Program-made: the position numbers and the translations under genes
The notes under the pieces: generated by a model
What the model was told of the DNA's origin: nothing
The model's input: only the letters and a program-made list of their open reading frames with translations
Database searches by the model: none
In this document: piece after piece, positions 1-64,000 of the stretch
Layout: every line of letters starts with the position of its first letter
How positions within the stretch are numbered: position 1 is the first letter of the stretch
Assembly: GCA_016201275.1 (NCBI GenBank)
Contig: JACQDB010000043.1
Location: 339 to 64,338, forward strand
DNA from: Acidobacteriota bacterium
GTDB taxonomy: Bacteria > Acidobacteriota > Blastocatellia > UBA7656
Direction of reading: 5' to 3'
Length of the DNA: 64,000 bases

Positions 1-97
1 TAGGCAACGCCAAAGCGTGCAGAGGGCTCAAAATTCTTGCAGGTTTTCGCGAAACATTACGCGCCAACCTTTTCGTAGTCCCTTTTGGAAGTATCAT

Positions 98-877
98 ATG
101 ATTCACAAAAAATTTATCGCCGCCGTTTTCTTGCTGGCTCCTTTTTTTATCAGCAGCAGCGCCAATGCCCAGAGCGTCAAAGCGCCAAAAAAAAATCACC
201 AGTCGCCAGCCAAACCGCTAAGCGCAGCCTCACAAGCCCGCACTGATTTACTCAAAGCCACTCAGGAATACAAAGCCAGTCTGCAAAAATTAATCGAGCT
301 ATACGAAAAGAATGTCACTGATGCCAATGCGCGTTTGGCCAAACAGCAGGAGCTTTTTGCCGCCGGTATCATCTCGAAACATGAAATGGAAGACAGCCAG
401 CAAAAAGTTGCCGCCGCGCAGTTGCAGATCACGCAAGCGAAAAAACAGCTTGCCGAAGCCGATGACTTAATCGCCGAAGCGAGCCTCGAAGAAGCGCCAG
501 CCACCAGCCCTCGGGTGAAAATCCCTGGCTATGTCAGCACCTCCGCTTACCTGCGCTTTACTGGCAGCGCGCATTGGGCGCTTGCCGACGCGGCGAAAGT
601 GAGCGCCTTTTTTCAAGAAAGGTTTGGTCACGCGCTGCCGGTGAGCGCCTACGGGCAGACCGCTACACACGATAGATTGGGCTTCGACCATCGCAATGCG
701 CTAGATGTTGCGGTGCATCCCGACAGCGCCGAAGGCCAAGCGTTGATTCATTATTTGCAGAGCGTCGGCATTCCCTTTCTGGCTTTTCGGCGTGCCATCA
801 GCGGCTCGGCAACCGGCGCGCACATCCACATCGGCTACCCGTCGCATCGCATCTCGGCGGTTGATTTATCGCGCTAG
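98..877 (+). CDS. Secreted coiled-coil protein with C-terminal LAS/peptidase-M15-like zinc-binding signature (H-x6-D ... H-x-H)
   Basis: ATG at 98 gives MIHKKFIAAVFLLAPFFISSSANA signal peptide; central heptad-rich Q/A/K region; C-terminal 'HDRLGFDHRNALDVAV...AHIHIG' resembles M15/LAS metallopeptidase motifs. The 17..877 ORF in the track has an N-terminal extension without signal. Confidence 0.4.
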   Translation: MIHKKFIAAVFLLAPFFISSSANAQSVKAPKKNHQSPAKPLSAASQARTDLLKATQEYKASLQKLIELYEKNVTDANARLAKQQELFAAGIISKHEMEDSQQKVAAAQLQITQAKKQLAEADDLIAEASLEEAPATSPRVKIPGYVSTSAYLRFTGSAHWALADAAKVSAFFQERFGHALPVSAYGQTATHDRLGFDHRNALDVAVHPDSAEGQALIHYLQSVGIPFLAFRRAISGSATGAHIHIGYPSHRISAVDLSR

Positions 878-946
878 GATTGCCCCCACGGCAAGCCGCT
901 AGCACTCACCGGAAGCGTCCCTGCCGGGTTCCTATCTCTTGGCAAT

Positions 947-996
947 GTGACAAACCGGCAGAAGTTGGAGAATCACAATTTAGCGCGGTTTGTCAC
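947..996. promoter_or_regulatory. 11-bp inverted repeat gtgacaaaccg/cggtttgtcac (29-nt spacer) upstream of pilT; candidate operator
   Basis: Seen directly in sequence ~200 bp upstream of pilT start; a TTGACA-like box follows at ~1093. Confidence 0.25.
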
Positions 997-1194
997 CCGT
1001 ATCGGGAATCTACCCGTAACGGTAACGCTGCTGAAAATTCGCGCAAGAAATAGTATTGCCCTTTAAAATTGCCTGACGTATCTTTGAATTGTTTGACAAG
1101 TCTGCGTCGTTTCCTCATTGCCCCTACAGAGAAAACCCCTGTAAAATTGCGGTGTTTGTAGCGTCAACTCCGTCATCACCATCAGGAGACCAGG

Positions 1195-2394
1195 ATGAGT
1201 TATCTCGATCTTCCGCCGATTCTCGAAAAGATGCTCGCAGTGGCGGATAATATTTCCGACCTCAATTTTTCGGTAGGTCGCCCACCGCAAGTGGAGATCA
1301 ATGGCAAACTGTCGCCGGTTGACATCAAGGGGCTACGCTCGCTGACGCCGTACCAGACCGAAATCATCGCCATGTCTTTGATGGAAGGCAATGTCGAATC
1401 GGCGCGCCGTCTGGTGCAGACCGGTTCGGCGGATTTGAGTTATGCGATTCCCAGCAAAGTGCGCTTTCGCGTCAACATCTTCAAACAGCGCGGCACTATC
1501 TCCATTGTGATGCGCGTTATTCCGACCTTTGTGCCGACGCTGGAAAGCCTCGAATTGCCGCCTCAACTTGGCGACATCTCGCATATGAAAACCGGCATCG
1601 TGTTATTGACCGGGCCAACCGGGTCGGGCAAATCGTCAACCCTTGCGGCCATCATTGATAAGATCAACACCGAATACAGCTATCATATCGTCACCATCGA
1701 AGACCCTATCGAATTTCTGCACACCCATAAAAAATCTACCATCAATCAACGCGAACTCGGCTCGGACACTCCGGCCTTTGCGTTAGGCTTACGGGCGGCG
1801 CTGCGGCAAGCGCCGAAAGTTATACTGGTTGGCGAGATGCGTGATATGGAGACTACGGAAATCGCTCTGGAAGCTTCGGAAACCGGCCACTTGGTGCTTT
1901 CGACGCTGCACACGACGGACGCTTCCAGAACCATCAACCGCATCATCGGCATCTATCCGAAATCCGAAGAACACGTCATCCGCACGCGCCTGGCGCACGC
2001 TTTCCGCTACATCATTTCGCAACGCCTGCTGCCCAAAGCCGACGGCAGTGGACGCCTTGCGGCGGTCGAAATATTGAAAGCCACGCCGCGCACCCGCGAA
2101 TACATTGAACAGGGCGAATCCGAAGGCAAGACTTTGATTGAAGCCATGCACGATGGCGAGTTGGAAGGGATGCAGCAGTTCGATCAGGTGATTGAACGCA
2201 TGATTCGCAGCGGCGTTGTCACCCAGGAAGACGGACTGGCTTTTGCCACCAATCCGTCGAATCTGTTGCTGCGCCTGTCCGGGCTTGGCACCTCCGACGA
2301 TATGTTGAGCCACCGCGACGACAGCACCTATAAACCATCGCGGGAAATGGATGCGCTGATGCGTTCGCGCATGGCAAACGTACTCGACAGATAA
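1195..2394 (+). CDS. pilT: Type IV pilus retraction ATPase PilT/PilU family
   Basis: Walker A 'GPTGSGKSST', PilT-type secretion ATPase signature regions (His box 'LVLSTLHT'), AGGAGA SD 7 nt upstream; 399 aa. Confidence 0.85.
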   Translation: MSYLDLPPILEKMLAVADNISDLNFSVGRPPQVEINGKLSPVDIKGLRSLTPYQTEIIAMSLMEGNVESARRLVQTGSADLSYAIPSKVRFRVNIFKQRGTISIVMRVIPTFVPTLESLELPPQLGDISHMKTGIVLLTGPTGSGKSSTLAAIIDKINTEYSYHIVTIEDPIEFLHTHKKSTINQRELGSDTPAFALGLRAALRQAPKVILVGEMRDMETTEIALEASETGHLVLSTLHTTDASRTINRIIGIYPKSEEHVIRTRLAHAFRYIISQRLLPKADGSGRLAAVEILKATPRTREYIEQGESEGKTLIEAMHDGELEGMQQFDQVIERMIRSGVVTQEDGLAFATNPSNLLLRLSGLGTSDDMLSHRDDSTYKPSREMDALMRSRMANVLDR

Positions 2395-2397
2395 AAA

Positions 2398-2470
2398 TAG
2401 TCATTAGTCCTTAGTCATGAGTCATGAGCTTGGAAATTGCAGCTAATGACTAATGACTAATGACTAAGGA
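2398..2470. repeat. Intercistronic tandem-heptamer hairpin (TCATTAG/CTAATGA units) between pilT stop and next start; right arm contains the AAGGAG SD of the downstream gene
   Basis: Left arm tagtcattagtccttagtcatgagtcatgag, loop cttggaaattgcag, right arm ctaatgactaatgactaatgactaagga; starts 4 nt after pilT TAA and ends 8 nt before ATG 2479. Confidence 0.7.
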
Positions 2471-2478
2471 GTAAAGCA

Positions 2479-3183
2479 ATGATAGCCAATTGTCCGAATT
2501 GCGCGATGAGTTTGAGTTTCGATGACGACCGCTTGCCGACCGAAGCGTTCAATGTGTTGTGTCCGCGTTGTCGGCAATCAGTGACCATCATGCCGCCGCC
2601 GAAAGAAGAGCCGAAATTGCCCGGCGTCGCCACTAAAATGGATGCCGTCATCACCGGCACGCAGGCGGCGAATGATCCGTTGCGGGCGCTTGCGGAAATG
2701 CTGATCGCCGGATTGAAGAAACAACCGCAGGGCGGCGCAGACCTGCCGTCGTGGGAGCGCCGACGAATATTATTTTGTGTTGATGAAGCAGAGATGCGCG
2801 AGCGTTTGCGAAAGGCGCTCGATCATCGCTATTACGAAATCTTTTCTTCCAACACCGCGCCCGAAGCGGTCGAACTGCTACTGGAAGCCAAAGCCGAAGT
2901 GGTGGTGTTGACGACCAACTTTGAAGCTCACAATCAAGGATGTGGCGCGTTGATGCAATACGTCAACAACCTGACGCCACAAGCCCGCCGCCGCACTTTT
3001 GTGGTGTTAATCTCTTCGCAGGTTCGCACCTTGGACTCGTATCTGGCCTTTGCCAACGGCGTCAATTTAACCGTCCATCCCGATGACGCAGATGCCTTTC
3101 AATCCATCTTCGAGCGCAGTGTACGCGATTTCAACGAACTCTATCGTCCGTTCAATCACGCCACTTCCGCTGCGCCTTTTTAA
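2479..3183 (+). CDS. MJ0042-type zinc-ribbon protein with C-terminal receiver-like (CheY-like fold?) domain
   Basis: N-terminal CPNC...CPRC (two CxxC pairs); C-terminal region alternates hydrophobic beta-like and helical segments reminiscent of a REC domain but without clear phospho-Asp context. Tightly linked to pilT. Confidence 0.45.
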   Translation: MIANCPNCAMSLSFDDDRLPTEAFNVLCPRCRQSVTIMPPPKEEPKLPGVATKMDAVITGTQAANDPLRALAEMLIAGLKKQPQGGADLPSWERRRILFCVDEAEMRERLRKALDHRYYEIFSSNTAPEAVELLLEAKAEVVVLTTNFEAHNQGCGALMQYVNNLTPQARRRTFVVLISSQVRTLDSYLAFANGVNLTVHPDDADAFQSIFERSVRDFNELYRPFNHATSAAPF

Positions 3184-3473
3184 GCTTGAAATATCATTCG
3201 TCGCCCACGAAAACCGCAACACCAAAGTGCTTGAGCGCCTCGTTAGCTCCGTGTGCAAATGCTGGTACGGGTGACTCTCTGTTGGCGCTCGTACCGGCAC
3301 ACGCAAATGGAATTAGAGACATTATAGCGGCTGGCAAATGGCCTGAGCCGTGCTGCGGCTGGCTTGAAAACTTGCGGTGCGGTTTACGAAGAGGCGCAGT
3401 TTGTCATACAGTTAGTGACGCCGCAAGATGCAGCGGCGCATCTTCAAAAAGACAAACGCCTTGAGAATAAACT

Positions 3474-4577
3474 ATGACGGAAACCTTGAAGTTGAAAGCG
3501 CCGGAGAGTTGTCGTTGGGATTGTGTCAGTCTGGGTGAGGTGATGCTGCGCTTAGACCCCGGCGCTGGACGCCTTCACACCACGCGCAGTTTTCAGGTCT
3601 GGGAAGGTGGCGGCGAATACAATGTCGCACGCGGCTTGAAACGCTGTTTCGGTTTGCAGACCGCCATCGTCACAGCGCTGGCCGATAATCCCGTAGGGCG
3701 ACTGGTGCAGGATTTGATTTATCAGGGCGGCGTTGACCAAACGCACATTCGTTGGGTCAAGTATGATGGCGTTGGTCGAGCGGTGCGGAACGGTTTGAAT
3801 TTCACCGAACGCGGCTTTGGCGCACGCGCCGCACTGGGTTGTTCCGACCGAGGCCATACGGCGGTCTCGCAACTCCAGCCCGGCGACATTGACTGGCAAA
3901 TGATTTTCGGTAAACAAGGCGCACGCTGGTTTCATACGGGCGGCATCTTTGCTGCGCTTTCCGCGACTGCGCCACAGGTCGCGCAGGAAGCGATGGCGGC
4001 GGCCAAACAACACGGCACTGTGATCTCTTATGATTTGAATTTTCGCCCGTCGTTGTGGCAGAGCATAGGCGGCAAGGCGCAAGCTCAGGCGGTCAACCGC
4101 GAGTTAGCCCAATATGTTGACGTGATGATTGGCAACGAAGAAGACTTCACCGCTGCTTTGGGCTTTGCTGTCGAAGGTCTGGACGAGAATCTCTCCAAAC
4201 TGGAGGTGCGAAATTTTCAACGCATGATGGAAAGCGCCATGCAGCAGTTCCCTAACTTCAAAGTCATAGCCACCACTTTACGCAATGCGCGAACCGCGAG
4301 CCGCAACGATTGGGGCGCAGTCTGTTACACCGATGGCAAGTTGTATCAGGCAACCACGCGAGAGGATTTGGAAATCTTTGACCGCGTTGGCGGCGGCGAT
4401 TCGTTTGCCTCCGGTTTGATTTATGGTTTTCTGATGAACCAGGGAGCGCAGTGGGCTGTTGAATGCGGCGCGGCGCACGGCGCATTGGCGATGACTACAC
4501 CGGGCGATACGACTATGGCAACGCTTTCGGAAGTCGAGCGCGTGATGAAAGGTGGTTCGGCGCGGGTCGCCCGATGA
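3474..4577 (+). CDS. PfkB-family sugar kinase, probably 2-dehydro-3-deoxygluconokinase
   Basis: Ribokinase-like fold motifs incl. C-terminal 'DRVGGGDSFASG' anion-hole; located immediately upstream of KDPG aldolase. Confidence 0.7.
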   Translation: MTETLKLKAPESCRWDCVSLGEVMLRLDPGAGRLHTTRSFQVWEGGGEYNVARGLKRCFGLQTAIVTALADNPVGRLVQDLIYQGGVDQTHIRWVKYDGVGRAVRNGLNFTERGFGARAALGCSDRGHTAVSQLQPGDIDWQMIFGKQGARWFHTGGIFAALSATAPQVAQEAMAAAKQHGTVISYDLNFRPSLWQSIGGKAQAQAVNRELAQYVDVMIGNEEDFTAALGFAVEGLDENLSKLEVRNFQRMMESAMQQFPNFKVIATTLRNARTASRNDWGAVCYTDGKLYQATTREDLEIFDRVGGGDSFASGLIYGFLMNQGAQWAVECGAAHGALAMTTPGDTTMATLSEVERVMKGGSARVAR

Positions 4578-4598
4578 GACGCGAAGGAAGTAGGCCAA

Positions 4599-4620
4599 AG
4601 GCAAACGGCAAACGGCAAAG
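4599..4620. repeat. Tandem heptamer GGCAAAC x3 just after kinase stop
   Basis: ggcaaacggcaaacggcaaag seen directly; same unit class as GGCAAAA x4 at ~23238. Confidence 0.5.
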
Positions 4621-4714
4621 TATGCGTGATGGCGGTGCGGCAATGGCTTCTTGTAGCGCAAAACTTTTGCTTGAACGCCTAGGGAAGGGAAGAAAATATA
4701 CTCCCATAAACCTC

Positions 4715-4767
4715 GTTGAGCAGCGGTCTGTGAGCGCTGGACTGGCGGTCATAGACCGCTGCTCAAC
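4715..4767. terminator. 15-bp perfect inverted repeat gttgagcagcggtct/agaccgctgctcaac (23-nt loop) in kinase-eda spacer; structured RNA/terminator-like
   Basis: Seen directly; no downstream T-run, so may be attenuator/processing element rather than intrinsic terminator. Confidence 0.4.
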
Positions 4768-4941
4768 CGTATGCTATTTCTTGCCGCTTCCCTGAAAATT
4801 GTGGCTGAAAGAACCGGCAAAACGTGAAGGCTTTTTCAAGGCTCTGTACAGGCAACCACCGCAGGGTTGCCCGTATCAGGTTGCATTTAATTTCAGCCAA
4901 CTTCCTTACCGGTTATCACAAAGTTTCGGAAAGAGTGACAC

Positions 4942-5598
4942 ATGAACAAAGCAGAAGTGATGCAAAGGATTAAAGACACTGGTGTGCTGCCTGTGGTGCG
5001 CGCCGCTTCCGCCGATGAAGCCGTGCGCGTCATCGAAGCGATTCAAGAAGGCGGCATAGCGGTTTTGGAAATCACCATGACGGTTCCCGGCGCGGTGCGC
5101 GTCATTGAAGCGGTGGCTGCGCGTTACGGCTCTGAAGCCTTGGTCGGCGCGGGGACGGTGCTGGATGCGGAAACGGCTCGCGCCTGCATCTTGGCGGGAG
5201 CCCAATTCATCGTCAGCCCGGCGCTCAATCTCGACACCATAGCTTTATGTCGGCGCTACGGCGTAGCCATTATGCCCGGCGCTTTGACGCCCACCGAAGT
5301 GTTGCAGGCGTGGACCGCGGGCGCTGATTTTGTCAAAGTTTTTCCGGCAAACGCCTTGGGCGGGGCCAGCTATTTGAAAGCCTTGAAAGCGCCGCTGCCG
5401 CAAATCGAAATGGTTCCGACCGGCGGGGTTTCGTTGACCACTGCCGCCGATTTCATTCACGCCGGAGCCAGCGCTTTAGGCGTCGGCACAGACCTTGTGG
5501 ACGTGCAAGCCTTGCGCCAAGGGCAGGCGCATATCATCACGGAACGCGCCCGACAGTTTCTGCAAATTGTCCGCGCCGCGCGCAGCAACTTGGCCTGA
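4942..5598 (+). CDS. eda: 2-dehydro-3-deoxyphosphogluconate (KDPG)/4-hydroxy-2-oxoglutarate aldolase
   Basis: Full-length match to Eda pattern: 'GIAVLEITMT', 'GAGTVL', 'IMPGALTPTEV', 'FVKVFPA', 'MVPTGGV'. 218 aa. Confidence 0.85.
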   Translation: MNKAEVMQRIKDTGVLPVVRAASADEAVRVIEAIQEGGIAVLEITMTVPGAVRVIEAVAARYGSEALVGAGTVLDAETARACILAGAQFIVSPALNLDTIALCRRYGVAIMPGALTPTEVLQAWTAGADFVKVFPANALGGASYLKALKAPLPQIEMVPTGGVSLTTAADFIHAGASALGVGTDLVDVQALRQGQAHIITERARQFLQIVRAARSNLA

Positions 5599-5712
5599 GC
5601 GCCTCGCCACCGGTTGTGCGCGCACCCCACGCAGAGCGCCTACCGACCCGCAAGGTGGTGGTCTGAATCATTTGCGAACCTGGTTTTTGAGGAAAGCGGT
5701 GTACTTGATTTT

Positions 5713-7536
5713 ATGTCCGAAGTGCTGGTGATTGGCGCGGGTCCTGCTGGGCTTACTGCCGCCTACGAATTATCCAAATTGGGAATGCAACCCGTGGTGG
5801 TGGAAGCCGATGCTCAAGTCGGCGGTCTGTCGCGCACCGTCAACTACAACGGCTATCGCTTCGACATCGGCGGACATCGGTTCTTTTCCAAAGTGCAACT
5901 CATCAACGACCTATGGCGCGAAATTCTAGCGGATGAATTTCTCACGCGTCCGCGATTGTCGCGCATCTATTATGACCATCACTTTTTCGATTACCCGCTG
6001 CAAGCCGCCAATGCCTTGGCCGGATTAGGCAGCGTGGAAGCCTTGCTGGTGGCGCTCAGTTATGCCAAGGCGAAATTGCTGCCGCACCAACAGGAGACCA
6101 ACTTCGAGCAATGGGTGTCGAATCGCTTCGGGCAGCGGTTGTACGAAATTTTTTTCAAGTCTTACACAGAGAAAGTATGGGGCATACCCTGTGCGGAAAT
6201 TTCGGCGGACTGGGCGGTGCAGCGCATCAAAAATCTGTCGTTGCACGAAGCCTTGCGGAACGCCCTATTCGGAACCGCAGCGACGAAAGACGGGCAGACC
6301 ATCACCTCATTGATCGAGACTTTTCATTATCCGCGACTCGGTCCCGGGCAGATGTGGGAGCAGTGCGAGCGACTCTTGGCACAACGCGGCGCACAGACCT
6401 TGCGCGGCATCAAGATCGAAAAAATTCGGCATCACGGTGGGCGCGTGCAAGCGGTTTACGGGCGCAACGCGGCGGGTGAAGCGCTAGAGTTTGGCGGCGC
6501 GCAAGTGATCTCCACCATGCCGCTGAGAAGCCTGATGAAGGCGCTTGACCCGTTGCCTCCCGATCCCGTTCTGCAAGCCGCCAATCGCTTGCGCTACAGG
6601 GATTATTTGACGGCGGCGCTGATCGTCAAACGGCAAGAGGTGTTCCCCGATAACTGGATTTATATACACGCGCCCGAAGTGAAAATCGGGCGCATACAGA
6701 ACTACAAAAACTGGAGTCCGGACATGGTGCCGGACGCGACAAAGACCTCGCTCGGACTGGAATATTTTTTATGGCAGGAGGATGAGATGTGGCGCTGGTC
6801 GGATGACCGGCTGCTTGAGTTTGGTATTGGCGAATGCGCCGCTCTGGGCATCATTGAAGCGCGTGAAGTCGAAGACGGCGCGGTGGTGCGAATGAAAAAA
6901 GCGTATCCGATTTATGACCACACCTACGCCGCAAGTCTGGCCACGGTGCGCGGCTATCTGGAGACCCTGGCGAATCTGCAAACCATCGGGCGCAATGGCT
7001 TGCATCGCTACAACAATCAGGATCACTCTATGCTGACGGGGATTTATGCAGCGCGCAACCTCGCTGGCGAAAACTTTGATGTCTGGTCGGTAAACACCGA
7101 GCCGCACTATCTGGAAGAAGATCAGGCGATGCGGACGACTGCTGGTGACCGGCTGGTTCCGGTTGGTCTAGTGCCGGAATTTTCACCGGGCGAAGACGCT
7201 GCCGAAGTCATGTTGGAAACCCTCTTTGCCAGATTGGACGCGGTGGCGATGGGCGGCGCGGTGGGCGTGGTCAGCGGACTGGCGCTGTTTCTGGCAACCG
7301 CCTTATTGCTGTTGAAAGGCGGCGCAGTCGTGGGGCCGAATCTCTCTTTGTTGTCGTATTATTTTTTCGACTATCGAGTAACCTGGGCAGGCGCATTTCT
7401 GGGCCTTGTCGAAGCCGGGGCGGCAGGCTTTATACTCGGTTATCTATTTGCCTATTTGAGAAATCTCGGCCTGACCGCTTACGCCTGGTTCATCAAGCGA
7501 CGAGCCGAATCCCAAGCCTCACGCGACCTTTTGTAA
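5713..7536 (+). CDS. FAD-dependent oxidoreductase, UDP-galactopyranose-mutase-like fold, fused to a C-terminal ~110-aa membrane tail
   Basis: ATG 5713 gives '[20 protein letters not shown]...VGGLSRT' Rossmann dinucleotide motif; C-terminal '[25 protein letters not shown]' matches the Glf/amine-oxidase C-terminal FAD motif; last ~110 aa hydrophobic. The track ORF 5614..7536 over-extends upstream. Confidence 0.55.
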
Positions 7537-7561
7537 AGCGTGAAGAAAGCGAGCGCGCCGC

Positions 7562-7891
7562 ATGAGTGAAGGTCAAGATCAGAATGTCCGCTTGAGTCAA
7601 CTGGTAGTCCGCATTCAAACCGGCGTGCTGGCTGTAGTCTTTGCGCTACTGGGCGGCCTGGGCTTGTTCCTGATGACCGTCTGGTTATTAGTGAAAGGCG
7701 GAGAAAATATCGGCTCGCACTTGAACCTGCTGGGGCAATATCTGATTGGCTATTCGGTGACTTGGACGGGCAGTTTGATCGGGCTGCTTTACGGCCTGTT
7801 GATCGGTGGCATTATCGGCGGGTCGGTCGGCAAGCTCTACAACCTGATGGCCCGGGCGCGCCAGCGTGCCGCGAAAACACGGGCAAAATAA
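7562..7891 (+). CDS. Small 2-TM membrane protein, paralogous to the C-terminal tail of the preceding flavoprotein
   Basis: Alignable motif LL(V/L)KGG-x3-G-x-L-x-LL-x2-Y-x3-Y-x-VTW-x-G-x3-GL shared with residues ~535-600 of the 5713..7536 product. Confidence 0.5.
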   Translation: MSEGQDQNVRLSQLVVRIQTGVLAVVFALLGGLGLFLMTVWLLVKGGENIGSHLNLLGQYLIGYSVTWTGSLIGLLYGLLIGGIIGGSVGKLYNLMARARQRAAKTRAK

Positions 7892-7901
7892 AAACGATTT
7901 T

Positions 7902-8960
7902 ATGAAGCTTACGAAGAGTTCCACGAGTGATAAACACAGGCCGGCGTTCAGCGTCATTGTGCCGGTTTACAACGCCTCGCCGGAACTACGGTTGTGCCTT
8001 GCCGCTTTGCAGCAGTCGGCGTATGAAGATTTCGAGGTCATTGTTGTAGATGACGGTTCGAGCGAAGCGCTGGAGTCAATCGTCGCGCCTTACCAATGCC
8101 GCTATGTAAAACTGGACCGCCAACAAGGACCCGCACGGGCGCGCAATCGCGGCGCAGCACTCGCCAAGGGGCGCTACCTCGTCTTCATTGATGCCGATGT
8201 CTGTGTGCATCAAGACACGCTCGAACGATTCGCCGGGGCCTTCGCCGCTCGCCCTGATGTGGTTGCGGTATTGGGTTCCTATGATGAAGCTCCCGCGCAT
8301 ACCAACTTCTTTTCGCAGTATAAAAATCTCTTTCACCATTATGTGCATCAAGGAGGCGCTGGCGAGAGCCGCACCTTTTGGAGCGGCTGCGGGGCAATGC
8401 GGCGCGATATTTTTTTATCGTTCGGAGGCTTTGACGCAGCGCGTTATCGTCGTCCTGCCATCGAAGACATCGAATTGGGAACGTGGATAAAAGAAGCCGG
8501 GTATCAAGTAATTTTAGACCGCCGCATTCAAGCCCAGCATTTGAAACGCTGGACCTTCTGGAGCCTCCTCAAATCCGATATTTTTGACCGGGGGATTCCG
8601 TGGATTCGCCTGATGTGGAGAGTGGGCGCATCGGCAAATACGCTCAATGTGGTGCCGTCGCAACGCTGGAGCGTATTGCTGGTTTACCTGACGGCCTTGC
8701 TTTTGCCGTTGGCCACGGTCTGGCATTTTGCCGGGGCGATAGCCGCGCTTTCGGCCTTGGGCGTAGGGGTTTTGAATCGCCATTTTTATGGCTATTTTCT
8801 ACAGCGCCGAGGCGTGTGGTTCACCTTGCGGGTTTTGCCTGTGCACGGGTTGTACTTCTGCTATTGCGGCATCGCCGTAGTCATAGGAACGTGGTTATAT
8901 TTTCTGACGGATCGCCCAAAGCGCCCGACGACAGTGATAAAAAATTGCGACACCAAATAA
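7902..8960 (+). CDS. Family 2 glycosyltransferase with C-terminal transmembrane domain
   Basis: 'FSVIVPVYNAS...', 'VIVVDDGSS', 'FIDAD' (DxD) motifs; 3-4 C-terminal TM helices. ATG 7902 chosen; the track start 7866 is a GTG overlapping the upstream gene. Confidence 0.75.
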   Translation: MKLTKSSTSDKHRPAFSVIVPVYNASPELRLCLAALQQSAYEDFEVIVVDDGSSEALESIVAPYQCRYVKLDRQQGPARARNRGAALAKGRYLVFIDADVCVHQDTLERFAGAFAARPDVVAVLGSYDEAPAHTNFFSQYKNLFHHYVHQGGAGESRTFWSGCGAMRRDIFLSFGGFDAARYRRPAIEDIELGTWIKEAGYQVILDRRIQAQHLKRWTFWSLLKSDIFDRGIPWIRLMWRVGASANTLNVVPSQRWSVLLVYLTALLLPLATVWHFAGAIAALSALGVGVLNRHFYGYFLQRRGVWFTLRVLPVHGLYFCYCGIAVVIGTWLYFLTDRPKRPTTVIKNCDTK

Positions 8961-8978
8961 ACATCGTGAGGAATTTGC

Positions 8979-10769
8979 TTGCCGAAAAAACCACGCACCG
9001 AGAGCTCGAAACCTCAAAACGCAGCTCGGAAAAAACCCTATGCACGCCAGGAAAAAAAAGCATGGCGCGGGATTTTATTACTGGTCGCTTTGTCGGTGCT
9101 GTTGTTTTTACCGGTATGGTTAAACCCGTCCTTGAACGGCGATGATGCAGCACAACATTACTGGTGGTCAAAAGAATTTATTTATGAACTGGGACAAGGC
9201 AACCTCTATCCGCGCTGGTTGAGCGGCGCGTATGGTGGGCGCGGCAGCCCTATATTGGTCTATTATCCGCCGCTGCCATTTTATGCGGCAGCGCTCTTTT
9301 ATGTAGGCATCCGCGACCCTTTGTTGTCGCTGTATTGGGGCTGTTGGTTGGGGCTACTGGTGTCCGGCATCACCATGTATGGATACAGCCGAACGCTGCT
9401 TTCGCACCGAGAGAGTTTGCTGGCGGCAGCGTTTTATATGACGGCGCATTATCACCTCTTCGATTTTTACCAGCGCATGGCACAGCACGAATTCTGGGCT
9501 TTCGCCTGGGTGCCGCTGCTGTTGTACGGCATCAATCGGGGGAGCCTGACCAATCAGTGGTCAGCGTTTTTCATCATAGCGGCGGCGTATGCGTTGCTCT
9601 TGATGACGCATTTGCCGACGGCTCTTATGATTACGCTAGTGCTGCCGATTTATGTCTTGATCTTGACGCGCAAGGCTAGGCCACTGGCACGCATCGCGGC
9701 AGGCTTGATGCTGGGCGTGGGAATGGCAGCGATCTTTCTCTTGCCCTTTCTGTTGGAGAGGGAATACCTGAAAGCCCTCGGCAGCAAAGCGCCGAATCAA
9801 TATTTTCACGCGGGCTTTTTATTTGAAAACCTCGGTCAAGCCTTCCGGCAAATTCCCTTTCCTTCAAATGGTAGCTTCAACCTTTTTCTGTTGGCCGGGG
9901 ACTGGCTGGCGGTAGGCTTTCTGGCGCTACTGATTATCTGCACGGTGGTGGTTTGGAGAAGCGACTACAGGCGCAACCACGCGCTAGTCGGATTGTGGGT
10001 CATCACCATTTTCAGTTTGCTGATGACCACGCGGTTGACCACACCGCTTTGGCGCTTGCTGCCGCAAGTCAAAAATATTCAATTCCCGATTCGCTGGTTT
10101 TCGCTGGTTTCGGTTGGCGTTGCTTTGCTTGTTGCCTTGGCCAGCGCTATCGTGATGCGTCAATGGCGGTCGTCTTATCTACAGGCGGCGGCGCTGGCGT
10201 TGGTTATTGTGGTAAACCTGATATGCAGTTGGTTGATTATCGCGCACGCACCTTTGCAACCGGAAGCGTTTCAAAAACGCATCAGCAATTACACCGATGT
10301 GCGCGAATATCATCCTCGCTGGTGGGATCAGCAACGGCATAGCGAATTGGACGCGGCCTCGGCGGTCGTGGTCGCTGGCAAGGCGCACGTTACGCCGCTT
10401 GATGAAGAAGGGACCACGCAAAGTTATCGCATCAACACAGAGGAAGATGCGCTATTGAAGTTTCGCGTCTTGTACTTTCCCGGCTGGCAGGCGCAAGTGG
10501 ATGGGCAAGCGGTTGCGGTTGCGCCAAACGACGAGGGACATCTGCAATTGGCGCTTGCCCGTGGCGAGCATCAAGTGACGTTGCGGTTTGCAGCGACGCG
10601 CCTACAGGGGGCAGGAACCTTGATCTCCGGTTTCAGCCTGCTGATCTTTCTGGCAACGCTAGGGATCGCGTACCGTAGAACCCGAAATGCCAAAGCCCTA
10701 GACTTGGCGCACAGCGCCATGGCAACAGCGGCGACAAGCGGTGGCAAACCCCAACCGGCGGCAAAATAA
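8979..10769 (+). CDS. Polytopic membrane protein, possibly GT-C-type (ArnT/PMT-like) glycosyltransferase or glycan polymerase
   Basis: TTG start with GAGGA SD 6 nt upstream; ~11 predicted TM helices, 'YYPPLPFY' loop motif, large C-terminal periplasmic beta-rich domain. Family assignment is inference only. Confidence 0.45.
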   Translation: MPKKPRTESSKPQNAARKKPYARQEKKAWRGILLLVALSVLLFLPVWLNPSLNGDDAAQHYWWSKEFIYELGQGNLYPRWLSGAYGGRGSPILVYYPPLPFYAAALFYVGIRDPLLSLYWGCWLGLLVSGITMYGYSRTLLSHRESLLAAAFYMTAHYHLFDFYQRMAQHEFWAFAWVPLLLYGINRGSLTNQWSAFFIIAAAYALLLMTHLPTALMITLVLPIYVLILTRKARPLARIAAGLMLGVGMAAIFLLPFLLEREYLKALGSKAPNQYFHAGFLFENLGQAFRQIPFPSNGSFNLFLLAGDWLAVGFLALLIICTVVVWRSDYRRNHALVGLWVITIFSLLMTTRLTTPLWRLLPQVKNIQFPIRWFSLVSVGVALLVALASAIVMRQWRSSYLQAAALALVIVVNLICSWLIIAHAPLQPEAFQKRISNYTDVREYHPRWWDQQRHSELDAASAVVVAGKAHVTPLDEEGTTQSYRINTEEDALLKFRVLYFPGWQAQVDGQAVAVAPNDEGHLQLALARGEHQVTLRFAATRLQGAGTLISGFSLLIFLATLGIAYRRTRNAKALDLAHSAMATAATSGGKPQPAAK

Positions 10770-10919
10770 AAGGCGTTGCGGCTCTCTTGTAGCTTTCGTG
10801 CAGAGCATCAATAAATTGTGTTGTGCATTGCAATGGCATACAGCATCTAGGGAGTCTTCACGCTAACCATCAGAGCGTCTGTGATTTTGCCTGGAGACAG
10901 GAAATGCAAAGGAGAGGCG

Positions 10920-11411
10920 ATGAATGAAACCGATATGAACTATCTGCGTCTGGCGATGACAGTGGCGCGGCGGGCGAAAGCCAAAGGCAATCATCCGTTT
11001 GGTGCAGTGTTGACCGATCAAGACGGCAAGCTTTTATGGGAAGCGGAAAACACTGTCGAGACGGAGCGCGATTGCACAGGCCACGCCGAAACCAACCTGA
11101 TGCGTCTGGCGTCGCAACACTATGACGCCGAGTTTCTATCTGCCTGCACGCTCTACAGCAGCACAGAGCCTTGCGCGATGTGTGCAACGGCGATCATCTG
11201 GGGCGAGGTTGGGCGACTGGTTTATGCTTTGAGCGCCGAGCGCTTTTATACGAAGGTCTTGCCGCCCCATCAACCGTGGTCGTTTCGTCTGTCGTGCCGC
11301 GAAGTCTTTGCCCGATTAACGCGCCCGGTAGAAATCGTCGGGCCGATGCTTGAAGACGAAGGCGAAGAAGTTCACCAGGGCTTCTGGTCATCAGCACCTC
11401 TTCCAGAATAA
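10920..11411 (+). CDS. CMP/dCMP-type zinc deaminase (tRNA-adenosine/guanine deaminase-like)
   Basis: 'HAE' and 'PCAMCA' zinc-binding motifs; AAGGAGAGG SD before ATG 10920. Confidence 0.75.
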   Translation: MNETDMNYLRLAMTVARRAKAKGNHPFGAVLTDQDGKLLWEAENTVETERDCTGHAETNLMRLASQHYDAEFLSACTLYSSTEPCAMCATAIIWGEVGRLVYALSAERFYTKVLPPHQPWSFRLSCREVFARLTRPVEIVGPMLEDEGEEVHQGFWSSAPLPE

Positions 11412-11571
11412 AATGAAGGGCGTTGAGAAACTGTCTTTCTGCCTCCTGCCTTTGGACAAAAGCGTTTTTCAACGGTCGGCTTCGCACGGAATGTTGCGGC
11501 CTGACAGCCGCTTTCCGGCATCGCGGAGGGGGGATTTTTTCTTCCTCCAATTAGAAAATTACCGGGCAATT

Positions 11572-12024
11572 ATGGAACTGAAATTTGAAGAGAAGTATCA
11601 AGGCCAACTCCTCAGTTTGGAGTCAACGATTGTTGCCGTATATCGCAAAAACCAGCAACTGACGGATTACAGCGTGATGGAAGTTCTGGATGGTTTGATA
11701 CGGTTTTATCAGGCGGAAGCGCTCGGTCGTAACGCGCCAGCGCGAAGGCTTGAGCCGCTAGACCAACAGCTATTCGAGCAGGTCGGCGCGATTTGCGAAA
11801 TGCTGTTGGGCAAAGGCGAGTTGCGCGATGAAAAGGGCAAGGTCGTGAGCCTGGCTGACCTGAATCCGGCGCTGAAAACCGAGCTTGCCGGTAGGCTTAA
11901 CTCGACTACGCAGGAAGAACTTCTTGCCTGTCTCAAGCGCTTACGAAAATCGGTGACGCGCTGGAATAAAGCGAATGGCCGGCGCGGCTACCTGGATTTC
12001 GTGAGTAAATATTTTCTGCGGTGA
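11572..12024 (+). CDS. Hypothetical protein (150 aa)
   Basis: ORF only; no recognisable motifs. The 11350..12024 track ORF is trimmed to the first ATG after the upstream gene. Confidence 0.35.
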   Translation: MELKFEEKYQGQLLSLESTIVAVYRKNQQLTDYSVMEVLDGLIRFYQAEALGRNAPARRLEPLDQQLFEQVGAICEMLLGKGELRDEKGKVVSLADLNPALKTELAGRLNSTTQEELLACLKRLRKSVTRWNKANGRRGYLDFVSKYFLR

Positions 12025-12069
12025 TGCCGGTCTCAAGGTCACGAAATCCAGTCCTTGGCATTCACCTCA

Positions 12070-15000
12070 TCAATCGGCGAAGGCTTCTTCGACTAAGCGG
12101 TGCTGTTCCATTTGATGAATGGCGTGTGAGCCAGTGGCAGTGCTGGCACTGGCGTTGCGGCCTATGTAGCGCAAGCTCTGGTCGGCACTGAGGAATTCGC
12201 GCAGACGCGGCGCGATGAAAAACCACGCGCCTTGATTCTTAGGCTCTTCCTGCACCCAGCGAATATCGGTAGCCGCTTGGTACTTCTGCAACTCGTCGGT
12301 GATGAGGTTTGTGGCAAACGGATAAATTTGCTCCAGGCGCAAAATCGCCGTCTGCTCATTAACGAGTTTTTTGCGTTGCGCTGCCAGATCGTAATAGACC
12401 TTGCCGCTGCACAACAACACGCGCTTGACCTGTGAAGCCTGCGCCGAGCTATCGCTCAACACCGGCTGAAATCCGCCGCTGGTAAATTCCTCAACCGGCG
12501 AAGAGACTTCGGGCAATCGCAATAAACTTTTGGGCGTGATGACCACCAGCGGCTTCGGCGTTTGTTTCACCTGCCGCCGCAAGAGGTGAAAATACTGCGC
12601 CGCTGTCGTGCAATTGACGACCTGCATATTGTCACCGGCACATAGTTGCAGATAGCGCTCAAGGCGTGCGCTGGAATGCTCCGGCCCCTGGCCTTCGTAA
12701 CCGTGCGGCAACAACAGCACGAGGCGCGATTTCTGATTCCACTTCTCTTCGGCAGAGGCGATGAACTGGTCAATGATGACTTGCGCGGCATTGGCGAAAT
12801 CGCCAAACTGCGCTTCCCATAACACCAGATCATCGGGCGCGGCCAGCGTGTAGCCGTAATCAAAGCCCAACACACCGGCTTCAGAAAGCGGGCTGTCGAA
12901 AATATGAAAGCGGGTGTTGTCGGTGGCCAGCAACGACAGCGGTGCCCACTCCTGGCCGGTCTTGGTATCGGTGAATCCGGCGTGGCGTTGACTGAACGTG
13001 CCGCGCACCGAATCCTGTCCGCTTAAACGCACGCTCGTCCCTTCGACCAACAGCGAGCCGAACGCCAACGCTTCGGCCATGCTCCAATCCACCGCGCCGC
13101 CTGCTTCAATCATCTTCGCACGCTTGGTCAACAAGCCTACGACTTTCGGATTCAGATTAAATTCACGCGGCACTTGAGTAATGGTGTGGGCGATGGTTTG
13201 CAAGACCGGCTGTGCGATGCCGGTTTTGACGACCTCTATAGTTTGGGCTTCGGGTTTGGGCGCGGGAATGGCAAGCTCTTTGCCTTGCTGCGCGACGACG
13301 GCCTTAGCGCCAAGCTGGGCGTTTTCATAACGGCGATTGCGTTCGTCCATCAACGAAGCAATTTTCTCGGCACTCATCACGCCCTCTTTGATTAACTTGC
13401 GCGCATACAATTGGCGCACTCCGGGATGCGCTTTGATGCGTTGGTACATAATCGGCTGGGTATAGGTTGGCTCGTCGCCTTCGTTATGCCCGTGTTTGCG
13501 AAAACCGATCACGTCAATCACTACGTCTTTGCGAAACTCCTGGCGGTAATCCAGCGCCAACTGCAAGATGTTGTAAGCCGCTTCGGGGTCGTCGCTGTTG
13601 ACGTGGAAAATCGGCACTTGAATCATCTTGGCAATGTCTGTGCTGTAAGTTGACGAGCGGCCTTCTTCGGGCGGCGTGGTAAAACCCAGTTGATTGTTGG
13701 CGATGAGGTGAATCGTGCCTGCGGTTTTATAGCCCGGCAGTTGCGACATATTCAAGGTCTCCGGCACTACGCCTTCACCGGCAAAGGCCGCATCGCCGTG
13801 AATCAACACCGCAAGTTTGGTGAGCGGGTCTTCGTGGTTTGCCAAATCTTGTTTGGCGCGCACGATGCCTTCTACTACAGGGTCAACGAATTCGAGGTGG
13901 CTCGGATTGGAGGCAACGGCGAGCGCCACTTGATGACCGTCGGCGGTTTCGCGTATGCCGCTGGCACCTTGATGATATTTCACGTCGCCATAATCGTGCG
14001 GAAATTTCGGATGAATCGAGCCTTCAAAAATCGTGAAGATGCGCTCGCAGAATTTGCCTATGACATTGGCGATCACATTCAATCTGCCGCGATGCGACAT
14101 CCCTATGGTTACGTCGTTGACGCCGCGTCGCGCCGCGCTGTCAATCAATTGGTCCAGCACGGCGATGACGGTTTCATTGCCTTCTATGGAAAAGCGTTTT
14201 TGCCCAAGATATTTTGTGCCTAAGAAACGCTCGAACAACTCCGCTGAAATCAGCTTCCATAAAATCTGTTCCTGGGTCGCGGTGGGAACCAATGGGTAGG
14301 CTCGTTCGATGCGCGAACGAATCCACTCTTTCTCTTCGGGGCCGTTGATGTTGCGGTATTCGCTGCCGACTTTGCCGCAATAATACTGGCGCAGCATTTC
14401 GACAATCTCGCGCAAGGTCGCAGTCTCTTTGCCGCCCAGCCCATCGGCGAAAAATCTTCGGTCTAAATCCCAAATCGTCAAGCCGTAAGTTTCGATGTCG
14501 AGTTCTTTGTGATAACGCACTTCCTTCCAGCCCAAAGGGTCTATGTCTGCGAGCAAGTGACCGCGCACACGATAAGCGTTGATGAGTTGCAAGACTCGCG
14601 ATTGTTTGCGCGCCTCCTGCAACTCTTCGCCGATGATGGCCGGGTTTATATCAATCGCCCAGCCATAAGGGCGGAAGGGAATGCCTAAATCATGAAACAG
14701 TTCTTCGTAAAATCCATGTTTGCCGCGCAGCATTTCATCGAGCCGGGCAAGCAACGCGCCGGACTCTGCGCCTTGAATGATGCGGTGGTCATAGGTGCTG
14801 GTGATGGTCATGATTTTGCTGATGCCGAGGCGCGACAAAGAGTCTGGCGACATGGCCTGACATTGCGGCGGATAATCAATCGAGCCGGTGGCGAGGATGA
14901 CGCCTTGTCCGGCCATCAAACGCGGATTCGAGGCGGTGGTGCCGAGAGTGCCGGGATTCGTAAGGCTGACGGTGGTGCCTTGAAAATCGGCGACCTGGAG

Positions 15001-15981
15001 TTTGCCATCGCGTGCGCGTTTCACGATGTCATCATAAGCATCAAGCAACTGCACGAAGTTCAGGCGATTGGCGCTCTTGATATTGGGAACCAGCAAAGTG
15101 CGTGAGCCATCTTTTTTGGTTACGTCAACGGCAACGCCTAGATTGACGCTCGCACGACGCAGCCGATAGGCCGACTCGCCTTCTTCTTCGTAAGCGTCGT
15201 TGAGTTGCGGAAAGCGCTCAAGGGCTTTGCTGATGGCGTGGGCGATGATGTGGGTAAACGAGACTTTGCGATTGCTGGCTTTCAAATAGTGATTGATGAG
15301 GCGGCGATTTTCGTCGAGCAACTTCACGGGGATTTCGCGTTGCGAAGTCGCCGTGGGGACTTGCAGACTGCTCTCCATGTTTTCGGCTATGCGAAGCGCT
15401 GGGCCGCGAATCGGCAGACGCTCGCTGAGTTCGGCGGCGGCGCTTGCGGGTGCGACTTGCGCCGTCGTTGTGGGCGCGGCAACTGATGTGGCTGGTGCGG
15501 CGGTTGGCGGCGCAAGGGTCGCCGTAGTTGGGGACACATTTTGTGCAGGTGCGCTTGCCGTTGGCGCAGCAGGTGCGCTTGCCGTTGGTGCGGCAGGTGC
15601 GGCATTGATTTGCGGCGCGCTTGTTGATGAAGGCGCGGTCGCCTCAGCAGAATTTTTTAGCGCGGTCGCCTCAGCCGTAGTTTGTGGTTTCGAGGCATCG
15701 CCGCTTGTCTTTGGCGAGGCGGCTTCGGCATTGCCCCATTCTCGGATCGGCTCAGTTTGCACAGAGCCATTTGACGGTGCAGGTTGGCTTGCGGCAGCGG
15801 TAGTCGGCTTTGGCCGCTGGTCATTGCCCGCTAGGTCGTGAAAATAGCCTTGCCACTCTTGGCCTATCGAAGCGGGATTTTGGATGAATTGCTGAAACAG
15901 GCTGATGACATAATCGGCATTGACGCCGAATTCATCGGCGATCAATTGTTCAATATCGGTTTGCGTACTCGGTTTGCTCAT
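12070..15981 (-). CDS. sucA: Multifunctional 2-oxoglutarate dehydrogenase E1 with fused E2-like succinyltransferase domain (OdhA/Kgd-type)
   Basis: 1303 aa. N-terminal SucA N-domain, then an A/P/T-rich linker, then an E2 catalytic segment with 'DHRIIQGAESGALLARL'. The E1 part follows with ThDP-binding regions. Same architecture and size as actinobacterial OdhA/Kgd (~1220-1230 aa). Confidence 0.85.
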   Translation of the reverse strand: MSKPSTQTDIEQLIADEFGVNADYVISLFQQFIQNPASIGQEWQGYFHDLAGNDQRPKPTTAAASQPAPSNGSVQTEPIREWGNAEAASPKTSGDASKPQTTAEATALKNSAEATAPSSTSAPQINAAPAAPTASAPAAPTASAPAQNVSPTTATLAPPTAAPATSVAAPTTTAQVAPASAAAELSERLPIRGPALRIAENMESSLQVPTATSQREIPVKLLDENRRLINHYLKASNRKVSFTHIIAHAISKALERFPQLNDAYEEEGESAYRLRRASVNLGVAVDVTKKDGSRTLLVPNIKSANRLNFVQLLDAYDDIVKRARDGKLQVADFQGTTVSLTNPGTLGTTASNPRLMAGQGVILATGSIDYPPQCQAMSPDSLSRLGISKIMTITSTYDHRIIQGAESGALLARLDEMLRGKHGFYEELFHDLGIPFRPYGWAIDINPAIIGEELQEARKQSRVLQLINAYRVRGHLLADIDPLGWKEVRYHKELDIETYGLTIWDLDRRFFADGLGGKETATLREIVEMLRQYYCGKVGSEYRNINGPEEKEWIRSRIERAYPLVPTATQEQILWKLISAELFERFLGTKYLGQKRFSIEGNETVIAVLDQLIDSAARRGVNDVTIGMSHRGRLNVIANVIGKFCERIFTIFEGSIHPKFPHDYGDVKYHQGASGIRETADGHQVALAVASNPSHLEFVDPVVEGIVRAKQDLANHEDPLTKLAVLIHGDAAFAGEGVVPETLNMSQLPGYKTAGTIHLIANNQLGFTTPPEEGRSSTYSTDIAKMIQVPIFHVNSDDPEAAYNILQLALDYRQEFRKDVVIDVIGFRKHGHNEGDEPTYTQPIMYQRIKAHPGVRQLYARKLIKEGVMSAEKIASLMDERNRRYENAQLGAKAVVAQQGKELAIPAPKPEAQTIEVVKTGIAQPVLQTIAHTITQVPREFNLNPKVVGLLTKRAKMIEAGGAVDWSMAEALAFGSLLVEGTSVRLSGQDSVRGTFSQRHAGFTDTKTGQEWAPLSLLATDNTRFHIFDSPLSEAGVLGFDYGYTLAAPDDLVLWEAQFGDFANAAQVIIDQFIASAEEKWNQKSRLVLLLPHGYEGQGPEHSSARLERYLQLCAGDNMQVVNCTTAAQYFHLLRRQVKQTPKPLVVITPKSLLRLPEVSSPVEEFTSGGFQPVLSDSSAQASQVKRVLLCSGKVYYDLAAQRKKLVNEQTAILRLEQIYPFATNLITDELQKYQAATDIRWVQEEPKNQGAWFFIAPRLREFLSADQSLRYIGRNASASTATGSHAIHQMEQHRLVEEAFAD

Positions 15982-16149
15982 GATTTGAAATCGTCCTCTA
16001 AAAATAAAGGTAAAGTGTAATGCGGCGCGCTTGGCTTCTCAACTCGCGGCGTAGAAATTCACGGCCTTCAGGATCCGGCACCGGTGTTTTGAGCGGCGCT
16101 GCGGCAACCTTTTTTGCCGCAACGGCTTGAAGTCGGAGAGCCATAGCGG

Positions 16150-16225
16150 TTGCAGACCCTGCGCCCAGCGCGGCGCTCAAGTTGCCTTGCTGGTCAGCCA
16201 TAGCGGTTGCAGACCAGAAGGGAAA
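16150..16225. promoter_or_regulatory. 19-bp direct repeat gccatagcggttgcagacc x2 (38-bp spacing) in divergent sucA / NTF2-like gene promoter region
   Basis: Seen directly at ~16150-16168 and ~16207-16225. Confidence 0.3.
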
Positions 16226-16281
16226 GCAAATTGCTTGCAAACTTGAAATCTACCCGGCAAACAGTATAGGCTTGGGCGCTT

Positions 16282-16701
16282 ATGGAAATAACTGAAGTTC
16301 TGAAATCAGCAAACGCGGCCTTCTATCGCGCCATTGATTCTGGCTCGCTAGATCGCATGGAAGAGTTGTGGGCGCACGAAGAGTTTGTGCAATGTGTGCA
16401 TCCGGGTTGGAGTTTGGTAAGCGGCTGGGCGAGGGTGCGGCAAAGCTGGGAGCAAATCTTTGCCGGTGGACAGAAGATGCGAATTTCGGCCACCGATGTA
16501 GCGGTCAATTATGTAGGCGAGTTGGCTTGGGTGACTTGCACGGAAAACATCACGATTTTCGAGGACACCAACTTCGATACAGTGCAAGCTGTCGCCACCA
16601 ATTTCTTCATGCAGCGCGGCGAAAAATGGCTTCTGGTGCATCATCACGCCTCGCCGATTCCGATGCTGGTGCCGGATGCCGAATCCAACATCATCCAGTG
16701 A
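16282..16701 (+). CDS. SnoaL/NTF2-like (ketosteroid-isomerase-fold) protein
   Basis: 139 aa, hydrophobic cone pattern 'WAHEEFVQCVHPGW...WLLVHHHAS' typical of DUF4440/SnoaL-like proteins. Confidence 0.45.
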   Translation: MEITEVLKSANAAFYRAIDSGSLDRMEELWAHEEFVQCVHPGWSLVSGWARVRQSWEQIFAGGQKMRISATDVAVNYVGELAWVTCTENITIFEDTNFDTVQAVATNFFMQRGEKWLLVHHHASPIPMLVPDAESNIIQ

Positions 16702-17142
16702 ATTCATAATTTTGGAATTAAATCCAGAATTTCATATCTTCTTGACCATTTTTACCTAATCGCAACCTCTATCACATTTTTTAACATCAATACTGTCTTG
16801 TGTTTAAAAGCTGTTGAGGGGGTATCTGGCGGCTGGCATTTTGTTTGCTTTTAATTCGCTCTACTTCAACATTCCAAGTTTAGCCAAGAAAATATGCTTA
16901 CTATCTTTGAATTGGATTATCCAGTGCTGAAATAACCTTGTGAGTGTCTTTTTTCGGGAAACCGTTTCCCTGGCTGGAAAAATGTGGCTTGGAATGAGGG
17001 AATCCCCGCTGTTTGTACGACTTCAAGCGACCCACACGGCTGATGGTTCATTTGCTAGTTGCCGTGGGGTTGCATCGCAACTTGTAAGCCCACCTGTGGT
17101 TTCGGGCTTACATCAAGAATTCATTATTTCAGGAGGAACCAA

Positions 17143-20100
17143 ATGATTAGAATAACCAATAAGCGGCTTCGCTTTGTGAGCAGCTTGGTCATGCTTCTGG
17201 CGCTGGTGTTTGGCCCAGGCTCGGCGTTTTCTGCGCTGGCCGCTTTACAGGAAAACACCGGAAGCATACAAGGCACCGTTAAAGATCAAAGTGGCGCAGT
17301 CATCCCGGATGCCAAAGTTACCATAAGTGGCACTAACTTGATCCGCCCGATTGACACCAAGGCCGATAGCAAAGGCTTTTATGTGTTTCCCAAGTTGCCG
17401 GTCGGCACCTATACGGTGACGGCATCGCAGGTCAACTTCAAGACCGTGAAACAAGAAGGTATCATGCTTGAACTTGGTAAACAGCTTACTATAGATATGG
17501 ACTTGCCTGCTGGCAATGTTTCCGAATCGGTCACAGTTACCGCCAGTTCGGAAACCATTGACGTAACCTCAAGCAAGACCGCCACCAACATCGGTGAATC
17601 GTTCATTGATAAAACTCCCAAAGGGCGCACCTTCAACACCATTTTACAAGTTGCTCCCGGCGTGCGTTTCGAACCGAAACTCGGCGTTGTCGCGGGCGGT
17701 CCCGGCAGCGGCGATGTGACCGGCACAGGAACCAGCCGTCCGGGCGGCGGCGTTGGCGGGTTTTCCGTTGACGGTGCCAGCGGTTCGGAAAACTCTTTCG
17801 TCATTGATGGCGTTGATGTATCCAATGTCCGCAATGCCGCCTTGGGTCGTGAGAGCGCTCTGCCTTTCGAGTTTATCCGTGAAGTGCAGGTCAAGACCGG
17901 CGGCTTCGAGGCCGAATACGGCGGCGCGACCGGCGGCGTGATCAACGTCGTCACCAAAAGCGGCAGCAACGATTTCCACGGCGAAGGGGCCTTAATGTTT
18001 ACGGGCGCAGGTCTCAATGCTTCGCCGCGCGGTTTCTGGAGGCTCAATCCGCAGAATCTTACCCAAGCTGAATTTTTCCGCCAGAAAGAAGATGAGTATC
18101 GTTCGTTGTTCCCAGGCTATGCGATTGGTGGCCCACTCATCAAGGACCGTTTGCATTTCTTCTCCAGCTATTTCCCCGAATTGAGTCGCACTGAGCGTTC
18201 CATTGCCTTTGCCAGCGGCGCACGCACCACTACTAATCGTGTGCTTCGCCATTTTTCGTTACAAAGACTTGATTATGCGCCGACCCAGAACATCCAGATC
18301 AATACTTCCTATATCTGGACACCAATTCGCAACCAGGGCGTGTTGACCGGCGTTGATCCGAAGGTCGCACCGCCAAGCGGCGATTTGTCCAAACTGGGCG
18401 GGTACACCCCGGCCAGCGCTTACACGGCGTCCTTCAATTACACCGTAACTCCTAAGCTGATTCTCAGCGCACGCTACGGTTATAAATACCTCAACGAAAA
18501 AGGCAACACTTATGGACTGCCAACTGGAACGCTGTTGCTTTATCAGCGTGCAACTTCTGGCTCCAGTTATGTCGGACCAGCGGTTCCGGCCAGTGTAGCC
18601 GGACCGGCGGGATTGCAGAACATCTCGAACCCGTTCAATGTCATCAAGGACATCACCACCCGTCACAATGTCTATCTTGACGCTTCGTACATTACGCGTA
18701 TCTTCGGACAACAGCACACCTTCAAAGGCGGCTATGCGCTCAATCGCATTGCCAATGATGTCTCCGATGATTACCCGAATGGACGTTTCGACATTTACTG
18801 GGGGGAAGCGGTTAGACGTGGCTCCATTGATACAGATGCAAAAGGTAGAGGCACCTATGGATATTACATCTGGGTAGATGGTATCAAACACAACTCCAGC
18901 GTCAACAGTCGCAACCAAGGTTTCTACTTTCAAGATCAGTGGCAGATTCATCCGCGCGTTACGATCAACGCGGGGTTGCGTGTCGAAAACGAATTCCTGC
19001 CACCTTTTACTTCCGAAGTGAATGGGGCAAAAGTTCCCAATCCGATCAGCTTTGGCTGGGGCGACAAGATTGCTCCACGTATTGGCGGCGCGTGGGATAT
19101 TCGCGGCGACGGACGTTGGAAGTTCAGCGCCAGCTATGGTCAATTCTACGACACCTTGAAATATGAACTGGCGCGTACCTCGTTCGGTGGTGACTATTGG
19201 CACGACCGCTATTACAAACTTGACAGCACCGACTTGAGTTCCTTGTCGAAAGCCACACCAGGGGCGCTTGGCGCGCTGATTATTGATGTGGATAACCGCA
19301 CCATTCCTATCAACGCGCAAGGCCAGTTAGATGGTATTGATCCGGCCATCAAACCAATGTCGTCACGCGAATGGGCGTTCACGCTCGAACATCAACTCAA
19401 TTCCAACAACATCACTTCGGTGCGTTATACGCACAAGCGCTTGGTTCGCGGAATTGAAGACATCGGCACCTTGGATGCTCAGGAAAATGAAGTGTACGTC
19501 ATTGGCAATCCCGGCTTCGGTCAGACCAGCGATAGTGTCAAAGCGCCAAATGGCAGAGCTTCGATTACTCCGAAAGCCAGACGTGAATATGACGGCGTTG
19601 AAGTTCGTTTCGACGGGCGGCGTAACGAAGGCGTTCTCAGAGGACTTTCCTATACCGCTTCTTACACCTGGAGCCGACTCTATGGCAACTGGTCTGGACT
19701 AGCGAACTCGGATGAAAACGGGCGCTCACAGCCGAACGTCAGCCGCGCCTTCGATTTATTCTACAACAACTCGGATTCGAAGGGTAACAATGTGTTCGGA
19801 CGTCTGGCAACAGATCGCCCACACGCCTTCAAGTTCTTCGGGAATTATGACATTCACTGGGGCAAGAGCGGCGTAACCAGCCTCTCCCTGTCACAGATTG
19901 CCTACAGCGGCACACCGCTAAGTTCTGAAGTCACGATTATCGTGCCGGTTTTTTACAACGGTCGTGGTGATTTGGGACGCACTCCTGCGTTGACTCAAAC
20001 GGACATCTTGGTTGCTCACACCTACTCGGTGACCGAGCGCGTGAAGTTCAAGGTTGACGCCAATGTCACGAATTTGTTCAATCAGGCAGCGGTGACCAAT

Positions 20101-20295
20101 GTCAACACACGCTTGAATCGCAATGGCAGCATCACTTCAGTTGCGACGCCGGAGAAGTTCTTTGCTGGATTTGATGCGCCTTCGCTGATCAATCCAGTCA
20201 ACGGTGCTTCACCGGCTAGAAGCGCGATTTACAATCTGCCTTCAGCCTATCAGATCGGTCGGGAAATCCGCTTGGGCTTCCATGTAACCTTCTAA
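17143..20295 (+). CDS. TonB-dependent receptor-like outer-membrane protein with N-terminal carboxypeptidase-regulatory-like domain (Oar-like)
   Basis: AGGAGG SD; signal peptide; 'GSIQGTVKDQSGAVIPDAKVTI...GFYVFPKLPVGTYTV' CarboxypepD_reg; plug 'FSVDGASGSENSFVIDGVDV'; beta-barrel ending in ...RLGFHVTF with terminal Phe. Confidence 0.8.
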   Translation: MIRITNKRLRFVSSLVMLLALVFGPGSAFSALAALQENTGSIQGTVKDQSGAVIPDAKVTISGTNLIRPIDTKADSKGFYVFPKLPVGTYTVTASQVNFKTVKQEGIMLELGKQLTIDMDLPAGNVSESVTVTASSETIDVTSSKTATNIGESFIDKTPKGRTFNTILQVAPGVRFEPKLGVVAGGPGSGDVTGTGTSRPGGGVGGFSVDGASGSENSFVIDGVDVSNVRNAALGRESALPFEFIREVQVKTGGFEAEYGGATGGVINVVTKSGSNDFHGEGALMFTGAGLNASPRGFWRLNPQNLTQAEFFRQKEDEYRSLFPGYAIGGPLIKDRLHFFSSYFPELSRTERSIAFASGARTTTNRVLRHFSLQRLDYAPTQNIQINTSYIWTPIRNQGVLTGVDPKVAPPSGDLSKLGGYTPASAYTASFNYTVTPKLILSARYGYKYLNEKGNTYGLPTGTLLLYQRATSGSSYVGPAVPASVAGPAGLQNISNPFNVIKDITTRHNVYLDASYITRIFGQQHTFKGGYALNRIANDVSDDYPNGRFDIYWGEAVRRGSIDTDAKGRGTYGYYIWVDGIKHNSSVNSRNQGFYFQDQWQIHPRVTINAGLRVENEFLPPFTSEVNGAKVPNPISFGWGDKIAPRIGGAWDIRGDGRWKFSASYGQFYDTLKYELARTSFGGDYWHDRYYKLDSTDLSSLSKATPGALGALIIDVDNRTIPINAQGQLDGIDPAIKPMSSREWAFTLEHQLNSNNITSVRYTHKRLVRGIEDIGTLDAQENEVYVIGNPGFGQTSDSVKAPNGRASITPKARREYDGVEVRFDGRRNEGVLRGLSYTASYTWSRLYGNWSGLANSDENGRSQPNVSRAFDLFYNNSDSKGNNVFGRLATDRPHAFKFFGNYDIHWGKSGVTSLSLSQIAYSGTPLSSEVTIIVPVFYNGRGDLGRTPALTQTDILVAHTYSVTERVKFKVDANVTNLFNQAAVTNVNTRLNRNGSITSVATPEKFFAGFDAPSLINPVNGASPARSAIYNLPSAYQIGREIRLGFHVTF

Positions 20296-20330
20296 ACGCA
20301 TTTCTCACAAGAGAAGTCTGCGCCTAACCA

Positions 20331-20374
20331 AGTGAGCGGTTCATCTTTGCAAAGATGAACCGCTCACTTTTTTA
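20331..20374 (+). terminator. Rho-independent terminator
   Basis: gtgagcggttcatctttg / caaagatgaaccgctcac 18-bp stem followed by TTTTTT, 35 nt after receptor stop. Confidence 0.75.
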
Positions 20375-20504
20375 ACGCCATCAATAGAAGCGCTTGACTT
20401 CGTTAAGCGCTTGAAGTTCCGCGTTCACTTTTGCCGTGGCGTTCGCCGCCTGCCAAAGGCAAGTTAGCGGTGGGAGTGATCAAGTTCTCAATCAAGCGTT
20501 GGAA

Positions 20505-21476
20505 TCATTGCTTCGCTCTTTCTTTGGCTCTCATTTTATCAAGCATCTCTTCAATCTGCGGACGATTCTTGATGTCCTTGGCCTCTTTCAAAAATAGTTC
20601 CAATTCGCGCACGGCAGCGGAAAAATTTTCCTGCTTGTTATAAATCGCCGCCAGATAAAGATGCACTTCGGCGGCGCGCTCACGCCCCAACTCGTAAGCC
20701 TTCTTGAACGCCACCTCCGCCTCCGCTGCGCGGTTGTTGCCATAAGCCAGACCAAGCGTGGTAAAAACATGGAAATTGGCCGGGTCTTTATCGGCAGCTG
20801 TCTTGAGCGCTTCAATCGCTTCCGGCTGCTTTTTGAGTTTCAAATGCGCGACACCCAGCGCGTACCAACATCTGGGCGCATTGTGATTCACGTCCAAGGC
20901 GCGGGTAAGCAGCGGCAGGGCTTTGTCATAGTCGCCTCTCTTTACATATTCCAGACCGAGGGCTTCAAGAGCGGAAAAATACTCCGGGAACCACTCTACG
21001 GCCTTCTCAAAGGCAGCGATGGCCTGCGCCACATCGTTCTCTTGTAAGCTCTTTGCGCCGCGCTCATATTCGAGGCGCGCCACTTCGGGGATGGTTTGCG
21101 AAAACACGGTTCCGGTAATCGTATCGCGATTCACCGTCTTCTTAAAGCGCAGTGTGAAATCATAAATAAACTCTTCGCCACCGCCGCGAAGGCTGCCCGA
21201 TTGTACTTCTATGCGGCTGGACAGGGCTTCTTCATAAGGAGTGCCGACCACATCTACTTTGACATAATAGATAGCAGAGCGCAGTTCCTTGAATTGATAG
21301 CGCCCGGAGACGCTGAAGATGGTGCGGATGCTTTGATAATTTTCGTCCAGCAGCGAAACTCTGATGGCATCCACGGGTCTGCCAGTAGTGTCGTGGATAA
21401 CGCCGCTCAGTGAAAATGGAGATTGCACTGCTGATAGCTGAAAAAAGAGACTGCATAGTACAAGCAGAATGGTCAT
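20505..21476 (-). CDS. Secreted TPR-repeat protein with N-terminal carboxypeptidase-regulatory-like beta domain
   Basis: Signal peptide MTILLVLCSLFFQLSAVQS; 'SGVIHDTTGRPVDAIRVSL' domain; ~5 TPR units in C-terminal half. Confidence 0.6.
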   Translation of the reverse strand: MTILLVLCSLFFQLSAVQSPFSLSGVIHDTTGRPVDAIRVSLLDENYQSIRTIFSVSGRYQFKELRSAIYYVKVDVVGTPYEEALSSRIEVQSGSLRGGGEEFIYDFTLRFKKTVNRDTITGTVFSQTIPEVARLEYERGAKSLQENDVAQAIAAFEKAVEWFPEYFSALEALGLEYVKRGDYDKALPLLTRALDVNHNAPRCWYALGVAHLKLKKQPEAIEALKTAADKDPANFHVFTTLGLAYGNNRAAEAEVAFKKAYELGRERAAEVHLYLAAIYNKQENFSAAVRELELFLKEAKDIKNRPQIEEMLDKMRAKERAKQ

Positions 21477-21627
21477 GACCTACTCTCCTGATTTGGTTTC
21501 GCCGCTTCTTCAAATGCGTCAGCAAACTGAAGGCAAGGCATCTCTAGATGTCCGCTATTATACACCCGGCCATTCCGAATCAACCACCTGTTTGCTAAAC
21601 TCCATAAGCTTGTGACAGGGGAAAACC

Positions 21628-22077
21628 ATGACCACAACCTACCAATCACACTACCAGGATTTTCTTATCAGCACCGATCCATCTTTATTGAATCTTGAGG
21701 TCATTCATGAATTTTTGACGCGCTCGTATTGGGCGCAAGGTATCGCTGTCGAAATCGTTAAACAGTCGCTAGAAAACAGCCTGTGCTTTGGCGTCTATCA
21801 TCACCAGCGGCAGGTCGGTTTTGCGCGGGTCATCACCGACTATGCGACCTTTGCTTATCTGGCTGATGTATTCATCCTCGAAGAATGTCGCGGTCAGGGG
21901 TTGAGCAAGTGGCTGATGGCAACCTTGGTCGCACATCCTGACCTGCAAGGCTTGCGGCGCTGGCTGCTGGCCACACGCGATGCTCACGAGCTTTATCGCC
22001 AATACGGCTTCGCCGATCTAGCCAGCCCAGAACGCTGGATGGAAAGATATTTTCCCGATATTTATTCGACGCAGTGA
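21628..22077 (+). CDS. GNAT family N-acetyltransferase
   Basis: 'RGQGLSKWLMATLV' acetyl-CoA binding motif A (R/Q-x-x-G-x-G/A). Confidence 0.7.
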   Translation: MTTTYQSHYQDFLISTDPSLLNLEVIHEFLTRSYWAQGIAVEIVKQSLENSLCFGVYHHQRQVGFARVITDYATFAYLADVFILEECRGQGLSKWLMATLVAHPDLQGLRRWLLATRDAHELYRQYGFADLASPERWMERYFPDIYSTQ

Positions 22078-22181
22078 AAACGTCTCACAGACTTGGCGGC
22101 ACAACGATAAGAGAAATCAAATCACTGCGTCGCCCACTTTTTACACTTCACTGCGTCGCCTATTTTCGAGGCCGCGCCGCC

Positions 22182-23468
22182 TCAGCCGAAGCAATACAAT
22201 CTGCCGTCTTGTGAACCGATGACCACTTTGCCTGCGGCTATGGCCGCTGATGCCGACAGCGGCGCACCGGCATTGAACTCCCAAATCTTCGCGCCGGTCT
22301 GAAAATCCAACACGTAAAAACGCCCGTCATTCGAGCCTACGAAGACTCGGCCATCGGCAAGCACTGGCGATGATTCAACCCGCGCTCGCGTCGCAAAGGT
22401 CCAAATCGCTTTGCCGGATTTGGCATTCAAACAATGCACCATCTTGTCGCGCCCACCGATGACGAGGCGACCATCCACCACGCCTGCCGAAGCGTAAAAC
22501 GGAAACTGGCGCTGCGGATGTTGATAATGCCAACTGATGCGCCGCGTCGTTACATTGACGCCCAGCACTTCATTGTTGAAAGTGCCGTAATAGGCAAGGC
22601 CATCAACCAAAGCCGGTGACGCGCCGGTGTAAGCGCCCGAAGCAATTTGAAAAAGCTCTTTGCCATCGCTGATGCGAATCGCCCGGAATTGTTCATCGCA
22701 ACCGGCTATGTAAGCGACGCCGTTCAACACTCCCGGCGTGCAATGCACTGCGCCGTTGGTGCGGAATTTCCAGATGAGCGCGCCGCTGCGTGCATTCACA
22801 CAATAAAGCTGCTCGTCGTAAGAGCCGATTAATAATTTATCGTCCACCACGACCGGCGACGCTTTGATCTCCGCAGCGGTTTTATAGGTCCATACGCCTT
22901 TGCCTGTGCTGGCATTCACGGCGTGAATCACTCCGGCTAAATCGCCTATGTAAACCAAGCCGTCTTTGACGCACGGCGAAGAGGTTTCAATATCTCCCGT
23001 CGCATATTTCCAGCGCAACGCACCGCTTTGCAAATCGAGCGCCAGCAGTTCGCTCTTGTGCGTGCCGACATAGACCGTGCCATTTTCAATAGCCGCCGAC
23101 GATTCGATAGACTCGCCGCCTTCATAAGTCCACAACAGTTTCAAATCCTTCGGCACAGGAGACAAAGAGATCGCCGTGTTTTGCAGGTTGCCGCGAAATT
23201 GCGGCCAATGCTCGGCGAAGGTATATTTTTGCGACAAGGCAAAAGGCAAAAGGCAAAAGGCAAAAATGAAAAACACCAAGGCACCGACCAACACCCGTCT
23301 TGCATAGATCGTGCGTTGCTTGCCAACGAATAGTGGCCAAATCAAACTGGCATTGATTCGGCCAAATAACGAGGGAATTCTTGCATCAGGCAATGCGAAC
23401 CCTTGTGCTACAAACTCCGGCAAATTTTGTCTGTTGCCGCTTGCCTGTGGCTTTCTTAATACGCGCAT
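22182..23468 (-). CDS. PQQ-repeat beta-propeller protein with N-terminal signal-anchor (paralog 1)
   Basis: Eight 'DG.(V/L)Y.G(S/T).DG.(L/F)YA.D..(T/S)G...W' repeats. Start set to ATG 23468 (MRVLRK). The TM segment FIFAFCLLPFAL is encoded by GGCAAAA x4. Confidence 0.65.
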   Translation of the reverse strand: MRVLRKPQASGNRQNLPEFVAQGFALPDARIPSLFGRINASLIWPLFVGKQRTIYARRVLVGALVFFIFAFCLLPFALSQKYTFAEHWPQFRGNLQNTAISLSPVPKDLKLLWTYEGGESIESSAAIENGTVYVGTHKSELLALDLQSGALRWKYATGDIETSSPCVKDGLVYIGDLAGVIHAVNASTGKGVWTYKTAAEIKASPVVVDDKLLIGSYDEQLYCVNARSGALIWKFRTNGAVHCTPGVLNGVAYIAGCDEQFRAIRISDGKELFQIASGAYTGASPALVDGLAYYGTFNNEVLGVNVTTRRISWHYQHPQRQFPFYASAGVVDGRLVIGGRDKMVHCLNAKSGKAIWTFATRARVESSPVLADGRVFVGSNDGRFYVLDFQTGAKIWEFNAGAPLSASAAIAAGKVVIGSQDGRLYCFG

Positions 23469-24595
23469 CGGTACATCTCCAAAGCCTCGCTTGCGCCGAA
23501 GGGGCGCGGATTGAAAGTGCCTGTCCATTGTCTGGCGGCGTCCTCAGCAAGCATCTTCAAGTCGGCAGATTTGATGCCAACCTGGCTTAGGCGTTGCGGC
23601 AGTTGGCCGACTTCAATCAATTGCTCCAGTCTGGCGGCCAGCGCTTCACCGGCCTGCTTTGCAGCAGCGATATTCGCCACCTTCAACAGTTCGCCATAGC
23701 GTTCAGCCACCAACGCGCTGTTCCATCTGACCACAGACGGCAGCATCACGGCTATGGCTTCGCCGTGCGCCGTGCCATAATGCGCCGTCAACGGATTGGC
23801 GCAAGCGTGCGTTGCTCCCAGCATGGAATTTTCAATCGCCACCCCCGCGAAGTACGCTCCGAGTTGCATCGCGCCACGCCCTGCCAAGTTGTGGGGATCG
23901 GCCAGCACACGTTCATAATTGGCTTCCAACAAACGCCAGGCTTCTCGCGCATACATCTCCGACAAAGCGTTGCGCCGCGTCGTCACATAACTTTCGACGG
24001 CGTGCGAAATGGCATCAAAGCCCGCTGTTGCCGTCACTGTCACCGGTTGCGAAACCGTAAGTATGGGGTCAAGCAGCGCCACTCGAAAAGCCGCTTTCGG
24101 ATCACCGCAAGCCATCTTCTCATGGGTATCGGCATCGGCTATGAGCGCGTAGCATTGCGCTTCGCTGCCGGTTCCAGCAGTCGTCGGAATAGCTATCATC
24201 GGCAGCAGCGCTTGCGCGGCTTTCCCATAGCCCTTGTAATCGCGTATCGCGCCGCCGTTGGTCAATAAAAAATTGATGCCCTTGGCGCAATCCATAGAAC
24301 TGCCGCCGCCCAAACCGATCAGCGAATCAATAGCTAGAGACGAAGCAAAATCGCGTCCCGCTTCCACCATGCGGGTGTTCGGGTTCGCCTCGAAATCATG
24401 AAAGACAAACGCTTCAACGCCGACCTCTTTGAGCAGTCGTATCGCTTCGTCAACATAACCGCTATCCATCAACCCCTGGTCAGAAACCAACAAGGTACGG
24501 CGAAAGTTCAACGCACCTGCTGCTGCGCCAAGCTCTTTGAATTTCCCTGCGCCGTAATGGATTTGCGTGTGAAGTTGAAAATCGAATGGTTGCAT
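23456..24595 (-). CDS. Iron-containing (group III) alcohol dehydrogenase
   Basis: 'GLGGGSSMDCAKG' and His-rich metal site 'HA..H' motifs; 379 aa. Confidence 0.85.
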   Translation of the reverse strand: MQPFDFQLHTQIHYGAGKFKELGAAAGALNFRRTLLVSDQGLMDSGYVDEAIRLLKEVGVEAFVFHDFEANPNTRMVEAGRDFASSLAIDSLIGLGGGSSMDCAKGINFLLTNGGAIRDYKGYGKAAQALLPMIAIPTTAGTGSEAQCYALIADADTHEKMACGDPKAAFRVALLDPILTVSQPVTVTATAGFDAISHAVESYVTTRRNALSEMYAREAWRLLEANYERVLADPHNLAGRGAMQLGAYFAGVAIENSMLGATHACANPLTAHYGTAHGEAIAVMLPSVVRWNSALVAERYGELLKVANIAAAKQAGEALAARLEQLIEVGQLPQRLSQVGIKSADLKMLAEDAARQWTGTFNPRPFGASEALEMYRCAY

Positions 24596-24603
24596 AAAAG
24601 ATT

Positions 24604-24673
24604 GGTTATTGGTTATTGGTTATTGGTTGTTGGTTACTCGATGGGTTTCGTCATACCAGTAACCAATAACCAG
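24604..24673. repeat. Tandem-heptamer hairpin: GGTTATT x4-5 arm pairing with agtaaccaataaccag arm
   Basis: ggttattggttattggttattggttgttggttact ... agtaaccaataaccag; fills the spacer between the stop of PQQ paralog 2 (24677) and the Fe-ADH start (24595). Confidence 0.6.
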
Positions 24674-24676
24674 CAC

Positions 24677-26248
24677 CTAATTCGCAGGTTTTACTGCGGC
24701 GGCGGGTGCGGCTTTATCTGCCAACGCGAAAAGTTGATTGCGATTCATCACGTACAAAGCGCCATTGGCAGGCACGGCGCTGCTGTACACCGAACTACCC
24801 ATGCTGATTTCGGCAAGTTGTTTTTTCTCTTTACCGGCTTGCAGAATCACCACGTCGCCGTCTTCATCGCCGAGATAAACTTTACCGTCCACAACCAACG
24901 GCGATCCCCACACAGCGGCCAGCATATCGTAAACCCACATGACTTTGCCGGTCTTGGCATCCAGACAATGCAAGAAGCCGCTGAAGTCCGCGTAATAAAT
25001 CAAGCCATCGGCAATCGCGCCAGTAGAAATCGAACGGCGAATCTTGTCGTAATGCCAGACCACGCCCGCTTGCGTGATGTCGCCGCGTTTGGTTGCATCT
25101 ATGCAGTAAAGATGGCCTATGCCTTCGCCGTGTTCGGGGTCCTGGCCGTTCGCCATATAAACTTTGTTATCCCAGATGACCGGTGTGCTGATGACTTCGT
25201 TGCGCGTCTTTGGCCACACCGAATCTTTCGGGTTGCTGTCAAACTCCCAAAGTTTTTTGCCGGTCAACGCTTCGTAGCCGCGAATCCAGCCGTCGCCTTC
25301 GCCCATCACCACCTGCACGACGCCGCCAATCGTGCCGACCGCCGGTGATGACCATTGCCCGTGCAGTATGCGGTCACCAACATTGTTGACTTCCCACACC
25401 AGCTTGCCATTCTTTTTGTTAATCGCGATCAAGTTCGGGGCTTTCGGCGAAGGAATGTTGACGTGACTTTCATCTTGGCCGTTCGAGGTATTGATGAACA
25501 GCAAATCGCCGTACATGACCGGCGAGCAGTTCGACATATTATGCGGTTGCGAGCCGACCTCTTCCATCATATCGAATTTCCAGATGATGTCGGGGTCAAA
25601 CTTGCCGGTCAGTTTTTCCTCTTTATAGGGCCCGTCGTTTTCATTATCGCGGAACCCTTGCGTATCCAGGCACATCACTTCGCAACGATTGGTGACGTAA
25701 TAAAGTTTGTCGCCTTCGACCAGTGGCGACGAGCAGACGCCTTGAAAAGGCCAGTCGTTGACGCGCCCCGCAGGCAGTTTATCGTTGACCTGTTGCCATA
25801 AAAATTCGCCGGTCGCTTCGCCAAAACACATCAACACGCCTTTGTCGCCGGTCTGCTTCGCATCACGCGGCGCTTCATTATTGGTGCCAACGTAAACCTG
25901 CCCACCGGCAACCACAGGATTGCCGTAACTTTGCGAACCGAGGGTGGCAACCCATTTGATGTTGATCTTTTTGTTCACGTCCCAAGTTACCGGCAAGCCT
26001 TTCATGTTGGAAGTCATGTTGCGGTCAGGCGTGCCGCCCCACATCGGCCAATCGCCAGAGCCGGGGTCTGAAGCCAGCACTTTGTTTCCGGGTAAACTGT
26101 TTCCCAGTTGACAAATTATCAGAAACACCAGCGCCAGCACAGTGAATTTCCAGTTTGACAACCCGCTGCTGAATAAGCTTTTTGCCATTTGCCATTTGCC
26201 GTTGGTCATCTGCCATTTGCCTTCGCGCCAAGCCCTTTGCCGTTTCAT
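24677..26248 (-). CDS. Secreted PQQ-repeat beta-propeller protein (paralog 2)
   Basis: ATGA start/stop overlap with upstream paralog at 26245-26248. An alternative start at 26188 (MAKSLFSS..., signal peptide) would leave the GCCATTT repeats non-coding. Eight PQQ-like blades. Confidence 0.65.
   Translation of the reverse strand: MKRQRAWREGKWQMTNGKWQMAKSLFSSGLSNWKFTVLALVFLIICQLGNSLPGNKVLASDPGSGDWPMWGGTPDRNMTSNMKGLPVTWDVNKKINIKWVATLGSQSYGNPVVAGGQVYVGTNNEAPRDAKQTGDKGVLMCFGEATGEFLWQQVNDKLPAGRVNDWPFQGVCSSPLVEGDKLYYVTNRCEVMCLDTQGFRDNENDGPYKEEKLTGKFDPDIIWKFDMMEEVGSQPHNMSNCSPVMYGDLLFINTSNGQDESHVNIPSPKAPNLIAINKKNGKLVWEVNNVGDRILHGQWSSPAVGTIGGVVQVVMGEGDGWIRGYEALTGKKLWEFDSNPKDSVWPKTRNEVISTPVIWDNKVYMANGQDPEHGEGIGHLYCIDATKRGDITQAGVVWHYDKIRRSISTGAIADGLIYYADFSGFLHCLDAKTGKVMWVYDMLAAVWGSPLVVDGKVYLGDEDGDVVILQAGKEKKQLAEISMGSSVYSSAVPANGALYVMNRNQLFALADKAAPAAAVKPAN
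26183..26222. repeat. Tandem heptamer GCCATTT array (x4, one degenerate)
   Basis: gccatttgccatttgccgttggtcatctgccatttgcc; each unit's reverse complement contains ATG. Confidence 0.5.
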
Positions 26249-28509
26249 TGGTTTGCTACCACCTTTATGTTATCGAAGAATACTTCGGCGGGAGCGTCGG
26301 CAAAAATGCCCGGACTCCCATGTTTATTCGGTATCGAATCCATACGCTCAATCGTCCACATCGTCGGTTCCGCCTCGTCCGTCGCCCAGGCTTTGCCGCG
26401 CACACGGGTTTTGCCGTTCGGCAGATTCTGCACTTCAAGTTTCAAGTGATACCACTTGTCGGCTGTCCAGGCGAAGGGGACTTTCTGATTGCGTTTCGGC
26501 TCGATCTGCCACGACTGCAATTCCAAGCGCTGGCTGTTGCCGAACAAGATCAGCGAGTAGCGTTGCGCCACCACACCGGCGTCGCCCAGCTGTCGGCGTT
26601 TGGCAACGGCGCGCACATCGGCTTCAATTGTGTAGTTTGACAGATGAGTTGGCCCGATCAACGAGCGCGTGCGTTTGAACGCCACAGGTTCGGTCTTCTT
26701 CACCAATATCTTGTTGCCTTCGACTTCACGTACACCATATTTGCCGGTCGCGTTAATCCAATATTTCGGCGCGGCATCAAGCGGCGTGCGGCTGAAATCT
26801 TCGCTCAAGGGCAGCGGCGGAACCACGCGCACGTGAGCGATGCCGTTGACGCCGGCAACGGTCGCTTGCAGATTGCCGCCTTGCGCGCCTGCCGATGCAG
26901 CAGGGGTGAATTGATTGCCTTGCGCGTTGCCTTGCAAACCGTCGAGCGTCCAGGTCGCGCTCGACGCTTCCCGTATGAAGCGCCCGTGATCGTCGAATAG
27001 ACGGAGTTTGAATTTGGCGCTCTCGCCGGTCTGCATAATCACATCGGCAGGGATGACTTGAAGGTGCGCGACAGGGGCGTCCGCCGGTGCTGCATCAAGG
27101 GTCTTGGCTGTCGGATGAAACGCCGGAACTTTGCCCTTCTTGCCGATGCAGTAAATATTTTTCGTCGAAACCAGAAAGACTTGACCATGAGCGATTGCCG
27201 CAGAAGCGATGATCTGCTCGTTTGAGGTAATGAGATCGTCGCCTTCGGCATTGGTGAGTTGCACGTTATCAATGGATTCAAGTTGCTCTTCGTCGAGAAC
27301 CTGACAACCTGTGGCGCTCGGTTTCAGTATGAAGAACTTGCCGTTTTCGGTGCCGACGTATAATTTGCCATCGCCGAAAACCGGTGAGGCTTTCTGCAAA
27401 GTGCCGAGCGTGTGTTTCCAAAGTTCTTTGCCGGTGTTGATGTCGAAGGCAAACAGATTGGCGCTGTCATCGAGTTGATAGAGGCGGTCGCCATCCAGCA
27501 CCGGCGACGAGTAGCCGCCGCGAAATCCTGTGAGCGACCATTTAACGCTGCTCTTGGTGAGCTTGCCTTTGCCGGTTGCATCTATGGCGGTGAGCATACC
27601 CATTTCGTTGGTCTCGTAATTTTCTTCGCTGTGCGAAGCGAAGACCGTGTTGCCTTTGACTACCGCACAGTTATTGATGCCGCGTTTGGTAATCAGAAAA
27701 TTCCACACCGGTTCGCCGGTCGCCGCTTTGATGGCGTGAACCGCGCCGTCCGCGCCGCCGACGATGAGCAGGCGCGTGCCGTTGATGGTCGCCGCAATCG
27801 GCGTCGGATAGACCGTATCATAAGGGCGCTCGCCGGGAGTGCTGACCCACACGCATTCGCCTGTGCGTTTGTCGAAAGCGTAGAAGCGATGGCGGCGCAA
27901 CGCCGTATCGCCCCAGCCGTCAATGATGGTGCTGACGATGACGTTGTCGCCTTCAATGATGGGCGAAGTCGTGCGTCCGCCTTGCGTTGTCCACGCGCCG
28001 AATTCATCGGTCAACGAGCGCGACCATAAAAACTTGCCTTCATAAGACCAGGCCATCAATTCATTACACGCGCCGAAGGTATAAACATTGCCGGTTTCCG
28101 TATCGCCTGCAGGAGCCGACCAGGCGATGCGGCGCGGCGGCACATCCGAGGAATAAACATTCGTGCGATGTTCCCAAAGCAACTTGCCGGTGTCGGCAGC
28201 AAAGCACATCAAGCGTTCCTGCATGGTTTCGCCTTCGCCTGCCGAGTTGAAGACAAAGACGCGATTGCCCATGATGATGGGCGCAGAGCGTCCGCCGAAG
28301 GGTTGTTTCCAGACCAGGTTTTCACCCTTGGGCGACCATTTTTCCGGCAGCCCGGTGGCCGACGAAGTGCCATTGCGCGCCGGGCCTCGCCATTCTGTCC
28401 AGTCGCTTGTGGAAGCGCCAACAGGCGATTTGGTTTGCGTTTGCGAGTCCACGCCGAGCGGCAGACAAACCAGAAAAACGAGTAGCGAGGTGAAAATTCT
28501 GTTAGGCAT
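26245..28509 (-). CDS. Secreted PQQ-repeat beta-propeller protein with ~300-aa C-terminal beta-sandwich extension (paralog 3)
   Basis: ATG 28509 gives signal peptide MPNRIFTSLLVFLVCLPLGVDS; PQQ-like blades to ~aa 430; C-terminal region resembles a jelly-roll/lectin-like (DUF1080-like) domain by pattern only. Confidence 0.6.
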   Translation of the reverse strand: MPNRIFTSLLVFLVCLPLGVDSQTQTKSPVGASTSDWTEWRGPARNGTSSATGLPEKWSPKGENLVWKQPFGGRSAPIIMGNRVFVFNSAGEGETMQERLMCFAADTGKLLWEHRTNVYSSDVPPRRIAWSAPAGDTETGNVYTFGACNELMAWSYEGKFLWSRSLTDEFGAWTTQGGRTTSPIIEGDNVIVSTIIDGWGDTALRRHRFYAFDKRTGECVWVSTPGERPYDTVYPTPIAATINGTRLLIVGGADGAVHAIKAATGEPVWNFLITKRGINNCAVVKGNTVFASHSEENYETNEMGMLTAIDATGKGKLTKSSVKWSLTGFRGGYSSPVLDGDRLYQLDDSANLFAFDINTGKELWKHTLGTLQKASPVFGDGKLYVGTENGKFFILKPSATGCQVLDEEQLESIDNVQLTNAEGDDLITSNEQIIASAAIAHGQVFLVSTKNIYCIGKKGKVPAFHPTAKTLDAAPADAPVAHLQVIPADVIMQTGESAKFKLRLFDDHGRFIREASSATWTLDGLQGNAQGNQFTPAASAGAQGGNLQATVAGVNGIAHVRVVPPLPLSEDFSRTPLDAAPKYWINATGKYGVREVEGNKILVKKTEPVAFKRTRSLIGPTHLSNYTIEADVRAVAKRRQLGDAGVVAQRYSLILFGNSQRLELQSWQIEPKRNQKVPFAWTADKWYHLKLEVQNLPNGKTRVRGKAWATDEAEPTMWTIERMDSIPNKHGSPGIFADAPAEVFFDNIKVVANQ

Positions 28510-28718
28510 AGTCTGATTCTTCAAGCGCTAAATTTTTTGCTGCATCAACAATGACGTAACACCTGAATGCTTTGGTTCCACTGTGAATTGAAGGGCTTGA
28601 CTGGGTTACGTTCAAGATATTATGTTGCGATTGGTCGCGTCAAGCAAGTAATCTACAGACGCTGAGGGGTTCCCTCGCTGGCTCGGCACTTTATACACAG
28701 CGCCTATTGAGAACGATC

Positions 28719-29735
28719 ATGGAGTATATCAACAGACTGAATATCAGCTTAACGCCGCACGCTGACGGCGACCAAACCGTTCTGGATTTATTTGCCGGAT
28801 GCGGGGGCTTGGCGCTCGGCTTTGAAGCGCTGGGCTTCAAGACCATTGGCTTTGAAAAAGATAAAGACGCGGCAACCACTTACTCGAATAATTTACTGGG
28901 CGATGGTTATGAAACGGAACTAACAATTCATAGCGACTACCCGCCAGCGCAAATCATTATCGGCGGTCCTCCTTGCCAGCCCTTCAGTGTCGGTGGGCAT
29001 CAACGGGGGGTTGACGATCCGCGCAATGGTTTTCCAATTTTTTTAGAAGCCGTCAAAAAAGTTCAACCGGAGGTCTGGCTCTTTGAAAATGTGCGCGGCC
29101 TGCTGTATGCCAACAAATGGTATTTTGAAGCGATGCTGCAACAGCTTGCGGCGCTCGGCTACATTGTAGAATACAAGTTGTTGAATGCGGTTGATTTTGG
29201 TGTGCCGCAAAATCGCGAACGGCTTTTTGTAGTTGGACACAAAGGACGGTTCACCTTTCCAGCGAAAGAAAAAAAGCGCGTCACGGTTGCCGAAGCGATT
29301 GGTGATTGGATGGCAACCACGCCGCCTGAAGCAAAGTTTCTGACGCCATCAATGGATGAGTATGTCAAAAAATATGAGCTTGCTTCAAAGTGCATCAACC
29401 CACGCGATTTGTATCCTGACAAGCCCGCCAGAACTTTGACCTGTCGCAATATCGCAGCGCCAACCGGCGATATGCAGCGCGTCAAACTTGCCGACGGGCG
29501 CAGACGAAGATTATTGGTCAGAGAGGCGGCACGCTTGCAAAGTTTCCCGGATTGGTTTGAATTTTACGGCAATGAAACCAGTCAGTTTTATCAAATCGGC
29601 AACGCCGTTCCCCCTTTGTTAGCGCAACACCTGGCCTGTAGTGTGAAAGAGTATTTTGCCAGTGGTCTGGTATTATCAAAATCCGACATTGAGCAATCCT
29701 CTTTGCGTATCAACAAACAGCTTGCCCTTTTCTGA
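28719..29735 (+). CDS. dcm: DNA (cytosine-5)-methyltransferase
   Basis: Motif I 'DLFAGCGG', motif IV 'GGPPCQPFS', motif VI 'ENV', C-terminal 'QIGNAVPP'. Local GC clearly lower than neighbours. Confidence 0.85.
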   Translation: MEYINRLNISLTPHADGDQTVLDLFAGCGGLALGFEALGFKTIGFEKDKDAATTYSNNLLGDGYETELTIHSDYPPAQIIIGGPPCQPFSVGGHQRGVDDPRNGFPIFLEAVKKVQPEVWLFENVRGLLYANKWYFEAMLQQLAALGYIVEYKLLNAVDFGVPQNRERLFVVGHKGRFTFPAKEKKRVTVAEAIGDWMATTPPEAKFLTPSMDEYVKKYELASKCINPRDLYPDKPARTLTCRNIAAPTGDMQRVKLADGRRRRLLVREAARLQSFPDWFEFYGNETSQFYQIGNAVPPLLAQHLACSVKEYFASGLVLSKSDIEQSSLRINKQLALF

Positions 29736-29737
29736 AT

Positions 29738-30652
29738 ATGATTGACCATTTTTCCAAGAGTAAAAAATCGCTGACAGTGAAGCAATTGTTGAATGAAACG
29801 GTTGCCATCCTGCAAAGCGTAGGCATACCAGTTGAGTCGCACACGGAGCGACGTTTAGAAAGAATTGCCCTGTGTTTTTTGGCGGTCGCAGGAGTGACAA
29901 GCTCATGGCAATCAGCAAAGAGTTTGCCGGACAAACGTCGTTTGAAGACGCGGGACATCATCAACTTCATCAACCAACATTTTGAAGAAAGTATTTCGAG
30001 TGGCTCGTATGACGACATTCGCAGAAAAGATTTGAGGCTTTTGGTGTTGGCCAACCTGGTGATAAACAGTGGCGAGAATCCATCAGCGGCAACCAATGAC
30101 CCAACGCGGGGCTATAGCTTGGAAACAGAATTTGCTCAATTGGTGAAAGCCTTCAAAACCAAAAACTGGAAAAAGCAACTTGCCGTGTTTTTGCAGGGCA
30201 GAGTGGCTTTGAGCGATACGCTTGCTCGTCAACGAAACCTCGGCAAACTCTCCGTTGATTTGCCCGACAGCGTAACCATTGAGCTGTCACAAGGCGAACA
30301 CAACCTCCTGCAAAAACGCATCGTTGAGGAGTTCTTACCAAGATTTGGCAAAGGCTGTCAGGTTCTTTACATTGGCGACACCACAAAAAAGATTTTGCAT
30401 CTCGAGCGCGACACCCTTTCGAGGCTGAGTTTCTTTGAACTGTCGCATGAAAAACTGCCGGATATTATTGCTTATGATGCAGAGCGCAACTGGCTCTATT
30501 TAATCGAGGCCGTGCATAGTAGTGGAGCGATGAACGAGGCCAGAGTTTTGGAACTCAAAAGAGCGACACAGCAATGCACGGCCCAAATCATATTTGTCAC
30601 CGCGTTCTTGAAGAAGAGTGATTTCAGAAAATGGATATTGGACATTGCCTGA
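29738..30652 (+). CDS. Putative type II restriction endonuclease (BsuBI/PstI-like architecture)
   Basis: Starts 3 nt after the MTase stop; AT-rich; C-terminal 'PDIIAYDAERNWLYLIEAVHSSG' resembles the PD-(D/E)xK-containing C-domain of BsuBI/PstI-family REases. Family call from memory, not searchable here. Confidence 0.5.
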   Translation: MIDHFSKSKKSLTVKQLLNETVAILQSVGIPVESHTERRLERIALCFLAVAGVTSSWQSAKSLPDKRRLKTRDIINFINQHFEESISSGSYDDIRRKDLRLLVLANLVINSGENPSAATNDPTRGYSLETEFAQLVKAFKTKNWKKQLAVFLQGRVALSDTLARQRNLGKLSVDLPDSVTIELSQGEHNLLQKRIVEEFLPRFGKGCQVLYIGDTTKKILHLERDTLSRLSFFELSHEKLPDIIAYDAERNWLYLIEAVHSSGAMNEARVLELKRATQQCTAQIIFVTAFLKKSDFRKWILDIA

Positions 30653-30766
30653 GAAACCGAGGTTTGGCTGGCCGAAACACCAGACCACTTGATTCACTTT
30701 AATGGGGGAAAATATTTACACCCATACGAATCAGACCCAGCCGGTTTTCCATGAAGGAAACCGTCC

Positions 30767-30988
30767 ATGTTTGAGCGAACAGTTTTCATCCTGACCTTCG
30801 CGCTACTGCTTGTCATTTCCGCACTCGCGCAAGACAGCAACGAAGCGTTTTTGGCTGCCGCCAGAACAAGCGAGGTCGCTACGGTCAAGGTTTTTTTAGA
30901 TAAAGACGCTGAGGCGAACCACAAAACTCAGTACAGGGCGCTGTCTTATAGCGAATTCATTTGCCCACAACCACAACACCCAGTTTAG
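30767..30988 (+). pseudogene. Fragment: signal peptide + first ankyrin-like repeat, truncated
   Basis: 'AFLAAARTSEVATVKVFLDKDAEANHKTQY' fits ANK consensus (AA..G..e.vk.LL..GA..N.k) but ORF ends after 73 aa at the hairpin. Confidence 0.3.
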
Positions 30989-31010
30989 AGGCGGTCAGAG
31001 ACCGCCTCTA
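30986..31010. terminator. Perfect 11-bp palindrome tagaggcggtc-aga-gaccgcctcta
   Basis: Seen directly; overlaps the stop of the ANK fragment; no T-run, so bidirectional hairpin/possible insertion boundary. Confidence 0.45.
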
Positions 31011-31486
31011 AATTAATTGCACACCTCTGCAACCCGCTATAGGTCGGCGATAAAGGCTTCGTCTGCGATGCCGTTCCTGCCGCCTTAGCGAACTTCAAAT
31101 CCACAGAAAAGCTTCTCAGAGGCATACTTTTTTCTATCTATACCTAGACGCACGGCGGCGGTTAAAAATTCCGTCGAGAACTGCTTACAGGGTTAGCAAG
31201 AGATCAGTTTCATACCCGCACGCGGGCGACTCTCTATCCACTTCGGAGTTTCCTTCTGTCGAAAAAAAAATTTGACAAGCCCTGTGGCTTTTTGTCATTA
31301 TCATCGCGTTATTCTGAAAATGGATTTCAGTTTCAGATTATTGGTATATGGCTGGAGTAAAATCCCAGAGCCGTGTTCCTGATGATGACAAGTCGCATCA
31401 GGCAGGCAGCGTAGAAAAATTGGTGCGCTTTGGTTTGGGATTTGCTCATCACACTTTTGGCAGCATGGTAGGAAAGGACAAGAACG

Positions 31487-33139
31487 ATGAAAAGAAAAAC
31501 GCATCATTCCGCTCTGTCGCACGCGCTACATCAACGCGCTTTCGTATTGCTCGTGGTGTTGACCAACTTGGTTGGCGGCAACGCCCTGTACGCACAGTCT
31601 GCGGCCTCGACCCCGCAAGCGACTTCGACTCCCGCACCGGGGCAACCTCAAGCGCTTGGCACGGCACACACCGGCAGCACCTCCTCTTCACAAGATGAAG
31701 TGGAGCGCTTGCGAAAAGAGGTGCAGCAACTCCGCGAACAATTGGAGCGCGTCAATCAGGTGGTCGAAAATCTGGCCAAGCGAGAAACCGCGACAGCCCC
31801 CGGCGCAATCAACGCGCCGCGCCCTGCGACTACAGAAACTCCCAGCGCGCCGCAATCAACCGCAACGCCAGACAATCCCCGCATAGCTGTCGCCAGCAAA
31901 GCTCAGGGCGGCGATCTCTCCGGCGCAGGCACGCTGCTTCGCAATGATCGCCTCACCATAGGTGGTTATGGGGAAGCGCAATTTCGCGGCGCAGCGATTA
32001 ACGAGAAGACCAAAGGCGGCGGCACGCCGACCTTCGCCAATCCGCGCTTTGTAATCGGCATGGCGGCGGTGCTTGCCGAAAAGCAGAACATCATCTTCAA
32101 TTCCGAACTGGAATATGAATTCGGCGGACGCGAGATTGAATTGGAGCAAGCCTTCGTAGAATGGAAGATGCGCCCAGAATTCAATATTCGCGGCGGTATT
32201 TTTGTCCCTGCACTCGGACGCTTTAATGTTTATCACGACTCGAATCTGAACCTCACCACGATTCGTCCGCTCGTCAATCAATTCCTTGTGCCAACCGCCT
32301 ATTCTGAGGCCGGTATAGGCGTGCGCGGTAGATTCAAACTGCCGCACAAAATGAAACTGAGCTACGAATTTGATGTCGTCAACGGGATGCGTAGCAGCGG
32401 CAAAGCAGGAGCAGAGGCAGGCGAAGGCACCTCCTTCTCTAGGTTGTCCGGACAGACAGAGGCAGCGGAAATTCATGACCTGACGCTACAGGACAACAAC
32501 CGCAACAAGGCGCTCATCGGGCGCATCGCGTTGTCGCCATTCAACGGGTTCGAGTTTGGCGTGTCGGGTTATCGCGGCAGAATTACTGATGACAATGAAG
32601 CGAAAATTTCAGCCCATATCTTTTTCTTCGATGCTTCGTATCATCGTGGAAATTTTCTATTGAACGGAGAATACGGGCGCTCCAATCTTGTTGGCGGCGG
32701 CATCCCGCGTCGCAGCCCTGCCTTGCCCGTCTTCAAACCCGACGATGCGGAAAGCGCCGAAGCGCTGGAAGATTTTCTGGCGCAACGCACACCTGGGCAA
32801 GATGGTTTTTATATCGAAGGCTCGTATCAATTCCGTCCGCGTTTTGTCGAAAAACATTTTGATGATGGTGGCTACATCGCCCCGGTCGTGCGGTTTGAGG
32901 GCGTGCGTTTGGATCGCACGATAAAAGATTTTTACTTGAACCGTTCGCGCCTCACGTTAGGGGTCAACATCGCGCCGTCTTCAAGCATCATCTTCAAATT
33001 CAACCAGCAGTTCAATCACACCTTTGGCGCGGTGCCAAAATTATCCAGCAATATTGAAGAGCATTTCGGTAGCCAACTCTTGCCCTTCAAAGGCTATGGG
33101 CGCAACGGTTTTACCAGTTCGATTACTTATGTTTTTTAA
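31487..33139 (+). CDS. Outer-membrane beta-barrel protein (porin-like) with N-terminal coiled-coil
   Basis: Signal peptide, 'EVERLRKEVQQLREQLERVNQVVENLAKRE' coiled coil, then alternating amphipathic beta-strands; ends ...SSITYVF (C-terminal Phe). Confidence 0.5.
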   Translation: MKRKTHHSALSHALHQRAFVLLVVLTNLVGGNALYAQSAASTPQATSTPAPGQPQALGTAHTGSTSSSQDEVERLRKEVQQLREQLERVNQVVENLAKRETATAPGAINAPRPATTETPSAPQSTATPDNPRIAVASKAQGGDLSGAGTLLRNDRLTIGGYGEAQFRGAAINEKTKGGGTPTFANPRFVIGMAAVLAEKQNIIFNSELEYEFGGREIELEQAFVEWKMRPEFNIRGGIFVPALGRFNVYHDSNLNLTTIRPLVNQFLVPTAYSEAGIGVRGRFKLPHKMKLSYEFDVVNGMRSSGKAGAEAGEGTSFSRLSGQTEAAEIHDLTLQDNNRNKALIGRIALSPFNGFEFGVSGYRGRITDDNEAKISAHIFFFDASYHRGNFLLNGEYGRSNLVGGGIPRRSPALPVFKPDDAESAEALEDFLAQRTPGQDGFYIEGSYQFRPRFVEKHFDDGGYIAPVVRFEGVRLDRTIKDFYLNRSRLTLGVNIAPSSSIIFKFNQQFNHTFGAVPKLSSNIEEHFGSQLLPFKGYGRNGFTSSITYVF

Positions 33140-33152
33140 GGAGCAGAAGCAA

Positions 33153-33470
33153 GTGAACAAGCGACGTATGAAACTTTTAGCGGTGATTCTTTTCGTCGTA
33201 CCAACAGCGCTAGGAACTGGCTTGTTGTTTTCAGCGCCGTCGGTTGCGGCCAAACCGGCGTTTATGGATCGCTACAACCGCGACCCGTTTGCCAAAACAG
33301 AACTGCGGAACAAATGCACGGTCTGTCACATAGGGAGCGGCGGTGGCGAACGTAATGAATTCGGCGAGGCCTTTGAAGACACCGGTTTTCGCATCACGCC
33401 CAAACTGCGAAAGCAATTTCCAGACTTATTCGTGTCGGAACCACCGCCATCTCAAACCGCTCAACCATAA
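33153..33470 (+). CDS. Small secreted mono-heme c-type cytochrome-like protein
   Basis: GTG 33153 with AAGGAG SD 8 nt upstream gives VNKRRMKLLAVILFVVPTALG signal; single CTVCH (CxxCH) motif; ~105 aa. ATG 33168 is an alternative start. Confidence 0.5.
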   Translation: MNKRRMKLLAVILFVVPTALGTGLLFSAPSVAAKPAFMDRYNRDPFAKTELRNKCTVCHIGSGGGERNEFGEAFEDTGFRITPKLRKQFPDLFVSEPPPSQTAQP

Positions 33471-33531
33471 CGCGATGGGAACGATTTTTTTATCAAAGCG
33501 TGAAAGGAATGGTGTGCAGATATGAATGCCG

Positions 33532-34101
33532 TCATGGTCGGGCAATCAGGTTTGAGTAAATCACCCACTTGTCTTTGATCTTGCCGCCGACCAGCGTATA
33601 AACGTCAGTGCCGCCCGTTTCGTTCTGCGCTTTCCAGTTATGAAACAGGCTGCTGGGGGGGATTTTGTCCACCTCTACGCAGCGGTTGGGCGATTCATAA
33701 ACCAGGCGCGCAAAGGCAGAGACGTTGGAGCCGCCCAGAGCGCTCGACAGCATTTTATCTATGCTCTCGCGAGCTTTGGCGACAGCTTCATTCTGCTGCT
33801 TCTCTTTTTCGCTATAGACATTCAAATCTTTTTCAGTTTTGGCGAGTTGCGTTTTCAGAGCGGCGTTCTCGTTGGTCAGGCGAGTCTTTTCCGCCTCCGA
33901 TGAGGAATAAAGCGCGTAACTGGTGGACAGCAAAATAAGCGCGCCGACCAACGCCGCTGCGGTAAGCAACAACAGCAACAACAGCCAGCGCCGCTTGCCA
34001 GCTTCGTTCTGTTCAATCTGTTCGCGCAGCGTGTCAACGTCGTTCTGGGTATAAGTCCATGAACTTCGCGTGGATGATGAGGAGGATTTTTCTGTGGGCA
34101 T
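33532..34101 (-). CDS. Bitopic membrane protein with periplasmic coiled-coil and C-terminal NTF2-like-looking domain
   Basis: Ser-rich N-terminus, TM 'WLLLLLLLTAAALVGALILL', heptad region, conserved-looking C-terminus; no family assignable. Confidence 0.4.
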   Translation of the reverse strand: MPTEKSSSSSTRSSWTYTQNDVDTLREQIEQNEAGKRRWLLLLLLLTAAALVGALILLSTSYALYSSSEAEKTRLTNENAALKTQLAKTEKDLNVYSEKEKQQNEAVAKARESIDKMLSSALGGSNVSAFARLVYESPNRCVEVDKIPPSSLFHNWKAQNETGGTDVYTLVGGKIKDKWVIYSNLIARP

Positions 34102-34210
34102 AACGCTTCCTGCTTCCTGGGTGAAACGAATTTGTTGACAAGGGCAAGGGGGCCGAATCTTGGCGCGCTGAGAGTGTGGCTCAGGCGCTCGTCGTAAAAA
34201 TTTCTTCCGC

Positions 34211-34447
34211 TTATTTGAATTGGCCGAAGCGTTTCAGGAGCTTGTAAATATCTATTGCCGTGCTAAACAAACCTAAGATTAAACCGACCAGAAACCACAG
34301 GGGAGACGTAGCGAAATGATTGTCAGCCAGCCAACCCACATAGGCAGGCAAACCGATCATGAAGGGAATGGACAAGGCCAAACCTGCCGTCATCATAGCC
34401 TGACGCCAACTAATATCGCCCTTGGGTTTCTTATCCTCTTCCGTCAT
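34211..34447 (-). CDS. AtpZ/AtpI-like small 2-TM membrane protein
   Basis: ~78 aa, 'SWRQAMMTAGLALSIPFMIGLPAYVGWLADNHFATSPLWFLVGLILGLFSTAI' resembles the putative F0F1-ATPase 'gene 1' family; sits 24 nt downstream of nuoN. Confidence 0.4.
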   Translation of the reverse strand: MTEEDKKPKGDISWRQAMMTAGLALSIPFMIGLPAYVGWLADNHFATSPLWFLVGLILGLFSTAIDIYKLLKRFGQFK

Positions 34448-34498
34448 ATCCGTGCTGCTTCGATAATAGCGCAAGCAGCACGCCGATGCTACTCCGCA

Positions 34499-36157
34499 TC
34501 AGCGCGGCGGCGGCGCAGGTGATGGCATAGATTGGGGAGGCGATTTTGGCGCAGCGTGTTCCGCGCCGTCGTTTTGATAAACATAGGTCTTCGGGCCGGT
34601 GGCGGCCTTCTGCGTCAACGCAATCAATTGCTGTGGGAAAATGCCAATCAACAAGACAAACAAAGCCGCTGTCGCCAACGCAATGCGGAGCGGCCACGAT
34701 TGCATGACGGGCTGCATTTCGGTCTCCGCTTCGATGTACATGGCGCGAATAAAGCGCAAATAATAATACAAAGAAACCGCGCTCATCAGGACGGCGAGTA
34801 TCGCCAGTCGCACCAGCCACGGGTTGCCGGTTTCGATAAGTCCGGCGAACAAATAAAACTTGCCAATGAATCCGGCGGTCGGCGGTATGCCGCCAAGCGA
34901 CAGCAGAAAAATCGTCATCATCACCGTCAACCACGGCGCTTTTTTCATCAAGCCGTTCAAGTCTTCCATGCGGTCGCCAATGATGCCGCGTCTTCGCAGC
35001 GCGATGATGCAACCGAAGACGCCCAGATTCATCAAGGTGTAAATGAACAAGTAAATCACGAAGCCGGTGTAGCCGGTTTGATTGCCAGCGATGATACCGA
35101 GCAAAGTGTAACCGGCGTGCGAGATGGACGAATAAGCAAGCAGGCGCTTGGTATTGGTCTGGGTCAAGGCCGCCAGATTTCCCCACACGATGGTGATTGC
35201 CGAAACCACACCCAGCAACACCGCCCAGCCGGGAAGAGCGGGAAGGTGGCTCGTTGCATTGCCTTCAAGCGTGCCGCGCAAATCGGGCAGGCCGTACAAA
35301 AAGATGCGCCCGAACATAGCGAAGCTTGCGGCTTTGACCGCGACCGACATGAACGCGGTGATCGAAGTTGGCGCGCCTTCGTAAGCGTCCGGTGCCCACA
35401 TATGGAACGGCACCGCCGCCACTTTGAAGAACATCCCTGCGGCCATCAAAATCATGGACATCAACACCAAGTAACGCATATCCACGGCCTGACCGAGCGG
35501 TTGATAATTCGCGCCGATGACCACCGGCAAAGCTTTGGCGATGTCTGCCAGATTGGTCGAACCGGTCATGCCATAGACCATCGAAATGCCGTACAGCAAA
35601 ACGCCGGAAGAAAACGCGCCGAGGAGAAAATATTTCATCGCCGCTTCATTCGATCTCTGGTCGCGGCGCAGATAGCCTACGAGTATGTAAACCGAAATCG
35701 CCATCAATTCGAGGGCGATAAACAGCGTCAACAAATCCACCCCTGAAGCCATAAACATCATGCCGACGACGGCGAAAAGAATCAGCGCATAATACTCGCC
35801 GCGCTGTTCGCCTTCTTCGTCTAGATATTTTATGGAAAGCAAAATGGCGAGGAGCGCGCCAATCAGAAACATCATCTTGAAGACCACGGCATAAGGGTCT
35901 ATGACGATCATGCCAAAGAAACCGGCTTTGGCGCTGCTGCCCATCCCCTTGTACACGAAGATGAGCGAGACCAGCGAGACCAGCAAGCCCACTATGCTCA
36001 ACCAGGCGACGAGGAATTTTTGTTGGCGCGGCAACAGCACATCTATTACCAGCGCGGCACAGGCAAACAGCAGCAATAGAACTTCGGGCATAATGAGTTC
36101 TTTGGTCTGCTGCAAGATGACGGAAAGATCAGGCGATGTTTGTAAGAATGCGAACAT
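34499..36157 (-). CDS. nuoN: NADH-quinone oxidoreductase subunit N
   Basis: 14-TM antiporter-like subunit, 'FHMWAPDAYEGAPT', 'LLAYSSISHAGY'; Pro-rich C-terminal tail. Confidence 0.85.
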   Translation of the reverse strand: MFAFLQTSPDLSVILQQTKELIMPEVLLLLFACAALVIDVLLPRQQKFLVAWLSIVGLLVSLVSLIFVYKGMGSSAKAGFFGMIVIDPYAVVFKMMFLIGALLAILLSIKYLDEEGEQRGEYYALILFAVVGMMFMASGVDLLTLFIALELMAISVYILVGYLRRDQRSNEAAMKYFLLGAFSSGVLLYGISMVYGMTGSTNLADIAKALPVVIGANYQPLGQAVDMRYLVLMSMILMAAGMFFKVAAVPFHMWAPDAYEGAPTSITAFMSVAVKAASFAMFGRIFLYGLPDLRGTLEGNATSHLPALPGWAVLLGVVSAITIVWGNLAALTQTNTKRLLAYSSISHAGYTLLGIIAGNQTGYTGFVIYLFIYTLMNLGVFGCIIALRRRGIIGDRMEDLNGLMKKAPWLTVMMTIFLLSLGGIPPTAGFIGKFYLFAGLIETGNPWLVRLAILAVLMSAVSLYYYLRFIRAMYIEAETEMQPVMQSWPLRIALATAALFVLLIGIFPQQLIALTQKAATGPKTYVYQNDGAEHAAPKSPPQSMPSPAPPPR

Positions 36158-36176
36158 AGTTTCTCTTGTTGATGAA

Positions 36177-36325
36177 CTTGTACGGGCGACCCTGCGGTGG
36201 TCGCCCCGGCTTTTGAATTTTGTAGTTTCAAAAGCTCATTGAAAACATTGATGCGATAAGATCGCACGCTTTGAAATCATTTTGAATTTTAATGAGGGAC
36301 GACCACCGCAGGGTCGCCCGTACAG
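36177..36325. repeat. ~29-bp inverted repeat (tgtacgggcgaccctgcggtggtcgcc / ggcgaccaccgcagggtcgcccgtaca) spanning the nuoN-nuoM spacer
   Basis: Arms at ~36177-36207 and ~36296-36325, ~90-nt loop. Confidence 0.55.
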
Positions 36326-36329
36326 TAAA

Positions 36330-38150
36330 TTACTTTGCCTGGCTCTCGACTTCCACAGGCGTAGGCTCACTGATTTTGCTTCCGGTCTTAGTGCTTTGCG
36401 GCATCAATTCGTTGGCAGACTTTTCTTCCGCCATCTTCGGTTCTTCGGGCAGCTTGAAATAATTGGGATCAATCTGCACGACCACCGCTTCGGTCTGCGG
36501 GTTGATGTACGACAGCAACGGTTTGGGATAGATGCCGATCCAGAAAATCAACACGATGAGCGGCGCAAACTGCCACGCTTCTCGCGCATTCAAATCGGGC
36601 AGCGTTTTATTTTTGTCGTTGGTGACGGCACCGAAAAAGACTCTTTGATAAAGCCACAACATATACGCAGCGCCCAAAATAATGCCTACGGTGGCCAGCG
36701 CGCCCCACGTCGCTTTGGCTTCAAACGCGCCTCGCAATACTAGAAACTCGCCGATGAAATTGTTCATCAAAGGCAAGCCCAGCGACGATAGCGTGACGAT
36801 TAAAAAGATTGTCGAGTAGATCGGCATGACCGAGGCCAGGCCGCCAAACTCGGCGATCTCGTAGGTGTGGCGGCGTTCGTAAATCAGACCGGCCAGCATA
36901 AACAGCGCCCCCGTAGAGATGCCATGATTAATCATCTGCATCACCGCGCCGTTGATGCCGTTCGGATTCAAGGCGAACAAACCCAGCATCACAAATCCCA
37001 GATGTGACACCGACGAATAGGCCACCAGTTTCTTAATATCTTTTTGCGCCATCGCCACCAGCGCGCCGTAAATGATGCCGATGATGGCCAACGTAATCAT
37101 CCAGAAACGCACTCGCGGATGCGTCGCCGCATCGGGAAATATCGGCAGCGAAAATCGCATGAAGCCATACGTTCCCATCTTCAGCAAGATGCCCGCGAGG
37201 ATGACCGAGCCTGCCGTGGGCGCGTCGTAGTGGGCGTCCGGCAACCACGTATGAAAGGGGAACATCGGCACTTTGATGGCGAACGACAAGGCAAAGCCTA
37301 CGAATAACCAGATGACTACATTGATACCGAAGACCGTTTTGATGTGCGGCCCGATAGCCGTCAAGGCGGCGATGTTGAACGACGAACGCACATAACTTGA
37401 TGGCAGCGATTTGTTGTCCACGTCTTTGCCATCCACGCGCCGCATAGCGTCTTCGACCAGCTTTCGCATGGCGCTGTTTTCCTGTCCGGTTTCATGATTG
37501 GTGGCGTATTGACGGGCGGTTTCCAGCACCAAACCTTTTTGCGATTTGACGACATCAGGAAAGATGAAGAAGAGTTTTAACACCGCCAAGAGCATCACCA
37601 CGGAACCGACCAAGGTGTAGAGGAAAAATTTAATCGCCGAATAGAGGCGATTTTTGCCGCCCCATATGCCGATCAAAAAGTACATAGGCACGAGCATCAC
37701 TTCCCAAAAGATGAAGAACAGGAAAAGGTCTGCCGAGGCAAACGCGCCAATCATGCCGGTCTGCAACAACAGCAGCATGATGTAGTATTCTTTTTCGCGG
37801 CCTTTGTCGCGGATGTACGACCAAGAGCAGACCGCCGCGATGACGCCAAGCAAAGTGGTCAGCATGATTAAAATCACCGACAAGCCATCAACCGCCACTT
37901 GATAACGCGTTCCGATGATCGGTATCCACTCGAAGTCTTCAATGAATTGCAAACCACCGAGCGCCCGGTCATAGCCCTTGATGCTGCTGCCGAATCCGGT
38001 AATGAGCGGAATCGAAACCACAAAGCACAGTCCCATCCAGAGATTGGCGAACCAGCGAATCGCATCGTTTTTGCTCTTGTTAAATAAGAGTAAGAGGATT
38101 GCCCCAAGCGCCGGCAACCACGTCACCCATGAAAGAATGCCTATCTTCAT
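36330..38150 (-). CDS. nuoM: NADH-quinone oxidoreductase subunit M, with ~70-aa hydrophilic insertion
   Basis: 'HTWLPDAHYDAPT', 'KKLVAYSSVSHLGFV'; 606 aa vs ~500 typical; insertion 'KSQKGLVLETARQYATNHETGQENSAMRKLVEDAMRRVDGKDVDNK'. Confidence 0.85.
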   Translation of the reverse strand: MKIGILSWVTWLPALGAILLLLFNKSKNDAIRWFANLWMGLCFVVSIPLITGFGSSIKGYDRALGGLQFIEDFEWIPIIGTRYQVAVDGLSVILIMLTTLLGVIAAVCSWSYIRDKGREKEYYIMLLLLQTGMIGAFASADLFLFFIFWEVMLVPMYFLIGIWGGKNRLYSAIKFFLYTLVGSVVMLLAVLKLFFIFPDVVKSQKGLVLETARQYATNHETGQENSAMRKLVEDAMRRVDGKDVDNKSLPSSYVRSSFNIAALTAIGPHIKTVFGINVVIWLFVGFALSFAIKVPMFPFHTWLPDAHYDAPTAGSVILAGILLKMGTYGFMRFSLPIFPDAATHPRVRFWMITLAIIGIIYGALVAMAQKDIKKLVAYSSVSHLGFVMLGLFALNPNGINGAVMQMINHGISTGALFMLAGLIYERRHTYEIAEFGGLASVMPIYSTIFLIVTLSSLGLPLMNNFIGEFLVLRGAFEAKATWGALATVGIILGAAYMLWLYQRVFFGAVTNDKNKTLPDLNAREAWQFAPLIVLIFWIGIYPKPLLSYINPQTEAVVVQIDPNYFKLPEEPKMAEEKSANELMPQSTKTGSKISEPTPVEVESQAK

Positions 38151-38280
38151 CGAAGTCTCCTAAGAAGCTAGTTTGTATTCAGAATAATTGCCACGCTTCA
38201 GCCTGATAGAATTTGAAAGACCGATATAGCAAGGGTTCGCACCATGACAGACATCTGACAATCTGCCTCGGAGGGGCAAA

Positions 38281-38446
38281 GGAGATTAGCCAGTGGTGCA
38301 GCCACTGGAAAAGAATCGCCCCTTAGAATTATTTAGCCCGGAAAGGGCGATAGAAAACCAGCTTTCATCTTTCATCCCGCGCCCCTTCAGGGCGCGATTG
38401 ATTACGAAGGCTTTCGTCCAGTGGCTGCACCACTGGCTAATCTCCA
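38281..38446. repeat. Perfect 28-bp inverted repeat ggagattagccagtggtgcagccactgg / ccagtggctgcaccactggctaatctcc in nuoM-nuoL spacer
   Basis: Arms 38281-38308 and 38419-38446; ~110-nt loop containing a second palindrome cgcgccccttcagggcgcg. Confidence 0.6.
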
Positions 38447-38577
38447 TCGCGCTTTCAGCGCGAACACAAAGCTCTATCTCTTTTCAAAGACCTTGGCTGA
38501 AAATTTCAAGTACCTAAAACGGCTCGAAAGATTAAAACGAAAATCAAACAGCAAAAACGGCGATAAGCAAAGCCACA

Positions 38578-40995
38578 TCACTTCGCCCCGAACAAGCCTT
38601 TGAGGGTCGCAGAGATCGCCGGATAAATGTAAAACGCCACAATGATAAACAAGCCCAGCGTAAAGACCAGCACATAGTTTTGCCAGAAGCCGGTTTGAAA
38701 AGTACGCAGCACCAGCGACCCGCCTTTGCTGATCCACCCCGTCGCGTTGACCAATAAATCAATCACGTATTTGTCCCACAGATTGCTCAGACGCGCCCAC
38801 AAACGGGTCAACGCGCCCGCACCGTTTACGCCGCCATCCACCACCGTCGCGTCCACCGCCCACAAAGCGTTGTTGACGACTTTACCTGCTGCTACGCCTT
38901 TTACGTCGAGCAAGTAATCCCAATACCACTTGTTGAAACTGAGTTTGTACAGCGGCTGCAATTTCGCGCCCCACGCTTTCGCCAGTCCGGGTTTATCTAA
39001 ATAAAAAACTTTTGCCAGATACATACCAAGCAAAGCGACGAGTACGGAAGCCATCATCAAAATAAGTTCGAGCATCTGGAACGGTTTGTGTTCGCCTTCT
39101 TCGTGCGTTGCTTGCGAGGTTGCTTGCGCTTCGCTGGCAGTAGATTCAGCAGCGTTGTGCGCTTCACTGGCAGTGGTTTGCGGCGTGCCATGCGCTTCGA
39201 CAGTGGCGGTCGTGGCGTGTTGCGGTGTGGCGTGAACTTTTTCAATCACCGGATCAAGCCAATGCTCGAAGGCACTGGCGTGCGGAATACCAAGCAGCCC
39301 TATGAAAAGCGAGAAAGCCGCCAGCACGATTAACGGAATCGTCATGCTCTTGGGCGATTCGTGCGGCTCAAAATGATGATGCGCGGCGGTGTGCGTAACA
39401 AAGGGATCGCTGGCGTCTTTCGCGCCGACGTGTTCACCTGGTTGATGATGCGGACGGTCGCCTGCCGAAGCGGTCACGGCGTCGTGCGGTTTCAAATCCT
39501 TATCGTAAGCGGCAGCGTGCGCTTCGTCGGCCTCGCCACCTGCGTGAACTTTGCGAAAGCGCTCTTCGCCCCAGAACGTCAAAGCCATCAAGCGCGTCAT
39601 GTAAAACGCCGTGATGCCAGCGGTGAACAAGCCGACAATCCACAAAATTTTCGCGCCGCCGAAGCGCGTTGTATCAAAGGTATTCCAGAGAATTTCATCT
39701 TTCGACCAGAAGCCTGCCCATAGGGGAATGCCGCAGATGGCTAGCCAGCCCATCAGCATGGTCTTGTAAGTCGTCGGCAGATATTTTTTCAAGCCGCCCA
39801 TGCGCGGCATCTCCTGTTCGTGGTGCATACCATGTATGACCGAACCGGAGCCGAGGAAAAGCAGAGCTTTGAAAAAAGCGTGGGTGAAGACGTGAAAGAT
39901 AGCGGCTACGAAAGCGCCTACGCCTGCGCCTAAAAACATAAAGCCGAGTTGCGAGACCGTCGAATAAGCGAGAACTTTTTTGATGTCGGTTTGCGTGATG
40001 CCTATGGTTGCGGCGATGAATGCCGTCAAACAACCGACCACCGCGACCACCATCATCATGGTCGTCGAGCGTTGAAAAAAGAAATTGGTGCGCGTCACCA
40101 TAAAGACGCCTGCGGTCACCATAGTCGCCGCGTGTATCAAGGCAGACACCGGCGTGGGGCCTGCCATAGCGTCCGGCAACCAGATGAATAAAGGAATCTG
40201 CGCGCTCTTGCCGGTCGCCCCGATGAACAAGCCCAGCGCAATCCAACTCATCAAACCGAACGCGCCCAGCGCTTCCGGCGGATAGGCTTTCGCCAGTGCC
40301 GCCAGATCATGAAACTGCAAAGTGCCGAACATAGCAAAGACGCCAAAGATGGCCAGGGCAAAGCCTAAATCGCCTATGCGGTTGACGACGAAAGCTTTTT
40401 TGGCGGCGTCGCCCGCTTCCTGTCGGTTGATGTAATAGCCGATCAGCAGGTAGGAACATAATCCCACGCCTTCCCAGCCGACGAACATAATCATGAAGTT
40501 CGATCCCATCACCAACAGCAGCATCATGAACATAAACAGATTCAGGTACGAGAAGAAGCGATAGAAGCCGGGGTCGCCGTGCATATAGCCGGTCGCGAAG
40601 ATGTGAATCAAAAAGCCTACGAAGGTGACGACGAACATCATGACCAGCGAGAGTTGGTCTATTTGATAGCTCCACTCGATATTGAAATTCGCCAGCTTGC
40701 CTTTGTCTGCGCCTTGCGTGAGATGAGCGCGTCCGCCAGGCATCCAGGTAAAGCTGAAGCCGCCGGGTTCTTTGCTTGTGATATAAGGCTTGTCTGCGTT
40801 GTTGGGATTGAAACTGGTTTTGTATTCCACGAATGCGCCTATGGTAATCAACAGCGACAGCCCGATGACACCGCAGGCAATCCACGACACGACCTTTTCG
40901 CTGAGGTGCAGTTTTTTGCCCAAGAGAAAATTGATAAGGAAACCCAACAGTGGAAAGACAGGAATCAGCCAGACGAGTTTTAACATAATAGTCAT
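38578..40995 (-). CDS. nuoL: NADH-quinone oxidoreductase subunit L, with ~150-aa His/Ala/Thr-rich insertion
   Basis: 'WLPDAMAGPTPVSALIHAATMVTAG'; 805 aa vs ~610-650 typical; insertion region 'EADEAHAAAYDKDLKPHD...HHHFEPHESPK...HATPQHATTATVEAHGTPQ'. Confidence 0.85.
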   Translation of the reverse strand: MTIMLKLVWLIPVFPLLGFLINFLLGKKLHLSEKVVSWIACGVIGLSLLITIGAFVEYKTSFNPNNADKPYITSKEPGGFSFTWMPGGRAHLTQGADKGKLANFNIEWSYQIDQLSLVMMFVVTFVGFLIHIFATGYMHGDPGFYRFFSYLNLFMFMMLLLVMGSNFMIMFVGWEGVGLCSYLLIGYYINRQEAGDAAKKAFVVNRIGDLGFALAIFGVFAMFGTLQFHDLAALAKAYPPEALGAFGLMSWIALGLFIGATGKSAQIPLFIWLPDAMAGPTPVSALIHAATMVTAGVFMVTRTNFFFQRSTTMMMVVAVVGCLTAFIAATIGITQTDIKKVLAYSTVSQLGFMFLGAGVGAFVAAIFHVFTHAFFKALLFLGSGSVIHGMHHEQEMPRMGGLKKYLPTTYKTMLMGWLAICGIPLWAGFWSKDEILWNTFDTTRFGGAKILWIVGLFTAGITAFYMTRLMALTFWGEERFRKVHAGGEADEAHAAAYDKDLKPHDAVTASAGDRPHHQPGEHVGAKDASDPFVTHTAAHHHFEPHESPKSMTIPLIVLAAFSLFIGLLGIPHASAFEHWLDPVIEKVHATPQHATTATVEAHGTPQTTASEAHNAAESTASEAQATSQATHEEGEHKPFQMLELILMMASVLVALLGMYLAKVFYLDKPGLAKAWGAKLQPLYKLSFNKWYWDYLLDVKGVAAGKVVNNALWAVDATVVDGGVNGAGALTRLWARLSNLWDKYVIDLLVNATGWISKGGSLVLRTFQTGFWQNYVLVFTLGLFIIVAFYIYPAISATLKGLFGAK

Positions 40996-41095
40996 TAGTC
41001 CTTAGTCCTTAGTCCCTAGTCCTTAGTCTTCAGTTAAAGGTTTCGGCTCGTGAAAGCATTTAACTAAGGACTAGGGACTAAGGACTAAGGACTAA
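40996..41095. repeat. Intercistronic tandem-heptamer hairpin (AGTCCTT x5 / AAGGACT x4) between nuoK stop and nuoL start
   Basis: tagtccttagtccttagtccctagtccttagtcttcag ... ctaaggactagggactaaggactaaggactaa. The left arm abuts the nuoL start codon (40993-40995) and the right arm ends 1 nt from the nuoK stop. Confidence 0.7.
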
Positions 41096-41096
41096 A

Positions 41097-41579
41097 CTAA
41101 AATTTCAGTAAATCAATTTCGTCAATCGCTATGGTTTCGCGGTTGCGGAACAGCGCGATGACGATGCCCAAGCCGACGGCGGCTTCTGCAGCGGCGACAA
41201 CAATGATGAAAATGGTAAAGACCGGCCCGGCCAACGGGTTGACGGTCATACCGGCGCTTTTGAATGCTGTATTGAACGCTTCCTGATTGATTTGAAAGTA
41301 GCGCGAGAACGCGATCAGGTTCAGATTAACCGCGTTCAAAATTAATTCGATGGACATGAAAATGATGATGATGTTGCGGCGCGATAACACTCCGGCGACG
41401 CCTACGACGAAGAGCAGAAAACTCAACATCATGAAATTGACCAGCGTCGGCTCGAAGCGTTCCAGATTCGGCCAGACATACTTGTACGAAACGAAGCCAA
41501 CCGCACCTAAGAAAAGTACGGTGAAGATAAGGTTCGGGAGGTTGTCGCGTGAAAAGAATTTTTTAAGTCCAGAGGGCAT
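41097..41579 (-). CDS. nuoK: NADH-quinone oxidoreductase subunit K with N-terminal extra TM extension
   Basis: Canonical NuoK core from '[16 protein letters not shown]...[15 protein letters not shown]'; upstream in-frame ATG at 41579 has a GAGGAG SD at 9 nt, supporting the 160-aa form with an additional helix '[16 protein letters not shown]'. Confidence 0.8.
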
Positions 41580-41617
41580 TTATCCTTACTCCTCAATGGG
41601 TGAAAACCGAACTGCTG

Positions 41618-41688
41618 AGTTTGGCGTGCCGCCTGCAAGCGGTTGCTGCGGCTTTCAGGAAAACCGCCTGTAGGCGGCACGCCAAACT
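41618..41688. repeat. Inverted repeat gtttggcgtgccgcc / ggcggcacgccaaac in nuoK-nuoJ spacer
   Basis: 15-bp perfect core, arms extend imperfectly to ~25 bp. Confidence 0.55.
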
Positions 41689-41749
41689 TTTCTGTTTAAT
41701 CATGGCCAATGAAACGGCGTTGCGATTGCCCGGCGCGGCCTTAGCAGCC

Positions 41750-42349
41750 TTATTCGCTGGGTTCGTAAAGCTTCTCTTGTTTGGTGCCGCGAGCCAACAA
41801 CACCGCGCCCACCATTGCTACCAGCAACAACACCGAAGCGATTTCAAACGGCAAGGCGGCTTCTTTGTAAAGCGATTGGCCTACCTCTTGAGTGTCGGTG
41901 GAAATCTGCGAGCCAGCGCCTGACTTGGTGGATTCCGCTGGCGCTTCTTTGCTTTGCGCGGCGGCCTCGGAAGGCTGCGGGCGAAATGCCGGTTGCGCCG
42001 AATTCATGGCAAAGAAAAACGACACCGCCAATAGCAAAGTAAGCATCACCGCTGGCCACATCTGCCCGGTGTAGAGTTTTACTTTCGCCTCTTCTTCGGC
42101 GCGGGTCTGCACCAACATGATGACAAACAGAAACAGCACCATCACGCCGCCTACATAAACCAGTATCTGCACACCAGCGACAAATTCGGCGCGCAGCAGG
42201 ATGAACAACAAGGCGATGTTGACCAGCGTTGAAATCAGAAAGAGAGCCGAATGCACGGCCAATCGCGCCGACACCACCAACACGCCCATGATGAGCGTTG
42301 AAAATGCCAGCACATAAAACAGCACTGCTTCCCAACCGTGTAATTGCAT
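41750..42349 (-). CDS. nuoJ: NADH-quinone oxidoreductase subunit J
   Basis: 5-TM ND6-like; 'MQLHGWEAVLFYVLA...'; hydrophilic A/S/E-rich segment before last helix. Confidence 0.8.
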   Translation of the reverse strand: MQLHGWEAVLFYVLAFSTLIMGVLVVSARLAVHSALFLISTLVNIALLFILLRAEFVAGVQILVYVGGVMVLFLFVIMLVQTRAEEEAKVKLYTGQMWPAVMLTLLLAVSFFFAMNSAQPAFRPQPSEAAAQSKEAPAESTKSGAGSQISTDTQEVGQSLYKEAALPFEIASVLLLVAMVGAVLLARGTKQEKLYEPSE

Positions 42350-42350
42350 C

Positions 42351-42452
42351 GTAGTCCTTAATCCTTAGTCCTTAGTCCTTAGTTCCCTTTCTTTGATATT
42401 CAGGTCGGTGGCAGATTTCTCTCACCGACTAATGACCAGGGACTAAGGACTA
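42351..42452. repeat. Intercistronic tandem-heptamer hairpin between nuoI stop and nuoJ start
   Basis: gtagtccttaatccttagtccttagtccttagttccc ... gactaatgaccagggactaaggactat; the right arm overlaps the nuoI TAG; nested 7-bp stem gtcggtg/caccgac inside the loop. Confidence 0.7.
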
Positions 42453-42995
42453 TTTCGTGTACTTGACGTAGCTGATGCCTTTTTCGAGCATCTCGCGGTC
42501 CCAACGAAAGCCTGAGCGATGATAGACGGCAAGCTCGAAACCTTGAGTCAATTCTAGGCAATCCGTTGGGCAGGCTTCCGAACAGAGATTGCAAAACATA
42601 CAACGCGAGGTGTCGAAGGTAAACGTCGTCAGCACTTTTTTCTTGTTCACCTTTGCGCCATCGCGCACTTCGCGGCGAATCGAACCGACATCTATGCAGT
42701 CCACCGGACAGGCCAGCGCGCACAGGTCGCAAGCGATGCACAAGGTGCCGCCGGTTTCCGGGTCAAGGTTCAAACGCGGCGCGCCTCGGTAACGCTCCGA
42801 CACTCGCGCCGCCTCAAGCGGGTACTGCTCGGTGTAGAGCGCTTGATGCGGATTGCCGCCATCGCGTTTTTCATACAGAGCGCGAATATTATATTTGAAG
42901 GTTACGGCCAGACCCTTGAAGAGGTCTAAAAGTAACAGCCGTTTGATAATGCCGGAGAAACTGCGCTTTCTTCCGGCTACGTTTATTGCTGGCAT
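42450..42995 (-). CDS. nuoI: NADH-quinone oxidoreductase subunit I (2x[4Fe-4S] ferredoxin)
   Basis: 'CIACDLCALACPVDC' and 'CMFCNLCSEACPTDC'. Confidence 0.9.
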   Translation of the reverse strand: MPAINVAGRKRSFSGIIKRLLLLDLFKGLAVTFKYNIRALYEKRDGGNPHQALYTEQYPLEAARVSERYRGAPRLNLDPETGGTLCIACDLCALACPVDCIDVGSIRREVRDGAKVNKKKVLTTFTFDTSRCMFCNLCSEACPTDCLELTQGFELAVYHRSGFRWDREMLEKGISYVKYTK

Positions 42996-43077
42996 AATTC
43001 ACCTACTTACAAAAAACCAAACTTGATAGCGCAAAAAACCATTGGTTGATGCGAATCGTTAATCACAGAATCCGTTT

Positions 43078-43245
43078 TTGCGGCTCTGCCGCTTTGAGAT
43101 GCGGAAAGGCTCGGACTTTCCGGCAAGGCGACAGGAACGCTTCAACGGCTACGCCGCCAATTGGGGCGCAGCCCCGAAACCTTTCAACGAATCCTCCGGC
43201 GGGGCAAAGCCACCGCCGCACATCAAAGCGGCAAAGCCGCCTGAC
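43078..43245. repeat. Diverged third copy of the palindromic MITE-like element (see 55700 and 57131)
   Basis: gccgctttgagatgcggaaaggc ... ccgcacatcaaagcggcaaagccgc mirrors the core gccgctttgaggtgcggagaggc ... ccgcacctcaaagcggcatagccgc of the other copies. Lies in the 345-bp nuoI-nuoH spacer. Confidence 0.5.
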
Positions 43246-43340
43246 GCTTTGACACAGAACCCCTAACAGGAAGGCGTTGGTTTATCAATCGGAAATCGCC
43301 GCTTAACCCTGATTCAAGAATGCGGCGCTCAATCTTAAAC

Positions 43341-44705
43341 TTATTCCGCTGCTTCGGCGTTTTCCATCTTTTTCAAACGCTCGCGGCGCAACTTGAATTG
43401 TAACTGGCGCTGCTCGTCGAGATTGAAATCATTGGAGCGCCGATTGATTGCCGCAAGCAGCGCCCAGACCATTGGAACCGTAATGAGAAAACCTGTAGCT
43501 ACGAAATAGATAACGCCTGCCCACTGGGTTGGCACTAATCGCCCACTCACATCTTTCATGAAATTAAATCTCAAGAAAAATTTTAGAAAGTCCGGGAGTG
43601 AGGCTTTTGTACTAGGCAATGCAAGCACATACCAGATAGCGGTCATCACGATGTTTGCGAGTCCCGCCGGAATCATCCACTTCCAGCCAATCTCCATCAA
43701 CTGGTCGTAGCGATAACGCGGCCACGTCCAGCGTATCCACATGAAAGCGTAAATCAACACCATCACCTTCGTGGCGAAAATAACGATGCTCAAAAAGACG
43801 AACAGATTGGGCGAAGACTTTTCGATAAGGCTCAGGCCGGGAAACGACCAGCCGCCCAGATAAAGTGTCACGGCAATCGAAGAGGTGACAATCATCGCGG
43901 TGTATTCCGCCATAAAAAACAGCGCCCAGCGAAAGCCCGAATACTCGGTGTGATAACCGGCGACGAGTTCCGATTCGGCTTCCGGCAAATCAAAAGGTGC
44001 GCGATTGGTTTCGCCTAACGCGCAGATGACGTAAACCAGAAAGCCCAGCGGTTGAAAGAAGAAATACCATACGCCATCGGCGCGTTGCGCTTCGACAATG
44101 CCATTCATCGAAAGCGTGCGCGCAAACATCAAGGCTCCGATAATCGAAAGCCCCATGCCGATTTCATAACTCAACATCTGCGCCGACGAACGCAATGCGC
44201 CAAGCAGTGAATACTTCGAGTTGGAAGACCAACCGGCCAACACCAACCCCAACACCGCGACCGACGAAACCGCCAGAATAAACAGCAGGCCAATGTTGAC
44301 GTTGGCAATCGTTCCCCAGCCTGCGCCCCACGGCACCACCGCAAGAACGACCAGAGCGGCGACCACGGCGATAATCGGCGCGAGTTGAAAAATCGCTTTG
44401 TCGGCTTTAATCGGGATGATGTCTTCTTTGAGCAGCAGTTTCAAACCATCGGCAGCCGGTTGCAAAAGTCCCCAAGGGCCTACGCGCATAGGGCCAAGCC
44501 GCGCCTGCATGAAGGCCGACACCTTGCGCTCCAGATAAACCAGATAGGCAACCAGGGTCAAGATGATGAACAGCACCACGATGATTTGAATGAGCGGCCA
44601 GACGATGTACTCCGACCAAAAGACATTCGGCTGTTTCTCTTTGGTGAGATATTCTCGCACCCATTGCGGCGCAACCAGGAGTAATGTCGAAAGTATAGCT
44701 GTCAT
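43341..44705 (-). CDS. nuoH: NADH-quinone oxidoreductase subunit H, with ~80-aa C-terminal extension
   Basis: 'EAESELVAGYHTEYSG' signature; 454 aa vs ~330-350 typical; extra C-terminal TM + basic coiled tail. Confidence 0.9.
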   Translation of the reverse strand: MTAILSTLLLVAPQWVREYLTKEKQPNVFWSEYIVWPLIQIIVVLFIILTLVAYLVYLERKVSAFMQARLGPMRVGPWGLLQPAADGLKLLLKEDIIPIKADKAIFQLAPIIAVVAALVVLAVVPWGAGWGTIANVNIGLLFILAVSSVAVLGLVLAGWSSNSKYSLLGALRSSAQMLSYEIGMGLSIIGALMFARTLSMNGIVEAQRADGVWYFFFQPLGFLVYVICALGETNRAPFDLPEAESELVAGYHTEYSGFRWALFFMAEYTAMIVTSSIAVTLYLGGWSFPGLSLIEKSSPNLFVFLSIVIFATKVMVLIYAFMWIRWTWPRYRYDQLMEIGWKWMIPAGLANIVMTAIWYVLALPSTKASLPDFLKFFLRFNFMKDVSGRLVPTQWAGVIYFVATGFLITVPMVWALLAAINRRSNDFNLDEQRQLQFKLRRERLKKMENAEAAE

Positions 44706-44717
44706 AATAATCCAAGT

Positions 44718-44832
44718 GCTGAGGACTGAGGGCTAAGGACTGAGTAAGAAATTAGACGCAAGCTATCAGGTTTGCGATTTGCCAATCATTGCAGACAAGT
44801 TTTTCACTCAGTCCTCAGTCCTCAGTCCTTTA
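44718..44832. repeat. Intercistronic hairpin, GACTGAG/CTCAGTC heptamer variant, between nuoD stop and nuoH start
   Basis: gctgaggactgagggctaaggactgagtaag ... cactcagtcctcagtcctcagtccttta; right arm includes the nuoD TAA. Confidence 0.65.
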
Positions 44833-45963
44833 TCTATCAACTTCGCCTAAAACGATGTCAATCGTTCCGATAATTGCCACCACATCGGCAACCAGATGGC
44901 CTATGGACATTTTCTTCAACGCCTGTAGATTAATGTATGAAGGCGGACGGATACGCATACGATAGGGTTTGCCGGTTCCGTCGCTCACCAGGTAAACGCC
45001 GATTTCGCCTTTGGGCGCTTCTATCGAATGATAGATTTCGCCGACCGGCGGCTTGATAATCTTCGGCACTTTCGCCATCACCGGCCCTTCCGGCAAACCA
45101 TCGAGCGCCTGTTCGATGATACTGAGCGATTGCCGCATCTCTGCCATGCGACAAAGATAGCGGTCATAAGTGTCGCCGTTTTCGCCCACCGGAATTTCAA
45201 AATCGAAATCGGCATAAGCCGCATACGGTTGCGCTTTGCGTATGTCGTATTTGACGCCCGAACCGCGCAGTACGGGGCCGGTCAAACTCAAATTGATAGC
45301 GTCTTCGGCAGACAACACGCCTATGCCAACGGTGCGGCTCAACCAGATACGGTTGCTGTTTAACAGCGTTTCATATTCATCAATGCGAGTGGGCATCATC
45401 TTCAAAAATTCTTTGACGCGATCAACGAATTCCGGGTAGGCGTCCCATTGCAGACCGCCGATGCGGAAAGCGTGTGCGGTGAGCCGTGCGCCGATGAAGT
45501 CTTCAAAGATTTTTAAGATCTCTTCGCGTTCGCGGAAACAGTAGAGCAAGACCGTCACCGCGCCTATATCAATGGCGTGCGTACCAAGCCACAACAGATG
45601 CGAAGCGATGCGCTGCAATTCAGTCAGGGCAACGCGCAGATATTGCGCGCGACGCGGCACTTCGACCTGCAATAATTTTTCTACGCCCTCGACGTAACAC
45701 AAATCGTTGGAGACGGCGGCGACATAATCGAGCCGATCCCAATAAGGCGTGATCATTTGATAGGTGTCGTGTTCGGCAATCTTTTCCACACCGCGATGCA
45801 GATAGCCGATGTCACAATCGAGGTCGGTTACGGTTTCGCCGTCGAGTTTTAAGATGACGCGCAACACGCCGTGCGTCGAAGGATGCTGCGGCCCCATGTT
45901 CAGCACCATCTCTTCGGCGTCGAGCAGCGTTTCGTGCGGTTTAATCGCTTCCTGGCTTTGCAT
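44830..45963 (-). CDS. nuoD: NADH-quinone oxidoreductase subunit D (49-kDa)
   Basis: '[14 protein letters not shown]', 'GYLHRGVEK', C-terminal 'GEVDR'. Confidence 0.9.
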
Positions 45964-45969
45964 AAGTAT

Positions 45970-46065
45970 GAGTCCTTAGTCCTCAGTCCTTAGTCCTCAG
46001 CTTGTCGTCACACGCTTTCGTTCGAGCGAATAACTAATGACCAGGGACTAAGGACTAGGGACTAA
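45970..46065. repeat. Intercistronic tandem-heptamer hairpin between nuoC stop and nuoD start
   Basis: gagtccttagtcctcagtccttagtcctcag ... taactaatgaccagggactaaggactagggactaa; the right arm is near-identical to that of the 42351 hairpin (ctaatgaccagggactaaggacta). Confidence 0.7.
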
Positions 46066-46068
46066 AAT

Positions 46069-47106
46069 CTATCTGCGTTGGGCGTATTTCACATCAATCA
46101 AACTGGTATCATAATCCACTTCGCGATAGTCAATGTGTTTATCCGTCCACTCGTTGTCGCGGTATTCAATCGGATACTCTTTGCGAAGCGGATAGCCCGG
46201 CCAATCTTCGGGCAACAGTATGCGCCGCAAATCCGGGTGGCCGTCAAATTTTACGCCGAACATATCAAAGACTTCGCGCTCCATCCAATTCGCGCCTGCC
46301 CAAATTGAGGTGACGCTGGGCGCGGCTTCGCCTTCAGCAATCGCCGTCTTGACGCGCAGGCGTTGATTTTTGGATACCGAATATAAATTGGCCACGATGT
46401 CAAATTCCGCGCCAGTTTTGTCTGGCCAGTGCAGTGCCGTCAAATCGGCGCACATGGTAAACGCGCCGTCTTCGTCATCGTGCAGGAAGCGGCACAGTTT
46501 CAAATACGCATCTTTGTTGACGCGAATGATGCGTTGTCCGAAGGTCTTGACGGTTTCGGTGATGGCGTCGGGGAATTTGGCTTTGAGTTTATCAATGAAG
46601 GGATCGTCTTTAATCTCTTCGGTGACGGTTGGCCCTTTTTTAGCAGGCGGCGCGGGTTTGGCAGCGCCCGCCGTAGCGGCTGATGCAGGCGCTTTGGGCG
46701 GCGCGGCGGCTTTCGGCGGCGCAGGCTTTGCGGCAGCTTCCGGCTTGGCTGCGGCATCAGCGGTGGGCGCTTTTGCTTCAGCGCTCGGCGTTGCTTCTGC
46801 TTTTGCTTCAGCGCTCGGTGCGGCGACTTTTGCAGGGACTTCGGGTGTTGCCGGTGCTGTCGGTTTTTCGGTTGCGGCTACAGTCGAAGTTTCGGCCAGA
46901 CTATCGGCAGTCGTATTGCCTGGGCTGGCGCTGGCTTCGGGTTGAGTTTCGCTTGGTGTTTCAGTGGGTAAAGTAGGTGCGGCGACGTTGGCCGGTTGAG
47001 CGGTTGAAGCAACCTCGGCCTCAACCGTTTTCGCGTCCGTCGGTTCAGCATTCTCCGGGACTTCCTGCGTATCTTTGCTTTCGTCTGACATAATGGCAAC
47101 CTGCAT
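46069..47106 (-). CDS. nuoC: NADH-quinone oxidoreductase subunit C (30-kDa) with ~170-aa N-terminal Ala/Pro/Thr/Glu-rich low-complexity extension
   Basis: C-terminal half 'GANWMEREVFDMFGVKFDGHPDLRRILLPEDWPGYPLRKEYP' is canonical; N-terminal half is compositionally biased (PTAPATPEVPAKVAAPSAEAKAEATPSAEAKAP...). Confidence 0.85.
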   Translation of the reverse strand: MQVAIMSDESKDTQEVPENAEPTDAKTVEAEVASTAQPANVAAPTLPTETPSETQPEASASPGNTTADSLAETSTVAATEKPTAPATPEVPAKVAAPSAEAKAEATPSAEAKAPTADAAAKPEAAAKPAPPKAAAPPKAPASAATAGAAKPAPPAKKGPTVTEEIKDDPFIDKLKAKFPDAITETVKTFGQRIIRVNKDAYLKLCRFLHDDEDGAFTMCADLTALHWPDKTGAEFDIVANLYSVSKNQRLRVKTAIAEGEAAPSVTSIWAGANWMEREVFDMFGVKFDGHPDLRRILLPEDWPGYPLRKEYPIEYRDNEWTDKHIDYREVDYDTSLIDVKYAQRR

Positions 47107-47578
47107 ACTCGCGCACCTTGAAACCTCTAGGGCGCGGAAAAATAGTTACGGTATTGATGACTACTCGCTATTTGAAAAGCTGCTGGAAAATAACTCTGCT
47201 TCTTGACGCAGATGCTTTTAGCATAGGCTTGAAAGCCTTGTCAATCTCAGCCCCAAAACTAGGGCGATTGCAAAGTTGGGTAAGAACGAAAAATTCAGCA
47301 GACCAGTGCGGGCGTACCTCCGTGTGCGCCCCTTGATGAATCCGCGAATCATTGCAGTAGTCGCCCATACCAGTTGGCACTTGATTTCAGCCACCATCAT
47401 CAGGCAGACAGCCGAGCCATGCCGGTCTCGCTATAAAAAGGCAGGCACACAAACTGGCAGTGTAAAGGAGCAAAGGATGAGACGGGTTCGCCGAATCACA
47501 GCCATAGGCGGGTGCGGCGAATCCGCTCAATTGGTGGTCTATACAGATAGACGCTACGCCTCGCTTGATCTTCAAGCC

Positions 47579-48964
47579 TCAACAGCGGCATGACTTTTCG
47601 GCAACCTGCATGGCCTGTTTGATCGAATCGCCGAGCGAGATGCCGCGCAGATAATTGCCGCTTAAAAAAAGCCCTGTGCGGTTTTGCAAAGCCGCTTCCA
47701 CTGCCGTGATGCGCGCCGCATGACCCAAAATATATTGCGGCAGCGCACGCTGGTGGCGCGTGATCGGCAAGCGCCGTGGCTCGCCCGTGAGTCCTAAAAC
47801 TTTGTGTAAATCCTGATGCACGGTGGCGATCAATTCGTCATCGCTCAAGGTGATGGCTTCGCGGTCGGTTGCGCCGCCTATGTAATTGGTCAAACACACC
47901 CAGCCTGCGGGCGCACGTTCAGGAAACAGCGACGAATTCCACACCGAGCCGAGGGTTCGCAAACCGGCGCTACGCGGCGCTAGAAAACCGAAGCCGTCGA
48001 GCGGTCTTGCTAACTGTTCCTGACGATAAGCGAGCGGCACTGAAGCCAAACTCGCATACGGTATATCGGCAATCAAGGAAGCAATCTCCGGCGCGCACTC
48101 CTTGAGCAACAGCGCCGCCGCATCAGCCGGTGTCGCCACAATCAAGGTCGCCGCCGCCACCGTGTGCCGTGTGCCCTGATGCTCGAACACCACTTCAAAA
48201 CGCGCCGACGAATTCGCTTCGTTGTTGTCGCGTATGCTTGTCACCTGAGCTTCGCGCAAAAAATTCTCGCCTAAACTTTTCGCCAGCCTGCCAGGTAAGG
48301 CTTCGAGTCCGCGCCGAAACGAACATAAACGATAGGGACGCAAAGAACGCTTGGGCGTCGCTTGGCCGTTGCGCCCTGCGCGCATCGCTCGCAAGGCCCC
48401 GCGCAGTATGCTGCCGCCTGCAATTTCAAACTCCGGCAACTTCGCAAAGCTTGCCTGCACGCTCAATTGTTCGACATCACCGGCATAGACTCCCGAAACA
48501 AATGGGCTGACCAGGCGCTCCAATACCTGCCGCCCAAGTCTGCGTTCGATGAACGATGCGACGCTCTCTTCGCCTGCTTCACGGCGCGCTTTGATGAACG
48601 GTTCGCCGAGCAGACGAAACTTTGCGCCGATTGAAAGCAGTTTGGTTTTGATCAACGCCGGTGGACTCATCGGCACGGCGTGCAGCGCGCCGTCCACGTA
48701 AACATAAGCGGGCGCTGTCGCGTCGCCCGTCACCAATTCATCCTGCAAGCCGAGTTCTTCCAGCAAGTCTAAAAATTCATGCGTGCCGCGCAGACTGTTG
48801 GGGCCGCGTTCAATCAGAAAGCCATCGGCATCGAGGCTTTTGATGACGCCGCCTGCGTGCTTGCTGTTTTCGAGGAGCAGAATAGTTCGCCCCGCTTGTT
48901 GCAGATGACTGGCCGTGACCAATCCCGCTATGCCTGCGCCGATGATGATGGAATGAAGCGCCAT
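47579..48964 (-). CDS. hemY: FAD-dependent protoporphyrinogen/coproporphyrinogen oxidase (HemY/PPOX family)
   Basis: 'IIIGAGIAGLVTASHL...GGVIKS' N-terminal FAD motif; ~460 aa; adjacent to hemN. Confidence 0.7.
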   Translation of the reverse strand: MALHSIIIGAGIAGLVTASHLQQAGRTILLLENSKHAGGVIKSLDADGFLIERGPNSLRGTHEFLDLLEELGLQDELVTGDATAPAYVYVDGALHAVPMSPPALIKTKLLSIGAKFRLLGEPFIKARREAGEESVASFIERRLGRQVLERLVSPFVSGVYAGDVEQLSVQASFAKLPEFEIAGGSILRGALRAMRAGRNGQATPKRSLRPYRLCSFRRGLEALPGRLAKSLGENFLREAQVTSIRDNNEANSSARFEVVFEHQGTRHTVAAATLIVATPADAAALLLKECAPEIASLIADIPYASLASVPLAYRQEQLARPLDGFGFLAPRSAGLRTLGSVWNSSLFPERAPAGWVCLTNYIGGATDREAITLSDDELIATVHQDLHKVLGLTGEPRRLPITRHQRALPQYILGHAARITAVEAALQNRTGLFLSGNYLRGISLGDSIKQAMQVAEKSCRC

Positions 48965-48969
48965 ACGAA

Positions 48970-50382
48970 TTAGAGTGTACGGGAAAATACTTTTTGTTGC
49001 ATCGCTGGCGTTTGCAGATAAGCGTCAAAGACCATAGCGATGTTGCGTATGAAGATGCGTCCGAGCGCCGCGACAGCGATGCGGTCGTCTTCGCGGCGCA
49101 CCAGTTGGTCGCGCTCCAAGTCCGCGAGCCGCGCCAACTCTAAAGCAAAATGGTCATCGAAATGAATGCCGAATTCGCGCTCGATTTCCGACTTGATAAC
49201 CAAGCCATGACAGAGCAGGCGATTGATGACGGCGCGGCGCAATTGATCTTCGGCGCTCACCCGCATACCGCGCATGGTCGGCCACTCGCCGCGATCTATG
49301 GCCGCGTAATAAGCGGGCAAATCGCGCCAGTTCTGCGCGTACACCGCTTCGAGGCCGCTGATCGAACTGACGCCCAAGCCGTAGAGGTCGCAATTGGCTT
49401 TGGTGGTATAACCTTGAAAGTTGCGATGCAGCGAGCGCTGGTCCTGCGCTTTGCATAATTCATCGTCGGGGCGCGCAAAATGATCCATGCCTATGTAGCG
49501 ATAACCAGCGTCGGTCAAGCGTGCAATCGCCTGATGAAAGATGCGGAATTTCTCTAACCCTTGCGGCAGATGTTTGGCAAAACTGCCTTGCTGTTTCTTC
49601 AGCCACGGTACGTGCGCGTAACTGAACACCGCTATGCGGTCGGGATTCATGGCGATGATTTTCTCCACCGTGTCGCCGAAGCTTTCGAGCGTTTGATGCG
49701 GCAAGCCGTAAATTAAATCCACATTGATGCTCGTAAATCCCAACGTGCGGCAATACTCAAACAAGGCTCTGGTCAGGTCGTAAGGCTGCACGCGATGCAC
49801 CGTTTGTTGCACCAGCGGGTTGAAATCCTGTATGCCCATGCTGAGGCGATTGAAGCCCAGATTAGCCAGCACGCGACAATGCTCTTCGGTGGTCGCACGA
49901 GGGTCTATCTCTATGCCGATTTCGGCGTCGGGCGCGAATGAAAAATGCTGTTCAATGGCCGCATATAAATTGACGATTTCATCGGGCGAAAGATAAGTAG
50001 GCGTGCCGCCGCCCCAGTGCAGTTGTTCGACCTGTCGCGACGGCTCGATATTTTCACTGACCGTGGCCATCTCTTTTTTGAGATGGTCAAGATAAGGATT
50101 GGTCACCTTGCGATTTTTGCTGATGACCGTATTGCAGCCACAGAACAGACAGAGCGCCTGACAAAAGGGCAGATGAAAATAGAGCGACAGCGGCGCGGGT
50201 TGCGCTTTGCGGTTGGCCTCGCAGAAGGCTTGGCGTAAATCCTCCGCGCCAAAAGCATCGTCCCATTCGGGAGCCGTCGGATAGCTGGTATAACGTGGGC
50301 CGGGCTGGTTGTACTTGTCGAGGAGCGCCGGCGATAGAGTGGCGCGCTCGCCATTGAGGTTCATAGATAAAGTTTCGGTCAT
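48970..50382 (-). CDS. hemN: Oxygen-independent coproporphyrinogen-III oxidase (radical SAM, HemN)
   Basis: 'LYFHLPFCQALCLFCGC' CxxxCxxC cluster, 470 aa typical of HemN. Confidence 0.8.
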   Translation of the reverse strand: MTETLSMNLNGERATLSPALLDKYNQPGPRYTSYPTAPEWDDAFGAEDLRQAFCEANRKAQPAPLSLYFHLPFCQALCLFCGCNTVISKNRKVTNPYLDHLKKEMATVSENIEPSRQVEQLHWGGGTPTYLSPDEIVNLYAAIEQHFSFAPDAEIGIEIDPRATTEEHCRVLANLGFNRLSMGIQDFNPLVQQTVHRVQPYDLTRALFEYCRTLGFTSINVDLIYGLPHQTLESFGDTVEKIIAMNPDRIAVFSYAHVPWLKKQQGSFAKHLPQGLEKFRIFHQAIARLTDAGYRYIGMDHFARPDDELCKAQDQRSLHRNFQGYTTKANCDLYGLGVSSISGLEAVYAQNWRDLPAYYAAIDRGEWPTMRGMRVSAEDQLRRAVINRLLCHGLVIKSEIEREFGIHFDDHFALELARLADLERDQLVRREDDRIAVAALGRIFIRNIAMVFDAYLQTPAMQQKVFSRTL

Positions 50383-50745
50383 GCGCTTTGGCTTCCTGAA
50401 AAAAAATATGAAGCGCGGTTGTGCGATTCTTTTTTCCGCACCACGCTTGTCAGATCAAAGACCTAGCAATGCCTATGCCTGTTTTTATCTAAAGAATTTA
50501 TCGGCGGTTTGCCCGTGCGTTGGGTTGAATCACCTAATTTGCTGGGGAAAATTCCGCTGATCGGTCGCACGGCCAAGCAGCGCGCCACAACGGGCGCGCC
50601 AATTATCCATTTACTGGCGGCGCTTGAGCGAGCGCGTCAAGGACGCAAGGCCAACCCGCCATTGGCGCTTCCCTCGCCGACGATGTGGATGACTTTGCGA
50701 GCCGCGCTTAACGACTTGCCCTTGGCGCGACTGAACGCCCTGCCG

Positions 50746-52119
50746 CTACCTGCGCGTGAGCGACCAGAGATGGGCACAGGAGATTTTCAGCAAGCGCCAG
50801 AAGCCCACCAGAAAGGGCAAGGGGTCGCTCCAGGCGAAGATCGTCAGCTTCGCACCGTAGAGCGATTGCAGCCAGCGCCAGAGGTTGAGCGCGCCGAATT
50901 TTCGGTAGGCAAAATAGGCTTGAATCTCCCACTCTTCATTCACACATTTAACTTGTGGTCGGAAGGGCATACTCTCTAAACCATCGGGATCGGCAGCCGT
51001 CAGGTACTGGTAACCCATCCACGGAAAATCCACTCCGGCGCTGATCGCCATTTGATTGCTGGCGGCGCTGCGCGGATTGATTTCCATCAGGCGATAGCTG
51101 CCATCGCGTGCGTCATACTTGAACTCGATGTTGACCAAGCCGGTGTAATTAAAGGCGCGCAAAAGGCGACGGCTCAACTCCGCCACTTCGGGCGCTGCCA
51201 CGGTACGCTGTAGCGATCCGTCACCAAAATAGGGCGGCGACTGACGCAGTTTCTGCTTCGTCAGCCAGGCACGTTCGCGCCCTTGGGCATCCCAGAATCC
51301 CAGATAGCCATACAACGCCGTATCCGCGCCGGGAATGATCTCTTGGATCATAAAACGCAGATTGCCGACCGTCAGGCGTTCATAAGCTGTCAGCAACGCT
51401 GGCGGCGAATCAACGATGAGAACCTTTTGCTTGTCTAATCGCTGGCGACCTTGGTAGGAAGTATAAGGCTTGAGCAGACAGGGATAGACAAGCTGCGACG
51501 CCAGGTCGCGCAACTCGTCAAAAGATTCGGGGAACCAAGTCAGAGGAAGCCTCAGCCCCGCCGCTTGAGCAAGGCCGTATTGCGAGCGTTTGTTGACAAT
51601 CTGTTCCACGCTTTCCGATGGCGGTATCAGGAAACGAAACGATGACCGCAGCAACTCTCTATGCTGCGACACCCATAAACAATGAGCGTCCGAAGTGGCA
51701 AACAGCACCGCAGGCGAATCCAGACGCGACGCCACAAAGTCCAGCGCCGCCAGCCACTCCGGCGGGTGTGCGTCAGTCGCAGGCAGCAACAGCACTTTGC
51801 CGTAGCGCGTAAAGGCTCCGAGGAAAGGCTCGCTGTCGAGCAATAGCGTCGGGATGCCGCGTCTTCCCAAGCTGCGGACAAAACTCAGGCCGTTGACCGA
51901 AGCTCCAAGAATAATGGCCGGAGCTTTTTTGTCGCGGCACTGCCGGAGCCAGCGTTCAAGCTTGTGTGTGATTCGAGAAGACAAGTTCACTGATCTGGTT
52001 CCCTCCTCGAAATAAATTTGACGGTCGCCAGGCAAGTGCGATGAGCGTCGTAATCGGTTATGGGTTGCTGCAACCTGAAATCCGGCGACCTCACGCCGAT
52101 CAATTTGGCGACTCCTCAA
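50746..52119 (-). CDS. ATP-grasp domain protein (COG3919-like predicted ATP-grasp enzyme)
   Basis: 'PAIILGASVNGLSFVRSLGRRGIPTLLLD' pre-ATP-grasp region and 'RLMEINPRSAASNQMAISAGVDFPWMGYQY' ATP-grasp C-terminus. True start probably internal/non-ATG; 5' end uncertain. Confidence 0.5.
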   Translation of the reverse strand: MRSRQIDRREVAGFQVAATHNRLRRSSHLPGDRQIYFEEGTRSVNLSSRITHKLERWLRQCRDKKAPAIILGASVNGLSFVRSLGRRGIPTLLLDSEPFLGAFTRYGKVLLLPATDAHPPEWLAALDFVASRLDSPAVLFATSDAHCLWVSQHRELLRSSFRFLIPPSESVEQIVNKRSQYGLAQAAGLRLPLTWFPESFDELRDLASQLVYPCLLKPYTSYQGRQRLDKQKVLIVDSPPALLTAYERLTVGNLRFMIQEIIPGADTALYGYLGFWDAQGRERAWLTKQKLRQSPPYFGDGSLQRTVAAPEVAELSRRLLRAFNYTGLVNIEFKYDARDGSYRLMEINPRSAASNQMAISAGVDFPWMGYQYLTAADPDGLESMPFRPQVKCVNEEWEIQAYFAYRKFGALNLWRWLQSLYGAKLTIFAWSDPLPFLVGFWRLLKISCAHLWSLTRR

Positions 52120-53569
52120 GTGCCAGAACTTCGGGTCGCAAAGCTCGTCGCATTCGTGTCAATTCGCCTGCGGTGACAATTCGGAGCGCCAACAGTAAGC
52201 CGACATAGCCAATGATGAAAACGGCAAACAGCGCGACATTAACTTGCCAACTTGAACGCAGCCAGACCAGCGGCAGAAACAGCGCTCCCGGCAAAATGAC
52301 GGCGACCCAATGCCGCAGCGAATACCCGACCACACGGCGCATACGAAAGGTGAAGTAGCCGCCGTACCAAGCACCGGCAAGCAGCACCGCTAGACATCCG
52401 GCAAAGCTGCCCTGCCAGGCAATCAGCGGCAAGCCAACGCCCCAGAAACTGACGATCTGAAGCACAGCGGCTTGCCCGGCGATGCCCGGTTTATTGTAAG
52501 TCAAGGCCAGCAGCCGCGCCACGCTAGACAACGCCAGCGCCAACAACGCCAACATCAAAGGCCACACATTGTCGGCCACCGGCAAGTAAGCCGCGCCAAA
52601 CACCAGCGGCACCAAATCACGCGCCAAAAGCAACGCGCCGAAGGTGGCGACTACGCCAAGCACCGCCATCCACTTGAGCAGGCGCTCAACCCAGCGTTTG
52701 ATCTCCGCGCTGTTGCCTTGCGCCAACAAAGAACTGAGCAAAGGAGCAAAGGCCATGGTCGGTTGCCACAAGGCTTGTCCGGCAACCAGGTAGGCTTTAT
52801 AAGCCAGCCCGAAATAACCGACCTGGGCATAATCGCCGGACGCCACGCGCACCAGCAACTCGCCGCTCAACAGGGAAATGGTCAGCAACAGATTGCTGGC
52901 AAAAAATGATAGGCTGAAGCGCAGGTAAGGAGAAAGGTACTGGAAGTCGAAACGCAAATTCGACCACGACAGATACGGCGCAGCCCACACCATGCCGACC
53001 ACTAGCGTCAACAGTTCTGCCAGCATCAAGCCCAAACCTGCGCCGCGCAAACCGCCGAAATAAAAACCGGGAACCAGAAACATCAAGCTCAACCACTGGC
53101 GCAAAATCTCGCCCATCCCCCAACGCGCCGCCTGATTGAGTCCCAAAAAGAAAGCAAACAACAGCTTGCTGCTGGTCTGTAGGCAGATGCTGAGGGCGAC
53201 GAACACCAGCATCAGAGTGTCGAGTTCACCAAACCATAAAGCTGTAAACAGCAGATATGTCACCGCCGCCAGCAGCCCGTTTGACAAGCGCGCTGCCAGC
53301 AGGTTGCCTAAAAATTTCTCTATCCCTGAGCGATCCTTGGCAAGCACCAAAGGCGGGATGAAGCGACTCATGACCTGGGCTGAACTCAGACTGCTGAAGA
53401 TGACAAACCACATCGCCAGAGAGGTAATCAAAGCATAGCGACCAAAGATCTGCGGCCCCATCAAACGCGGCAGCAACAGCGCCATCAACATCCCTCCGGT
53501 GAGGTTTACGCCTCGTTGCGCCAGCAACAGTCCGACATTGCGGACAGTAGTTTGTGCTTCACTGATCAT
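52100..53569 (-). CDS. Polysaccharide biosynthesis flippase (Wzx/MOP superfamily)
   Basis: ~12-14 TM; N-terminal 'VRNVGLLLAQRGVNLTGGMLMALLLPRLMGPQIFGRYALITSL' matches the MOP flippase N-terminal consensus. Confidence 0.65.
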   Translation of the reverse strand: MISEAQTTVRNVGLLLAQRGVNLTGGMLMALLLPRLMGPQIFGRYALITSLAMWFVIFSSLSSAQVMSRFIPPLVLAKDRSGIEKFLGNLLAARLSNGLLAAVTYLLFTALWFGELDTLMLVFVALSICLQTSSKLLFAFFLGLNQAARWGMGEILRQWLSLMFLVPGFYFGGLRGAGLGLMLAELLTLVVGMVWAAPYLSWSNLRFDFQYLSPYLRFSLSFFASNLLLTISLLSGELLVRVASGDYAQVGYFGLAYKAYLVAGQALWQPTMAFAPLLSSLLAQGNSAEIKRWVERLLKWMAVLGVVATFGALLLARDLVPLVFGAAYLPVADNVWPLMLALLALALSSVARLLALTYNKPGIAGQAAVLQIVSFWGVGLPLIAWQGSFAGCLAVLLAGAWYGGYFTFRMRRVVGYSLRHWVAVILPGALFLPLVWLRSSWQVNVALFAVFIIGYVGLLLALRIVTAGELTRMRRALRPEVLALEESPN

Positions 53570-53615
53570 TAAGTGTTCATCAAGCCTGTTGATTTACCCT
53601 TGGTTGAAGGCAATC

Positions 53616-54140
53616 TCATCTCCCCAGCCAATGCCCTAACCACCCGCCGTACAGACTGGCCCCAGGATCGAGTATGGATACGCCATAGACGAAACCAGCG
53701 ATTCCCGCAGCGATGACCATCGGCTTCAACCAGCCTTCAGAGTGCTGCCGCAAATACCACAGCGTGTACAAGGGAAGGGCGACAAGAAAGCCCAAAAAAT
53801 AGAGCAGCGCCAACATTGCCAGCAGCCAGAAAAAGGCTTGACGCTCGCGGTCGCCTTGCCGCCTTTCCATATCCTCCTTCTCCATTTGTTGGCTGGCTTG
53901 TTTGCGTAACGGTTCAACCTGGAACAAATCTTTTTGCTCCCATCGGCGATAGGCTTGTGCCAGACCAGGCCGCATATCCATCAGCAATTGAACGAGCAAC
54001 AACAGCAGCGTTGGCAGCACCACAGCCAACGGCACCATACGCGCTACGCGCCCCAGCCCCAAGGTAAAACCGAATATCACAAGGGCAAAAGCCAATAACC
54101 CAAAAGTGAACCAGGCTCTTTGCTTGAACCTCAGCCTCAA
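53616..54140 (-). CDS. tctB: Tripartite tricarboxylate transporter small membrane subunit TctB-like
   Basis: 174 aa, 4 predicted TM helices, 4-bp overlap with tctA stop; assignment by size/context. Confidence 0.45.
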   Translation of the reverse strand: MRLRFKQRAWFTFGLLAFALVIFGFTLGLGRVARMVPLAVVLPTLLLLLVQLLMDMRPGLAQAYRRWEQKDLFQVEPLRKQASQQMEKEDMERRQGDRERQAFFWLLAMLALLYFLGFLVALPLYTLWYLRQHSEGWLKPMVIAAGIAGFVYGVSILDPGASLYGGWLGHWLGR

Positions 54141-55651
54141 CGCTTTTCTGCCCTCCTTGCTCGCAACGCCTGAATATAGGGCAAGGTCAAAGTGGCTACG
54201 GTTAGCGCCATCAGCGACAAAGTAACCGGGCGCGTCCAGAAGTTGATGCGCCCAAGCTGATGCAGCCGTATGGTGATGTGCAGATTGCTTTCAAACAACG
54301 GCCCTAACACTAGCGCAATCACCAGAGGGATGCGCGGCCAGTCGTACTTTTTCATGCCGTAGCCGAGGACGCCAAACAGGAAAGCGACAGCGACATCTTC
54401 AATTCGGCCTTTGTAAAGATAGGCACCCAAAGCGGCGAGCGCAAAAATAATTGGCGCAAGCAACTCGGTGCGAATGACCGTCAGTTTCGCCAACGGCTTA
54501 ACCATCGCTACGCCGAGAATGGAGGTCAGCCAGTTGGACAGGAACAAGGACCAGATCAACACAAAGACCAGGGTCAGATGCTGGGTCATCAATTCTTTTC
54601 CGGGAGCCAGCCCGTGCAAAGTGAGCGCCCCCAACAGCAGAGCGGTGCCTTCATTGCCGGGTATGCCAAATGCCAGCGTTGGCACCAGTGACGCGCCGTC
54701 TTTGGCATCGTGAGCCGCCTCCGGCGCAATGACGCCACGAATATCGCCATGACCGAAGTTTTCTCGATGGGTGCGTGCCGTCAACACCGCCTGTCCGTAA
54801 GCGACAAAACTGGCGACCGTGCCGCCGACCGCAGGAATCATGCCGATGACCGTACCGATAAGCGAACTGCGTAGGAACAATCCGAAGTTTTGAAAGACCG
54901 CTAAAACCCCTTCTCGAAGCGAGCCGCCCAACTCTTCCAAGTGGTGCTTGCCGGAGATCGTTCCTTTGCCCGTCACCGATAACGTGGTGATTTCAGCAAT
55001 GGCAAAAAGACCCAATAAAATCGGCACTAATCCGAGTTTGTCTTGCAGATAGAGGCTGCCGAAGGTGTAGCGCAGTTCGGCGGTCTGCGGATCAACGCCG
55101 ATAAAGCTAATCAGGAAACCGATCCCGGCGGCGGCCAGTCCTTTGATTACCGAGCCGCGCGTAATTGTCACAATGGTCGCCAACCCCCAGATTGCCAGCA
55201 TCAGAAATTCCGCCGAGCCGAATATCAAAATCGCTCCGCGCATAAACGGTATCAAGAGAATCAGCGCGACGATTCCAAAGGTTGAACCCAGCGCCGAAGA
55301 GGTGGCGGAACAGCCTATAGCGGTGCGCGCTTTCCCCTGTTGCGCCATCGGATGACCGTCAATCATGGTGGCGGTGCTGGGCGTAGTGCCAGGAATATTG
55401 AAGAGGATTGCGGTCACCGAACCCATGAAGGTCGCGCCGCCAACAAAAGCCCCAAAAAGCAGCATAATCGGCAGCGGCTCCCATTTGAGGGTGAAGGAAA
55501 TCGCCAACGCCATCAGGGTAAAACCGCTGATGCCGGGGACGAAAGCGAAGAGCATCGCCAACAACGTACCGATGATTGGATAAATAATATTGGGCCAGGA
55601 AAAGACCAGCAGAAAGGCTTCCCAGGCGGCTTGCAGTACGGGTTCTAACAT
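54137..55651 (-). CDS. tctA: Tripartite tricarboxylate transporter permease TctA
   Basis: 504 aa; DUF112 duplicated-repeat large permease with 'GxxxGxxPG(I/L)(S/G)' motifs. Confidence 0.8.
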   Translation of the reverse strand: MLEPVLQAAWEAFLLVFSWPNIIYPIIGTLLAMLFAFVPGISGFTLMALAISFTLKWEPLPIMLLFGAFVGGATFMGSVTAILFNIPGTTPSTATMIDGHPMAQQGKARTAIGCSATSSALGSTFGIVALILLIPFMRGAILIFGSAEFLMLAIWGLATIVTITRGSVIKGLAAAGIGFLISFIGVDPQTAELRYTFGSLYLQDKLGLVPILLGLFAIAEITTLSVTGKGTISGKHHLEELGGSLREGVLAVFQNFGLFLRSSLIGTVIGMIPAVGGTVASFVAYGQAVLTARTHRENFGHGDIRGVIAPEAAHDAKDGASLVPTLAFGIPGNEGTALLLGALTLHGLAPGKELMTQHLTLVFVLIWSLFLSNWLTSILGVAMVKPLAKLTVIRTELLAPIIFALAALGAYLYKGRIEDVAVAFLFGVLGYGMKKYDWPRIPLVIALVLGPLFESNLHITIRLHQLGRINFWTRPVTLSLMALTVATLTLPYIQALRARRAEKR

Positions 55652-55699
55652 TGAGTTACTCAGCGTCTTTCGGAGTCTTCACTCATTTTGATTTGTAAC

Positions 55700-55950
55700 A
55701 ACCCAGCCAGTGCTTGCGGCTATGCCGCTTTGAGGTGCGGAGAGGCTATGCCTTTCCGTAAACGGCGCTCCCCACTCTCGCGGCTGCGCCGCCTGTGGGC
55801 TTCTGCCGCCAAGCTTTTCTGAGGCGCAGCCTCCGGTGCGGCGCAGCCGCGAAAAAGGAGAGCCAACCGAACGGAGAGTCACAGACTCTCCGCACCTCAA
55901 AGCGGCATAGCCGCACAGCATTCAACTCTCACAACAAGGCTGGGTAGTTA
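55700..55950. repeat. Palindromic MITE-like element, copy 1 (~250 bp), between tctA and tctC
   Basis: Termini acccagccagtgcttgcggc ... ggctgggtagttact; internal inverted cores gccgctttgaggtgcggagag / ctctccgcacctcaaagcggc and the palindrome ggagagtcacagactctcc. Confidence 0.65.
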
Positions 55951-55977
55951 CTTTGCCTTTTTACTTTTGCCTTACTT

Positions 55978-57120
55978 TTAGGCTCTGATTTTGCGTATCG
56001 CGTCTTGAATTATCGGTATAAATATTTCAGCCTGCACCGCCGCCGCTTGCAGGTCTGACAACGCTTCATCGGCTCTTGCCACATCAAGCGAGCGCTTGGC
56101 TTTGGCGGCTGCCGCTTGCAATTGCGTATCGGTCAGCGTTTCGTAGAGGCTCTGTTCCAGACAACGAAATAAATCCGCTGGCAGATTCGGCGGAGCCGCA
56201 ACGAGCAAACCTGCGCCGATCAATTTTGCCAGCGCAAGAGCATCTGCGTCGCTTTGCCGAGGGTCGCGTCCCAATTCAACAGCGCGACGAGCTACAATGC
56301 CTTCCGTGCCACAAAGCACGGCAACCCCATCCAGCGCAGTGTGCGACGAGAGTCTTTGCGGACTGATTTGCAAGAGGGCGCGCAAATCCTGCGCCTCCAA
56401 GCGGTCGAGTACGGACTCGAAGCTGAAGGAGACCACATCCACTTCGCCACGCATGGCGGCAAGCGCAGTTTCGCGGCTTCCCGCAAAACCTGCAAGGTAC
56501 GCCGTATTGATTCCCAAAAGCTGCGCTGCCACCGCGCTAGTGACAAAAGTGGTGCTGCCGACTTCGGACATACCAAAAACAATCGGTCTTTTCTGCGACT
56601 CCGCCAGCACGTCTTCCAGATTGCGAAAAGGAGAATTGCCCGCTGTTGTCCATACTACTTGATTACGCGCCAAGCGTCCCAAAATGGTGAAGTCCGTTGC
56701 CGGATTGGGGATGTTGTGCGCGCCGGTCAATGCCGCCACCATCAGCCCAGGCGCGTTCAATATGCCCAGCGTCAAACCATCGGGTAAGCTCCCTTTGAGC
56801 TTATTGGCAGAGATGACGCCCCCGGCTCCGGAAGTATTTTCAATGACAATTTCTGCGCCGGTCTTTTTCTGATAAAACGGCTCCAGCAATCGCGCATAGA
56901 TGTCATAGCCGCCGCCTGCCGGAAACGGCACCAGCCAACGCACCTGCTTGCCTGTCAATGGCGAACACGGAGTTTGACGGATGGCTTTCGGTGAACACCC
57001 GGTGTGAGTGAACAAAAACGCGCCGCCGCCGACAATGCCTAAACGCTTTGTCATCTCGCGCCGGGAAATTTTTGCTGACCGGGATGGCCGCATTTTGCGT
57101 CGCTGTTCTTTATATGTCAT
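55978..57120 (-). CDS. tctC: Tripartite tricarboxylate transporter substrate-binding protein TctC (Bug family), Tat-type signal
   Basis: 'WLVPFPAGGGYDIYARLL', 'GAGGVISANKL'; N-terminal 'SRREMTKRLGIVGGGAFLF' twin-Arg-like leader. Confidence 0.8.
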   Translation of the reverse strand: MTYKEQRRKMRPSRSAKISRREMTKRLGIVGGGAFLFTHTGCSPKAIRQTPCSPLTGKQVRWLVPFPAGGGYDIYARLLEPFYQKKTGAEIVIENTSGAGGVISANKLKGSLPDGLTLGILNAPGLMVAALTGAHNIPNPATDFTILGRLARNQVVWTTAGNSPFRNLEDVLAESQKRPIVFGMSEVGSTTFVTSAVAAQLLGINTAYLAGFAGSRETALAAMRGEVDVVSFSFESVLDRLEAQDLRALLQISPQRLSSHTALDGVAVLCGTEGIVARRAVELGRDPRQSDADALALAKLIGAGLLVAAPPNLPADLFRCLEQSLYETLTDTQLQAAAAKAKRSLDVARADEALSDLQAAAVQAEIFIPIIQDAIRKIRA

Positions 57121-57130
57121 ATAAGAGGTA

Positions 57131-57328
57131 ACTACCCAGTCAGTGCTTGCGGCGGTGCCGCTATGATGTGCGGATAGGCTAAACCTTTCCGTAAGCTACG
57201 TCTCCCAACTCTCGCGGCTGCGCCGCGAAGAAAGAGCGCCAGTTCACCGGAGAGTCGCAGACTCTCCGCACCTCAAAGCGGCACCGCCGCACAGAATTCA
57301 ACCCTCACAAAAAGGCTGGGTAGTTACT
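57131..57328. repeat. Palindromic MITE-like element, copy 2 (~195 bp), immediately upstream of tctC
   Basis: Same termini and cores as copy 1 (actacccagtcagtgcttgcggc ... cggagagtcgcagactctccgcacctcaaagcggcaccgccgcacag ... ggctgggtagttact); lacks ~55 bp present in copy 1. Confidence 0.65.
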
Positions 57329-57499
57329 ATATAGCGGCTTGCAGATGTGTGCGATTTGTTGAGAGGCGGTCTGTGACCGCCGTGCTGTGGTCACAGACTG
57401 CCTCTCAACTAGGTGTCGTGGGTCGCAGGCAAATGAAATTCGCTATAAGAAACACGAGAAGCGAGGTTGGAGTAGCGCCTTGAAACGATGGCGCACGCT

Positions 57500-59149
57500 T
57501 CAAACCTTCGCGCCTTTCGAGCGGTTCGCCAGATGCAAAGGCATGAGCTTGCCGCGCCCTGTCCATACCGGTTTTTGGCGTTTCACGCGCAGCGCCTTCG
57601 CCTGTTTCCAGATGGCGCTTGCCGAATCTGCGCCGACGCTGCTCTTCTCCATCGCCGCCAACACGGCGTCAATGACTGCCGCTTCATCGGCAATTTCAAG
57701 GCGCGGATTGACCAACAGAGAAAGCCGCGTGAAGCCTTGTTCATCCTCTTCTTCCATCAACTGATAATCCAGCGCACTGCCGCCGAATCGCGTGGGTAAA
57801 ACTTCTTCCAGTATGTGAACCATCTCGCTGCCAACCAAAGTTACGCCTTCGCCGGTCAGCTTGCTGAAACTGCGAATATCGCGCAGGTGTTCGCTAAAAC
57901 CAAGTTCTTCAAGAGGGCATCCGCAGGCGCGGTTTTCCACAATACCATAATCATCTATCTCTACATTGAGCATCAATTTCGGAGCCGTCAATAAAAGCGC
58001 GGTGACGTTGAACGCTTCAACAATAATTTCCGAATCCTGTATCGCTCTGGGTTTTTGAATAACCGCGAAAGCGTCTGTGAGCAAATGCAGGTCGTTGCAA
58101 GCGGTCGGCTTGGCGCAGCCCATGCCTATGCGTCCGGCTTCGGCTAAACCGTAAGTCGGAAAGTAGCGCGCCCCTGTGCTTTCTATGCCTTTGACTTTTG
58201 CCGCAGTCGGCGGTTCTCCGGCAATCATAAACGTCGCGCCGGTCAAATCCAATCCGGCTTCCTGCGCCGCTACGCAAACCCGCAAGGCGCGACTGACCGG
58301 CGATAAAATCAGGCAAGCGCCATGCGTCTGCAAAGTTTCGCTTGCCCAACGCGCCACCACGATGGCGTCTTCTATGCCAACCATTTCCGGCCACGGCAAA
58401 GGCTTGCCAAACACGCGCCCCAAGACCACTGTGGTGTAAGTTGCCAGATGGTATTTATATTTGAGCGAGGCTTTGAGGTTTGCCGTAACTATTGGCGAAA
58501 ACCAGCGCTGCGGATACCTGCCCAGATGCGCCGCCCTGAGCAGATTGTTGATGCCGCTGCCATCAGGCAGTATGCCGCGCCACAAAGCCGTTGGCACGTC
58601 CAAAACTCCATGCGCCTGCCGCGCCAACATCAAGTGGGTGGACTGCGCCGCCAGATGGTCGAGGTCGGTTTCGACTCGGGTTTGCGCTCCCGTCGTGCCG
58701 CCGCTTGCAGTGATATAGGAACGGCTTAAAAAAGGATTATCGAAACTGTGTGGATGGAGCGCAATCATCTGTCCGCCGCGCACCAAGGGCTTGCGCCCCT
58801 TGAACTCCTCGAAGCTGATATAAACACCGGCATCGCGCAAATGATGCAAGGTCTTTTCCAGACCTTTGGCGCGCAGCAGATTTTTTATATCGCCGATTTC
58901 GCAGTCCGCCAGTTTCAACAACGGCAAGTAAGGGCTTGGGGCATAATTGAAAATGCCGCGCTCAAGCAGGCGTAAAAAGTTGGCTTCGCGTTCGGCCAAG
59001 CGTCGTTCAATCACGGCGCGAGCGTCGTCAAGCGTAAGCGGATGGCGCAAGAACCCCCGCAATCCCCACGCAAAGCGCGAGAACATTTTCATCTCACCAA
59101 TAAAACTCATAAATGCTTTTGACAGGAATAATCGTATCGTCTCAATCAT
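57500..59149 (-). CDS. Adenylate-forming enzyme of the phenylacetate-CoA ligase / F390 synthetase / CapK-like family
   Basis: 'YITASGGTTGAQTRV' (cf. PaaK SSGTTGKPT P-loop), 549 aa; context of capsule-type genes. Confidence 0.55.
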   Translation of the reverse strand: MIETIRLFLSKAFMSFIGEMKMFSRFAWGLRGFLRHPLTLDDARAVIERRLAEREANFLRLLERGIFNYAPSPYLPLLKLADCEIGDIKNLLRAKGLEKTLHHLRDAGVYISFEEFKGRKPLVRGGQMIALHPHSFDNPFLSRSYITASGGTTGAQTRVETDLDHLAAQSTHLMLARQAHGVLDVPTALWRGILPDGSGINNLLRAAHLGRYPQRWFSPIVTANLKASLKYKYHLATYTTVVLGRVFGKPLPWPEMVGIEDAIVVARWASETLQTHGACLILSPVSRALRVCVAAQEAGLDLTGATFMIAGEPPTAAKVKGIESTGARYFPTYGLAEAGRIGMGCAKPTACNDLHLLTDAFAVIQKPRAIQDSEIIVEAFNVTALLLTAPKLMLNVEIDDYGIVENRACGCPLEELGFSEHLRDIRSFSKLTGEGVTLVGSEMVHILEEVLPTRFGGSALDYQLMEEEDEQGFTRLSLLVNPRLEIADEAAVIDAVLAAMEKSSVGADSASAIWKQAKALRVKRQKPVWTGRGKLMPLHLANRSKGAKV

Positions 59150-59228
59150 TCGGGGGACAGAAAGTTAGAGAAGGTTTGGCGTACCGCGCAACAGGGCGGA
59201 AGATCACGATGGCGAAAGATTCCGCTTG

Positions 59229-59382
59229 AAGGCTACTGCCATGAAGTGAAGGGAATCTTTGAACCACGAAGACCACCAAGAGCACGAAGCGATTAAACAA
59301 AACTCGGTTTTTCCTGTTTCGTGTTCTTCGTGTCCTTCGTGGTGAAAAGAATCTCATGCTTCACTTCATGCCATTAGCCTTC
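59229..59382. repeat. Long imperfect hairpin (~60-bp arms) built from CACGAAG / CTTCGTG short tandem units
   Basis: gaaggctactgccatgaagtgaagggaatctttgaaccacgaagaccaccaagagcacgaag ... cgtgttcttcgtgtccttcgtggtgaaaagaatctcatgcttcacttcatgccattagccttc. Lies between the Oar-like receptor stop and the ligase start. Confidence 0.55.
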
Positions 59383-59450
59383 AGGCGGTACTCCAAACTC
59401 CCCGAAGTATTGAGACGATACGAAAAATCAGACCTCTCTCTTTACCACTC

Positions 59451-62400
59451 TCAGAAGCTCATTCGCAATGCCAACTGCAACTGACGCGAAGTTGTTGCGG
59501 TGGTGGTGATGCGCCCTACATTGGGCAGCGCTTTGGCATCACTACCGGCAGTGCTGAAGATTTCAAGATTGCTGCGCGCCGGAAGGGCAAAGTTGGCGCG
59601 ATTCAAAAGATTGAAAGCTTCTGCGCGAAACTGAATCTCCAACTTTTCGGACAACCGTGCGGCCTTGAACTTTTTGACCAGCGCCAGATCAAAGGTCGCC
59701 AGTCCGGGGCCAATGATGGTGTTGCGTCCGAGATTGCCGCGTGTTCCAGAGGGCAAGGAGGTGAAAGCGGACGGGTCAAACCATTGCTCGACGCGCCCTG
59801 TGACCGGGTTGTTGCTGCGACCCGGTTTCAGATTCGGGCGTTGTTCGTTATCGTCCGTGCCATCGCCGTCTATGTCGTTGATGATGATCGGCGTGAACGG
59901 AATGCCCGACGACACAGTGATAATGCCGCTCATCTGCCAGCCACCGAGAACTTTCCTTATCACCTTATCCGCAGAAAGCTGCGCCAGCCTTTGCCCCATC
60001 TCTACGGTAAAATTCACGACGAAATTTTGCCGCACATCGAAACTTGAAAGCCCACGGTCGCGCTTGTGGTCAAAGGGGTCGGAGGTGCGTTGTTGGCCGT
60101 TGCTGAATTCCGAACGCCCCAACCCGCTCGAAGCGTCGTCAACCGATTTCGACAAGGTGTATGCGCCTTGAAGTTGCACGCCGCCGCTGAAGCGCCGGTT
60201 AAGTCCCAGTTGCAGCGCGTTGTAAAAAGAGTTGGCGTCCCAAGTCCTGAAGCGTATGCGCGTGAAGTTCGGATTGCGGCGCGTCGGATTCCCCGGCGCG
60301 CCGATGTTCCAATCCGACTCGCGTGAAAGTTTTACGCCGCGACTGCCTACATAAGCCACCGTGATGACAGTTTGCGCGAAGAGTTCATGTTGCAGGTTGA
60401 GGTTGTATTGATAAACATAGGACTGGCCGTGGTCATAATCCACCGCCAGCACGGCATCACGTCCGAGGGCGCTCAACCCGGCAAGCCCCTGGGGAAATTC
60501 CGCCTCAACTCCTGAAGCCCGCGCCGTAATCGCAAAGGGCGCGAGCCGGACAATCGAGTTCCACCATTGATGCGCTAAAAACTGGTCAAAGAAAATTCCT
60601 GCGCCGCCTCGCAGCGCCGTCTTGCCATCGCCTTTGAGGTCCCAGGCAAAACCCAAGCGCGGCGCGAAATTATCTTTCGCGGTGATAAAGGGCTTGCCTA
60701 CGCTTACTTGTTTATCCAGCGGGTCGCGCAGGTTATTCAACCTGCCGTGCTGCTCCGAAGGCACGGTAACGAATTCGTGGCGTAGCCCAAAGTTCAGCAA
60801 CAGGCGTCTGGAGGGTTTGAATTCATCTTGCACGAACCACCCCAAAAGGCTCTGCCTATAGCTTCTGGCAACATCGTTGGCACTTGGCAAAAGCCCTTCA
60901 AAGGTTCTCGCTTTGCCGCGTAAAAAATCGGCAAGACTGCTGAAGGTGAATTCTCCGCGTGAGCGCGACGTAGAGATGACGTTGTATTGGAAGCGCTCAA
61001 ATTGTACGCCAGCAATGACGACGTGGCGGCCTTTGTGCAAGGTGAACTGATCGCCTAGCTGATAACTGTTTTGCGTTAAACGACGCGGCACATTGCGGTC
61101 TGTACCGAATACATCGAAGCCGCTGATGCTGATAGTGCCGATGGCTTGGCCGGTAATAAAACTCAGCTTCGTTAAGGGATCGGTCGGCGCTATATCTTCG
61201 GCGGGGTTGCTGCGGGCAAAGCCAAATTGCAGTTCGTTGGTGGCTCGCGGGGAAATAATTTTGCTTGCTCGCAGCGTCAAGTATTGCGGACGATTGAGAT
61301 TTTGATTGGGAAAATCGGGAAAGGTTTCGTCCGTGATAAAGCGGCGCTTGGAATCGGAAAATGTATAACGCGCCATCAACGTGTCGGCGTCGGAAAAGTT
61401 ATGGTCAAGGCGCACGGTAAAAAAATCTTCTCGCGCCGGTTGATTGAATTGCCCTACGAAAAGCGCCGCACCGTCTGCCGGCGTAGGGTCAAAGGTCGGC
61501 AGCGGAAACAGCTTCAAATACGGTTGTACCAACGGATTAATTGCGACGCGAGCCCCAGCCACCAACCCCTTGCGGGCGTCCATATCGGGAACCGTGCGGA
61601 TGATGGTGCGCCCCAGGTTTTCGCGCAAGCCTTCATAACTGACAAAGAAAAACGTGCGATTTTTGAGCAACCGTCCGCCCACTGAAAAGCCGAATTGATT
61701 GCGCCTGAATTCGGGTTTCTCCAGATCAAAGAAGTTCCGCGCATCAAGGTTATCATTGCGGAGGAATTCAAAGAGCGAGCCGTGAAAAGTATTGGAGCCA
61801 GAACGGGTGATGATGTTGAACGCGCCGCCCGTAGCGCGACTGAATTGGGCGCTGTAGGCGCTGGTCAAGACGCGAAATTCCTGTATGGTTTCGATGCCCG
61901 TCAGTTGTCCGGTTGCGCCCGTGGCGACACGATTGCCGAGGTTATTGATAATCGTGCCATCGAGCATAAAAGTGTTGCCCGCCGGTCTGGTTCCGGCAAC
62001 CGTGATTCGGGTGCCGCCGCCGCCCGATAAAATATCCCCGACATCGGTACGCGCCACGTTGACGCCCGGCTGCAATTGGATAAGTTGCGTGATGTCGCGC
62101 CCGTTGAGCGGCAAATCACGAATCTTTTTTTCATCCACCACTTCACTGAGCGCCGAGTTTGCCGCTTCGACCAGTGACGCACTCGCTATCACTTCAAGGC
62201 GTTCGTCGAGGTTGCCGACCTGAAGCATAAAATCCAGCCTGACCTCGTGGCTTATGCTTAAATTCACGCCTTGGCGAACTTCGGTTTGAAACCCCGATTT
62301 GGAAACTTCAATAACGTATCTGCCGGGCGCAAGCGAAGCCATATAATAACGACCGCCATCGTCCGTGAGAGTGCGGCGCGCCATTCCGGTGTCAAGATTT

Positions 62401-62582
62401 TTGACGGTAAGGTTGACTTCGGCAAGCGCCAGTCCGCCAGGGTCTCTGCACACGCCCGACAGGCTGGCGTTAATCGCTTGCGAGCGTGCGGCGTCAAGGC
62501 AGAGAACGATCAAGAGGATAGATAGCGCATAGCGGCAAGCGCCTTGATAAATTGTCGTTGAAGAGTGAAATCGGTAATTCAT
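59451..62582 (-). CDS. TonB-dependent receptor-like outer-membrane protein with carboxypeptidase-regulatory-like domain (Oar-like), second copy
   Basis: Signal peptide; 'SGVCRDPGGLALAEVNLTV...GRYYMASLAPGRYVI'; plug region; 22-strand-sized barrel ending ...LALRMSF. 4-bp overlap with upstream GT4. Confidence 0.8.
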   Translation of the reverse strand: MNYRFHSSTTIYQGACRYALSILLIVLCLDAARSQAINASLSGVCRDPGGLALAEVNLTVKNLDTGMARRTLTDDGGRYYMASLAPGRYVIEVSKSGFQTEVRQGVNLSISHEVRLDFMLQVGNLDERLEVIASASLVEAANSALSEVVDEKKIRDLPLNGRDITQLIQLQPGVNVARTDVGDILSGGGGTRITVAGTRPAGNTFMLDGTIINNLGNRVATGATGQLTGIETIQEFRVLTSAYSAQFSRATGGAFNIITRSGSNTFHGSLFEFLRNDNLDARNFFDLEKPEFRRNQFGFSVGGRLLKNRTFFFVSYEGLRENLGRTIIRTVPDMDARKGLVAGARVAINPLVQPYLKLFPLPTFDPTPADGAALFVGQFNQPAREDFFTVRLDHNFSDADTLMARYTFSDSKRRFITDETFPDFPNQNLNRPQYLTLRASKIISPRATNELQFGFARSNPAEDIAPTDPLTKLSFITGQAIGTISISGFDVFGTDRNVPRRLTQNSYQLGDQFTLHKGRHVVIAGVQFERFQYNVISTSRSRGEFTFSSLADFLRGKARTFEGLLPSANDVARSYRQSLLGWFVQDEFKPSRRLLLNFGLRHEFVTVPSEQHGRLNNLRDPLDKQVSVGKPFITAKDNFAPRLGFAWDLKGDGKTALRGGAGIFFDQFLAHQWWNSIVRLAPFAITARASGVEAEFPQGLAGLSALGRDAVLAVDYDHGQSYVYQYNLNLQHELFAQTVITVAYVGSRGVKLSRESDWNIGAPGNPTRRNPNFTRIRFRTWDANSFYNALQLGLNRRFSGGVQLQGAYTLSKSVDDASSGLGRSEFSNGQQRTSDPFDHKRDRGLSSFDVRQNFVVNFTVEMGQRLAQLSADKVIRKVLGGWQMSGIITVSSGIPFTPIIINDIDGDGTDDNEQRPNLKPGRSNNPVTGRVEQWFDPSAFTSLPSGTRGNLGRNTIIGPGLATFDLALVKKFKAARLSEKLEIQFRAEAFNLLNRANFALPARSNLEIFSTAGSDAKALPNVGRITTTATTSRQLQLALRMSF

Positions 62583-63853
62583 TCGTGAACCTGTAGAGAA
62601 TAATTTGCAGAAAGAGAATCCGCTTCGTCTGCCATAGCGATACCTTTTCGCGTCGCCAGTTGTTTGATTACGGCAAAATAATTTTCCAGATGCGACTCAA
62701 CCGTGTAGCGCGTCTGCACCGTCTCGTACCCACGCTGACCGGCTTCCTGGCGATAGTCGCTATCGCTTGCGAAGCGTTCCAGCGCCGCCAGCAATTCCGC
62801 GTCGGACGCATAAACCATGCCGCCGCCGCTTTCGTTGACCGCCTCCGGCAACGCGCCAAGATTTCTGACGATGACCGGCGTATGTTGCCCGAACGCTTCC
62901 AATATCACAAGCGGGAATACTTCATAACACAGCGACGGCACGATGACCGCCAAGGCCTGTTGGTACAAGTTCTGTAGTTGCGATTCCGACCGGTGACCTA
63001 AAAAGAGGATGTTGCGACTGTCCGCCGCCAATCGTTTTAACTCCGCTTCATAGTTGCCCGTGCCGACGACCAGCAAGCGGGCTTTGGCATACTCGCGAAA
63101 CAGCGGTATGAGGGTGTGCAAGCCTTTGAGTTTTTCCAGACGACCGGCAAATAAAAAGTATGGTTCGGGGTGCGCCTCGGCCAAGGTTGCTTTGCTCTCC
63201 GGGGTTGCCGGAACAAAGCTCGGCAAATCCACGAGGGGGAGGTTAAGGTTCATCTGCTGATGCCTGTGGCGGACAAATTGACTGAGCGCCAGAAAAGCAT
63301 CTACGTTCTTGACGGCGCGTTCCAGAAATCCCGTGTAGCGCCACCATTGCGGCGGACGTTTATGCGCCAGCGTGCAGGTAAAACAACTCGCTTGAGTGCA
63401 GGCGGCGCGGTTGTTTTTGAAAAGCACGTGCATGGGACAGACCAGCCAATATTCATGCATGGTGTAGAGCTTGATGGCGCTGCCGTATTCCAGCACTTTG
63501 GGGCCGAACAGAGAGATGTTGTGATAGTGAATGACATCGAATTTTTGTTCGAGAATTTGCCGTAGGCGACGCGCTTGAAATAGCGGAATGCCGGTTTGCT
63601 GGGCGGCCAGAGGCGAGAGTTTCCCGACCGGGCTTCTGAGTCCATGCACCGTGACGTTCGGGTGATCGTCATAATTTTCTTTGGATTTTTTGGGCGCGAG
63701 CAAGTCATAGGAATCCGCGCAGTGAACAACCTCAACTTGATGTCCGCGTTGGGCGAGTTCATTGGCCAGCCGTTTGACGAAAATACCATCGCCGCCGAAA
63801 TGAAACGGCGGATAAAAAGTCGTTACCATACAAAAGCGCAGTGGTTTGGGCAT
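62579..63853 (-). CDS. Family 4 glycosyltransferase (GT-B, group 1)
   Basis: N-terminal 'FCMVTTFYPPFHFGGDGIFVKRLANELAQRGHQVEVV' and C-terminal E-x7-E-like region 'PSLCYEVFPLVILEAFGQHTPVIV'. Confidence 0.8.
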   Translation of the reverse strand: MPKPLRFCMVTTFYPPFHFGGDGIFVKRLANELAQRGHQVEVVHCADSYDLLAPKKSKENYDDHPNVTVHGLRSPVGKLSPLAAQQTGIPLFQARRLRQILEQKFDVIHYHNISLFGPKVLEYGSAIKLYTMHEYWLVCPMHVLFKNNRAACTQASCFTCTLAHKRPPQWWRYTGFLERAVKNVDAFLALSQFVRHRHQQMNLNLPLVDLPSFVPATPESKATLAEAHPEPYFLFAGRLEKLKGLHTLIPLFREYAKARLLVVGTGNYEAELKRLAADSRNILFLGHRSESQLQNLYQQALAVIVPSLCYEVFPLVILEAFGQHTPVIVRNLGALPEAVNESGGGMVYASDAELLAALERFASDSDYRQEAGQRGYETVQTRYTVESHLENYFAVIKQLATRKGIAMADEADSLSANYSLQVHE

Positions 63854-63861
63854 TGCAAAAA

Positions 63862-64000
63862 TTATTTTCGGAACCAGCGGCGAACCGTGCGCGGCACGCG
63901 GCGCGACAGTATGTAGCCGTTAAAAAATTTCGTCGGCAACAAAGCGAACAGCTTTTCAGAGCGCAGATAATAGGCATCCACACGCTGCAAAGCAAAGCAG
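63862..64000 (-). CDS. 3' end of an upstream minus-strand gene (partial; start outside window), product unknown
   Basis: Open frame reading ...LQRVDAYYLRSEKLFALLPTKFFNGYILSRRVPRTVRRWFRK* ends 8 nt before GT4 start; not in the ORF track because no start codon is in window. Confidence 0.3.
   Translation of the reverse strand, partial: CFALQRVDAYYLRSEKLFALLPTKFFNGYILSRRVPRTVRRWFRK

Follow-up and report, generated by a model that had tools for sequence, protein, structure and literature searches.

A heptamer-repeat hairpin between pilT and a zinc-ribbon gene of an acidobacterium belongs to a dispersed class of intergenic hairpins

Introduction

STRR (short tandemly repeated repetitive) heptanucleotides were reportedly described by Mazel et al. 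in 1990 from the heterocystous cyanobacteria Calothrix and Anabaena. The canonical STRR units are CCCCAGT, TTGGTCA and CAACAGT, and we know of no established function for these repeats. The enterobacterial REP/BIME elements are dispersed, transcribed extragenic palindromes, often located within operons, and their stem-loops protect the upstream mRNA from 3' exonucleases; a conserved sequence of ~35 nt and an association with RAYT transposases characterise the REPs. Intercistronic hairpins masking the Shine-Dalgarno (SD) site couple translation in the phage MS2 coat/replicase pair and in several E. coli operons.

Heptanucleotides of Calothrix PCC 7601 are cited in PMC4692102. [quoted passage not shown] 2007, cited in PMC4692102). 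Other heptamer repeats are GGGAATC / GGGGA(T/C)T of Xanthomonas and Nostoc (Rehm et al. 2015, PMC4692102); the GGGAATC repeats of Xanthomonas recur between the same genes from one related species to another, with extensive variation, and occur as inverted pairs in some cases (PMC4692102). TAACTGA direct repeats were found in marine Beggiatoaceae, Cyanobacteria and Bacteroidetes (MacGregor 2015, PMC4679880). They are located just 5' of start codons in several phyla, and a translational role has been proposed for them, not demonstrated (PMC4679880). Heptamer repeats near the Nostoc recF and recO genes alter reporter expression (bioRxiv 10.1101/2022.06.06.494920). The intergenic regions of Anabaena nif are "highly variable but structured" in the title of Jackman & Mulligan 1995 (cited in PMC4284476), and conserved intergenic stem-loops at nif processing sites stabilise the downstream transcripts (PMC4284476).

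Few simple repeats are as over-represented in bacterial intergenic DNA as heptanucleotide tandem repeats, which still lack an accepted function. Here we describe a hairpin built of such repeats in the spacer between pilT and a zinc-ribbon gene of a Blastocatellia-like MAG. "The window" below is the whole stretch of DNA analysed, 64,000 nt in length. In the literature collection searched we found no paper with these unit sequences and none on the class in Acidobacteria, and the present locus extends the heptamer-repeat class to this phylum.

Results

The pilT stop codon is TAA (2392-2394), and the first heptamer begins 3 nt past it. The zinc-ribbon gene starts with ATG, and the N-terminus of its product, MIANCPNC, is kept in all orthologues. 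The order of pilT followed by the zinc-ribbon gene was found in each related locus examined, and the closest relatives of the window's zinc-ribbon protein are annotated Blastocatellia. We looked for a promoter-like site in the spacer and found none; with this and the conservation of the gene pair, the hairpin is most likely transcribed within a bicistronic mRNA.

The spacer has 84 nt and is filled by a hairpin of 76 bases, laid out as AAA, the 5' arm, TGGAAATTGC, the 3' arm and AAGCA (Table 1). Tandem Repeats Finder detected two period-7 arrays in it, TAGTCAT at 2398-2425 (4.0 copies) and CTAATGA at 2443-2467 (3.6 copies, 100% match). The inverted-repeat search paired two arms of 33 nt, 85% complementary and 10 nt apart, and additionally detected two alternative arm registers, each offset by 7 nt. 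The hairpin that the original prediction had placed after pilT is therefore present with the coordinates, sequences and distances claimed for it. The TCCTTAG unit of the 5' arm matches the 3' end of the 16S rRNA (UCCUUA).

Table 1. Features of the pilT and zinc-ribbon locus and of the related hairpins in the nuo region of the window
Feature	Positions	Strand	Evidence or remarks
pilT, PilT/PilU-family type IVa pilus ATPase, upstream cistron	1195..2394	+	PF00437; TIGR01420 PilT/PilU 393.5 bits (cutoff 319)
Hairpin 5' arm, TAGTCAT TAGTCCT TAGTCAT GAGTCAT GAGCT	2398..2430	+	Tandem Repeats Finder and inverted-repeat search
Unique loop TGGAAATTGC	2431..2440	+	unlike the loops of the other window copies
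Hairpin 3' arm, AG CTAATGA CTAATGA CTAATGA CTAAGGA GTA	2441..2473	+	Tandem Repeats Finder and inverted-repeat search
SD site AAGGAG of the zinc-ribbon gene	2466..2471	+	7 nt 5' of the ATG
Zinc-ribbon gene, downstream cistron, 234 aa	2479..3183	+	PF13717 / MJ0042-type zinc ribbon and receiver-like C-terminal part
nuoK-nuoL spacer hairpin, TAGTCCT / AGGACTA	40989..41095	-	one register of 33 nt at 100% complementarity
nuoI-nuoJ spacer hairpin	42352..42452	-	5' arm opens with the nuoI stop codon TAG; AAGGA 5 nt upstream of the nuoJ ATG
nuoD-nuoH spacer hairpin	44714..44830	-	arms in reversed order, AGGACTG preceding CAGTCCT
nuoC-nuoD spacer hairpin	45971..46065	-	AAGGAC in the basal part of the 3' arm, 9 nt upstream of the nuoD ATG

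In silico folding, suggested in the original prediction as a check, gave an RNA minimum free energy of -31.5 kcal/mol for the spacer hairpin. Two hundred dinucleotide shuffles gave -16.7 +/- 2.9 kcal/mol (z = -5.1), and 0/200 were as stable. The predicted fold is an imperfect stem-loop of ~29 bp.

AAGGAG is the sole SD-like motif for the zinc-ribbon gene, and 2472-2478 contain no other SD. It was predicted to lie within the stem, and this was borne out, though its position is the frayed, interrupted basal end and not deep inside, with 4-5 of its 6 nt paired. The minimum free energy structure pairs A2466, A2467, G2469 and A2470 and has mismatches at G2468 and G2471; the ensemble probabilities of being unpaired at 2466-2471 are 0.01, 0.27, 0.98, 0.05, 0.05 and 0.78. 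With longer context, GAGUA can alternatively pair with UACUC in the final pilT codons.

Three registers of the stem were compared. The full register (-30.6 kcal/mol) leaves the SD partly paired, the register shifted by -7 (-26.7 kcal/mol) leaves AGGAGUA single-stranded, and in the register shifted by +7 (-22.2 kcal/mol) UCCUU pairs with AAGGA. Forcing the SD at 2466-2471 open costs 3.76 kcal/mol; exposure is this cheap because the tandem-repeat arms let the stem slip by 7 nt. Opening the region from -18 to +10 of the zinc-ribbon gene costs 12.2 kcal/mol, the third highest value among 30 ATG-start genes of the window (median ~8). Together, the two costs suggest that the hairpin should damp initiation and not shut it off. 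We also modelled a terminating ribosome by keeping the 5' side single-stranded through 2403-2406. The unpaired probability of G2469/A2470 rose from 0.05 to 0.26-0.35, and with the ribosome modelled through 2406 the stem slipped into the UCCUU:AAGGA register, suggesting that unmasking and coupling would be partial at best. By these models SD masking by the hairpin is weak.

The hairpin is one copy of a dispersed class, in which an array of 7-nt units and an array of their complement are inverted around a unique loop. The two-unit pattern TAGTCMTKAGTCMT has 23 occurrences in the window, with 0.02 expected. These matches lie at five spacers: between pilT and the zinc-ribbon gene, nuoC and nuoD, nuoD and nuoH, nuoI and nuoJ, and nuoK and nuoL. 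All five spacers separate co-directional genes, and each hairpin nearly fills its own spacer, with the stop codon 0-5 nt before the stem or within the first unit and the start codon 5-13 nt past the stem. The loops of the five hairpins are mutually unrelated, as are the arm lengths, and the 7-nt unit is the only common part. The TCCT arm is 5' and the AGGA arm 3' in four hairpins, and the order is opposite between nuoD and nuoH; since an inverted repeat reads identically on both strands, arm order is intrinsic and independent of the direction of transcription. Three of the nuo hairpins have their sole SD-like motif within the basal part of the 3' arm.

Further array units in the window are ATTGGTT, AAGGCAA, TTTGCCA and CAAACGG. 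The ATTGGTT units form a hairpin at 24601-24681, between convergent genes, and single-armed arrays were detected at 4596, 23236 and 26181. A search for strain-level variants, by exact matching of the 19-mer GGAGTAAAGCAATGATAGC to metagenome contigs, yielded two chance matches, both unrelated.

Several identities of the element were tested and set aside. Rfam 15 gave zero matches in the entire window at the gathering score, and a permissive E-value over 2300-2600 gave only sub-threshold generic hairpins, mostly microRNA precursors. A MITE was rejected, as the five loops are unrelated and no flanking duplications are evident, and REP/BIME was rejected, as the copies have only the 7-nt unit in common and no conserved palindrome of ~35 nt; the unrelated loops of the five copies rule out a mobile element with a conserved core of either kind. 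STRR in the strict sense was rejected because the host is an acidobacterial MAG and the units differ, although the window's units do occur in cyanobacterial genomes. The features of heptanucleotide tandem repeats (STRR-type SSR) were found: at least three head-to-tail copies of 7 nt, and dispersed copies in non-coding DNA. Several unit families are present in the window (TAGTCCT, TAGTCAT, ATTGGTT, AAGGCAA, TTTGCCA, CAAACGG), and different units occupy the orthologous spacers. The pilT hairpin has the defining features of the known intergenic heptanucleotide tandem-repeat (cyanobacterial STRR-like) class and is a member of it.

We compared the nuo spacers of relatives. Locus L126 (NuoD 97% identical) has orthologous TAGTCCT hairpins between nuoI and nuoJ and between nuoK and nuoL, with recognisably related loops; at nuoC-nuoD and nuoD-nuoH it has wholly different hairpins, with the units CAGATGT and AACGATG. 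TTATTGG and GTTACTT hairpins occupy nuoI-nuoJ and nuoK-nuoL of L127 (NuoD 94%), and L128 (NuoD 92%) has a GTGATGA hairpin at nuoK-nuoL and a GGATGAA hairpin at nuoJ-nuoK. By a strict automatic criterion (heptamer array plus inverted partner) 9/20 orthologous spacers of the relatives qualify; any array is found in ~12% of non-target co-directional spacers.

In ~227 kb of Blastocatellia DNA, heptamer arrays are ~21x denser outside ORFs, with 37 in 31 kb compared to 11 in 196 kb inside. Among spacers of at least 40 nt, arrays are present in 22/100 co-directional, 2/21 convergent and 0/20 divergent ones, at loci chosen around known hairpins; without the target spacers the contrast is weaker (9 of ~75 co-directional, 2/21 convergent, 0/20 divergent). 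Sense and antisense folding of 19 heptamer spacers was equally stable (10 vs 9; Wilcoxon p = 0.73; low power), and the G-U signature of transcribed-strand selection was not seen in the same 19 spacers, also at low power.

The spacer between pilT and the zinc-ribbon gene was examined in nine related loci, which give eight distinct spacers, L129 and L130 being identical (percentages are amino acid identities of the zinc-ribbon protein to the window copy). It had been proposed to look for this spacer at the pilT loci of relatives. Heptamer hairpins of other units were found in L001 (86%), a long hairpin of TTACTGG/TTATTGG/TCATTGG against CCAATAA, and in L131 (72%), of GTGGTCA type. Degenerate or one-armed forms were found in L002 (85%; degenerate TAGCCCC.../GGCTAAGGGCTA), L129 and L130 (80%; a short TTCATTG/CAATGAA stem), L005 (68%; partial GTCATTG/CAATGAC) and L003 (82%; a left arm of (TAGTCCT)3 without a matching right arm), and the heptamer hairpin is absent from L004 (70%) and L006 (66%).

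The SD lies outside the stem in L001, L131, L002, L129/L130 and L005, so five of the eight orthologous spacers have the conserved GGAG beyond the 3' end of the stem; two of these five have strict heptamer hairpins. With the SD outside the stem in most orthologues, SD masking is not a conserved property of the spacer. The GGAG core is common to nearly all orthologues examined (L004 has GGGGGGA instead). The alignable parts of the orthologous spacers are the pilT 3' end and GGAG(N5-9)ATG only, which marks GGAG as an ancestral SD. The CTAATGA array of the window appears simply to have grown up to this GGAG, giving CTAA followed directly by GGAG, and the overlap of hairpin and SD looks incidental. 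In the orthologous spacers the arrays reach to within 0-6 nt of the stop codon and adjoin the conserved GGAG.

The left and right arm units change in step (TCATTAG/CTAATGA, TCATTGG/CCAATGA, TTATTGG/CCAATAA), suggesting that pairing is maintained while the unit drifts. MAFFT with RNAalifold on six orthologous spacers predicted an 8-pair stem in the repeat region and 13 pairs in total, at -3.1 kcal/mol, from repeat units that are not unambiguously alignable; the structures of the orthologues were read from per-sequence folds, in place of alignment covariation.

An exact scan with TAGTCCTTAGTCCTTAGTCC, one genome per species, detected arrays of the unit TAGTCCT, with at least 119 loci in at least 8 phyla. 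Among the matches listed, the hosts are Cyanobacteria, Bacteroidota, Acidobacteriota, Planctomycetota, Chloroflexota, Verrucomicrobiota, Gemmatimonadota and others, together with Gamma-, Delta-, Alpha- and Betaproteobacteria. The original prediction held that the class is not specific to nuo; this was an understatement, with hairpins at pilT and four nuo spacers, in the spacers of related Blastocatellia and in many phyla.

The counts that follow all refer to the matches listed. A same-family inverted partner is located within 200 nt at 40 loci; the TCCT arm is first in 23 of them and the AGGA arm in 17, without a clear bias. Cyanobacterial copies (L009, L013, L089, L094, L107) often pair TAGTCCT/TAGTCAT arrays with CTAATGA or CCAATGA, as in the window. 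On the AAGGACT strand, the ATG of a long ORF lies within 15 nt downstream in 24/113 flanks, compared to 3/115 on the other strand (Fisher p = 8e-6), and any start codon lies within 30 nt in 40 compared to 17 (p = 4e-4). Ten of the 23 TCCT-first hairpins, from four phyla, have an ATG 3-16 nt past the AGGA arm, and most of these ten have a gene end just before the other arm. The start-codon excess on the AAGGACT strand indicates that an SD-like core at the ribosome-binding position is a class-level property of the TAGTCCT/AAGGACT unit. Other heptamer units in the same spacers are without SD content.

Discussion

We tentatively lean towards an intercistronic mRNA stem-loop of an STRR-like class whose main effect would be on the stability or processing of the transcript, and whose SD damping and coupling would be modest. 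The hairpin would punctuate the transcript as a barrier to 3' to 5' decay or as a processing site, and this punctuation could set the relative stability of the pilT and zinc-ribbon cistrons. Weak SD masking (~4 kcal/mol) would damp translation of the zinc-ribbon gene, which may depend partly on ribosomes that finish at the pilT stop, 3 nt before the stem, and open its base. Replication slippage and arm-to-arm template switching would generate the arms and drive their turnover; the array has probably expanded against the ancestral GGAG and not evolved as a dedicated SD switch. We infer co-transcription, the stability or processing role, the translational coupling and the mutational mechanism; a slippage origin and a consequence at the RNA level are not mutually exclusive.

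The period-7 structure, the z of -5.1, the five spacers and the position kept despite sequence turnover support the stem-loop reading. Contrary points are the lack of sense/antisense asymmetry, the one-armed arrays, the two arm orders and the wholesale spacer replacement at 97% NuoD identity, and furthermore the SD masking of only 3.76 kcal/mol, absent in most orthologues.

Possibly the hairpin is instead a non-functional mutational by-product, in which slippage arrays and their fold-back or template-switch partners have spread up to the stop codon and SD and the hairpin is tolerated. We consider this explanation doubtful in itself and nearly as likely as the preferred one. Units and loops turn over rapidly, even at 97% NuoD identity, one-armed and degenerate forms are present in the orthologous spacers, and the arrays extend right up to the stop codon (within 0-6 nt) and to the conserved GGAG, all in keeping with a by-product. 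The symmetric sense/antisense folding (19 spacers, low power) and the presence of both arm orders across phyla agree with it, and the excess of heptamer SSRs in bacteria has been ascribed to polymerase slippage (as cited in PMC4692102). Against it, the same spacers are occupied across species despite replaced sequence (strict 9/20, vs ~12% of other co-directional spacers), arrays are found in 0/20 divergent (promoter) spacers, and the arms co-vary with pairing kept. In addition, a stem of ~-30 kcal/mol would probably have some effect within an mRNA.

A further reading concerns the class as a whole: hairpins whose 5' arm is (UAGUCCU)n and whose 3' arm is (AGGACUA)n could be a cross-phylum module for translational coupling, which we regard as unlikely. 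The 5' arm, mimicking the 16S rRNA 3' end, would abut the upstream stop codon and the 3' arm, as a tandem array of SD sites, would adjoin the start codon of the downstream gene; ribosomes that complete the upstream gene would expose these SD sites, and repeat-number slippage in either arm would shift the register and tune or phase-vary the downstream output. This reading leans on the 24/113 vs 3/115 ATG flanks and on the 10/23 TCCT-first hairpins, among the matches listed.

Gating of the downstream cistron, as originally suggested, is only weakly supported. The SD is partly paired (P(unpaired) ~0.05 at G2469/A2470), but opening it costs only 3.76 kcal/mol and it lies outside the stem in five orthologues. 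A strong alternative SD outside the stem, or lack of stable pairing, had been named as counter-evidence; neither was found, and the gating idea is weakened without being overturned. Its strongest form is a dedicated SD-sequestering switch, in which the left arm acts as anti-SD and keeps the zinc-ribbon gene off unless the stem is opened by temperature, a trans-acting factor or an altered repeat number. We consider such a switch rather improbable. AAGGAG is the sole SD, with 4-5 of 6 nt paired, one register pairs UCCUU with AAGGA as a mimic of the 16S anti-SD, three nuo hairpins have their sole SD-like motif at the base of the 3' arm, and 10/23 hairpins of TCCT-first order (among the matches listed) place an ATG 3-16 nt past the AGGA arm. 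However, a 7-nt slip frees the SD at the low cost given above, the relatives' units at the same nuo spacers are without SD content, and we found no conserved ligand- or factor-binding loop and no Rfam match. The masking expected of an SD-sequestering operator is not conserved in the orthologous leaders: the SD is 3' of the stem in L001, L002, L129, L131 and L005, and L004 and L006 are without the heptamer hairpin.

A role at the DNA level, as tandem heptad sites for a binding protein or as a cruciform affecting replication, recombination or the local nucleoid, is very unlikely. It would fit the symmetric folding potential of the two strands, and heptamer direct repeats bind proteins elsewhere, as with the SARP regulators and a Nostoc binder that was suggested, not identified (bioRxiv 10.1101/2022.06.06.494920). 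No single DNA-binding specificity fits, however, units that vary by copy and species, and the arrays lie between co-transcribed genes and are absent from the 20 divergent promoter spacers. Least probable of all is a terminator or attenuator lowering read-through from pilT into the zinc-ribbon gene: a long stable hairpin does lie directly 3' of the stop codon, and one sister hairpin, the ATTGGTT one, is between convergent genes, but the intrinsic (Rho-independent) type was rejected for want of a U-tract past the stem (which is followed by GGAGTAAAGCA) and of a terminator call at 2398-2480, the stem is AT-rich and interrupted, four copies are inside the nuo operon between subunit genes that all need expression, and arrays are in only 2/21 convergent spacers.

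The pilT hairpin is ordinary for its class. The patterns that deserve follow-up are at the class level, namely the persistence in spacers and the placement of AAGGACT at ribosome-binding positions. Arrays stay in the same operon spacers although their unit and loop are exchanged, and their arms co-vary; one widespread unit with an SD core lies preferentially just 5' of start codons across many phyla. Should the hairpins act on mRNA stability or couple translation, they would offer a cheap and fast-evolving means of setting subunit ratios in operons like nuo. If they are neutral, they would be a clear case of a mutation-driven structure mimicking regulatory RNA, and a trap for genome scans.

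Comparison with the known systems places the hairpin nearest to the STRRs and the Anabaena nif intergenic regions. Common to them are intergenic tandem 7-nt units in many dispersed copies, several unit families per genome, inverted array pairs able to form stem-loops between operon genes, and a sequence that varies among close relatives while the structure is kept. The differences are the host, an acidobacterium (Blastocatellia-like MAG) and not a heterocystous cyanobacterium, and the canonical STRR units, which were not seen here. The Xanthomonas and Nostoc repeats are likewise intergenic heptamer SSRs with length and sequence variation and some inverted pairs with stem-loop or cruciform potential; their G-rich units were investigated for their ability to form G-quadruplexes, whereas the present units are AT-rich without G-runs. 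[quoted passage not shown]

The REP/BIME elements are also dispersed extragenic palindromes that form stem-loops, often between genes of one operon, but the present arms are simple 7-nt repeats with units varying from copy to copy and no conserved core. In coupling of the MS2 type the upstream stop is beside the 5' side of the stem and the downstream SD on the 3' side, as here, and a terminating ribosome would open the stem; the masking at the pilT spacer differs in being weak (3.8 kcal/mol), in slipping between registers and in not being conserved in orthologues.

Distribution of TAGTCCT arrays and their position relative to start codons

An exact scan of genome contigs detected arrays of about three TAGTCCT units at no fewer than 119 loci (L007-L125), representing at least eight bacterial phyla, and such arrays were additionally found in five IMG/VR viral contigs (L135-L139). 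On the AAGGACT strand, the ATG of a long ORF lies at most 15 nt downstream of the array in 24 of 113 flanks, versus 3 of 115 for the opposite strand (Fisher p = 8e-6; flanks of the matches listed for L007-L125). This preference of AAGGACT-strand arrays for the position directly 5' of an ATG suggests that the unit supplies the Shine-Dalgarno site or has grown from it.

Intergenic structures of the nuo operon

We compared the nuo spacers of the window with those of a relative's locus, L126 (Table). The nuoC/nuoD and nuoD/nuoH heptamer hairpins are wholly unlike in both units and loops, despite 97% identity of NuoD, and the nuoI/nuoJ and nuoK/nuoL hairpins are clearly orthologous; entire spacers seem to have been replaced between the two genomes. 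The nuoH/nuoI and nuoJ/nuoK spacers of the window carry hairpins lacking heptamer periodicity, which are another kind of structured intergenic sequence in the same operon as the heptamer hairpins. The longest nuoK ORF (41097-41579) encodes 160 aa, versus 137-143 aa for its orthologues, and its Pfam domain begins at residue 49; judged from these sequence features, the real start is probably further downstream, in which case the nuoJ/nuoK spacer would exceed the length given by the ORF list.

Other heptamer arrays in the window and related loci

The ATTGGTT hairpin, flanked by convergent genes (23594-24268, forward; 24677-26248, reverse), is the sole hairpin of its class in the window whose neighbouring genes are not co-directional. 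One-armed arrays of a second heptamer family, AAGGCAA/TTGCCTT, were observed in the window and four related loci; in L002 the array begins at the zinc-ribbon gene's stop codon.

Coordinates of the hairpins, arrays and structured spacers (L001-L003 and L005, related Blastocatellia loci with the pilT/zinc-ribbon pair)
Feature	Window	Related locus	Description
nuoC/nuoD hairpin	45964-46068	L126 9886-10000	
nuoD/nuoH hairpin	44706-44829	L126 11135-11239	
nuoH/nuoI spacer	42996-43340		long G+C-rich hairpin; spacer -135 kcal/mol
nuoJ/nuoK spacer	41580-41749		long G+C-rich hairpin; spacer -73 kcal/mol
ATTGGTT hairpin	24601-24681		ATTGGTT x5, AACCAAT-type partner; arms 27 nt, 81% complementary
AAGGCAA/TTGCCTT	23236-23265		one-armed
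AAGGCAA/TTGCCTT		L001 18879-18918	one-armed
AAGGCAA/TTGCCTT		L002 5384-5413	one-armed
AAGGCAA/TTGCCTT		L003 9776-9806	one-armed
AAGGCAA/TTGCCTT		L005 1858-1894	one-armed

The zinc-ribbon protein encoded after pilT

The product of 2479-3183 (234 aa) combines an MJ0042 zinc ribbon with a receiver-like C-terminal part, and its 326 homologues at E <= 1e-3 are variously annotated, as CheY-like or PleD-like. Its gene follows pilT in all Blastocatellia loci examined (the window, L001-L006 and L129-L131), and the pilus retraction ATPase may have in this protein a conserved partner or regulator.

What the first reader, a model, noticed from the sequence alone, without database searches (positions are those of the whole stretch)
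12070..15981. Actinobacterial-style fused E2-E1 2-oxoglutarate dehydrogenase (OdhA/Kgd architecture) in a Gram-negative, Acidobacteria-like context
The 1303-aa protein has the order E1 N-terminal helix domain, then an Ala/Pro-rich linker (with a 27-bp tandem DNA duplication encoding APAAPTASAPAAPTASAPA), then an E2 catalytic domain (DHRIIQGAESGALLARL), then a ThDP E1. No separate sucB/lpdA follows. In Corynebacterium/Mycobacterium this architecture is coupled to FHA-protein (OdhI/GarA) regulation. Its presence here raises the question of whether a lipoyl-donor E2 is encoded elsewhere and whether similar regulation exists.
Basis: partly seen in the sequence, partly recalled or inferred. Interest (0 to 1): 0.55.

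Follow-up and report, generated by a model that had tools for sequence, protein, structure and literature searches.

The report
Fused E2–E1 oxoglutarate dehydrogenase in Acidobacteria

Summary
Window 12070-15981 (-) is one 1303-aa ORF. Its domain order is N-terminal E1o helix, Ala/Pro/Thr/Ser linker, E2 acyltransferase catalytic domain, then a complete ThDP E1o. There is no lipoyl or E3-binding domain. It scores 1689 bits on NCBIfam's Kgd/OdhA equivalog model (cutoff 878) and aligns end to end with the solved M. smegmatis KGD and C. glutamicum OdhA. All E2o and E1o catalytic residues are present, as are the OdhA-specific E2o helix insertion and the "PCI-like" Phe. One correction: the tandem DNA repeat has a 24-bp period, not 27. 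The host is Acidobacteriota, judged from a syntenic labelled MAG and from outer-membrane genes in the window. The gene stands alone here and in four relatives' loci; the 64 kb hold no lipoyl-E2, lpd or FHA gene. The exact protein is already in NCBI (MBI3651057.1) with this name, and all 120 listed relatives (61-100% identity) share the architecture. Fused forms also occur in Gemmatimonadota and Dormibacterota MAGs, so "unique to Actinobacteria" is overstated. The acidobacterial clade is separate from the sampled Actinobacteria. It lacks their conserved Arg781 interdomain contact, and the OdhI/GarA docking residues differ, so regulation may differ. Verdict: new member of a known kind, modest interest.

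The parts
12070..15981 (-). Complete CDS of the fused E2o-E1o 2-oxoglutarate dehydrogenase (OdhA/Kgd type), 1303 aa; identical to NCBI MBI3651057.1
   Evidence: ORF; NF008907 1689 bits; 100% identical P0001
15829..15930 (-). N-terminal helical domain (2-oxogl_dehyd_N, res 18-51), the presumed docking element for partner E2/E3
   Evidence: Pfam PF16078, E 5.7e-8; aligns to the CgOdhA N-terminus (domain 1); well conserved among close relatives. The partner-binding role is inferred from PMC10415282 and Bruch et al.
15427..15819 (-). Low-complexity Ala/Pro/Thr/Ser linker (res 55-185), hypervariable in length among relatives
   Evidence: Composition and alignment; the pre-E2 segment is 83-230 aa in 116 relatives
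15545..15601 (-). 24-bp tandem repeat x2.4 encoding APAAPTAS repeats (res 128-146), private to this sequence
   Evidence: TRF; absent from P0002-P0006
14725..15426 (-). E2o succinyltransferase catalytic domain (res 186-419), with S213, T341, S351, Y397, H399, Q403 and the OdhA-type helix insertion (res 379-385)
   Evidence: Pfam PF00198, E 3.6e-47; residue mapping; invariant in 120/120 relatives
14608..14724 (-). E2o C-terminal amphipathic helix with the PCI-like Phe424, plus the short conserved E2-E1 junction (FYEELFHDLGIPFRPYGWAIDINP)
   Evidence: Alignment; F424 equals Cg F340; 119/120 Phe
12073..14607 (-). ThDP-dependent E1o (res 459-1303): helical subdomain, E1_dh, Transket_pyr, OxoGdeHyase_C; ThDP motif GDAAFAGEG...NNQLGFTT; catalytic His630, His670, His832
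   Evidence: Pfam; TIGR00239 1079 bits; E. coli SucA 2JGD 791 bits; residues
13312..13374 (-). Equivalent of helix alphaE (res 870-890), the OdhI/GarA docking and activation-state helix in Actinobacteria; here E880, R883, E886, N887
   Evidence: Mapping; 119/120 conserved within the clade, but this conservation is not above background

Best explanation
[quoted passage not shown] The C-terminal ThDP E1o domain decarboxylates 2-oxoglutarate and reductively succinylates a lipoyl-lysine. The protein has no lipoyl domain, so another protein must supply that lipoyl-lysine, most likely the lipoyl-bearing E2 of the pyruvate or another 2-oxoacid dehydrogenase complex encoded elsewhere in the genome. 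The internal E2o domain then transfers the succinyl group to CoA, and a separately encoded lipoamide dehydrogenase re-oxidises the lipoyl group. By homology it should assemble as a trimer (E2o) of dimers (E1o), that is a hexamer, and its PCI-like Phe should block formation of a higher-order E2 core. Shown here: the architecture, family membership, all catalytic residues, the OdhA-specific structural insertions, the solitary gene context and the non-actinobacterial host. Inferred: lipoyl supply in trans, the hexameric assembly, and the idea that regulation differs from Actinobacteria. The last point rests on the conserved Arg781-E2o contact being replaced by Glu and on altered OdhI/GarA contact residues.
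For: The five-domain order with no lipoyl or PSBD domain comes. NF008907 scores 1689 bits against a cutoff of 878, covering residues 10-1302. The protein gives a contiguous alignment to MsKGD 8P5R (1121 bits) and CgOdhA 8P5T (1100 bits). The CgOdhA functional residues listed in PMC10415282 map to S213, T341, S351, Y397, H399, Q403, F424, R508, H630, H670 and H832. All of these are conserved, and each is invariant or nearly so in 120 relatives. The OdhA-specific E2o helix insertion and a 5-residue insertion are present, whereas E. coli SucB and AceF lack them. The ThDP motif is intact. The gene is solitary and syntenic in relatives on contigs of 330 kb to 7.9 Mb. The N-terminal 2-oxogl_dehyd_N helix is retained. 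The acidobacterial clade has bootstrap 100, and the short-junction 'group A' that also contains Ms and Cg has bootstrap 80.
Against: No lipoyl-bearing E2, lpd or FHA gene could be examined for this genome, because only 64 kb is available, so the in-trans partner is pure inference. There are no biochemical data for any non-actinobacterial member. The actinobacterial interdomain contact Arg781 (9/9 in the sampled Actinomycetota-clade proteins) is Glu866 here (E in 109/120 and D in 9/120 of the clade), and its partner segment R151/R153 is Ala/Gly. Allosteric behaviour may therefore differ from the characterised enzymes. The acetyl-CoA site could not be checked.
Confidence: 0.82

Rival explanations
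1. Assembly or frameshift artefact: a sucB-sucA pair was wrongly merged into one ORF.
For: In principle MAG contigs can carry indels. One unrelated locus, L018 (a 'Rickettsia' MAG), does show a SucA-SucB read-through ORF.
Against: The domain order is N-helix, E2 catalytic domain, E1, with no lipoyl or PSBD domain, which cannot come from merging classical genes. All 120 listed relatives from NCBI, JGI, ENA and Logan assemblies hold the E2 catalytic and E1o domains in one protein, 118 of them with the N-terminal Pfam hit as well. The junction sequence is conserved with the crystallised MsKGD and CgOdhA.
Confidence: 0.01
2. It is a stand-alone 2-oxoglutarate decarboxylase or 2-hydroxy-3-oxoadipate synthase (the activities originally ascribed to mycobacterial Kgd). 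It would make succinic semialdehyde or a carboligation product without any lipoyl partner, with the E2-like domain acting only as a structural or regulatory element.
For: No E2 or E3 gene lies nearby in the window or in four relatives' loci. NCBI's family name itself lists decarboxylase activity. My recollection is that such side activities were reported for Mtb Rv1248c; I did not check this here.
Against: The E2o catalytic dyad His399/Gln403, the CoA-binding Thr341 and the succinyl-carboxylate ligands Ser213/Tyr397 are invariant in 120/120 relatives. That indicates purifying selection on succinyl transfer. In C. glutamicum the homologue is a true ODH that uses AceF lipoyl domains (PMC10415282), and there too odhA is reportedly not clustered with aceF or lpd (from my own knowledge).
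Confidence: 0.1
3. The gene is a recent horizontal acquisition from an actinobacterium rather than a resident acidobacterial gene.
For: The literature treats the architecture as essentially Actinobacteria-specific. The best PDB hits are actinobacterial.
Against: GC content of the gene region (0.55-0.56) matches its surroundings. The gene and its neighbours are syntenic in relatives at 78-81% protein identity. The window sequence sits in a bootstrap-100 clade with Blastocatellia and over 100 metagenome clusters, and that clade is not nested in the sampled actinobacterial clade (bootstrap 80). Identity to Ms and Cg is only ~45-49% in every segment.
Confidence: 0.05

Closest known systems
Corynebacterium glutamicum OdhA (PDB 8P5S-8P5X) and Mycobacterium smegmatis KGD (8P5R, 2XT6)
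   Same: Same domain order and no lipoyl or PSBD domain. About 45-49% identity across the E2o, junction and E1o-core segments (C-terminal ~300 residues scored separately by HMMER). E2o residues Ser/Thr/Ser/Tyr/His/Gln are identical. The E2o helix insertion (Cg 296-302) is the same length. The PCI-like Phe (Cg F340 = F424), Arg421 (= R508), the ThDP motif and the catalytic His residues are all shared. The short E2-E1 junction motif is conserved.
   Different: The host is a diderm Acidobacteriota bacterium. The N-terminal linker is longer (pre-E2 segment 207 aa). Arg781, the conserved actinobacterial E1o-E2o contact, is Glu866, and its partner R151/R153 is Ala/Asn. The OdhI/GarA contact positions differ: D795 to E880, D/G798 to R883, Q/S488 to W575, K484 to E571. 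The C-terminal 314 aa score slightly higher against E. coli SucA than against Cg or Ms. No FHA regulator or partner E2 has been identified.
Classical SucA + SucB (E. coli 2JGD type)
   Same: The E1o part (res 459-1300) is ~45-52% identical to E. coli SucA with the same active-site histidines (H260/H298 = H630/H670). The N-terminal 2-oxogl_dehyd_N helix is also present.
   Different: An E2 catalytic domain is inserted between the N-terminal helix and E1o. There is no separate adjacent sucB or lpd. The E2 domain has DHRxxQG instead of DHRxxDG, two insertions, and lacks lipoyl and PSBD domains.
Full lipoyl-PSBD-E2-E1 fusions (described for Thermoleophilia by Bruch et al.; here P0129, P0131, P0132, P0138)
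   Same: The same OdhA-type E2 catalytic domain (VPTATS, insertions, DHRxxQG) is fused upstream of E1o.
   Different: Those proteins start with a lipoyl domain and so are self-sufficient. The window protein starts with the E1o N-terminal helix and has no lipoyl domain.
Fused proteins of Gemmatimonadota and Dormibacterota MAGs (L010-L012, L014, L016, L017)
   Same: The E2 catalytic domain is of the same subtype, and E1o follows in one polypeptide.
   Different: They form a separate clade (bootstrap 99-100). Their E2-E1 junction is long and Ala/Pro-rich instead of the short conserved one. Arg421 is not conserved. Two members (L012, P0128) lack the helix insertion. In L016 an lpd gene follows directly.

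Membership tests
OdhA/Kgd two-in-one E2o-E1o 2-oxoglutarate dehydrogenase (NCBIfam NF008907) | Domain order 2-oxogl_dehyd_N, 2-oxoacid_dh catalytic domain, E1_dh, Transket_pyr, OxoGdeHyase_C in one polypeptide, without lipoyl or E3-binding domains | tested here: met
   Pfam scan
OdhA/Kgd two-in-one E2o-E1o 2-oxoglutarate dehydrogenase (NCBIfam NF008907) | Score above the curated equivalog cutoff over the full length | tested here: met
   1689.4 bits against a cutoff of 878, residues 10-1302 on model positions 6-1240 of 1241
OdhA/Kgd two-in-one E2o-E1o 2-oxoglutarate dehydrogenase (NCBIfam NF008907) | E2o catalytic His/Gln dyad (Cg H316/Q320), CoA Thr258, and succinyl-carboxylate ligands Ser129/Tyr314 | tested here: met
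   H399, Q403, T341, S213, Y397 (plus S351); 120/120 in relatives
OdhA/Kgd two-in-one E2o-E1o 2-oxoglutarate dehydrogenase (NCBIfam NF008907) | OdhA-specific short helix insertion in the E2o domain (Cg 296-302) replacing the beta-hairpin of canonical E2 | tested here: met
   A 6-residue insertion relative to EcSucB and EcAceF at res 379-385 (PDSLSRL), same length as in Cg and Ms. The salt-bridge residues R298/E301 are not conserved.
OdhA/Kgd two-in-one E2o-E1o 2-oxoglutarate dehydrogenase (NCBIfam NF008907) | Conserved Phe of the PCI-like motif at the E2o C-terminal helix (Cg F340) | tested here: met
   F424; 119/120 relatives; 33/33 across all four fused groups sampled
OdhA/Kgd two-in-one E2o-E1o 2-oxoglutarate dehydrogenase (NCBIfam NF008907) | Intact E1o active site (ThDP GDG...NN motif; Cg His543/583/747) | tested here: met
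OdhA/Kgd two-in-one E2o-E1o 2-oxoglutarate dehydrogenase (NCBIfam NF008907) | Homohexameric (trimer of dimers) assembly | not testable with these tools
   Inferred only from ~48% identity to 8P5R and 8P5T and from conserved interface motifs
OdhA/Kgd two-in-one E2o-E1o 2-oxoglutarate dehydrogenase (NCBIfam NF008907) | Uses lipoyl domains supplied in trans by E2p (hybrid PDH/ODH), with E2p carrying the 3-residue PCI | not testable with these tools
   There is no lipoyl-E2 in the window or within 10 kb in the relatives examined.
Actinobacterial OdhA regulation module (OdhI/GarA FHA inhibition, Arg781 brake, acetyl-CoA activation) | Arg781 on the loop before helix alphaE contacting the E2o segment 151-153 (conserved in actinobacterial homologues) | tested here: not met
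   Glu866 in the window. The position is E in 109/120 and D in 9/120 of the clade, against R in 9/9 of the sampled Actinomycetota clade. R151/R153 become A235/N237.
Actinobacterial OdhA regulation module (OdhI/GarA FHA inhibition, Arg781 brake, acetyl-CoA activation) | OdhI/GarA docking residues (Cg K484, Q488, A791, D795, D798, E801, S802) and a cognate small FHA protein | tested here: inconclusive
   The acidic residues are kept (E880, E886) but the others differ (E571, W575, R883, N887). These positions also vary among Actinobacteria and in classical SucA. Their conservation within the clade is not above background (P=0.10). There is no FHA gene in the window or loci flanks, although odhI is reportedly not linked to odhA in Actinobacteria either (my own knowledge).
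Actinobacterial OdhA regulation module (OdhI/GarA FHA inhibition, Arg781 brake, acetyl-CoA activation) | Allosteric acetyl-CoA pocket residues | not tested
   The residue list is not given in the accessible text of PMC10415282.
Classical tripartite ODH (separate SucA, SucB, Lpd) | E1o of ~930 aa without an E2 domain, with an adjacent sucB carrying lipoyl and PSBD domains | tested here: not met
Full LB-PSBD-E2-E1 fusion (Thermoleophilia type) | N-terminal lipoyl and E3-binding domains | tested here: not met
   The N-terminus is 2-oxogl_dehyd_N plus a low-complexity linker.

The most novel reading that the evidence does not exclude
Two-in-one E2o-E1o dehydrogenases are not an actinobacterial peculiarity. 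They would be the standard 2-oxoglutarate dehydrogenase of a large Acidobacteriota lineage, with sister forms in Gemmatimonadota and Dormibacterota. In that lineage the enzyme would work without the actinobacterial control layer (the Arg781 interdomain brake and OdhI/GarA-PknG), and possibly together with a canonical, non-reduced E2p core. That would break the proposed obligatory link between OdhA, the PCI-truncated E2p core and FHA regulation. It would also give a natural comparison for asking why the fusion exists.
Probability: 0.35. Interest if true: 0.55.

Novelty: new member of a known kind. Interest (0 to 1): 0.3.

Why it matters
The OdhA/Kgd architecture is presented in the structural literature as a hallmark of Actinobacteria. 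That literature links it to a hybrid PDH/ODH supercomplex, a reduced trimeric E2p core and FHA/PknG control, and suggests these Actinobacteria-specific interactions as drug targets in M. tuberculosis. This window shows the same catalytic machine as a resident gene in a diderm soil phylum, with the catalytic and assembly motifs intact but the actinobacterial regulatory contacts changed. That makes one question testable: which of the "actinobacterial" accessories (PCI in E2p, OdhI, acetyl-CoA activation) are intrinsic to the fusion, and which are lineage-specific add-ons. For genome annotation it is also a reminder that a missing sucB in Acidobacteriota MAGs does not imply an incomplete TCA cycle. 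The finding is not a new kind of system, and the databases already name it correctly.

Tried and rejected
(1) Frameshift or merge artefact: rejected.

(2) Partner genes: I looked in the window by Pfam on nearly all called ORFs of 90 aa or more. I also ran phmmer with E. coli SucB, AceF, Lpd and a GarA sequence (written from memory, then validated against the PDB) over all ORFs of the window and 20 loci. Nothing turned up except lpd next to the Dormibacterota gene.

(3) Conserved operon partners: neighbourhoods of relatives on long contigs show none.

(4) Single origin of all fused proteins, tested on the E1o domain alone: the NJ backbone is unresolved and monophyly is not recovered (group A bootstrap 35). 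The E2 domain synapomorphies and the full-length tree (group A bootstrap 80) are more informative. Only NJ with Kimura distances was available, so deep branching should not be over-read.

(5) Clade-specific binding site: I asked whether the OdhI/GarA docking surface is unusually conserved within the acidobacterial clade. It is 5/7 invariant against a 40% background, P=0.10, which is not significant.

(6) Taxonomy of unlabelled representatives from cluster-member records: only accessions and product names were returned.

(7) Literature searches for OdhA or Kgd in Acidobacteria or other non-actinobacterial phyla: nothing beyond Bruch et al.'s "few isolated cases".

(8) Linking an E2p or FHA protein to the same genome as the window: I found no workable route with the available tools.

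(9) Acetyl-CoA pocket: the residue list is not in the accessible text.

One Pfam call failed on a wrong reading frame.

Full report
OBSERVATION.
The window has a single uninterrupted ORF at 12070..15981 on the minus strand (1303 aa, ATG start). Pfam places five domains in this order: 2-oxogl_dehyd_N (res 18-51), 2-oxoacid_dh acyltransferase catalytic domain (186-419, E 3.6e-47), E1_dh (584-893), Transket_pyr (964-1155) and OxoGdeHyase_C (1161-1301). There is no lipoyl (PF00364) or E3-binding domain. Residues 55-186 form an Ala/Pro/Thr/Ser-rich linker. It is an insertion private to this sequence relative to its closest relatives, and it lies in a linker whose length ranges from 83 to 230 aa across 116 relatives. 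It looks like ordinary slippage in low-complexity sequence.

FAMILY ASSIGNMENT.
- NCBIfam's equivalog model NF008907 (multifunctional oxoglutarate decarboxylase / E1o / succinyltransferase, i.e. Kgd/OdhA) scores 1689 bits against a curated cutoff of 878 and covers residues 10-1302.
- Against the PDB, the best matches are full-length M. smegmatis KGD (8P5R, 1121 bits) and C. glutamicum OdhA (8P5T, 1100 bits). Both align contiguously from about residue 120 to 1301. E. coli SucA (2JGD) matches only residues 459-1300.
- I took the functionally defined residues from Yang et al. 2023 (PMC10415282) and mapped them through the alignments.
- E2o residues: catalytic dyad His316/Gln320 = H399/Q403; CoA-binding Thr258 = T341; Ser268 = S351; succinyl-carboxylate ligands Ser129/Tyr314 = S213/Y397.
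- Assembly residues: the PCI-like Phe340 = F424; Arg421 = R508.
- E1o residues: His543/583/747 = H630/H670/H832. The ThDP GDG...NN motif is intact.
- In an alignment of the 120 listed relatives these positions are invariant in 120/120 (F424 in 119/120).
- Relative to E. coli SucB and AceF, the E2 domain carries the OdhA-type features: a VPTATS motif, a 5-residue insertion, the 6-residue insertion that forms the OdhA-specific helix (Cg 296-302; here res 379-385), and DHRxxQG instead of DHRxxDG. It also has the short conserved E2-E1 junction (FYEELFHDLGIPFRPYGWAID, compared with Ms FFDEIFRELGIPYEPVRWRTD).

HOST AND CONTEXT.
- The 64 kb encode TonB-dependent receptors with CarboxypepD_reg domains, an OEP-family protein, BamB-like propellers and a complex I operon. 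This is a diderm, Acidobacteria-like inventory.
- The closest taxonomically labelled relative is an Acidobacteriota MAG contig, L004 (78% identity). It shares the upstream SnoaL-like and TonB-receptor genes.
- A Blastocatellia MAG (57% identity) falls in the same bootstrap-100 clade.
- GC content of the gene matches its surroundings.
- The gene is solitary. On one side lie a convergent hypothetical ORF and a deaminase; on the other, a divergent SnoaL-like gene.
- No lipoyl-E2, lpd or FHA gene occurs anywhere in the window (phmmer, with a GarA query validated).
- The same holds within 10 kb of the homologues on a 330 kb syntenic contig, on 2.9 Mb and 7.9 Mb contigs and in a more distant lineage.

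HOW COMMON IS IT?
- The exact protein is already public as NCBI MBI3651057.1, from a MAG contig of 66.7 kb, and PGAP named it as the multifunctional Kgd/OdhA enzyme.
- The 120 best clusters in the 5.8-billion-protein collection (61-100% identity) all carry the fused E2-E1 architecture, with all five Pfam domains precomputed for 118 of them.
- A peptide-pattern scan of GTDB species representatives, which is not a census, found fused homologues in Acidobacteriota (Blastocatellia, Thermoanaerobaculaceae), Actinomycetota (Acidimicrobiia and others), Gemmatimonadota and Dormibacterota.
- In the 50%-identity representative library, roughly 20 of the top 150 representatives span both E2 and E1o. Four of them begin with a lipoyl domain, which is the full LB-E2-E1 fusion that Bruch et al. 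described for Thermoleophilia.
- Bruch et al. [quoted passage not shown]
- I found no paper in the library describing the enzyme in Acidobacteria.

PHYLOGENY (NJ, Kimura distances, bootstrapped; no maximum-likelihood program was at hand).
- On E1o alone the backbone is unresolved and the fused proteins are not recovered as one clade. E1o is ~45-52% identical to everything, E. coli included, and the C-terminal third even scores slightly higher against E. coli SucA than against Cg or Ms.
- In a full-length tree of fused proteins only, the window clade has bootstrap 100, the clade holding all the labelled actinobacterial sequences has 80, and the Gemmatimonadota/Dormibacterota clade has 99.
- "Group A" has bootstrap 80. 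It comprises the window clade, the actinobacterial clade, the Thermoanaerobaculaceae sequence and several unlabelled representatives, all with the short conserved junction.
- The branching between the window clade and Actinobacteria is unresolved at 21-41%.
- The shared E2-domain insertions argue for a single origin of this E2 subtype. Nothing suggests a recent transfer from Actinobacteria.

WHAT DIFFERS.
- Arg781 contacts the E2o segment 151-153 and restrains the resting-to-active transition. It is conserved in the actinobacterial group (9/9 in my sample).
- In the window this position is Glu866. In the clade it is E in 109/120 and D in 9/120. R151/R153 are A235/N237 in the window, and mostly Ala/Gly in the clade.
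- At the OdhI/GarA docking surface the acidic residues persist (D795 to E880; E801 to E886), but K484 to E571, Q/S488 to W575 (120/120), D/G798 to R883 and S/R802 to N887 all differ.
- These docking positions also vary among Actinobacteria and in classical SucA, and their conservation within the clade is not above background (5/7 against 40%, P=0.10). FHA regulation can therefore be neither inferred nor excluded.
- The acetyl-CoA pocket could not be evaluated.

MECHANISM.
- Shown: an intact two-in-one E2o-E1o enzyme of the OdhA/Kgd family.
- Inferred from the characterised homologues: E1o decarboxylates 2-oxoglutarate and succinylates a lipoyl-lysine supplied in trans by another complex's E2. 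The internal E2o domain makes succinyl-CoA. Lpd re-oxidises the lipoyl group. The assembly is a trimer-of-dimers hexamer, and the PCI-like Phe424 blocks a higher-order core.
- The retained N-terminal helix fits a need to dock on partner proteins.
- The rival reading, a stand-alone decarboxylase or carboligase, is disfavoured by the invariant E2o active site but cannot be excluded without the genome or an assay.

VERDICT.
It is a new, uncharacterised, non-actinobacterial member of a known and already correctly annotated family. A specialist would find two points mildly interesting. First, the architecture is clearly not confined to Actinobacteria. Second, the acidobacterial clade keeps the catalytic and assembly motifs while lacking the actinobacterial interdomain regulatory contact.

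Noticed in passing
L018:3714-7781 (contig JAYPPA010000003.1, 'Rickettsia sp.' MAG): A 1356-aa stop-to-stop ORF matches E. coli SucA (780 bits) and complete SucB (435 bits) in one frame. This is an E1-then-E2 read-through, the opposite order to OdhA. It is either a real SucA-SucB fusion or a lost stop codon or assembly error.
   Followed up: partly
L016:174-5011 (Candidatus Dormibacterota MAG): In this phylum the fused E2-E1 gene is followed directly by a lipoamide dehydrogenase homologue (EcLpd 265 bits at 3299-5011). The acidobacterial genes, by contrast, are solitary.
   Followed up: partly
P0129, P0131, P0132, P0138 (representative library): These are fused proteins of 1288-1443 aa that begin with a lipoyl domain (TDKVDVE motif), i.e. 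self-sufficient lipoyl-E2-E1 fusions. P0129 and P0132 cluster with the Dormibacterota and Gemmatimonadota sequences, which suggests this variant extends beyond the Thermoleophilia where Bruch et al. reported it.
   Followed up: partly
L002 against L001: A MAG labelled 'uncultured Clostridia bacterium' carries a protein almost identical to that of a Blastocatellia MAG (adjacent tips, near-zero branch lengths). This is probably a binning or taxonomy error in one of the records.
   Followed up: no
window:34499-47106 (-): A complex I gene cluster with NuoC, D, H, I, J, K, L, M, N-type subunits. There is no nuoE/F/G between nuoD and nuoH, and no recognisable nuoA/B upstream. The NuoC ORF as called has a 190-aa N-terminal stretch with no Pfam hit, which may simply be an over-extended start.
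   Followed up: partly
window:28707-30652 (+): A type II restriction-modification pair: a C-5 cytosine DNA methylase followed by a BsuBI/PstI-family restriction endonuclease. It sits in the lowest-GC stretch of the window (~0.50), so it may be a mobile insertion.
   Followed up: no
window:22182-28524 (-): Three BamB/PQQ-like beta-propeller proteins (448, 523 and 759 aa) lie close together. The first has an 82%-identical counterpart in the syntenic contig L023.
   Followed up: no
window:53616-57120 (-): A TctC-TctA-TctB tripartite tricarboxylate transporter operon. It could import TCA-cycle-related acids, but there is no evident link to the odhA-like gene.
   Followed up: no
window:31487-33139 (+), 57500-59149 (-), 11350-12024 (+), 23594-24268 (+): Several sizeable ORFs (224-550 aa) have no significant Pfam match. 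One is the ORF convergent with the odhA-like gene; its called start overlaps the deaminase gene by ~60 bp.
   Followed up: no

Follow-up and report, generated by a model that had tools for sequence, protein, structure and literature searches.

A class-wide nuoCDHIJKLMN cluster without nuoA and nuoB in Blastocatellia: a probable split 11-subunit-type complex I with lineage-specific extensions

The nuo cluster described here is best read as a NuoEFG-less complex I of the 11-subunit type whose nuoA and nuoB genes have been displaced from the operon and are encoded elsewhere, and which likely takes electrons from a donor other than NADH; we put the probability of this reading at roughly 75%. The cluster lies in a 64-kb stretch of DNA (the window) from a metagenome-assembled genome (MAG) of the class Blastocatellia (Acidobacteriota), the host being described as a soil acidobacterium. 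Nine genes, nuoC-D-H-I-J-K-L-M-N, occupy positions 34499-47106 of the minus strand and were each matched by Pfam (Table 1). Their products comprise NuoC, NuoD, and NuoI of the Q module and, apart from NuoA, the full set of membrane subunits (NuoH, J, K, L, M, and N). The nuoD gene is directly followed by nuoH, and the 124 bp spacer between the two leaves no room for nuoEFG. The cluster does not represent a new system; it encodes an unusual form of a known enzyme.

Table 1. Features of the nuo cluster and its flanks (positions in the window).
Feature	Position	Strand	Details
hemY-like gene	47579-48964		upstream neighbour of nuoC
hemY-like gene/nuoC spacer, non-coding	47107..47578	.	472 bp, no nuoA/B-like ORF
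nuoC (30-kDa subunit)	46069-47106 (ORF); 46069..47091 (from second Met)	-	PF00329
NuoC N-terminal low-complexity extension	46627..47091	-	~155 aa, composition 0.81 APTEKS
nuoD (49-kDa subunit)	44830..45963	-	PF00346, E=5.7e-106
nuoH	43341..44705	-	454 aa; PF00146, E=1.9e-123
NuoH C-terminal extension	43344..43613	-	~90 aa; linker, extra TM helix, conserved motif
nuoI	42450..42995	-	181 aa; two [4Fe-4S] clusters; Fer4 families
nuoJ	41750..42349	-	199 aa; PF00499, E=2.1e-40
nuoK	41097..41579	-	160 aa; PF00420, residues 49-159
NuoK N-terminal extension	41433..41579	-	~49 aa; one extra hydrophobic helix, residues ~14-32
nuoL	38578..40995	-	805 aa; PF00361, PF00662, PF01010
NuoL conserved insert, GGEADEAHAAAYDKDLKPHDAVTASAGDRPHHQPGEHVG	39424..39540	-	39 aa; TM14-TM15 loop, His/Asp/Glu-rich
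NuoL second insert	39094..39228	-	~45 aa; between TM15 and lateral helix
nuoM	36330..38150	-	606 aa; PF00361
NuoM insertion	37320..37568	-	loop before TM7; ~52 aa beyond Paracoccus NuoM
nuoN	34499..36157	-	552 aa; PF00361, E=1.9e-74
Hairpin of tandem heptamers, (TAGTCCT)n vs (AGGACTA)n	40989..41095	-	fills nuoK-nuoL spacer
Similar heptamer-type hairpins	45971-46065; 44719-44829; 42352-42452		
Other inverted repeats	41618-41688; 43080-43240; 38276-38450; 36179-36324		

The catalytic subunits are conventional. NuoD carries the canonical quinone-site His/Tyr motifs, including DRLDYV (by sequence and alignment), and aligned to solved NDUFS2/Nqo4 chains with E=1e-109 to 1e-119 (up to 3.5e-119 against NDUFS2). 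Its C-terminus reads DIVLGEVDR, with no NiFe Cys motif. A group-4 membrane-bound hydrogenase or Mrp-Mbx type of complex was ruled out, given that NuoD lacks the [NiFe]-binding CxxC motifs and that NuoJ and NuoK fall into families typical of complex I (PF00499 and PF00420). Both CxxCxxCxxxCP motifs are present in NuoI (CIACDLCALACP and CMFCNLCSEACP). Among the antiporter-like subunits, NuoM keeps the conserved TM5 Glu, TM7 Lys, TM8 Lys, and TM12 Glu when aligned to 8qby_M (motifs FWEVMLVPM, FAIKVPMFPFHTWLPDAH, LLKMG, and IGEFL), and NuoL retains TM15, the lateral helix, and TM16, aligning piecewise to NdhF1 and Nqo12 (the C-terminal region to NdhF1 residues 473-622, with a PF01010 match); NuoN and the NuoL core were checked by Pfam and E-value. 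Of the original prediction of a "divergent 11-subunit-type or split" complex I, the subunit type and the split layout stand, while "divergent" overstates the case because the catalytic residues are canonical.

Neither nuoA nor nuoB was found anywhere in the 64-kb window, in agreement with the predicted gene content of nuoCDHIJKLMN without nuoA, nuoB, or nuoEFG. The NuoB signature (CCxxE plus GCPP) occurs in no frame of the window, acidobacterial NuoA and NuoB used as tblastn queries returned nothing in it at E<1e-3, and no intergenic spacer of the cluster holds a NuoA-like ORF. The spacer upstream of nuoC contains only short ORFs (≤72 aa), none hydrophobic in the manner of NuoA, and a 105-aa plus-strand ORF (47276-47593) extends from it into the hemY-like gene. 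This spacer is presumably the promoter region; a simple scan of it found no good sigma-70-type promoter. Inverted repeats are a further feature of the spacers between the genes, with intercistronic RNA folds of -41 to -63 kcal/mol (z-scores of -5.7 to -11.3).

The layout is not a local accident. All of the ~29 related Blastocatellia loci examined share nuoCDH(I)JKLMN without nuoA or nuoB, and neither gene was present in the upstream sequence covered, which spanned 1-10 kb (for most loci the whole 10 kb), so that the split is conserved across the class. NuoA queries gave no tblastn match in these loci, and nuoI was kept in most and not detected in two (L022 and L028). Protein, cluster, and contig look-ups did not locate the Blastocatellia nuoA and nuoB; among the NuoB matches listed, the gene contexts were Terriglobia-like or belonged to other lineages, NuoB being too conserved for matches to be ranked by lineage.

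Other Acidobacteriota show what the ancestral arrangement may have been. The cluster is orthologous to complete 11-gene nuoABCDHIJKLMN operons in three loci of the phylum (L081, L056, and L057; NuoD 64-69% identical), which bears out its predicted assignment to the 11-subunit type. Two loci are intermediate in that foreign genes separate nuoB from nuoC: one reads nuoAB-[PF02636 methyltransferase]-nuoCDHIJKLM, after which a truncated gene runs into the end of the contig (L082), and the other has nuoAB 3 kb upstream of nuoC (L054). In the sister class Terriglobia, the orthologous cluster (NuoD ~70% identical) is nuoA..CDHJKLMN, likewise with small subunits encoded away from the main operon (PMC6018796), and nuoB is a stand-alone gene beside a small Rieske gene (L084-87, L089-91). 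This orphan nuoB agrees with Hausmann et al. (2018, ISME J, Table S2b, PMC6018796), who list Terriglobia nuoB and nuoI on "other" scaffolds. The window nevertheless shows another way of splitting this orthologous operon: in Terriglobia, nuoA stays at the head, and nuoB and nuoI are missing from most sampled loci, whereas Blastocatellia lack both nuoA and nuoB and retain nuoI in most. Terriglobia also lack the Blastocatellia insertions in NuoH, NuoK, NuoM, and NuoL. A Terriglobia-type split cluster was accordingly rejected for the window, which has no nuoA and carries nuoI between nuoH and nuoJ. In a widespread Terriglobia lineage, nuoB is followed by genes for ferredoxin and 2-oxoacid:ferredoxin oxidoreductase (OFOR), a group that lies divergent from nuoACDHIJKLMN (L088, L092/L093). 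The hint of a ferredoxin donor comes from this linkage, that is, from another class.

The cluster could also be a paralogous, partial second copy, with a complete nuo operon elsewhere in the genome (nuoA, nuoB, and perhaps nuoEFG), in which case its products would either draw on the subunits made there or build an alternative membrane arm. In the sister class, acidobacterial MAGs do have several nuo clusters, one of them with nuoEFG, and several nuoB copies per genome (PMC6018796, Table S2b). However, the closest relatives outside Blastocatellia are single, complete 11-gene operons, which marks the cluster as orthologous to an enzyme complete in itself, not as a spare arm, and a genome scan, which detects close relatives only, returned one NuoD locus per Blastocatellia MAG; no second operon turned up among the loci covered. 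We regard a second copy as unlikely.

The extensions of NuoH and NuoK bear on a different possibility. What had been predicted as a C-terminal tail on NuoH is a real extra segment but not a simple tail, as it contains a TM helix (hydropathy peak at residues ~402-420) and a basic, highly conserved motif, INRRSxDFNLxEQRQLQxxLRRERL, beyond the part of the protein (residues 36-358) that aligns to Nqo8 and NuoH structures. This extension is conserved in every Blastocatellia locus, is absent in L081, L082, L056, Terriglobia, and Neomarinimicrobiota, and has no match to Pfam or NuoA. The extra N-terminal helix proposed for NuoK, with a GAGGAG Shine-Dalgarno sequence upstream of its ATG (upstream sequence ttGAGGAGtaaggataaATG), was likewise found across the class: the frame is open and the peptide conserved upstream of the canonical TM1 in the Blastocatellia loci covering nuoK, in which apparent GTG/TTG starts give products of 141-170 aa, and the extension is absent outside the class. 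One could suppose that NuoA has truly been lost, its three helices being replaced by these two additions, with only nuoB supplied in trans. In the sampled lineages, the loci without a nuoA at the head all have both extra helices and those with nuoA have neither; however, this co-occurrence reflects a single clade and is thus possibly one event. Furthermore, neither extension resembles NuoA or contains its conserved PYECG loop, and, to our knowledge, NuoA (NdhC/FpoA/ND3) is kept in all characterized complex I enzymes. Extra NuoH helices also coexist with NuoA in other bacteria, as Nqo8 of Thermus thermophilus and NuoH of Mycobacterium smegmatis have a ninth, non-conserved C-terminal helix (the helix count being that of the 4HEA structure). 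NuoH residues 400-424 gave a weak local match to residues 356-380 of 8e9g_H, but the Blastocatellia extension has its own motif (INRRSxDFNLxEQRQ) and no significant similarity to the Thermus and Mycobacterium helices. We consider the loss of NuoA highly improbable. The same degree of doubt attaches to a NuoA-less enzyme in which the NuoH and NuoK helices take its place where the membrane arm meets the quinone site and the NuoL loop acts as a distal metal- or proton-handling site, which, if true, would amount to a minimal complex I with a re-engineered structure.

The remaining additions differ in how well they are conserved. Across the subunits, four extensions are conserved (NuoH, NuoK, NuoM, and the first NuoL insert), and the NuoC N-terminus and second NuoL insert are variable. 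The insertion predicted in NuoM was recovered, its size being corrected from ~70 to ~52 aa relative to Paracoccus NuoM (residues 195-277 correspond to residues 186-216 of 8qby_M); in close Blastocatellia it is conserved and has no low-complexity character, the 74% group has a shorter version, and outside the class it is missing. NuoN ends in the expected C-terminal tail, ~35 aa long and rich in Pro/Ser/Ala.

In NuoL, the extra sequence had been described as a single His-rich insertion of ~150 aa; it is real but falls into two inserts flanking a canonical TM15, of which only the first, a stretch of ~55 aa that separates TM14 from the conserved HxxPHESP motif, contains a His-rich core that is conserved. 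This 39-aa core is present in the window and eight related loci (L001, L002, L009, L011, L014, L017, L018, and L079) and absent from L003, L004, L012, L013, L016, L032, and the 74% group. In most pairs, 12-22 of its 39 codons differ synonymously and 4-6 non-synonymously (8-11 in pairs with L011 or L079), with ~10-14 non-synonymous differences of 55 in the flank, a pattern from which we take the loop to be under strong purifying selection. Only 17 matches were found among 1.84 billion representatives, and the 14 that were read all carry the insert at the same NuoL site. The loop would be periplasmic, and its selection and confinement to one site sharpen the hypothesis that it may bind metal or dock a partner. 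The second insert, which shows up against NdhF1 as an alignment gap from query residue 587 to 635, is low-complexity (Ala/Thr/Glu/Gln/His-rich) and varies in length and sequence among relatives.

NuoC was predicted to carry a ~170-aa Ala/Pro/Thr/Glu-rich N-terminus; the extension is genuine, but the upstream start is probably not, and the shorter stretch given in Table 1 begins at 47091. The ORF is open to 47106, with its first ATG five codons before the second Met. The latter (MSDESKD...) is the likely start, giving 340 aa, because the MxDExKD N-terminus is conserved in relatives and an NCBI protein of 340 aa (P0144) is 100% identical to NuoC from 47091. The extension is rich in Ala/Pro/Thr/Glu/Lys/Ser, is bounded by the conserved MxDExKD head and KPAPPAKKGP motif, and precedes the PF00329 match (residues 194-315, E=1.4e-44). 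It measures 77 to 185 aa in close relatives; for most other Acidobacteriota the figure is 19-47 aa, with longer examples of up to 80 aa (Terriglobia L026) and ~120 aa (Pyrinomonadaceae L079). In an AF2 model, residues 1-155 have no secondary structure (pLDDT ~50, against >90 for the core), and the stretch is predicted to be disordered.

It is hardly credible that the extensions are artefacts of misassigned start codons, of frameshifts, or of translating low-complexity non-coding DNA: in NuoC the first ATG probably precedes the true start by five codons, the first ATG of nuoK in most relatives yields only ~106 aa, and the NuoC N-terminus and second NuoL insert are low-complexity and variable, but the extensions are internal or in-frame with frames open in ~25 genomes, the four conserved ones hold at the amino-acid level despite many synonymous changes, the long NuoC is also in the NCBI annotation, and its conserved head sits upstream of the variable spacer. 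Sequencing frameshifts, raised as a possible refutation of the original prediction, are excluded, since all extensions stay in frame in relatives.

Under the displaced-gene reading that we favor, the nine subunits would form part of a proton-pumping quinone reductase native to Acidobacteriota, in which, in Blastocatellia, nuoA and nuoB moved away from the head of an ancestral nuoABCDHIJKLMN operon. Both are presumably transcribed elsewhere in the genome, the enzyme being assembled from the two loci. As no NADH-oxidizing module is encoded at the locus, the most likely course is that electrons enter at NuoI from a donor other than NADH, which is probably reduced ferredoxin, and travel through cluster N2 of NuoB to quinone at the NuoD/NuoH site, powering proton pumping by NuoL, M, and N. 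Onto this core, the lineage would have gained a ninth TM helix and basic motif in NuoH, a fourth TM helix in NuoK, the ~52-aa NuoM loop, the long disordered NuoC spacer, and, in some lineages only, the 39-aa NuoL loop.

Such an enzyme resembles known systems. In cyanobacteria and chloroplasts, the donor to NDH-1 is ferredoxin. This NDH-1 (PDB 6HUM, 6NBY) likewise has 11 core subunits without NuoEFG, and among structures its NdhF1 matches the NuoL sequence best (E=5.7e-122); however, no homologues of its oxygenic-specific subunits (NdhL-V, NdhS) were seen here, and the cyanobacterial genes are scattered in a different pattern. Another is the NuoEFG-less 11-subunit NDH-1 described for Chlorobi and Ignavibacteria as a proposed user of ferredoxin or another non-NADH donor (PMC3362086) and also found in Bacteroidota and others, which has the same subunits apart from A and B, the same nuoD-nuoH order, and no NADH-oxidizing module. 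The Blastocatellia version differs in having nuoA and nuoB outside the operon and lineage-specific additions to six subunits.

For the Blastocatellia, which are abundant in soil, most statements on energy metabolism are inferences from automated annotation. Tools that assess module completeness and look for nuoA-N in a single cluster will rate the complex I of these bacteria as incomplete, a misreading that recognition of a class-wide conserved split of an 11-subunit enzyme prevents. The NuoH helix and motif, the NuoK helix, and the NuoM and NuoL loops are targets for structural and mutational studies of how complex I tolerates and uses accessory elements, and the nuoB-ferredoxin-OFOR linkage in Terriglobia gives a testable lead on what feeds NuoEFG-less complex I, a question that has long been open.

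The nuo cluster comprises nine consecutive genes recognized with Pfam (nuoC, D, H, I, J, K, L, M and N), all on the minus strand. The nuoD and nuoH genes are separated by 124 bp, and therefore no nuoEFG lies between them. The 472-bp spacer 5′ of nuoC holds ORFs of at most 72 a.a, none hydrophobic, along with the start of a 105-a.a plus-strand ORF that extends into the hemY-like gene; past this spacer come two genes, one for a flavin oxidase resembling HemY and one for a radical-SAM protein resembling HemN. The NuoB signature (CCxxE plus GCPP) occurs in no frame of the 64-kb window, acidobacterial NuoA and NuoB used as tblastn queries gave no match to it, and the small ORFs present in the nuoH-nuoI and nuoL-nuoM spacers include none that is NuoA-like. 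Pfam scanning of 29 of the ~33 other large ORFs, all but the four at the 3′ end of the window, returned ordinary housekeeping genes and no nuo gene. The Pfam assignments, signature scan, tblastn searches and short nuoD-nuoH spacer thus bear out the original prediction of an operon devoid of nuoA, nuoB and nuoEFG; the chance it had allowed, that nuoA and nuoB lie just beyond the nuoC spacer, is answered by their absence across the window in the signature scan and tblastn. In a sigma-70 scan, the minus strand of the 472-bp spacer held nothing promoter-like and the plus strand a single site, and sites overall were no more numerous than in shuffled sequence; an Rfam scan of positions 33000–48000 gave no match. 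Three long ORFs lying within nuoC or nuoN, antisense to them or in another frame, were rejected as by-products of composition bias, since the true minus-strand genes have strong Pfam support.

As far as can be judged from sequence, the enzyme is intact. NuoD carries the His and Tyr motifs of the quinone site and none of the [NiFe] cysteine motifs, NuoI has both ferredoxin-type cysteine motifs, NuoM keeps the TM5 Glu, TM7 Lys, TM8 Lys and TM12 Glu, and NuoL keeps TM15, the lateral-helix region and TM16. A decaying remnant is excluded, as all nine genes are intact at high identity in ~25 genomes.

A NuoD scan restricted to one genome per species returned at least 80 loci. Among the 80 listed, NuoD was 86–95% identical in 21 Blastocatellia MAGs, 73–74% in a second Blastocatellia group, 71–72% in the Blastocatellia-type loci L022, L028 and L079 (the last from Pyrinomonadaceae), ~70% in many Terriglobia loci, and 47–57% in Neomarinimicrobiota, Fidelibacterota and others; the window NuoC matches the NCBI MAG protein P0144 at 100% identity. 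The order nuoC-D-H-(I)-J-K-L-M-N recurs in every Blastocatellia locus compared, with neither NuoA nor NuoB found within 1–10 kb upstream (10 kb in most). Since all of these loci share the same layout, the absence of nuoA and nuoB from this operon is not a local accident. In L022 and L028, nuoI was not detected, and the nuoH-nuoJ interval of L022 is too short to hold it.

Relatives outside the phylum (NuoD 51%) have nuoA-nuoB immediately 5′ of nuoC, and complete nuoABCDHIJKLMN operons also occur within the Acidobacteriota (L056, L057 and L081; NuoD 64–69% identical to that of the window). Two further acidobacterial loci are intermediates between complete and split operons: in L082, a single PF02636 methyltransferase gene lies between nuoB and nuoC, and in L054, a PF02636 gene is joined there by a ligase-like gene. 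PF02636 (Methyltransf_28) is the family of NDUFAF7, the eukaryotic complex I assembly factor that methylates the NuoD homologue, and the copy inserted in some 11-subunit operons of the Acidobacteriota is a candidate bacterial counterpart with a tie to complex I. In the orthologous cluster of the Terriglobia, nuoA is kept ~0.5–1.5 kb 5′ of nuoC in most loci, nuoB is lacking, and nuoI is also missing from most. The arrangement "nuoACDHJKLMN" is that of Hausmann et al. (2018; PMC6018796), whose Table S2b places nuoB and nuoI on other scaffolds. The acidobacterial 11-gene operon is thus broken at differing points in different classes. The Blastocatellia, which have lost A and B from the operon and mostly retain I, add a further variant to these split forms. 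We also noted that the small subunits lost from the operon differ among lineages, that the Terriglobia loci L025–L051 have no detected nuoI and leave no space for one in the nuoH-nuoJ interval, and that several Terriglobia NuoH proteins contain an internal insertion (~420 a.a for ~345 aligned query residues).

Solitary nuoB genes were seen directly in Terriglobia-like contigs, with a small Rieske gene adjoining in L084–86 and L089–91. Tetranucleotide correlation assigned L084, L086–L088 and L091 to the Terriglobia, with L088 backed by gene identity, and was ambiguous for L089 and L090, whose synteny (DUF1501/DUF1800) is shared with Terriglobales. In another widespread Terriglobia lineage (L088, L092 and L093), nuoB lies divergent from nuoACDHIJKLMN, preceded by a UbiE-like methyltransferase gene and followed by a gene for a small ferredoxin and then by three for 2-oxoacid:ferredoxin oxidoreductase (OFOR). 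All NuoB contexts seen fell into three classes: full 11-gene operons from other lineages, orphan nuoB genes of Terriglobia-like type with the Rieske gene alongside, and nuoB-ferredoxin-OFOR. No Blastocatellia NuoB was found among the best 120 matches listed to either the L054 NuoB or the database protein P0346, as NuoB is so conserved that other acidobacterial lineages fill these lists. Because cluster N2 of NuoB has an essential role in complex I, and given the precedent in the sister class, nuoA and nuoB are probably encoded elsewhere in Blastocatellia genomes.

Most likely, the enzyme would be a proton-pumping quinone reductase fed by ferredoxin or another non-NADH donor, its subunits coming from this operon together with nuoA and nuoB supplied in trans. 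The case for a non-NADH donor draws on the lack of nuoEFG, on the literature proposing ferredoxin or another such donor for 11-subunit enzymes (PMC3362086), and on the Terriglobia nuoB-ferredoxin-OFOR linkage, a context clue that ferredoxin may feed the NuoEFG-less enzyme. The operon could instead be a partial paralogue that shares NuoA and NuoB, and perhaps NuoEFG, with a second operon, which we consider unlikely.

Several subunits are longer in the window than in the canonical operon L081: NuoC (340 vs. 210 a.a), NuoH (454 vs. 365), NuoK (160 vs. 100), NuoL (805 vs. 685), NuoM (606 vs. 529) and NuoN (552 vs. 497). NuoC orthologues across the Acidobacteriota share an MxDExK start and a basic Pro-rich KPAPPAKKGP motif just ahead of the fold, between which the close Blastocatellia proteins carry a variable Ala/Pro/Thr/Glu/Lys/Ser-rich stretch of 77–185 a.a; translation of the window gene likely begins at the second Met. 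In an AlphaFold model (45 homologues), residues 1–155 had no structure (pLDDT ~50) and the core was confident, so that the N-terminal stretch is predicted to be a disordered spacer. The NuoH extension is real, yet more than the plain C-terminal tail first described: the last ~90 residues run from a linker through an additional TM helix (peak of hydropathy at 402–420) to the motif INRRSxDFNLxEQRQLQxxLRRERL. The extension is conserved across the Blastocatellia groups and lacking from the other loci compared. Extra C-terminal helices are precedented in subunit H of Mycobacterium smegmatis and of Thermus. Hydropathy and conservation at the amino-acid level within Blastocatellia confirm the extra N-terminal helix of NuoK (an extension of ~35–49 a.a with one hydrophobic helix), whose ATG follows the predicted GAGGAG Shine–Dalgarno (SD) sequence in the window and is replaced by an apparent GTG or TTG in relatives. 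The NuoM insertion likewise exists, at ~52 a.a rather than ~70; it lies ahead of TM7 and is conserved and not low-complexity. The NuoN tail is present as a short low-complexity segment, and an Ala/Glu/Ser-rich stretch was seen in a NuoJ loop. The extension peptides gave nothing significant in Pfam scans or in BLAST against NuoA and NuoB. Conceivably, NuoA has truly been lost and the extra NuoH and NuoK helices stand in for it, as these helices and the absence of nuoA co-occur perfectly; however, the co-occurrence stems from one clade, and we regard such a replacement as very improbable.

The single ~150-a.a His-rich NuoL insertion of the original prediction proved to be two inserts, either side of the canonical TM15. 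The first holds a 39-a.a core, GGEADEAHAAAYDKDLKPHDAVTASAGDRPHHQPGEHVG, adjoining an HxxPHESP motif that NuoL proteins normally have. Nine of the genomes compared, one of them a Pyrinomonadaceae MAG, carry the core, and six close relatives lack it. For most pairs, 12–22 of its 39 codons differ synonymously and only 4–6 non-synonymously (8–11 in pairs with L011 or L079), a stronger constraint than in the adjacent helices. Searched exhaustively with phmmer, 1.84 billion representatives yielded 17 matches, and all 14 of those read place the core at the same NuoL site. The second insert (~45 a.a) is variable and low-complexity. The known NuoL topology, in which the lateral helix is cytoplasmic, would put the conserved His/acidic loop in the periplasm and the second insert in the cytoplasm; the His/acidic loop may bind metal or act as a proton antenna. 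That the extensions are artefacts is the least probable alternative, contradicted by the conservation of these segments among relatives.

A strong hairpin occupies every intercistronic spacer of the operon. Four consist of tandem heptamers, (TAGTCCT)n facing (AGGACTA)n, with arms of up to 32 nt that are 100% complementary and RNA folds of −41 to −63 kcal/mol (z-scores −5.7 to −11.3); in the nuoK-nuoL hairpin, SD-like AAGGA repeats lie along the 3′ arm, which ends at the nuoL ATG. Five relatives (L001, L004, L007, L012 and L018) have heptamer-repeat arrays with a different heptamer per genome, and in L001, the one inspected, these fold back into hairpins within the nuoJ-K and nuoK-L spacers. 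To us, they recall the cyanobacterial STRR repeats. The other four spacers hold non-heptamer inverted repeats (arms of 25–34 nt, 88–97% complementary). The nuoH-nuoI and nuoL-nuoM spacers measure 345 and 427 bp vs. ~45–80 bp in L001, which suggests that they hold inserted elements.

Elsewhere, the window encodes a 2-oxoacid acyltransferase (E2)/2-oxoglutarate dehydrogenase E1 fusion, whose OdhA/Kgd-type architecture has been described in Corynebacterium and Mycobacterium. It also holds a type II restriction-modification pair and genes for three PQQ/BamB-like beta-propeller proteins. Two ORFs 3′ of nuoN matched no Pfam family and gave faint coiled-coil-type matches; for the 189-a.a ORF, tblastn found no match in the ~0.7 kb visible 3′ of nuoN in relatives.

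Coordinates of features in the window and in homologous loci
Sequence	Feature	Positions	Strand
Window	nuoC-D-H-I-J-K-L-M-N	34499-47106	-
Window	Heptamer hairpins, nuo spacers	40989-41095, 42352-42452, 44719-44829, 45971-46065	
Window	Further heptamer hairpin	2398-2467	
Window	Non-heptamer inverted repeats	41618-41688, 43080-43240, 38276-38450, 36179-36324	
Window	Rejected ORFs	46370-46945, 34532-35746	+
Window	Rejected ORF	34431-35186	-
Window	E2-E1 fusion, 1303 a.a	12070-15981	-
Window	PQQ/BamB-like proteins, 448, 523, 759 a.a	22182-28524	-
Window	Iron-containing alcohol dehydrogenase, among these	23456-24595	
Window	Heptamer tandem repeats, same region	23236-23265, 24601-24636, 26181-26221	
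Window	C-5 cytosine DNA methylase (PF00145), then BsuBI/PstI-family endonuclease	28707-30652	+
Window	ORF, 550 a.a	31487-33139	+
Window	ORF, 189 a.a	33532-34101	-
Window	Four large 3′-end ORFs	57500-63853	
L088	nuoB-ferredoxin-OFOR	9182-13750	
L092	nuoB-ferredoxin-OFOR	9183-13744	
L093	nuoB-ferredoxin-OFOR	543-5102	
L082	PF02636 gene	3887-4936	
L054	PF02636 gene	6042-7016	

Taken as a whole, the operon is not a new system: both its enzyme type and its kind of fragmentation are known, and what the lineage adds is a genuine variant of each, conserved among its members. It is of use for annotation and as a source of a few good structural targets.
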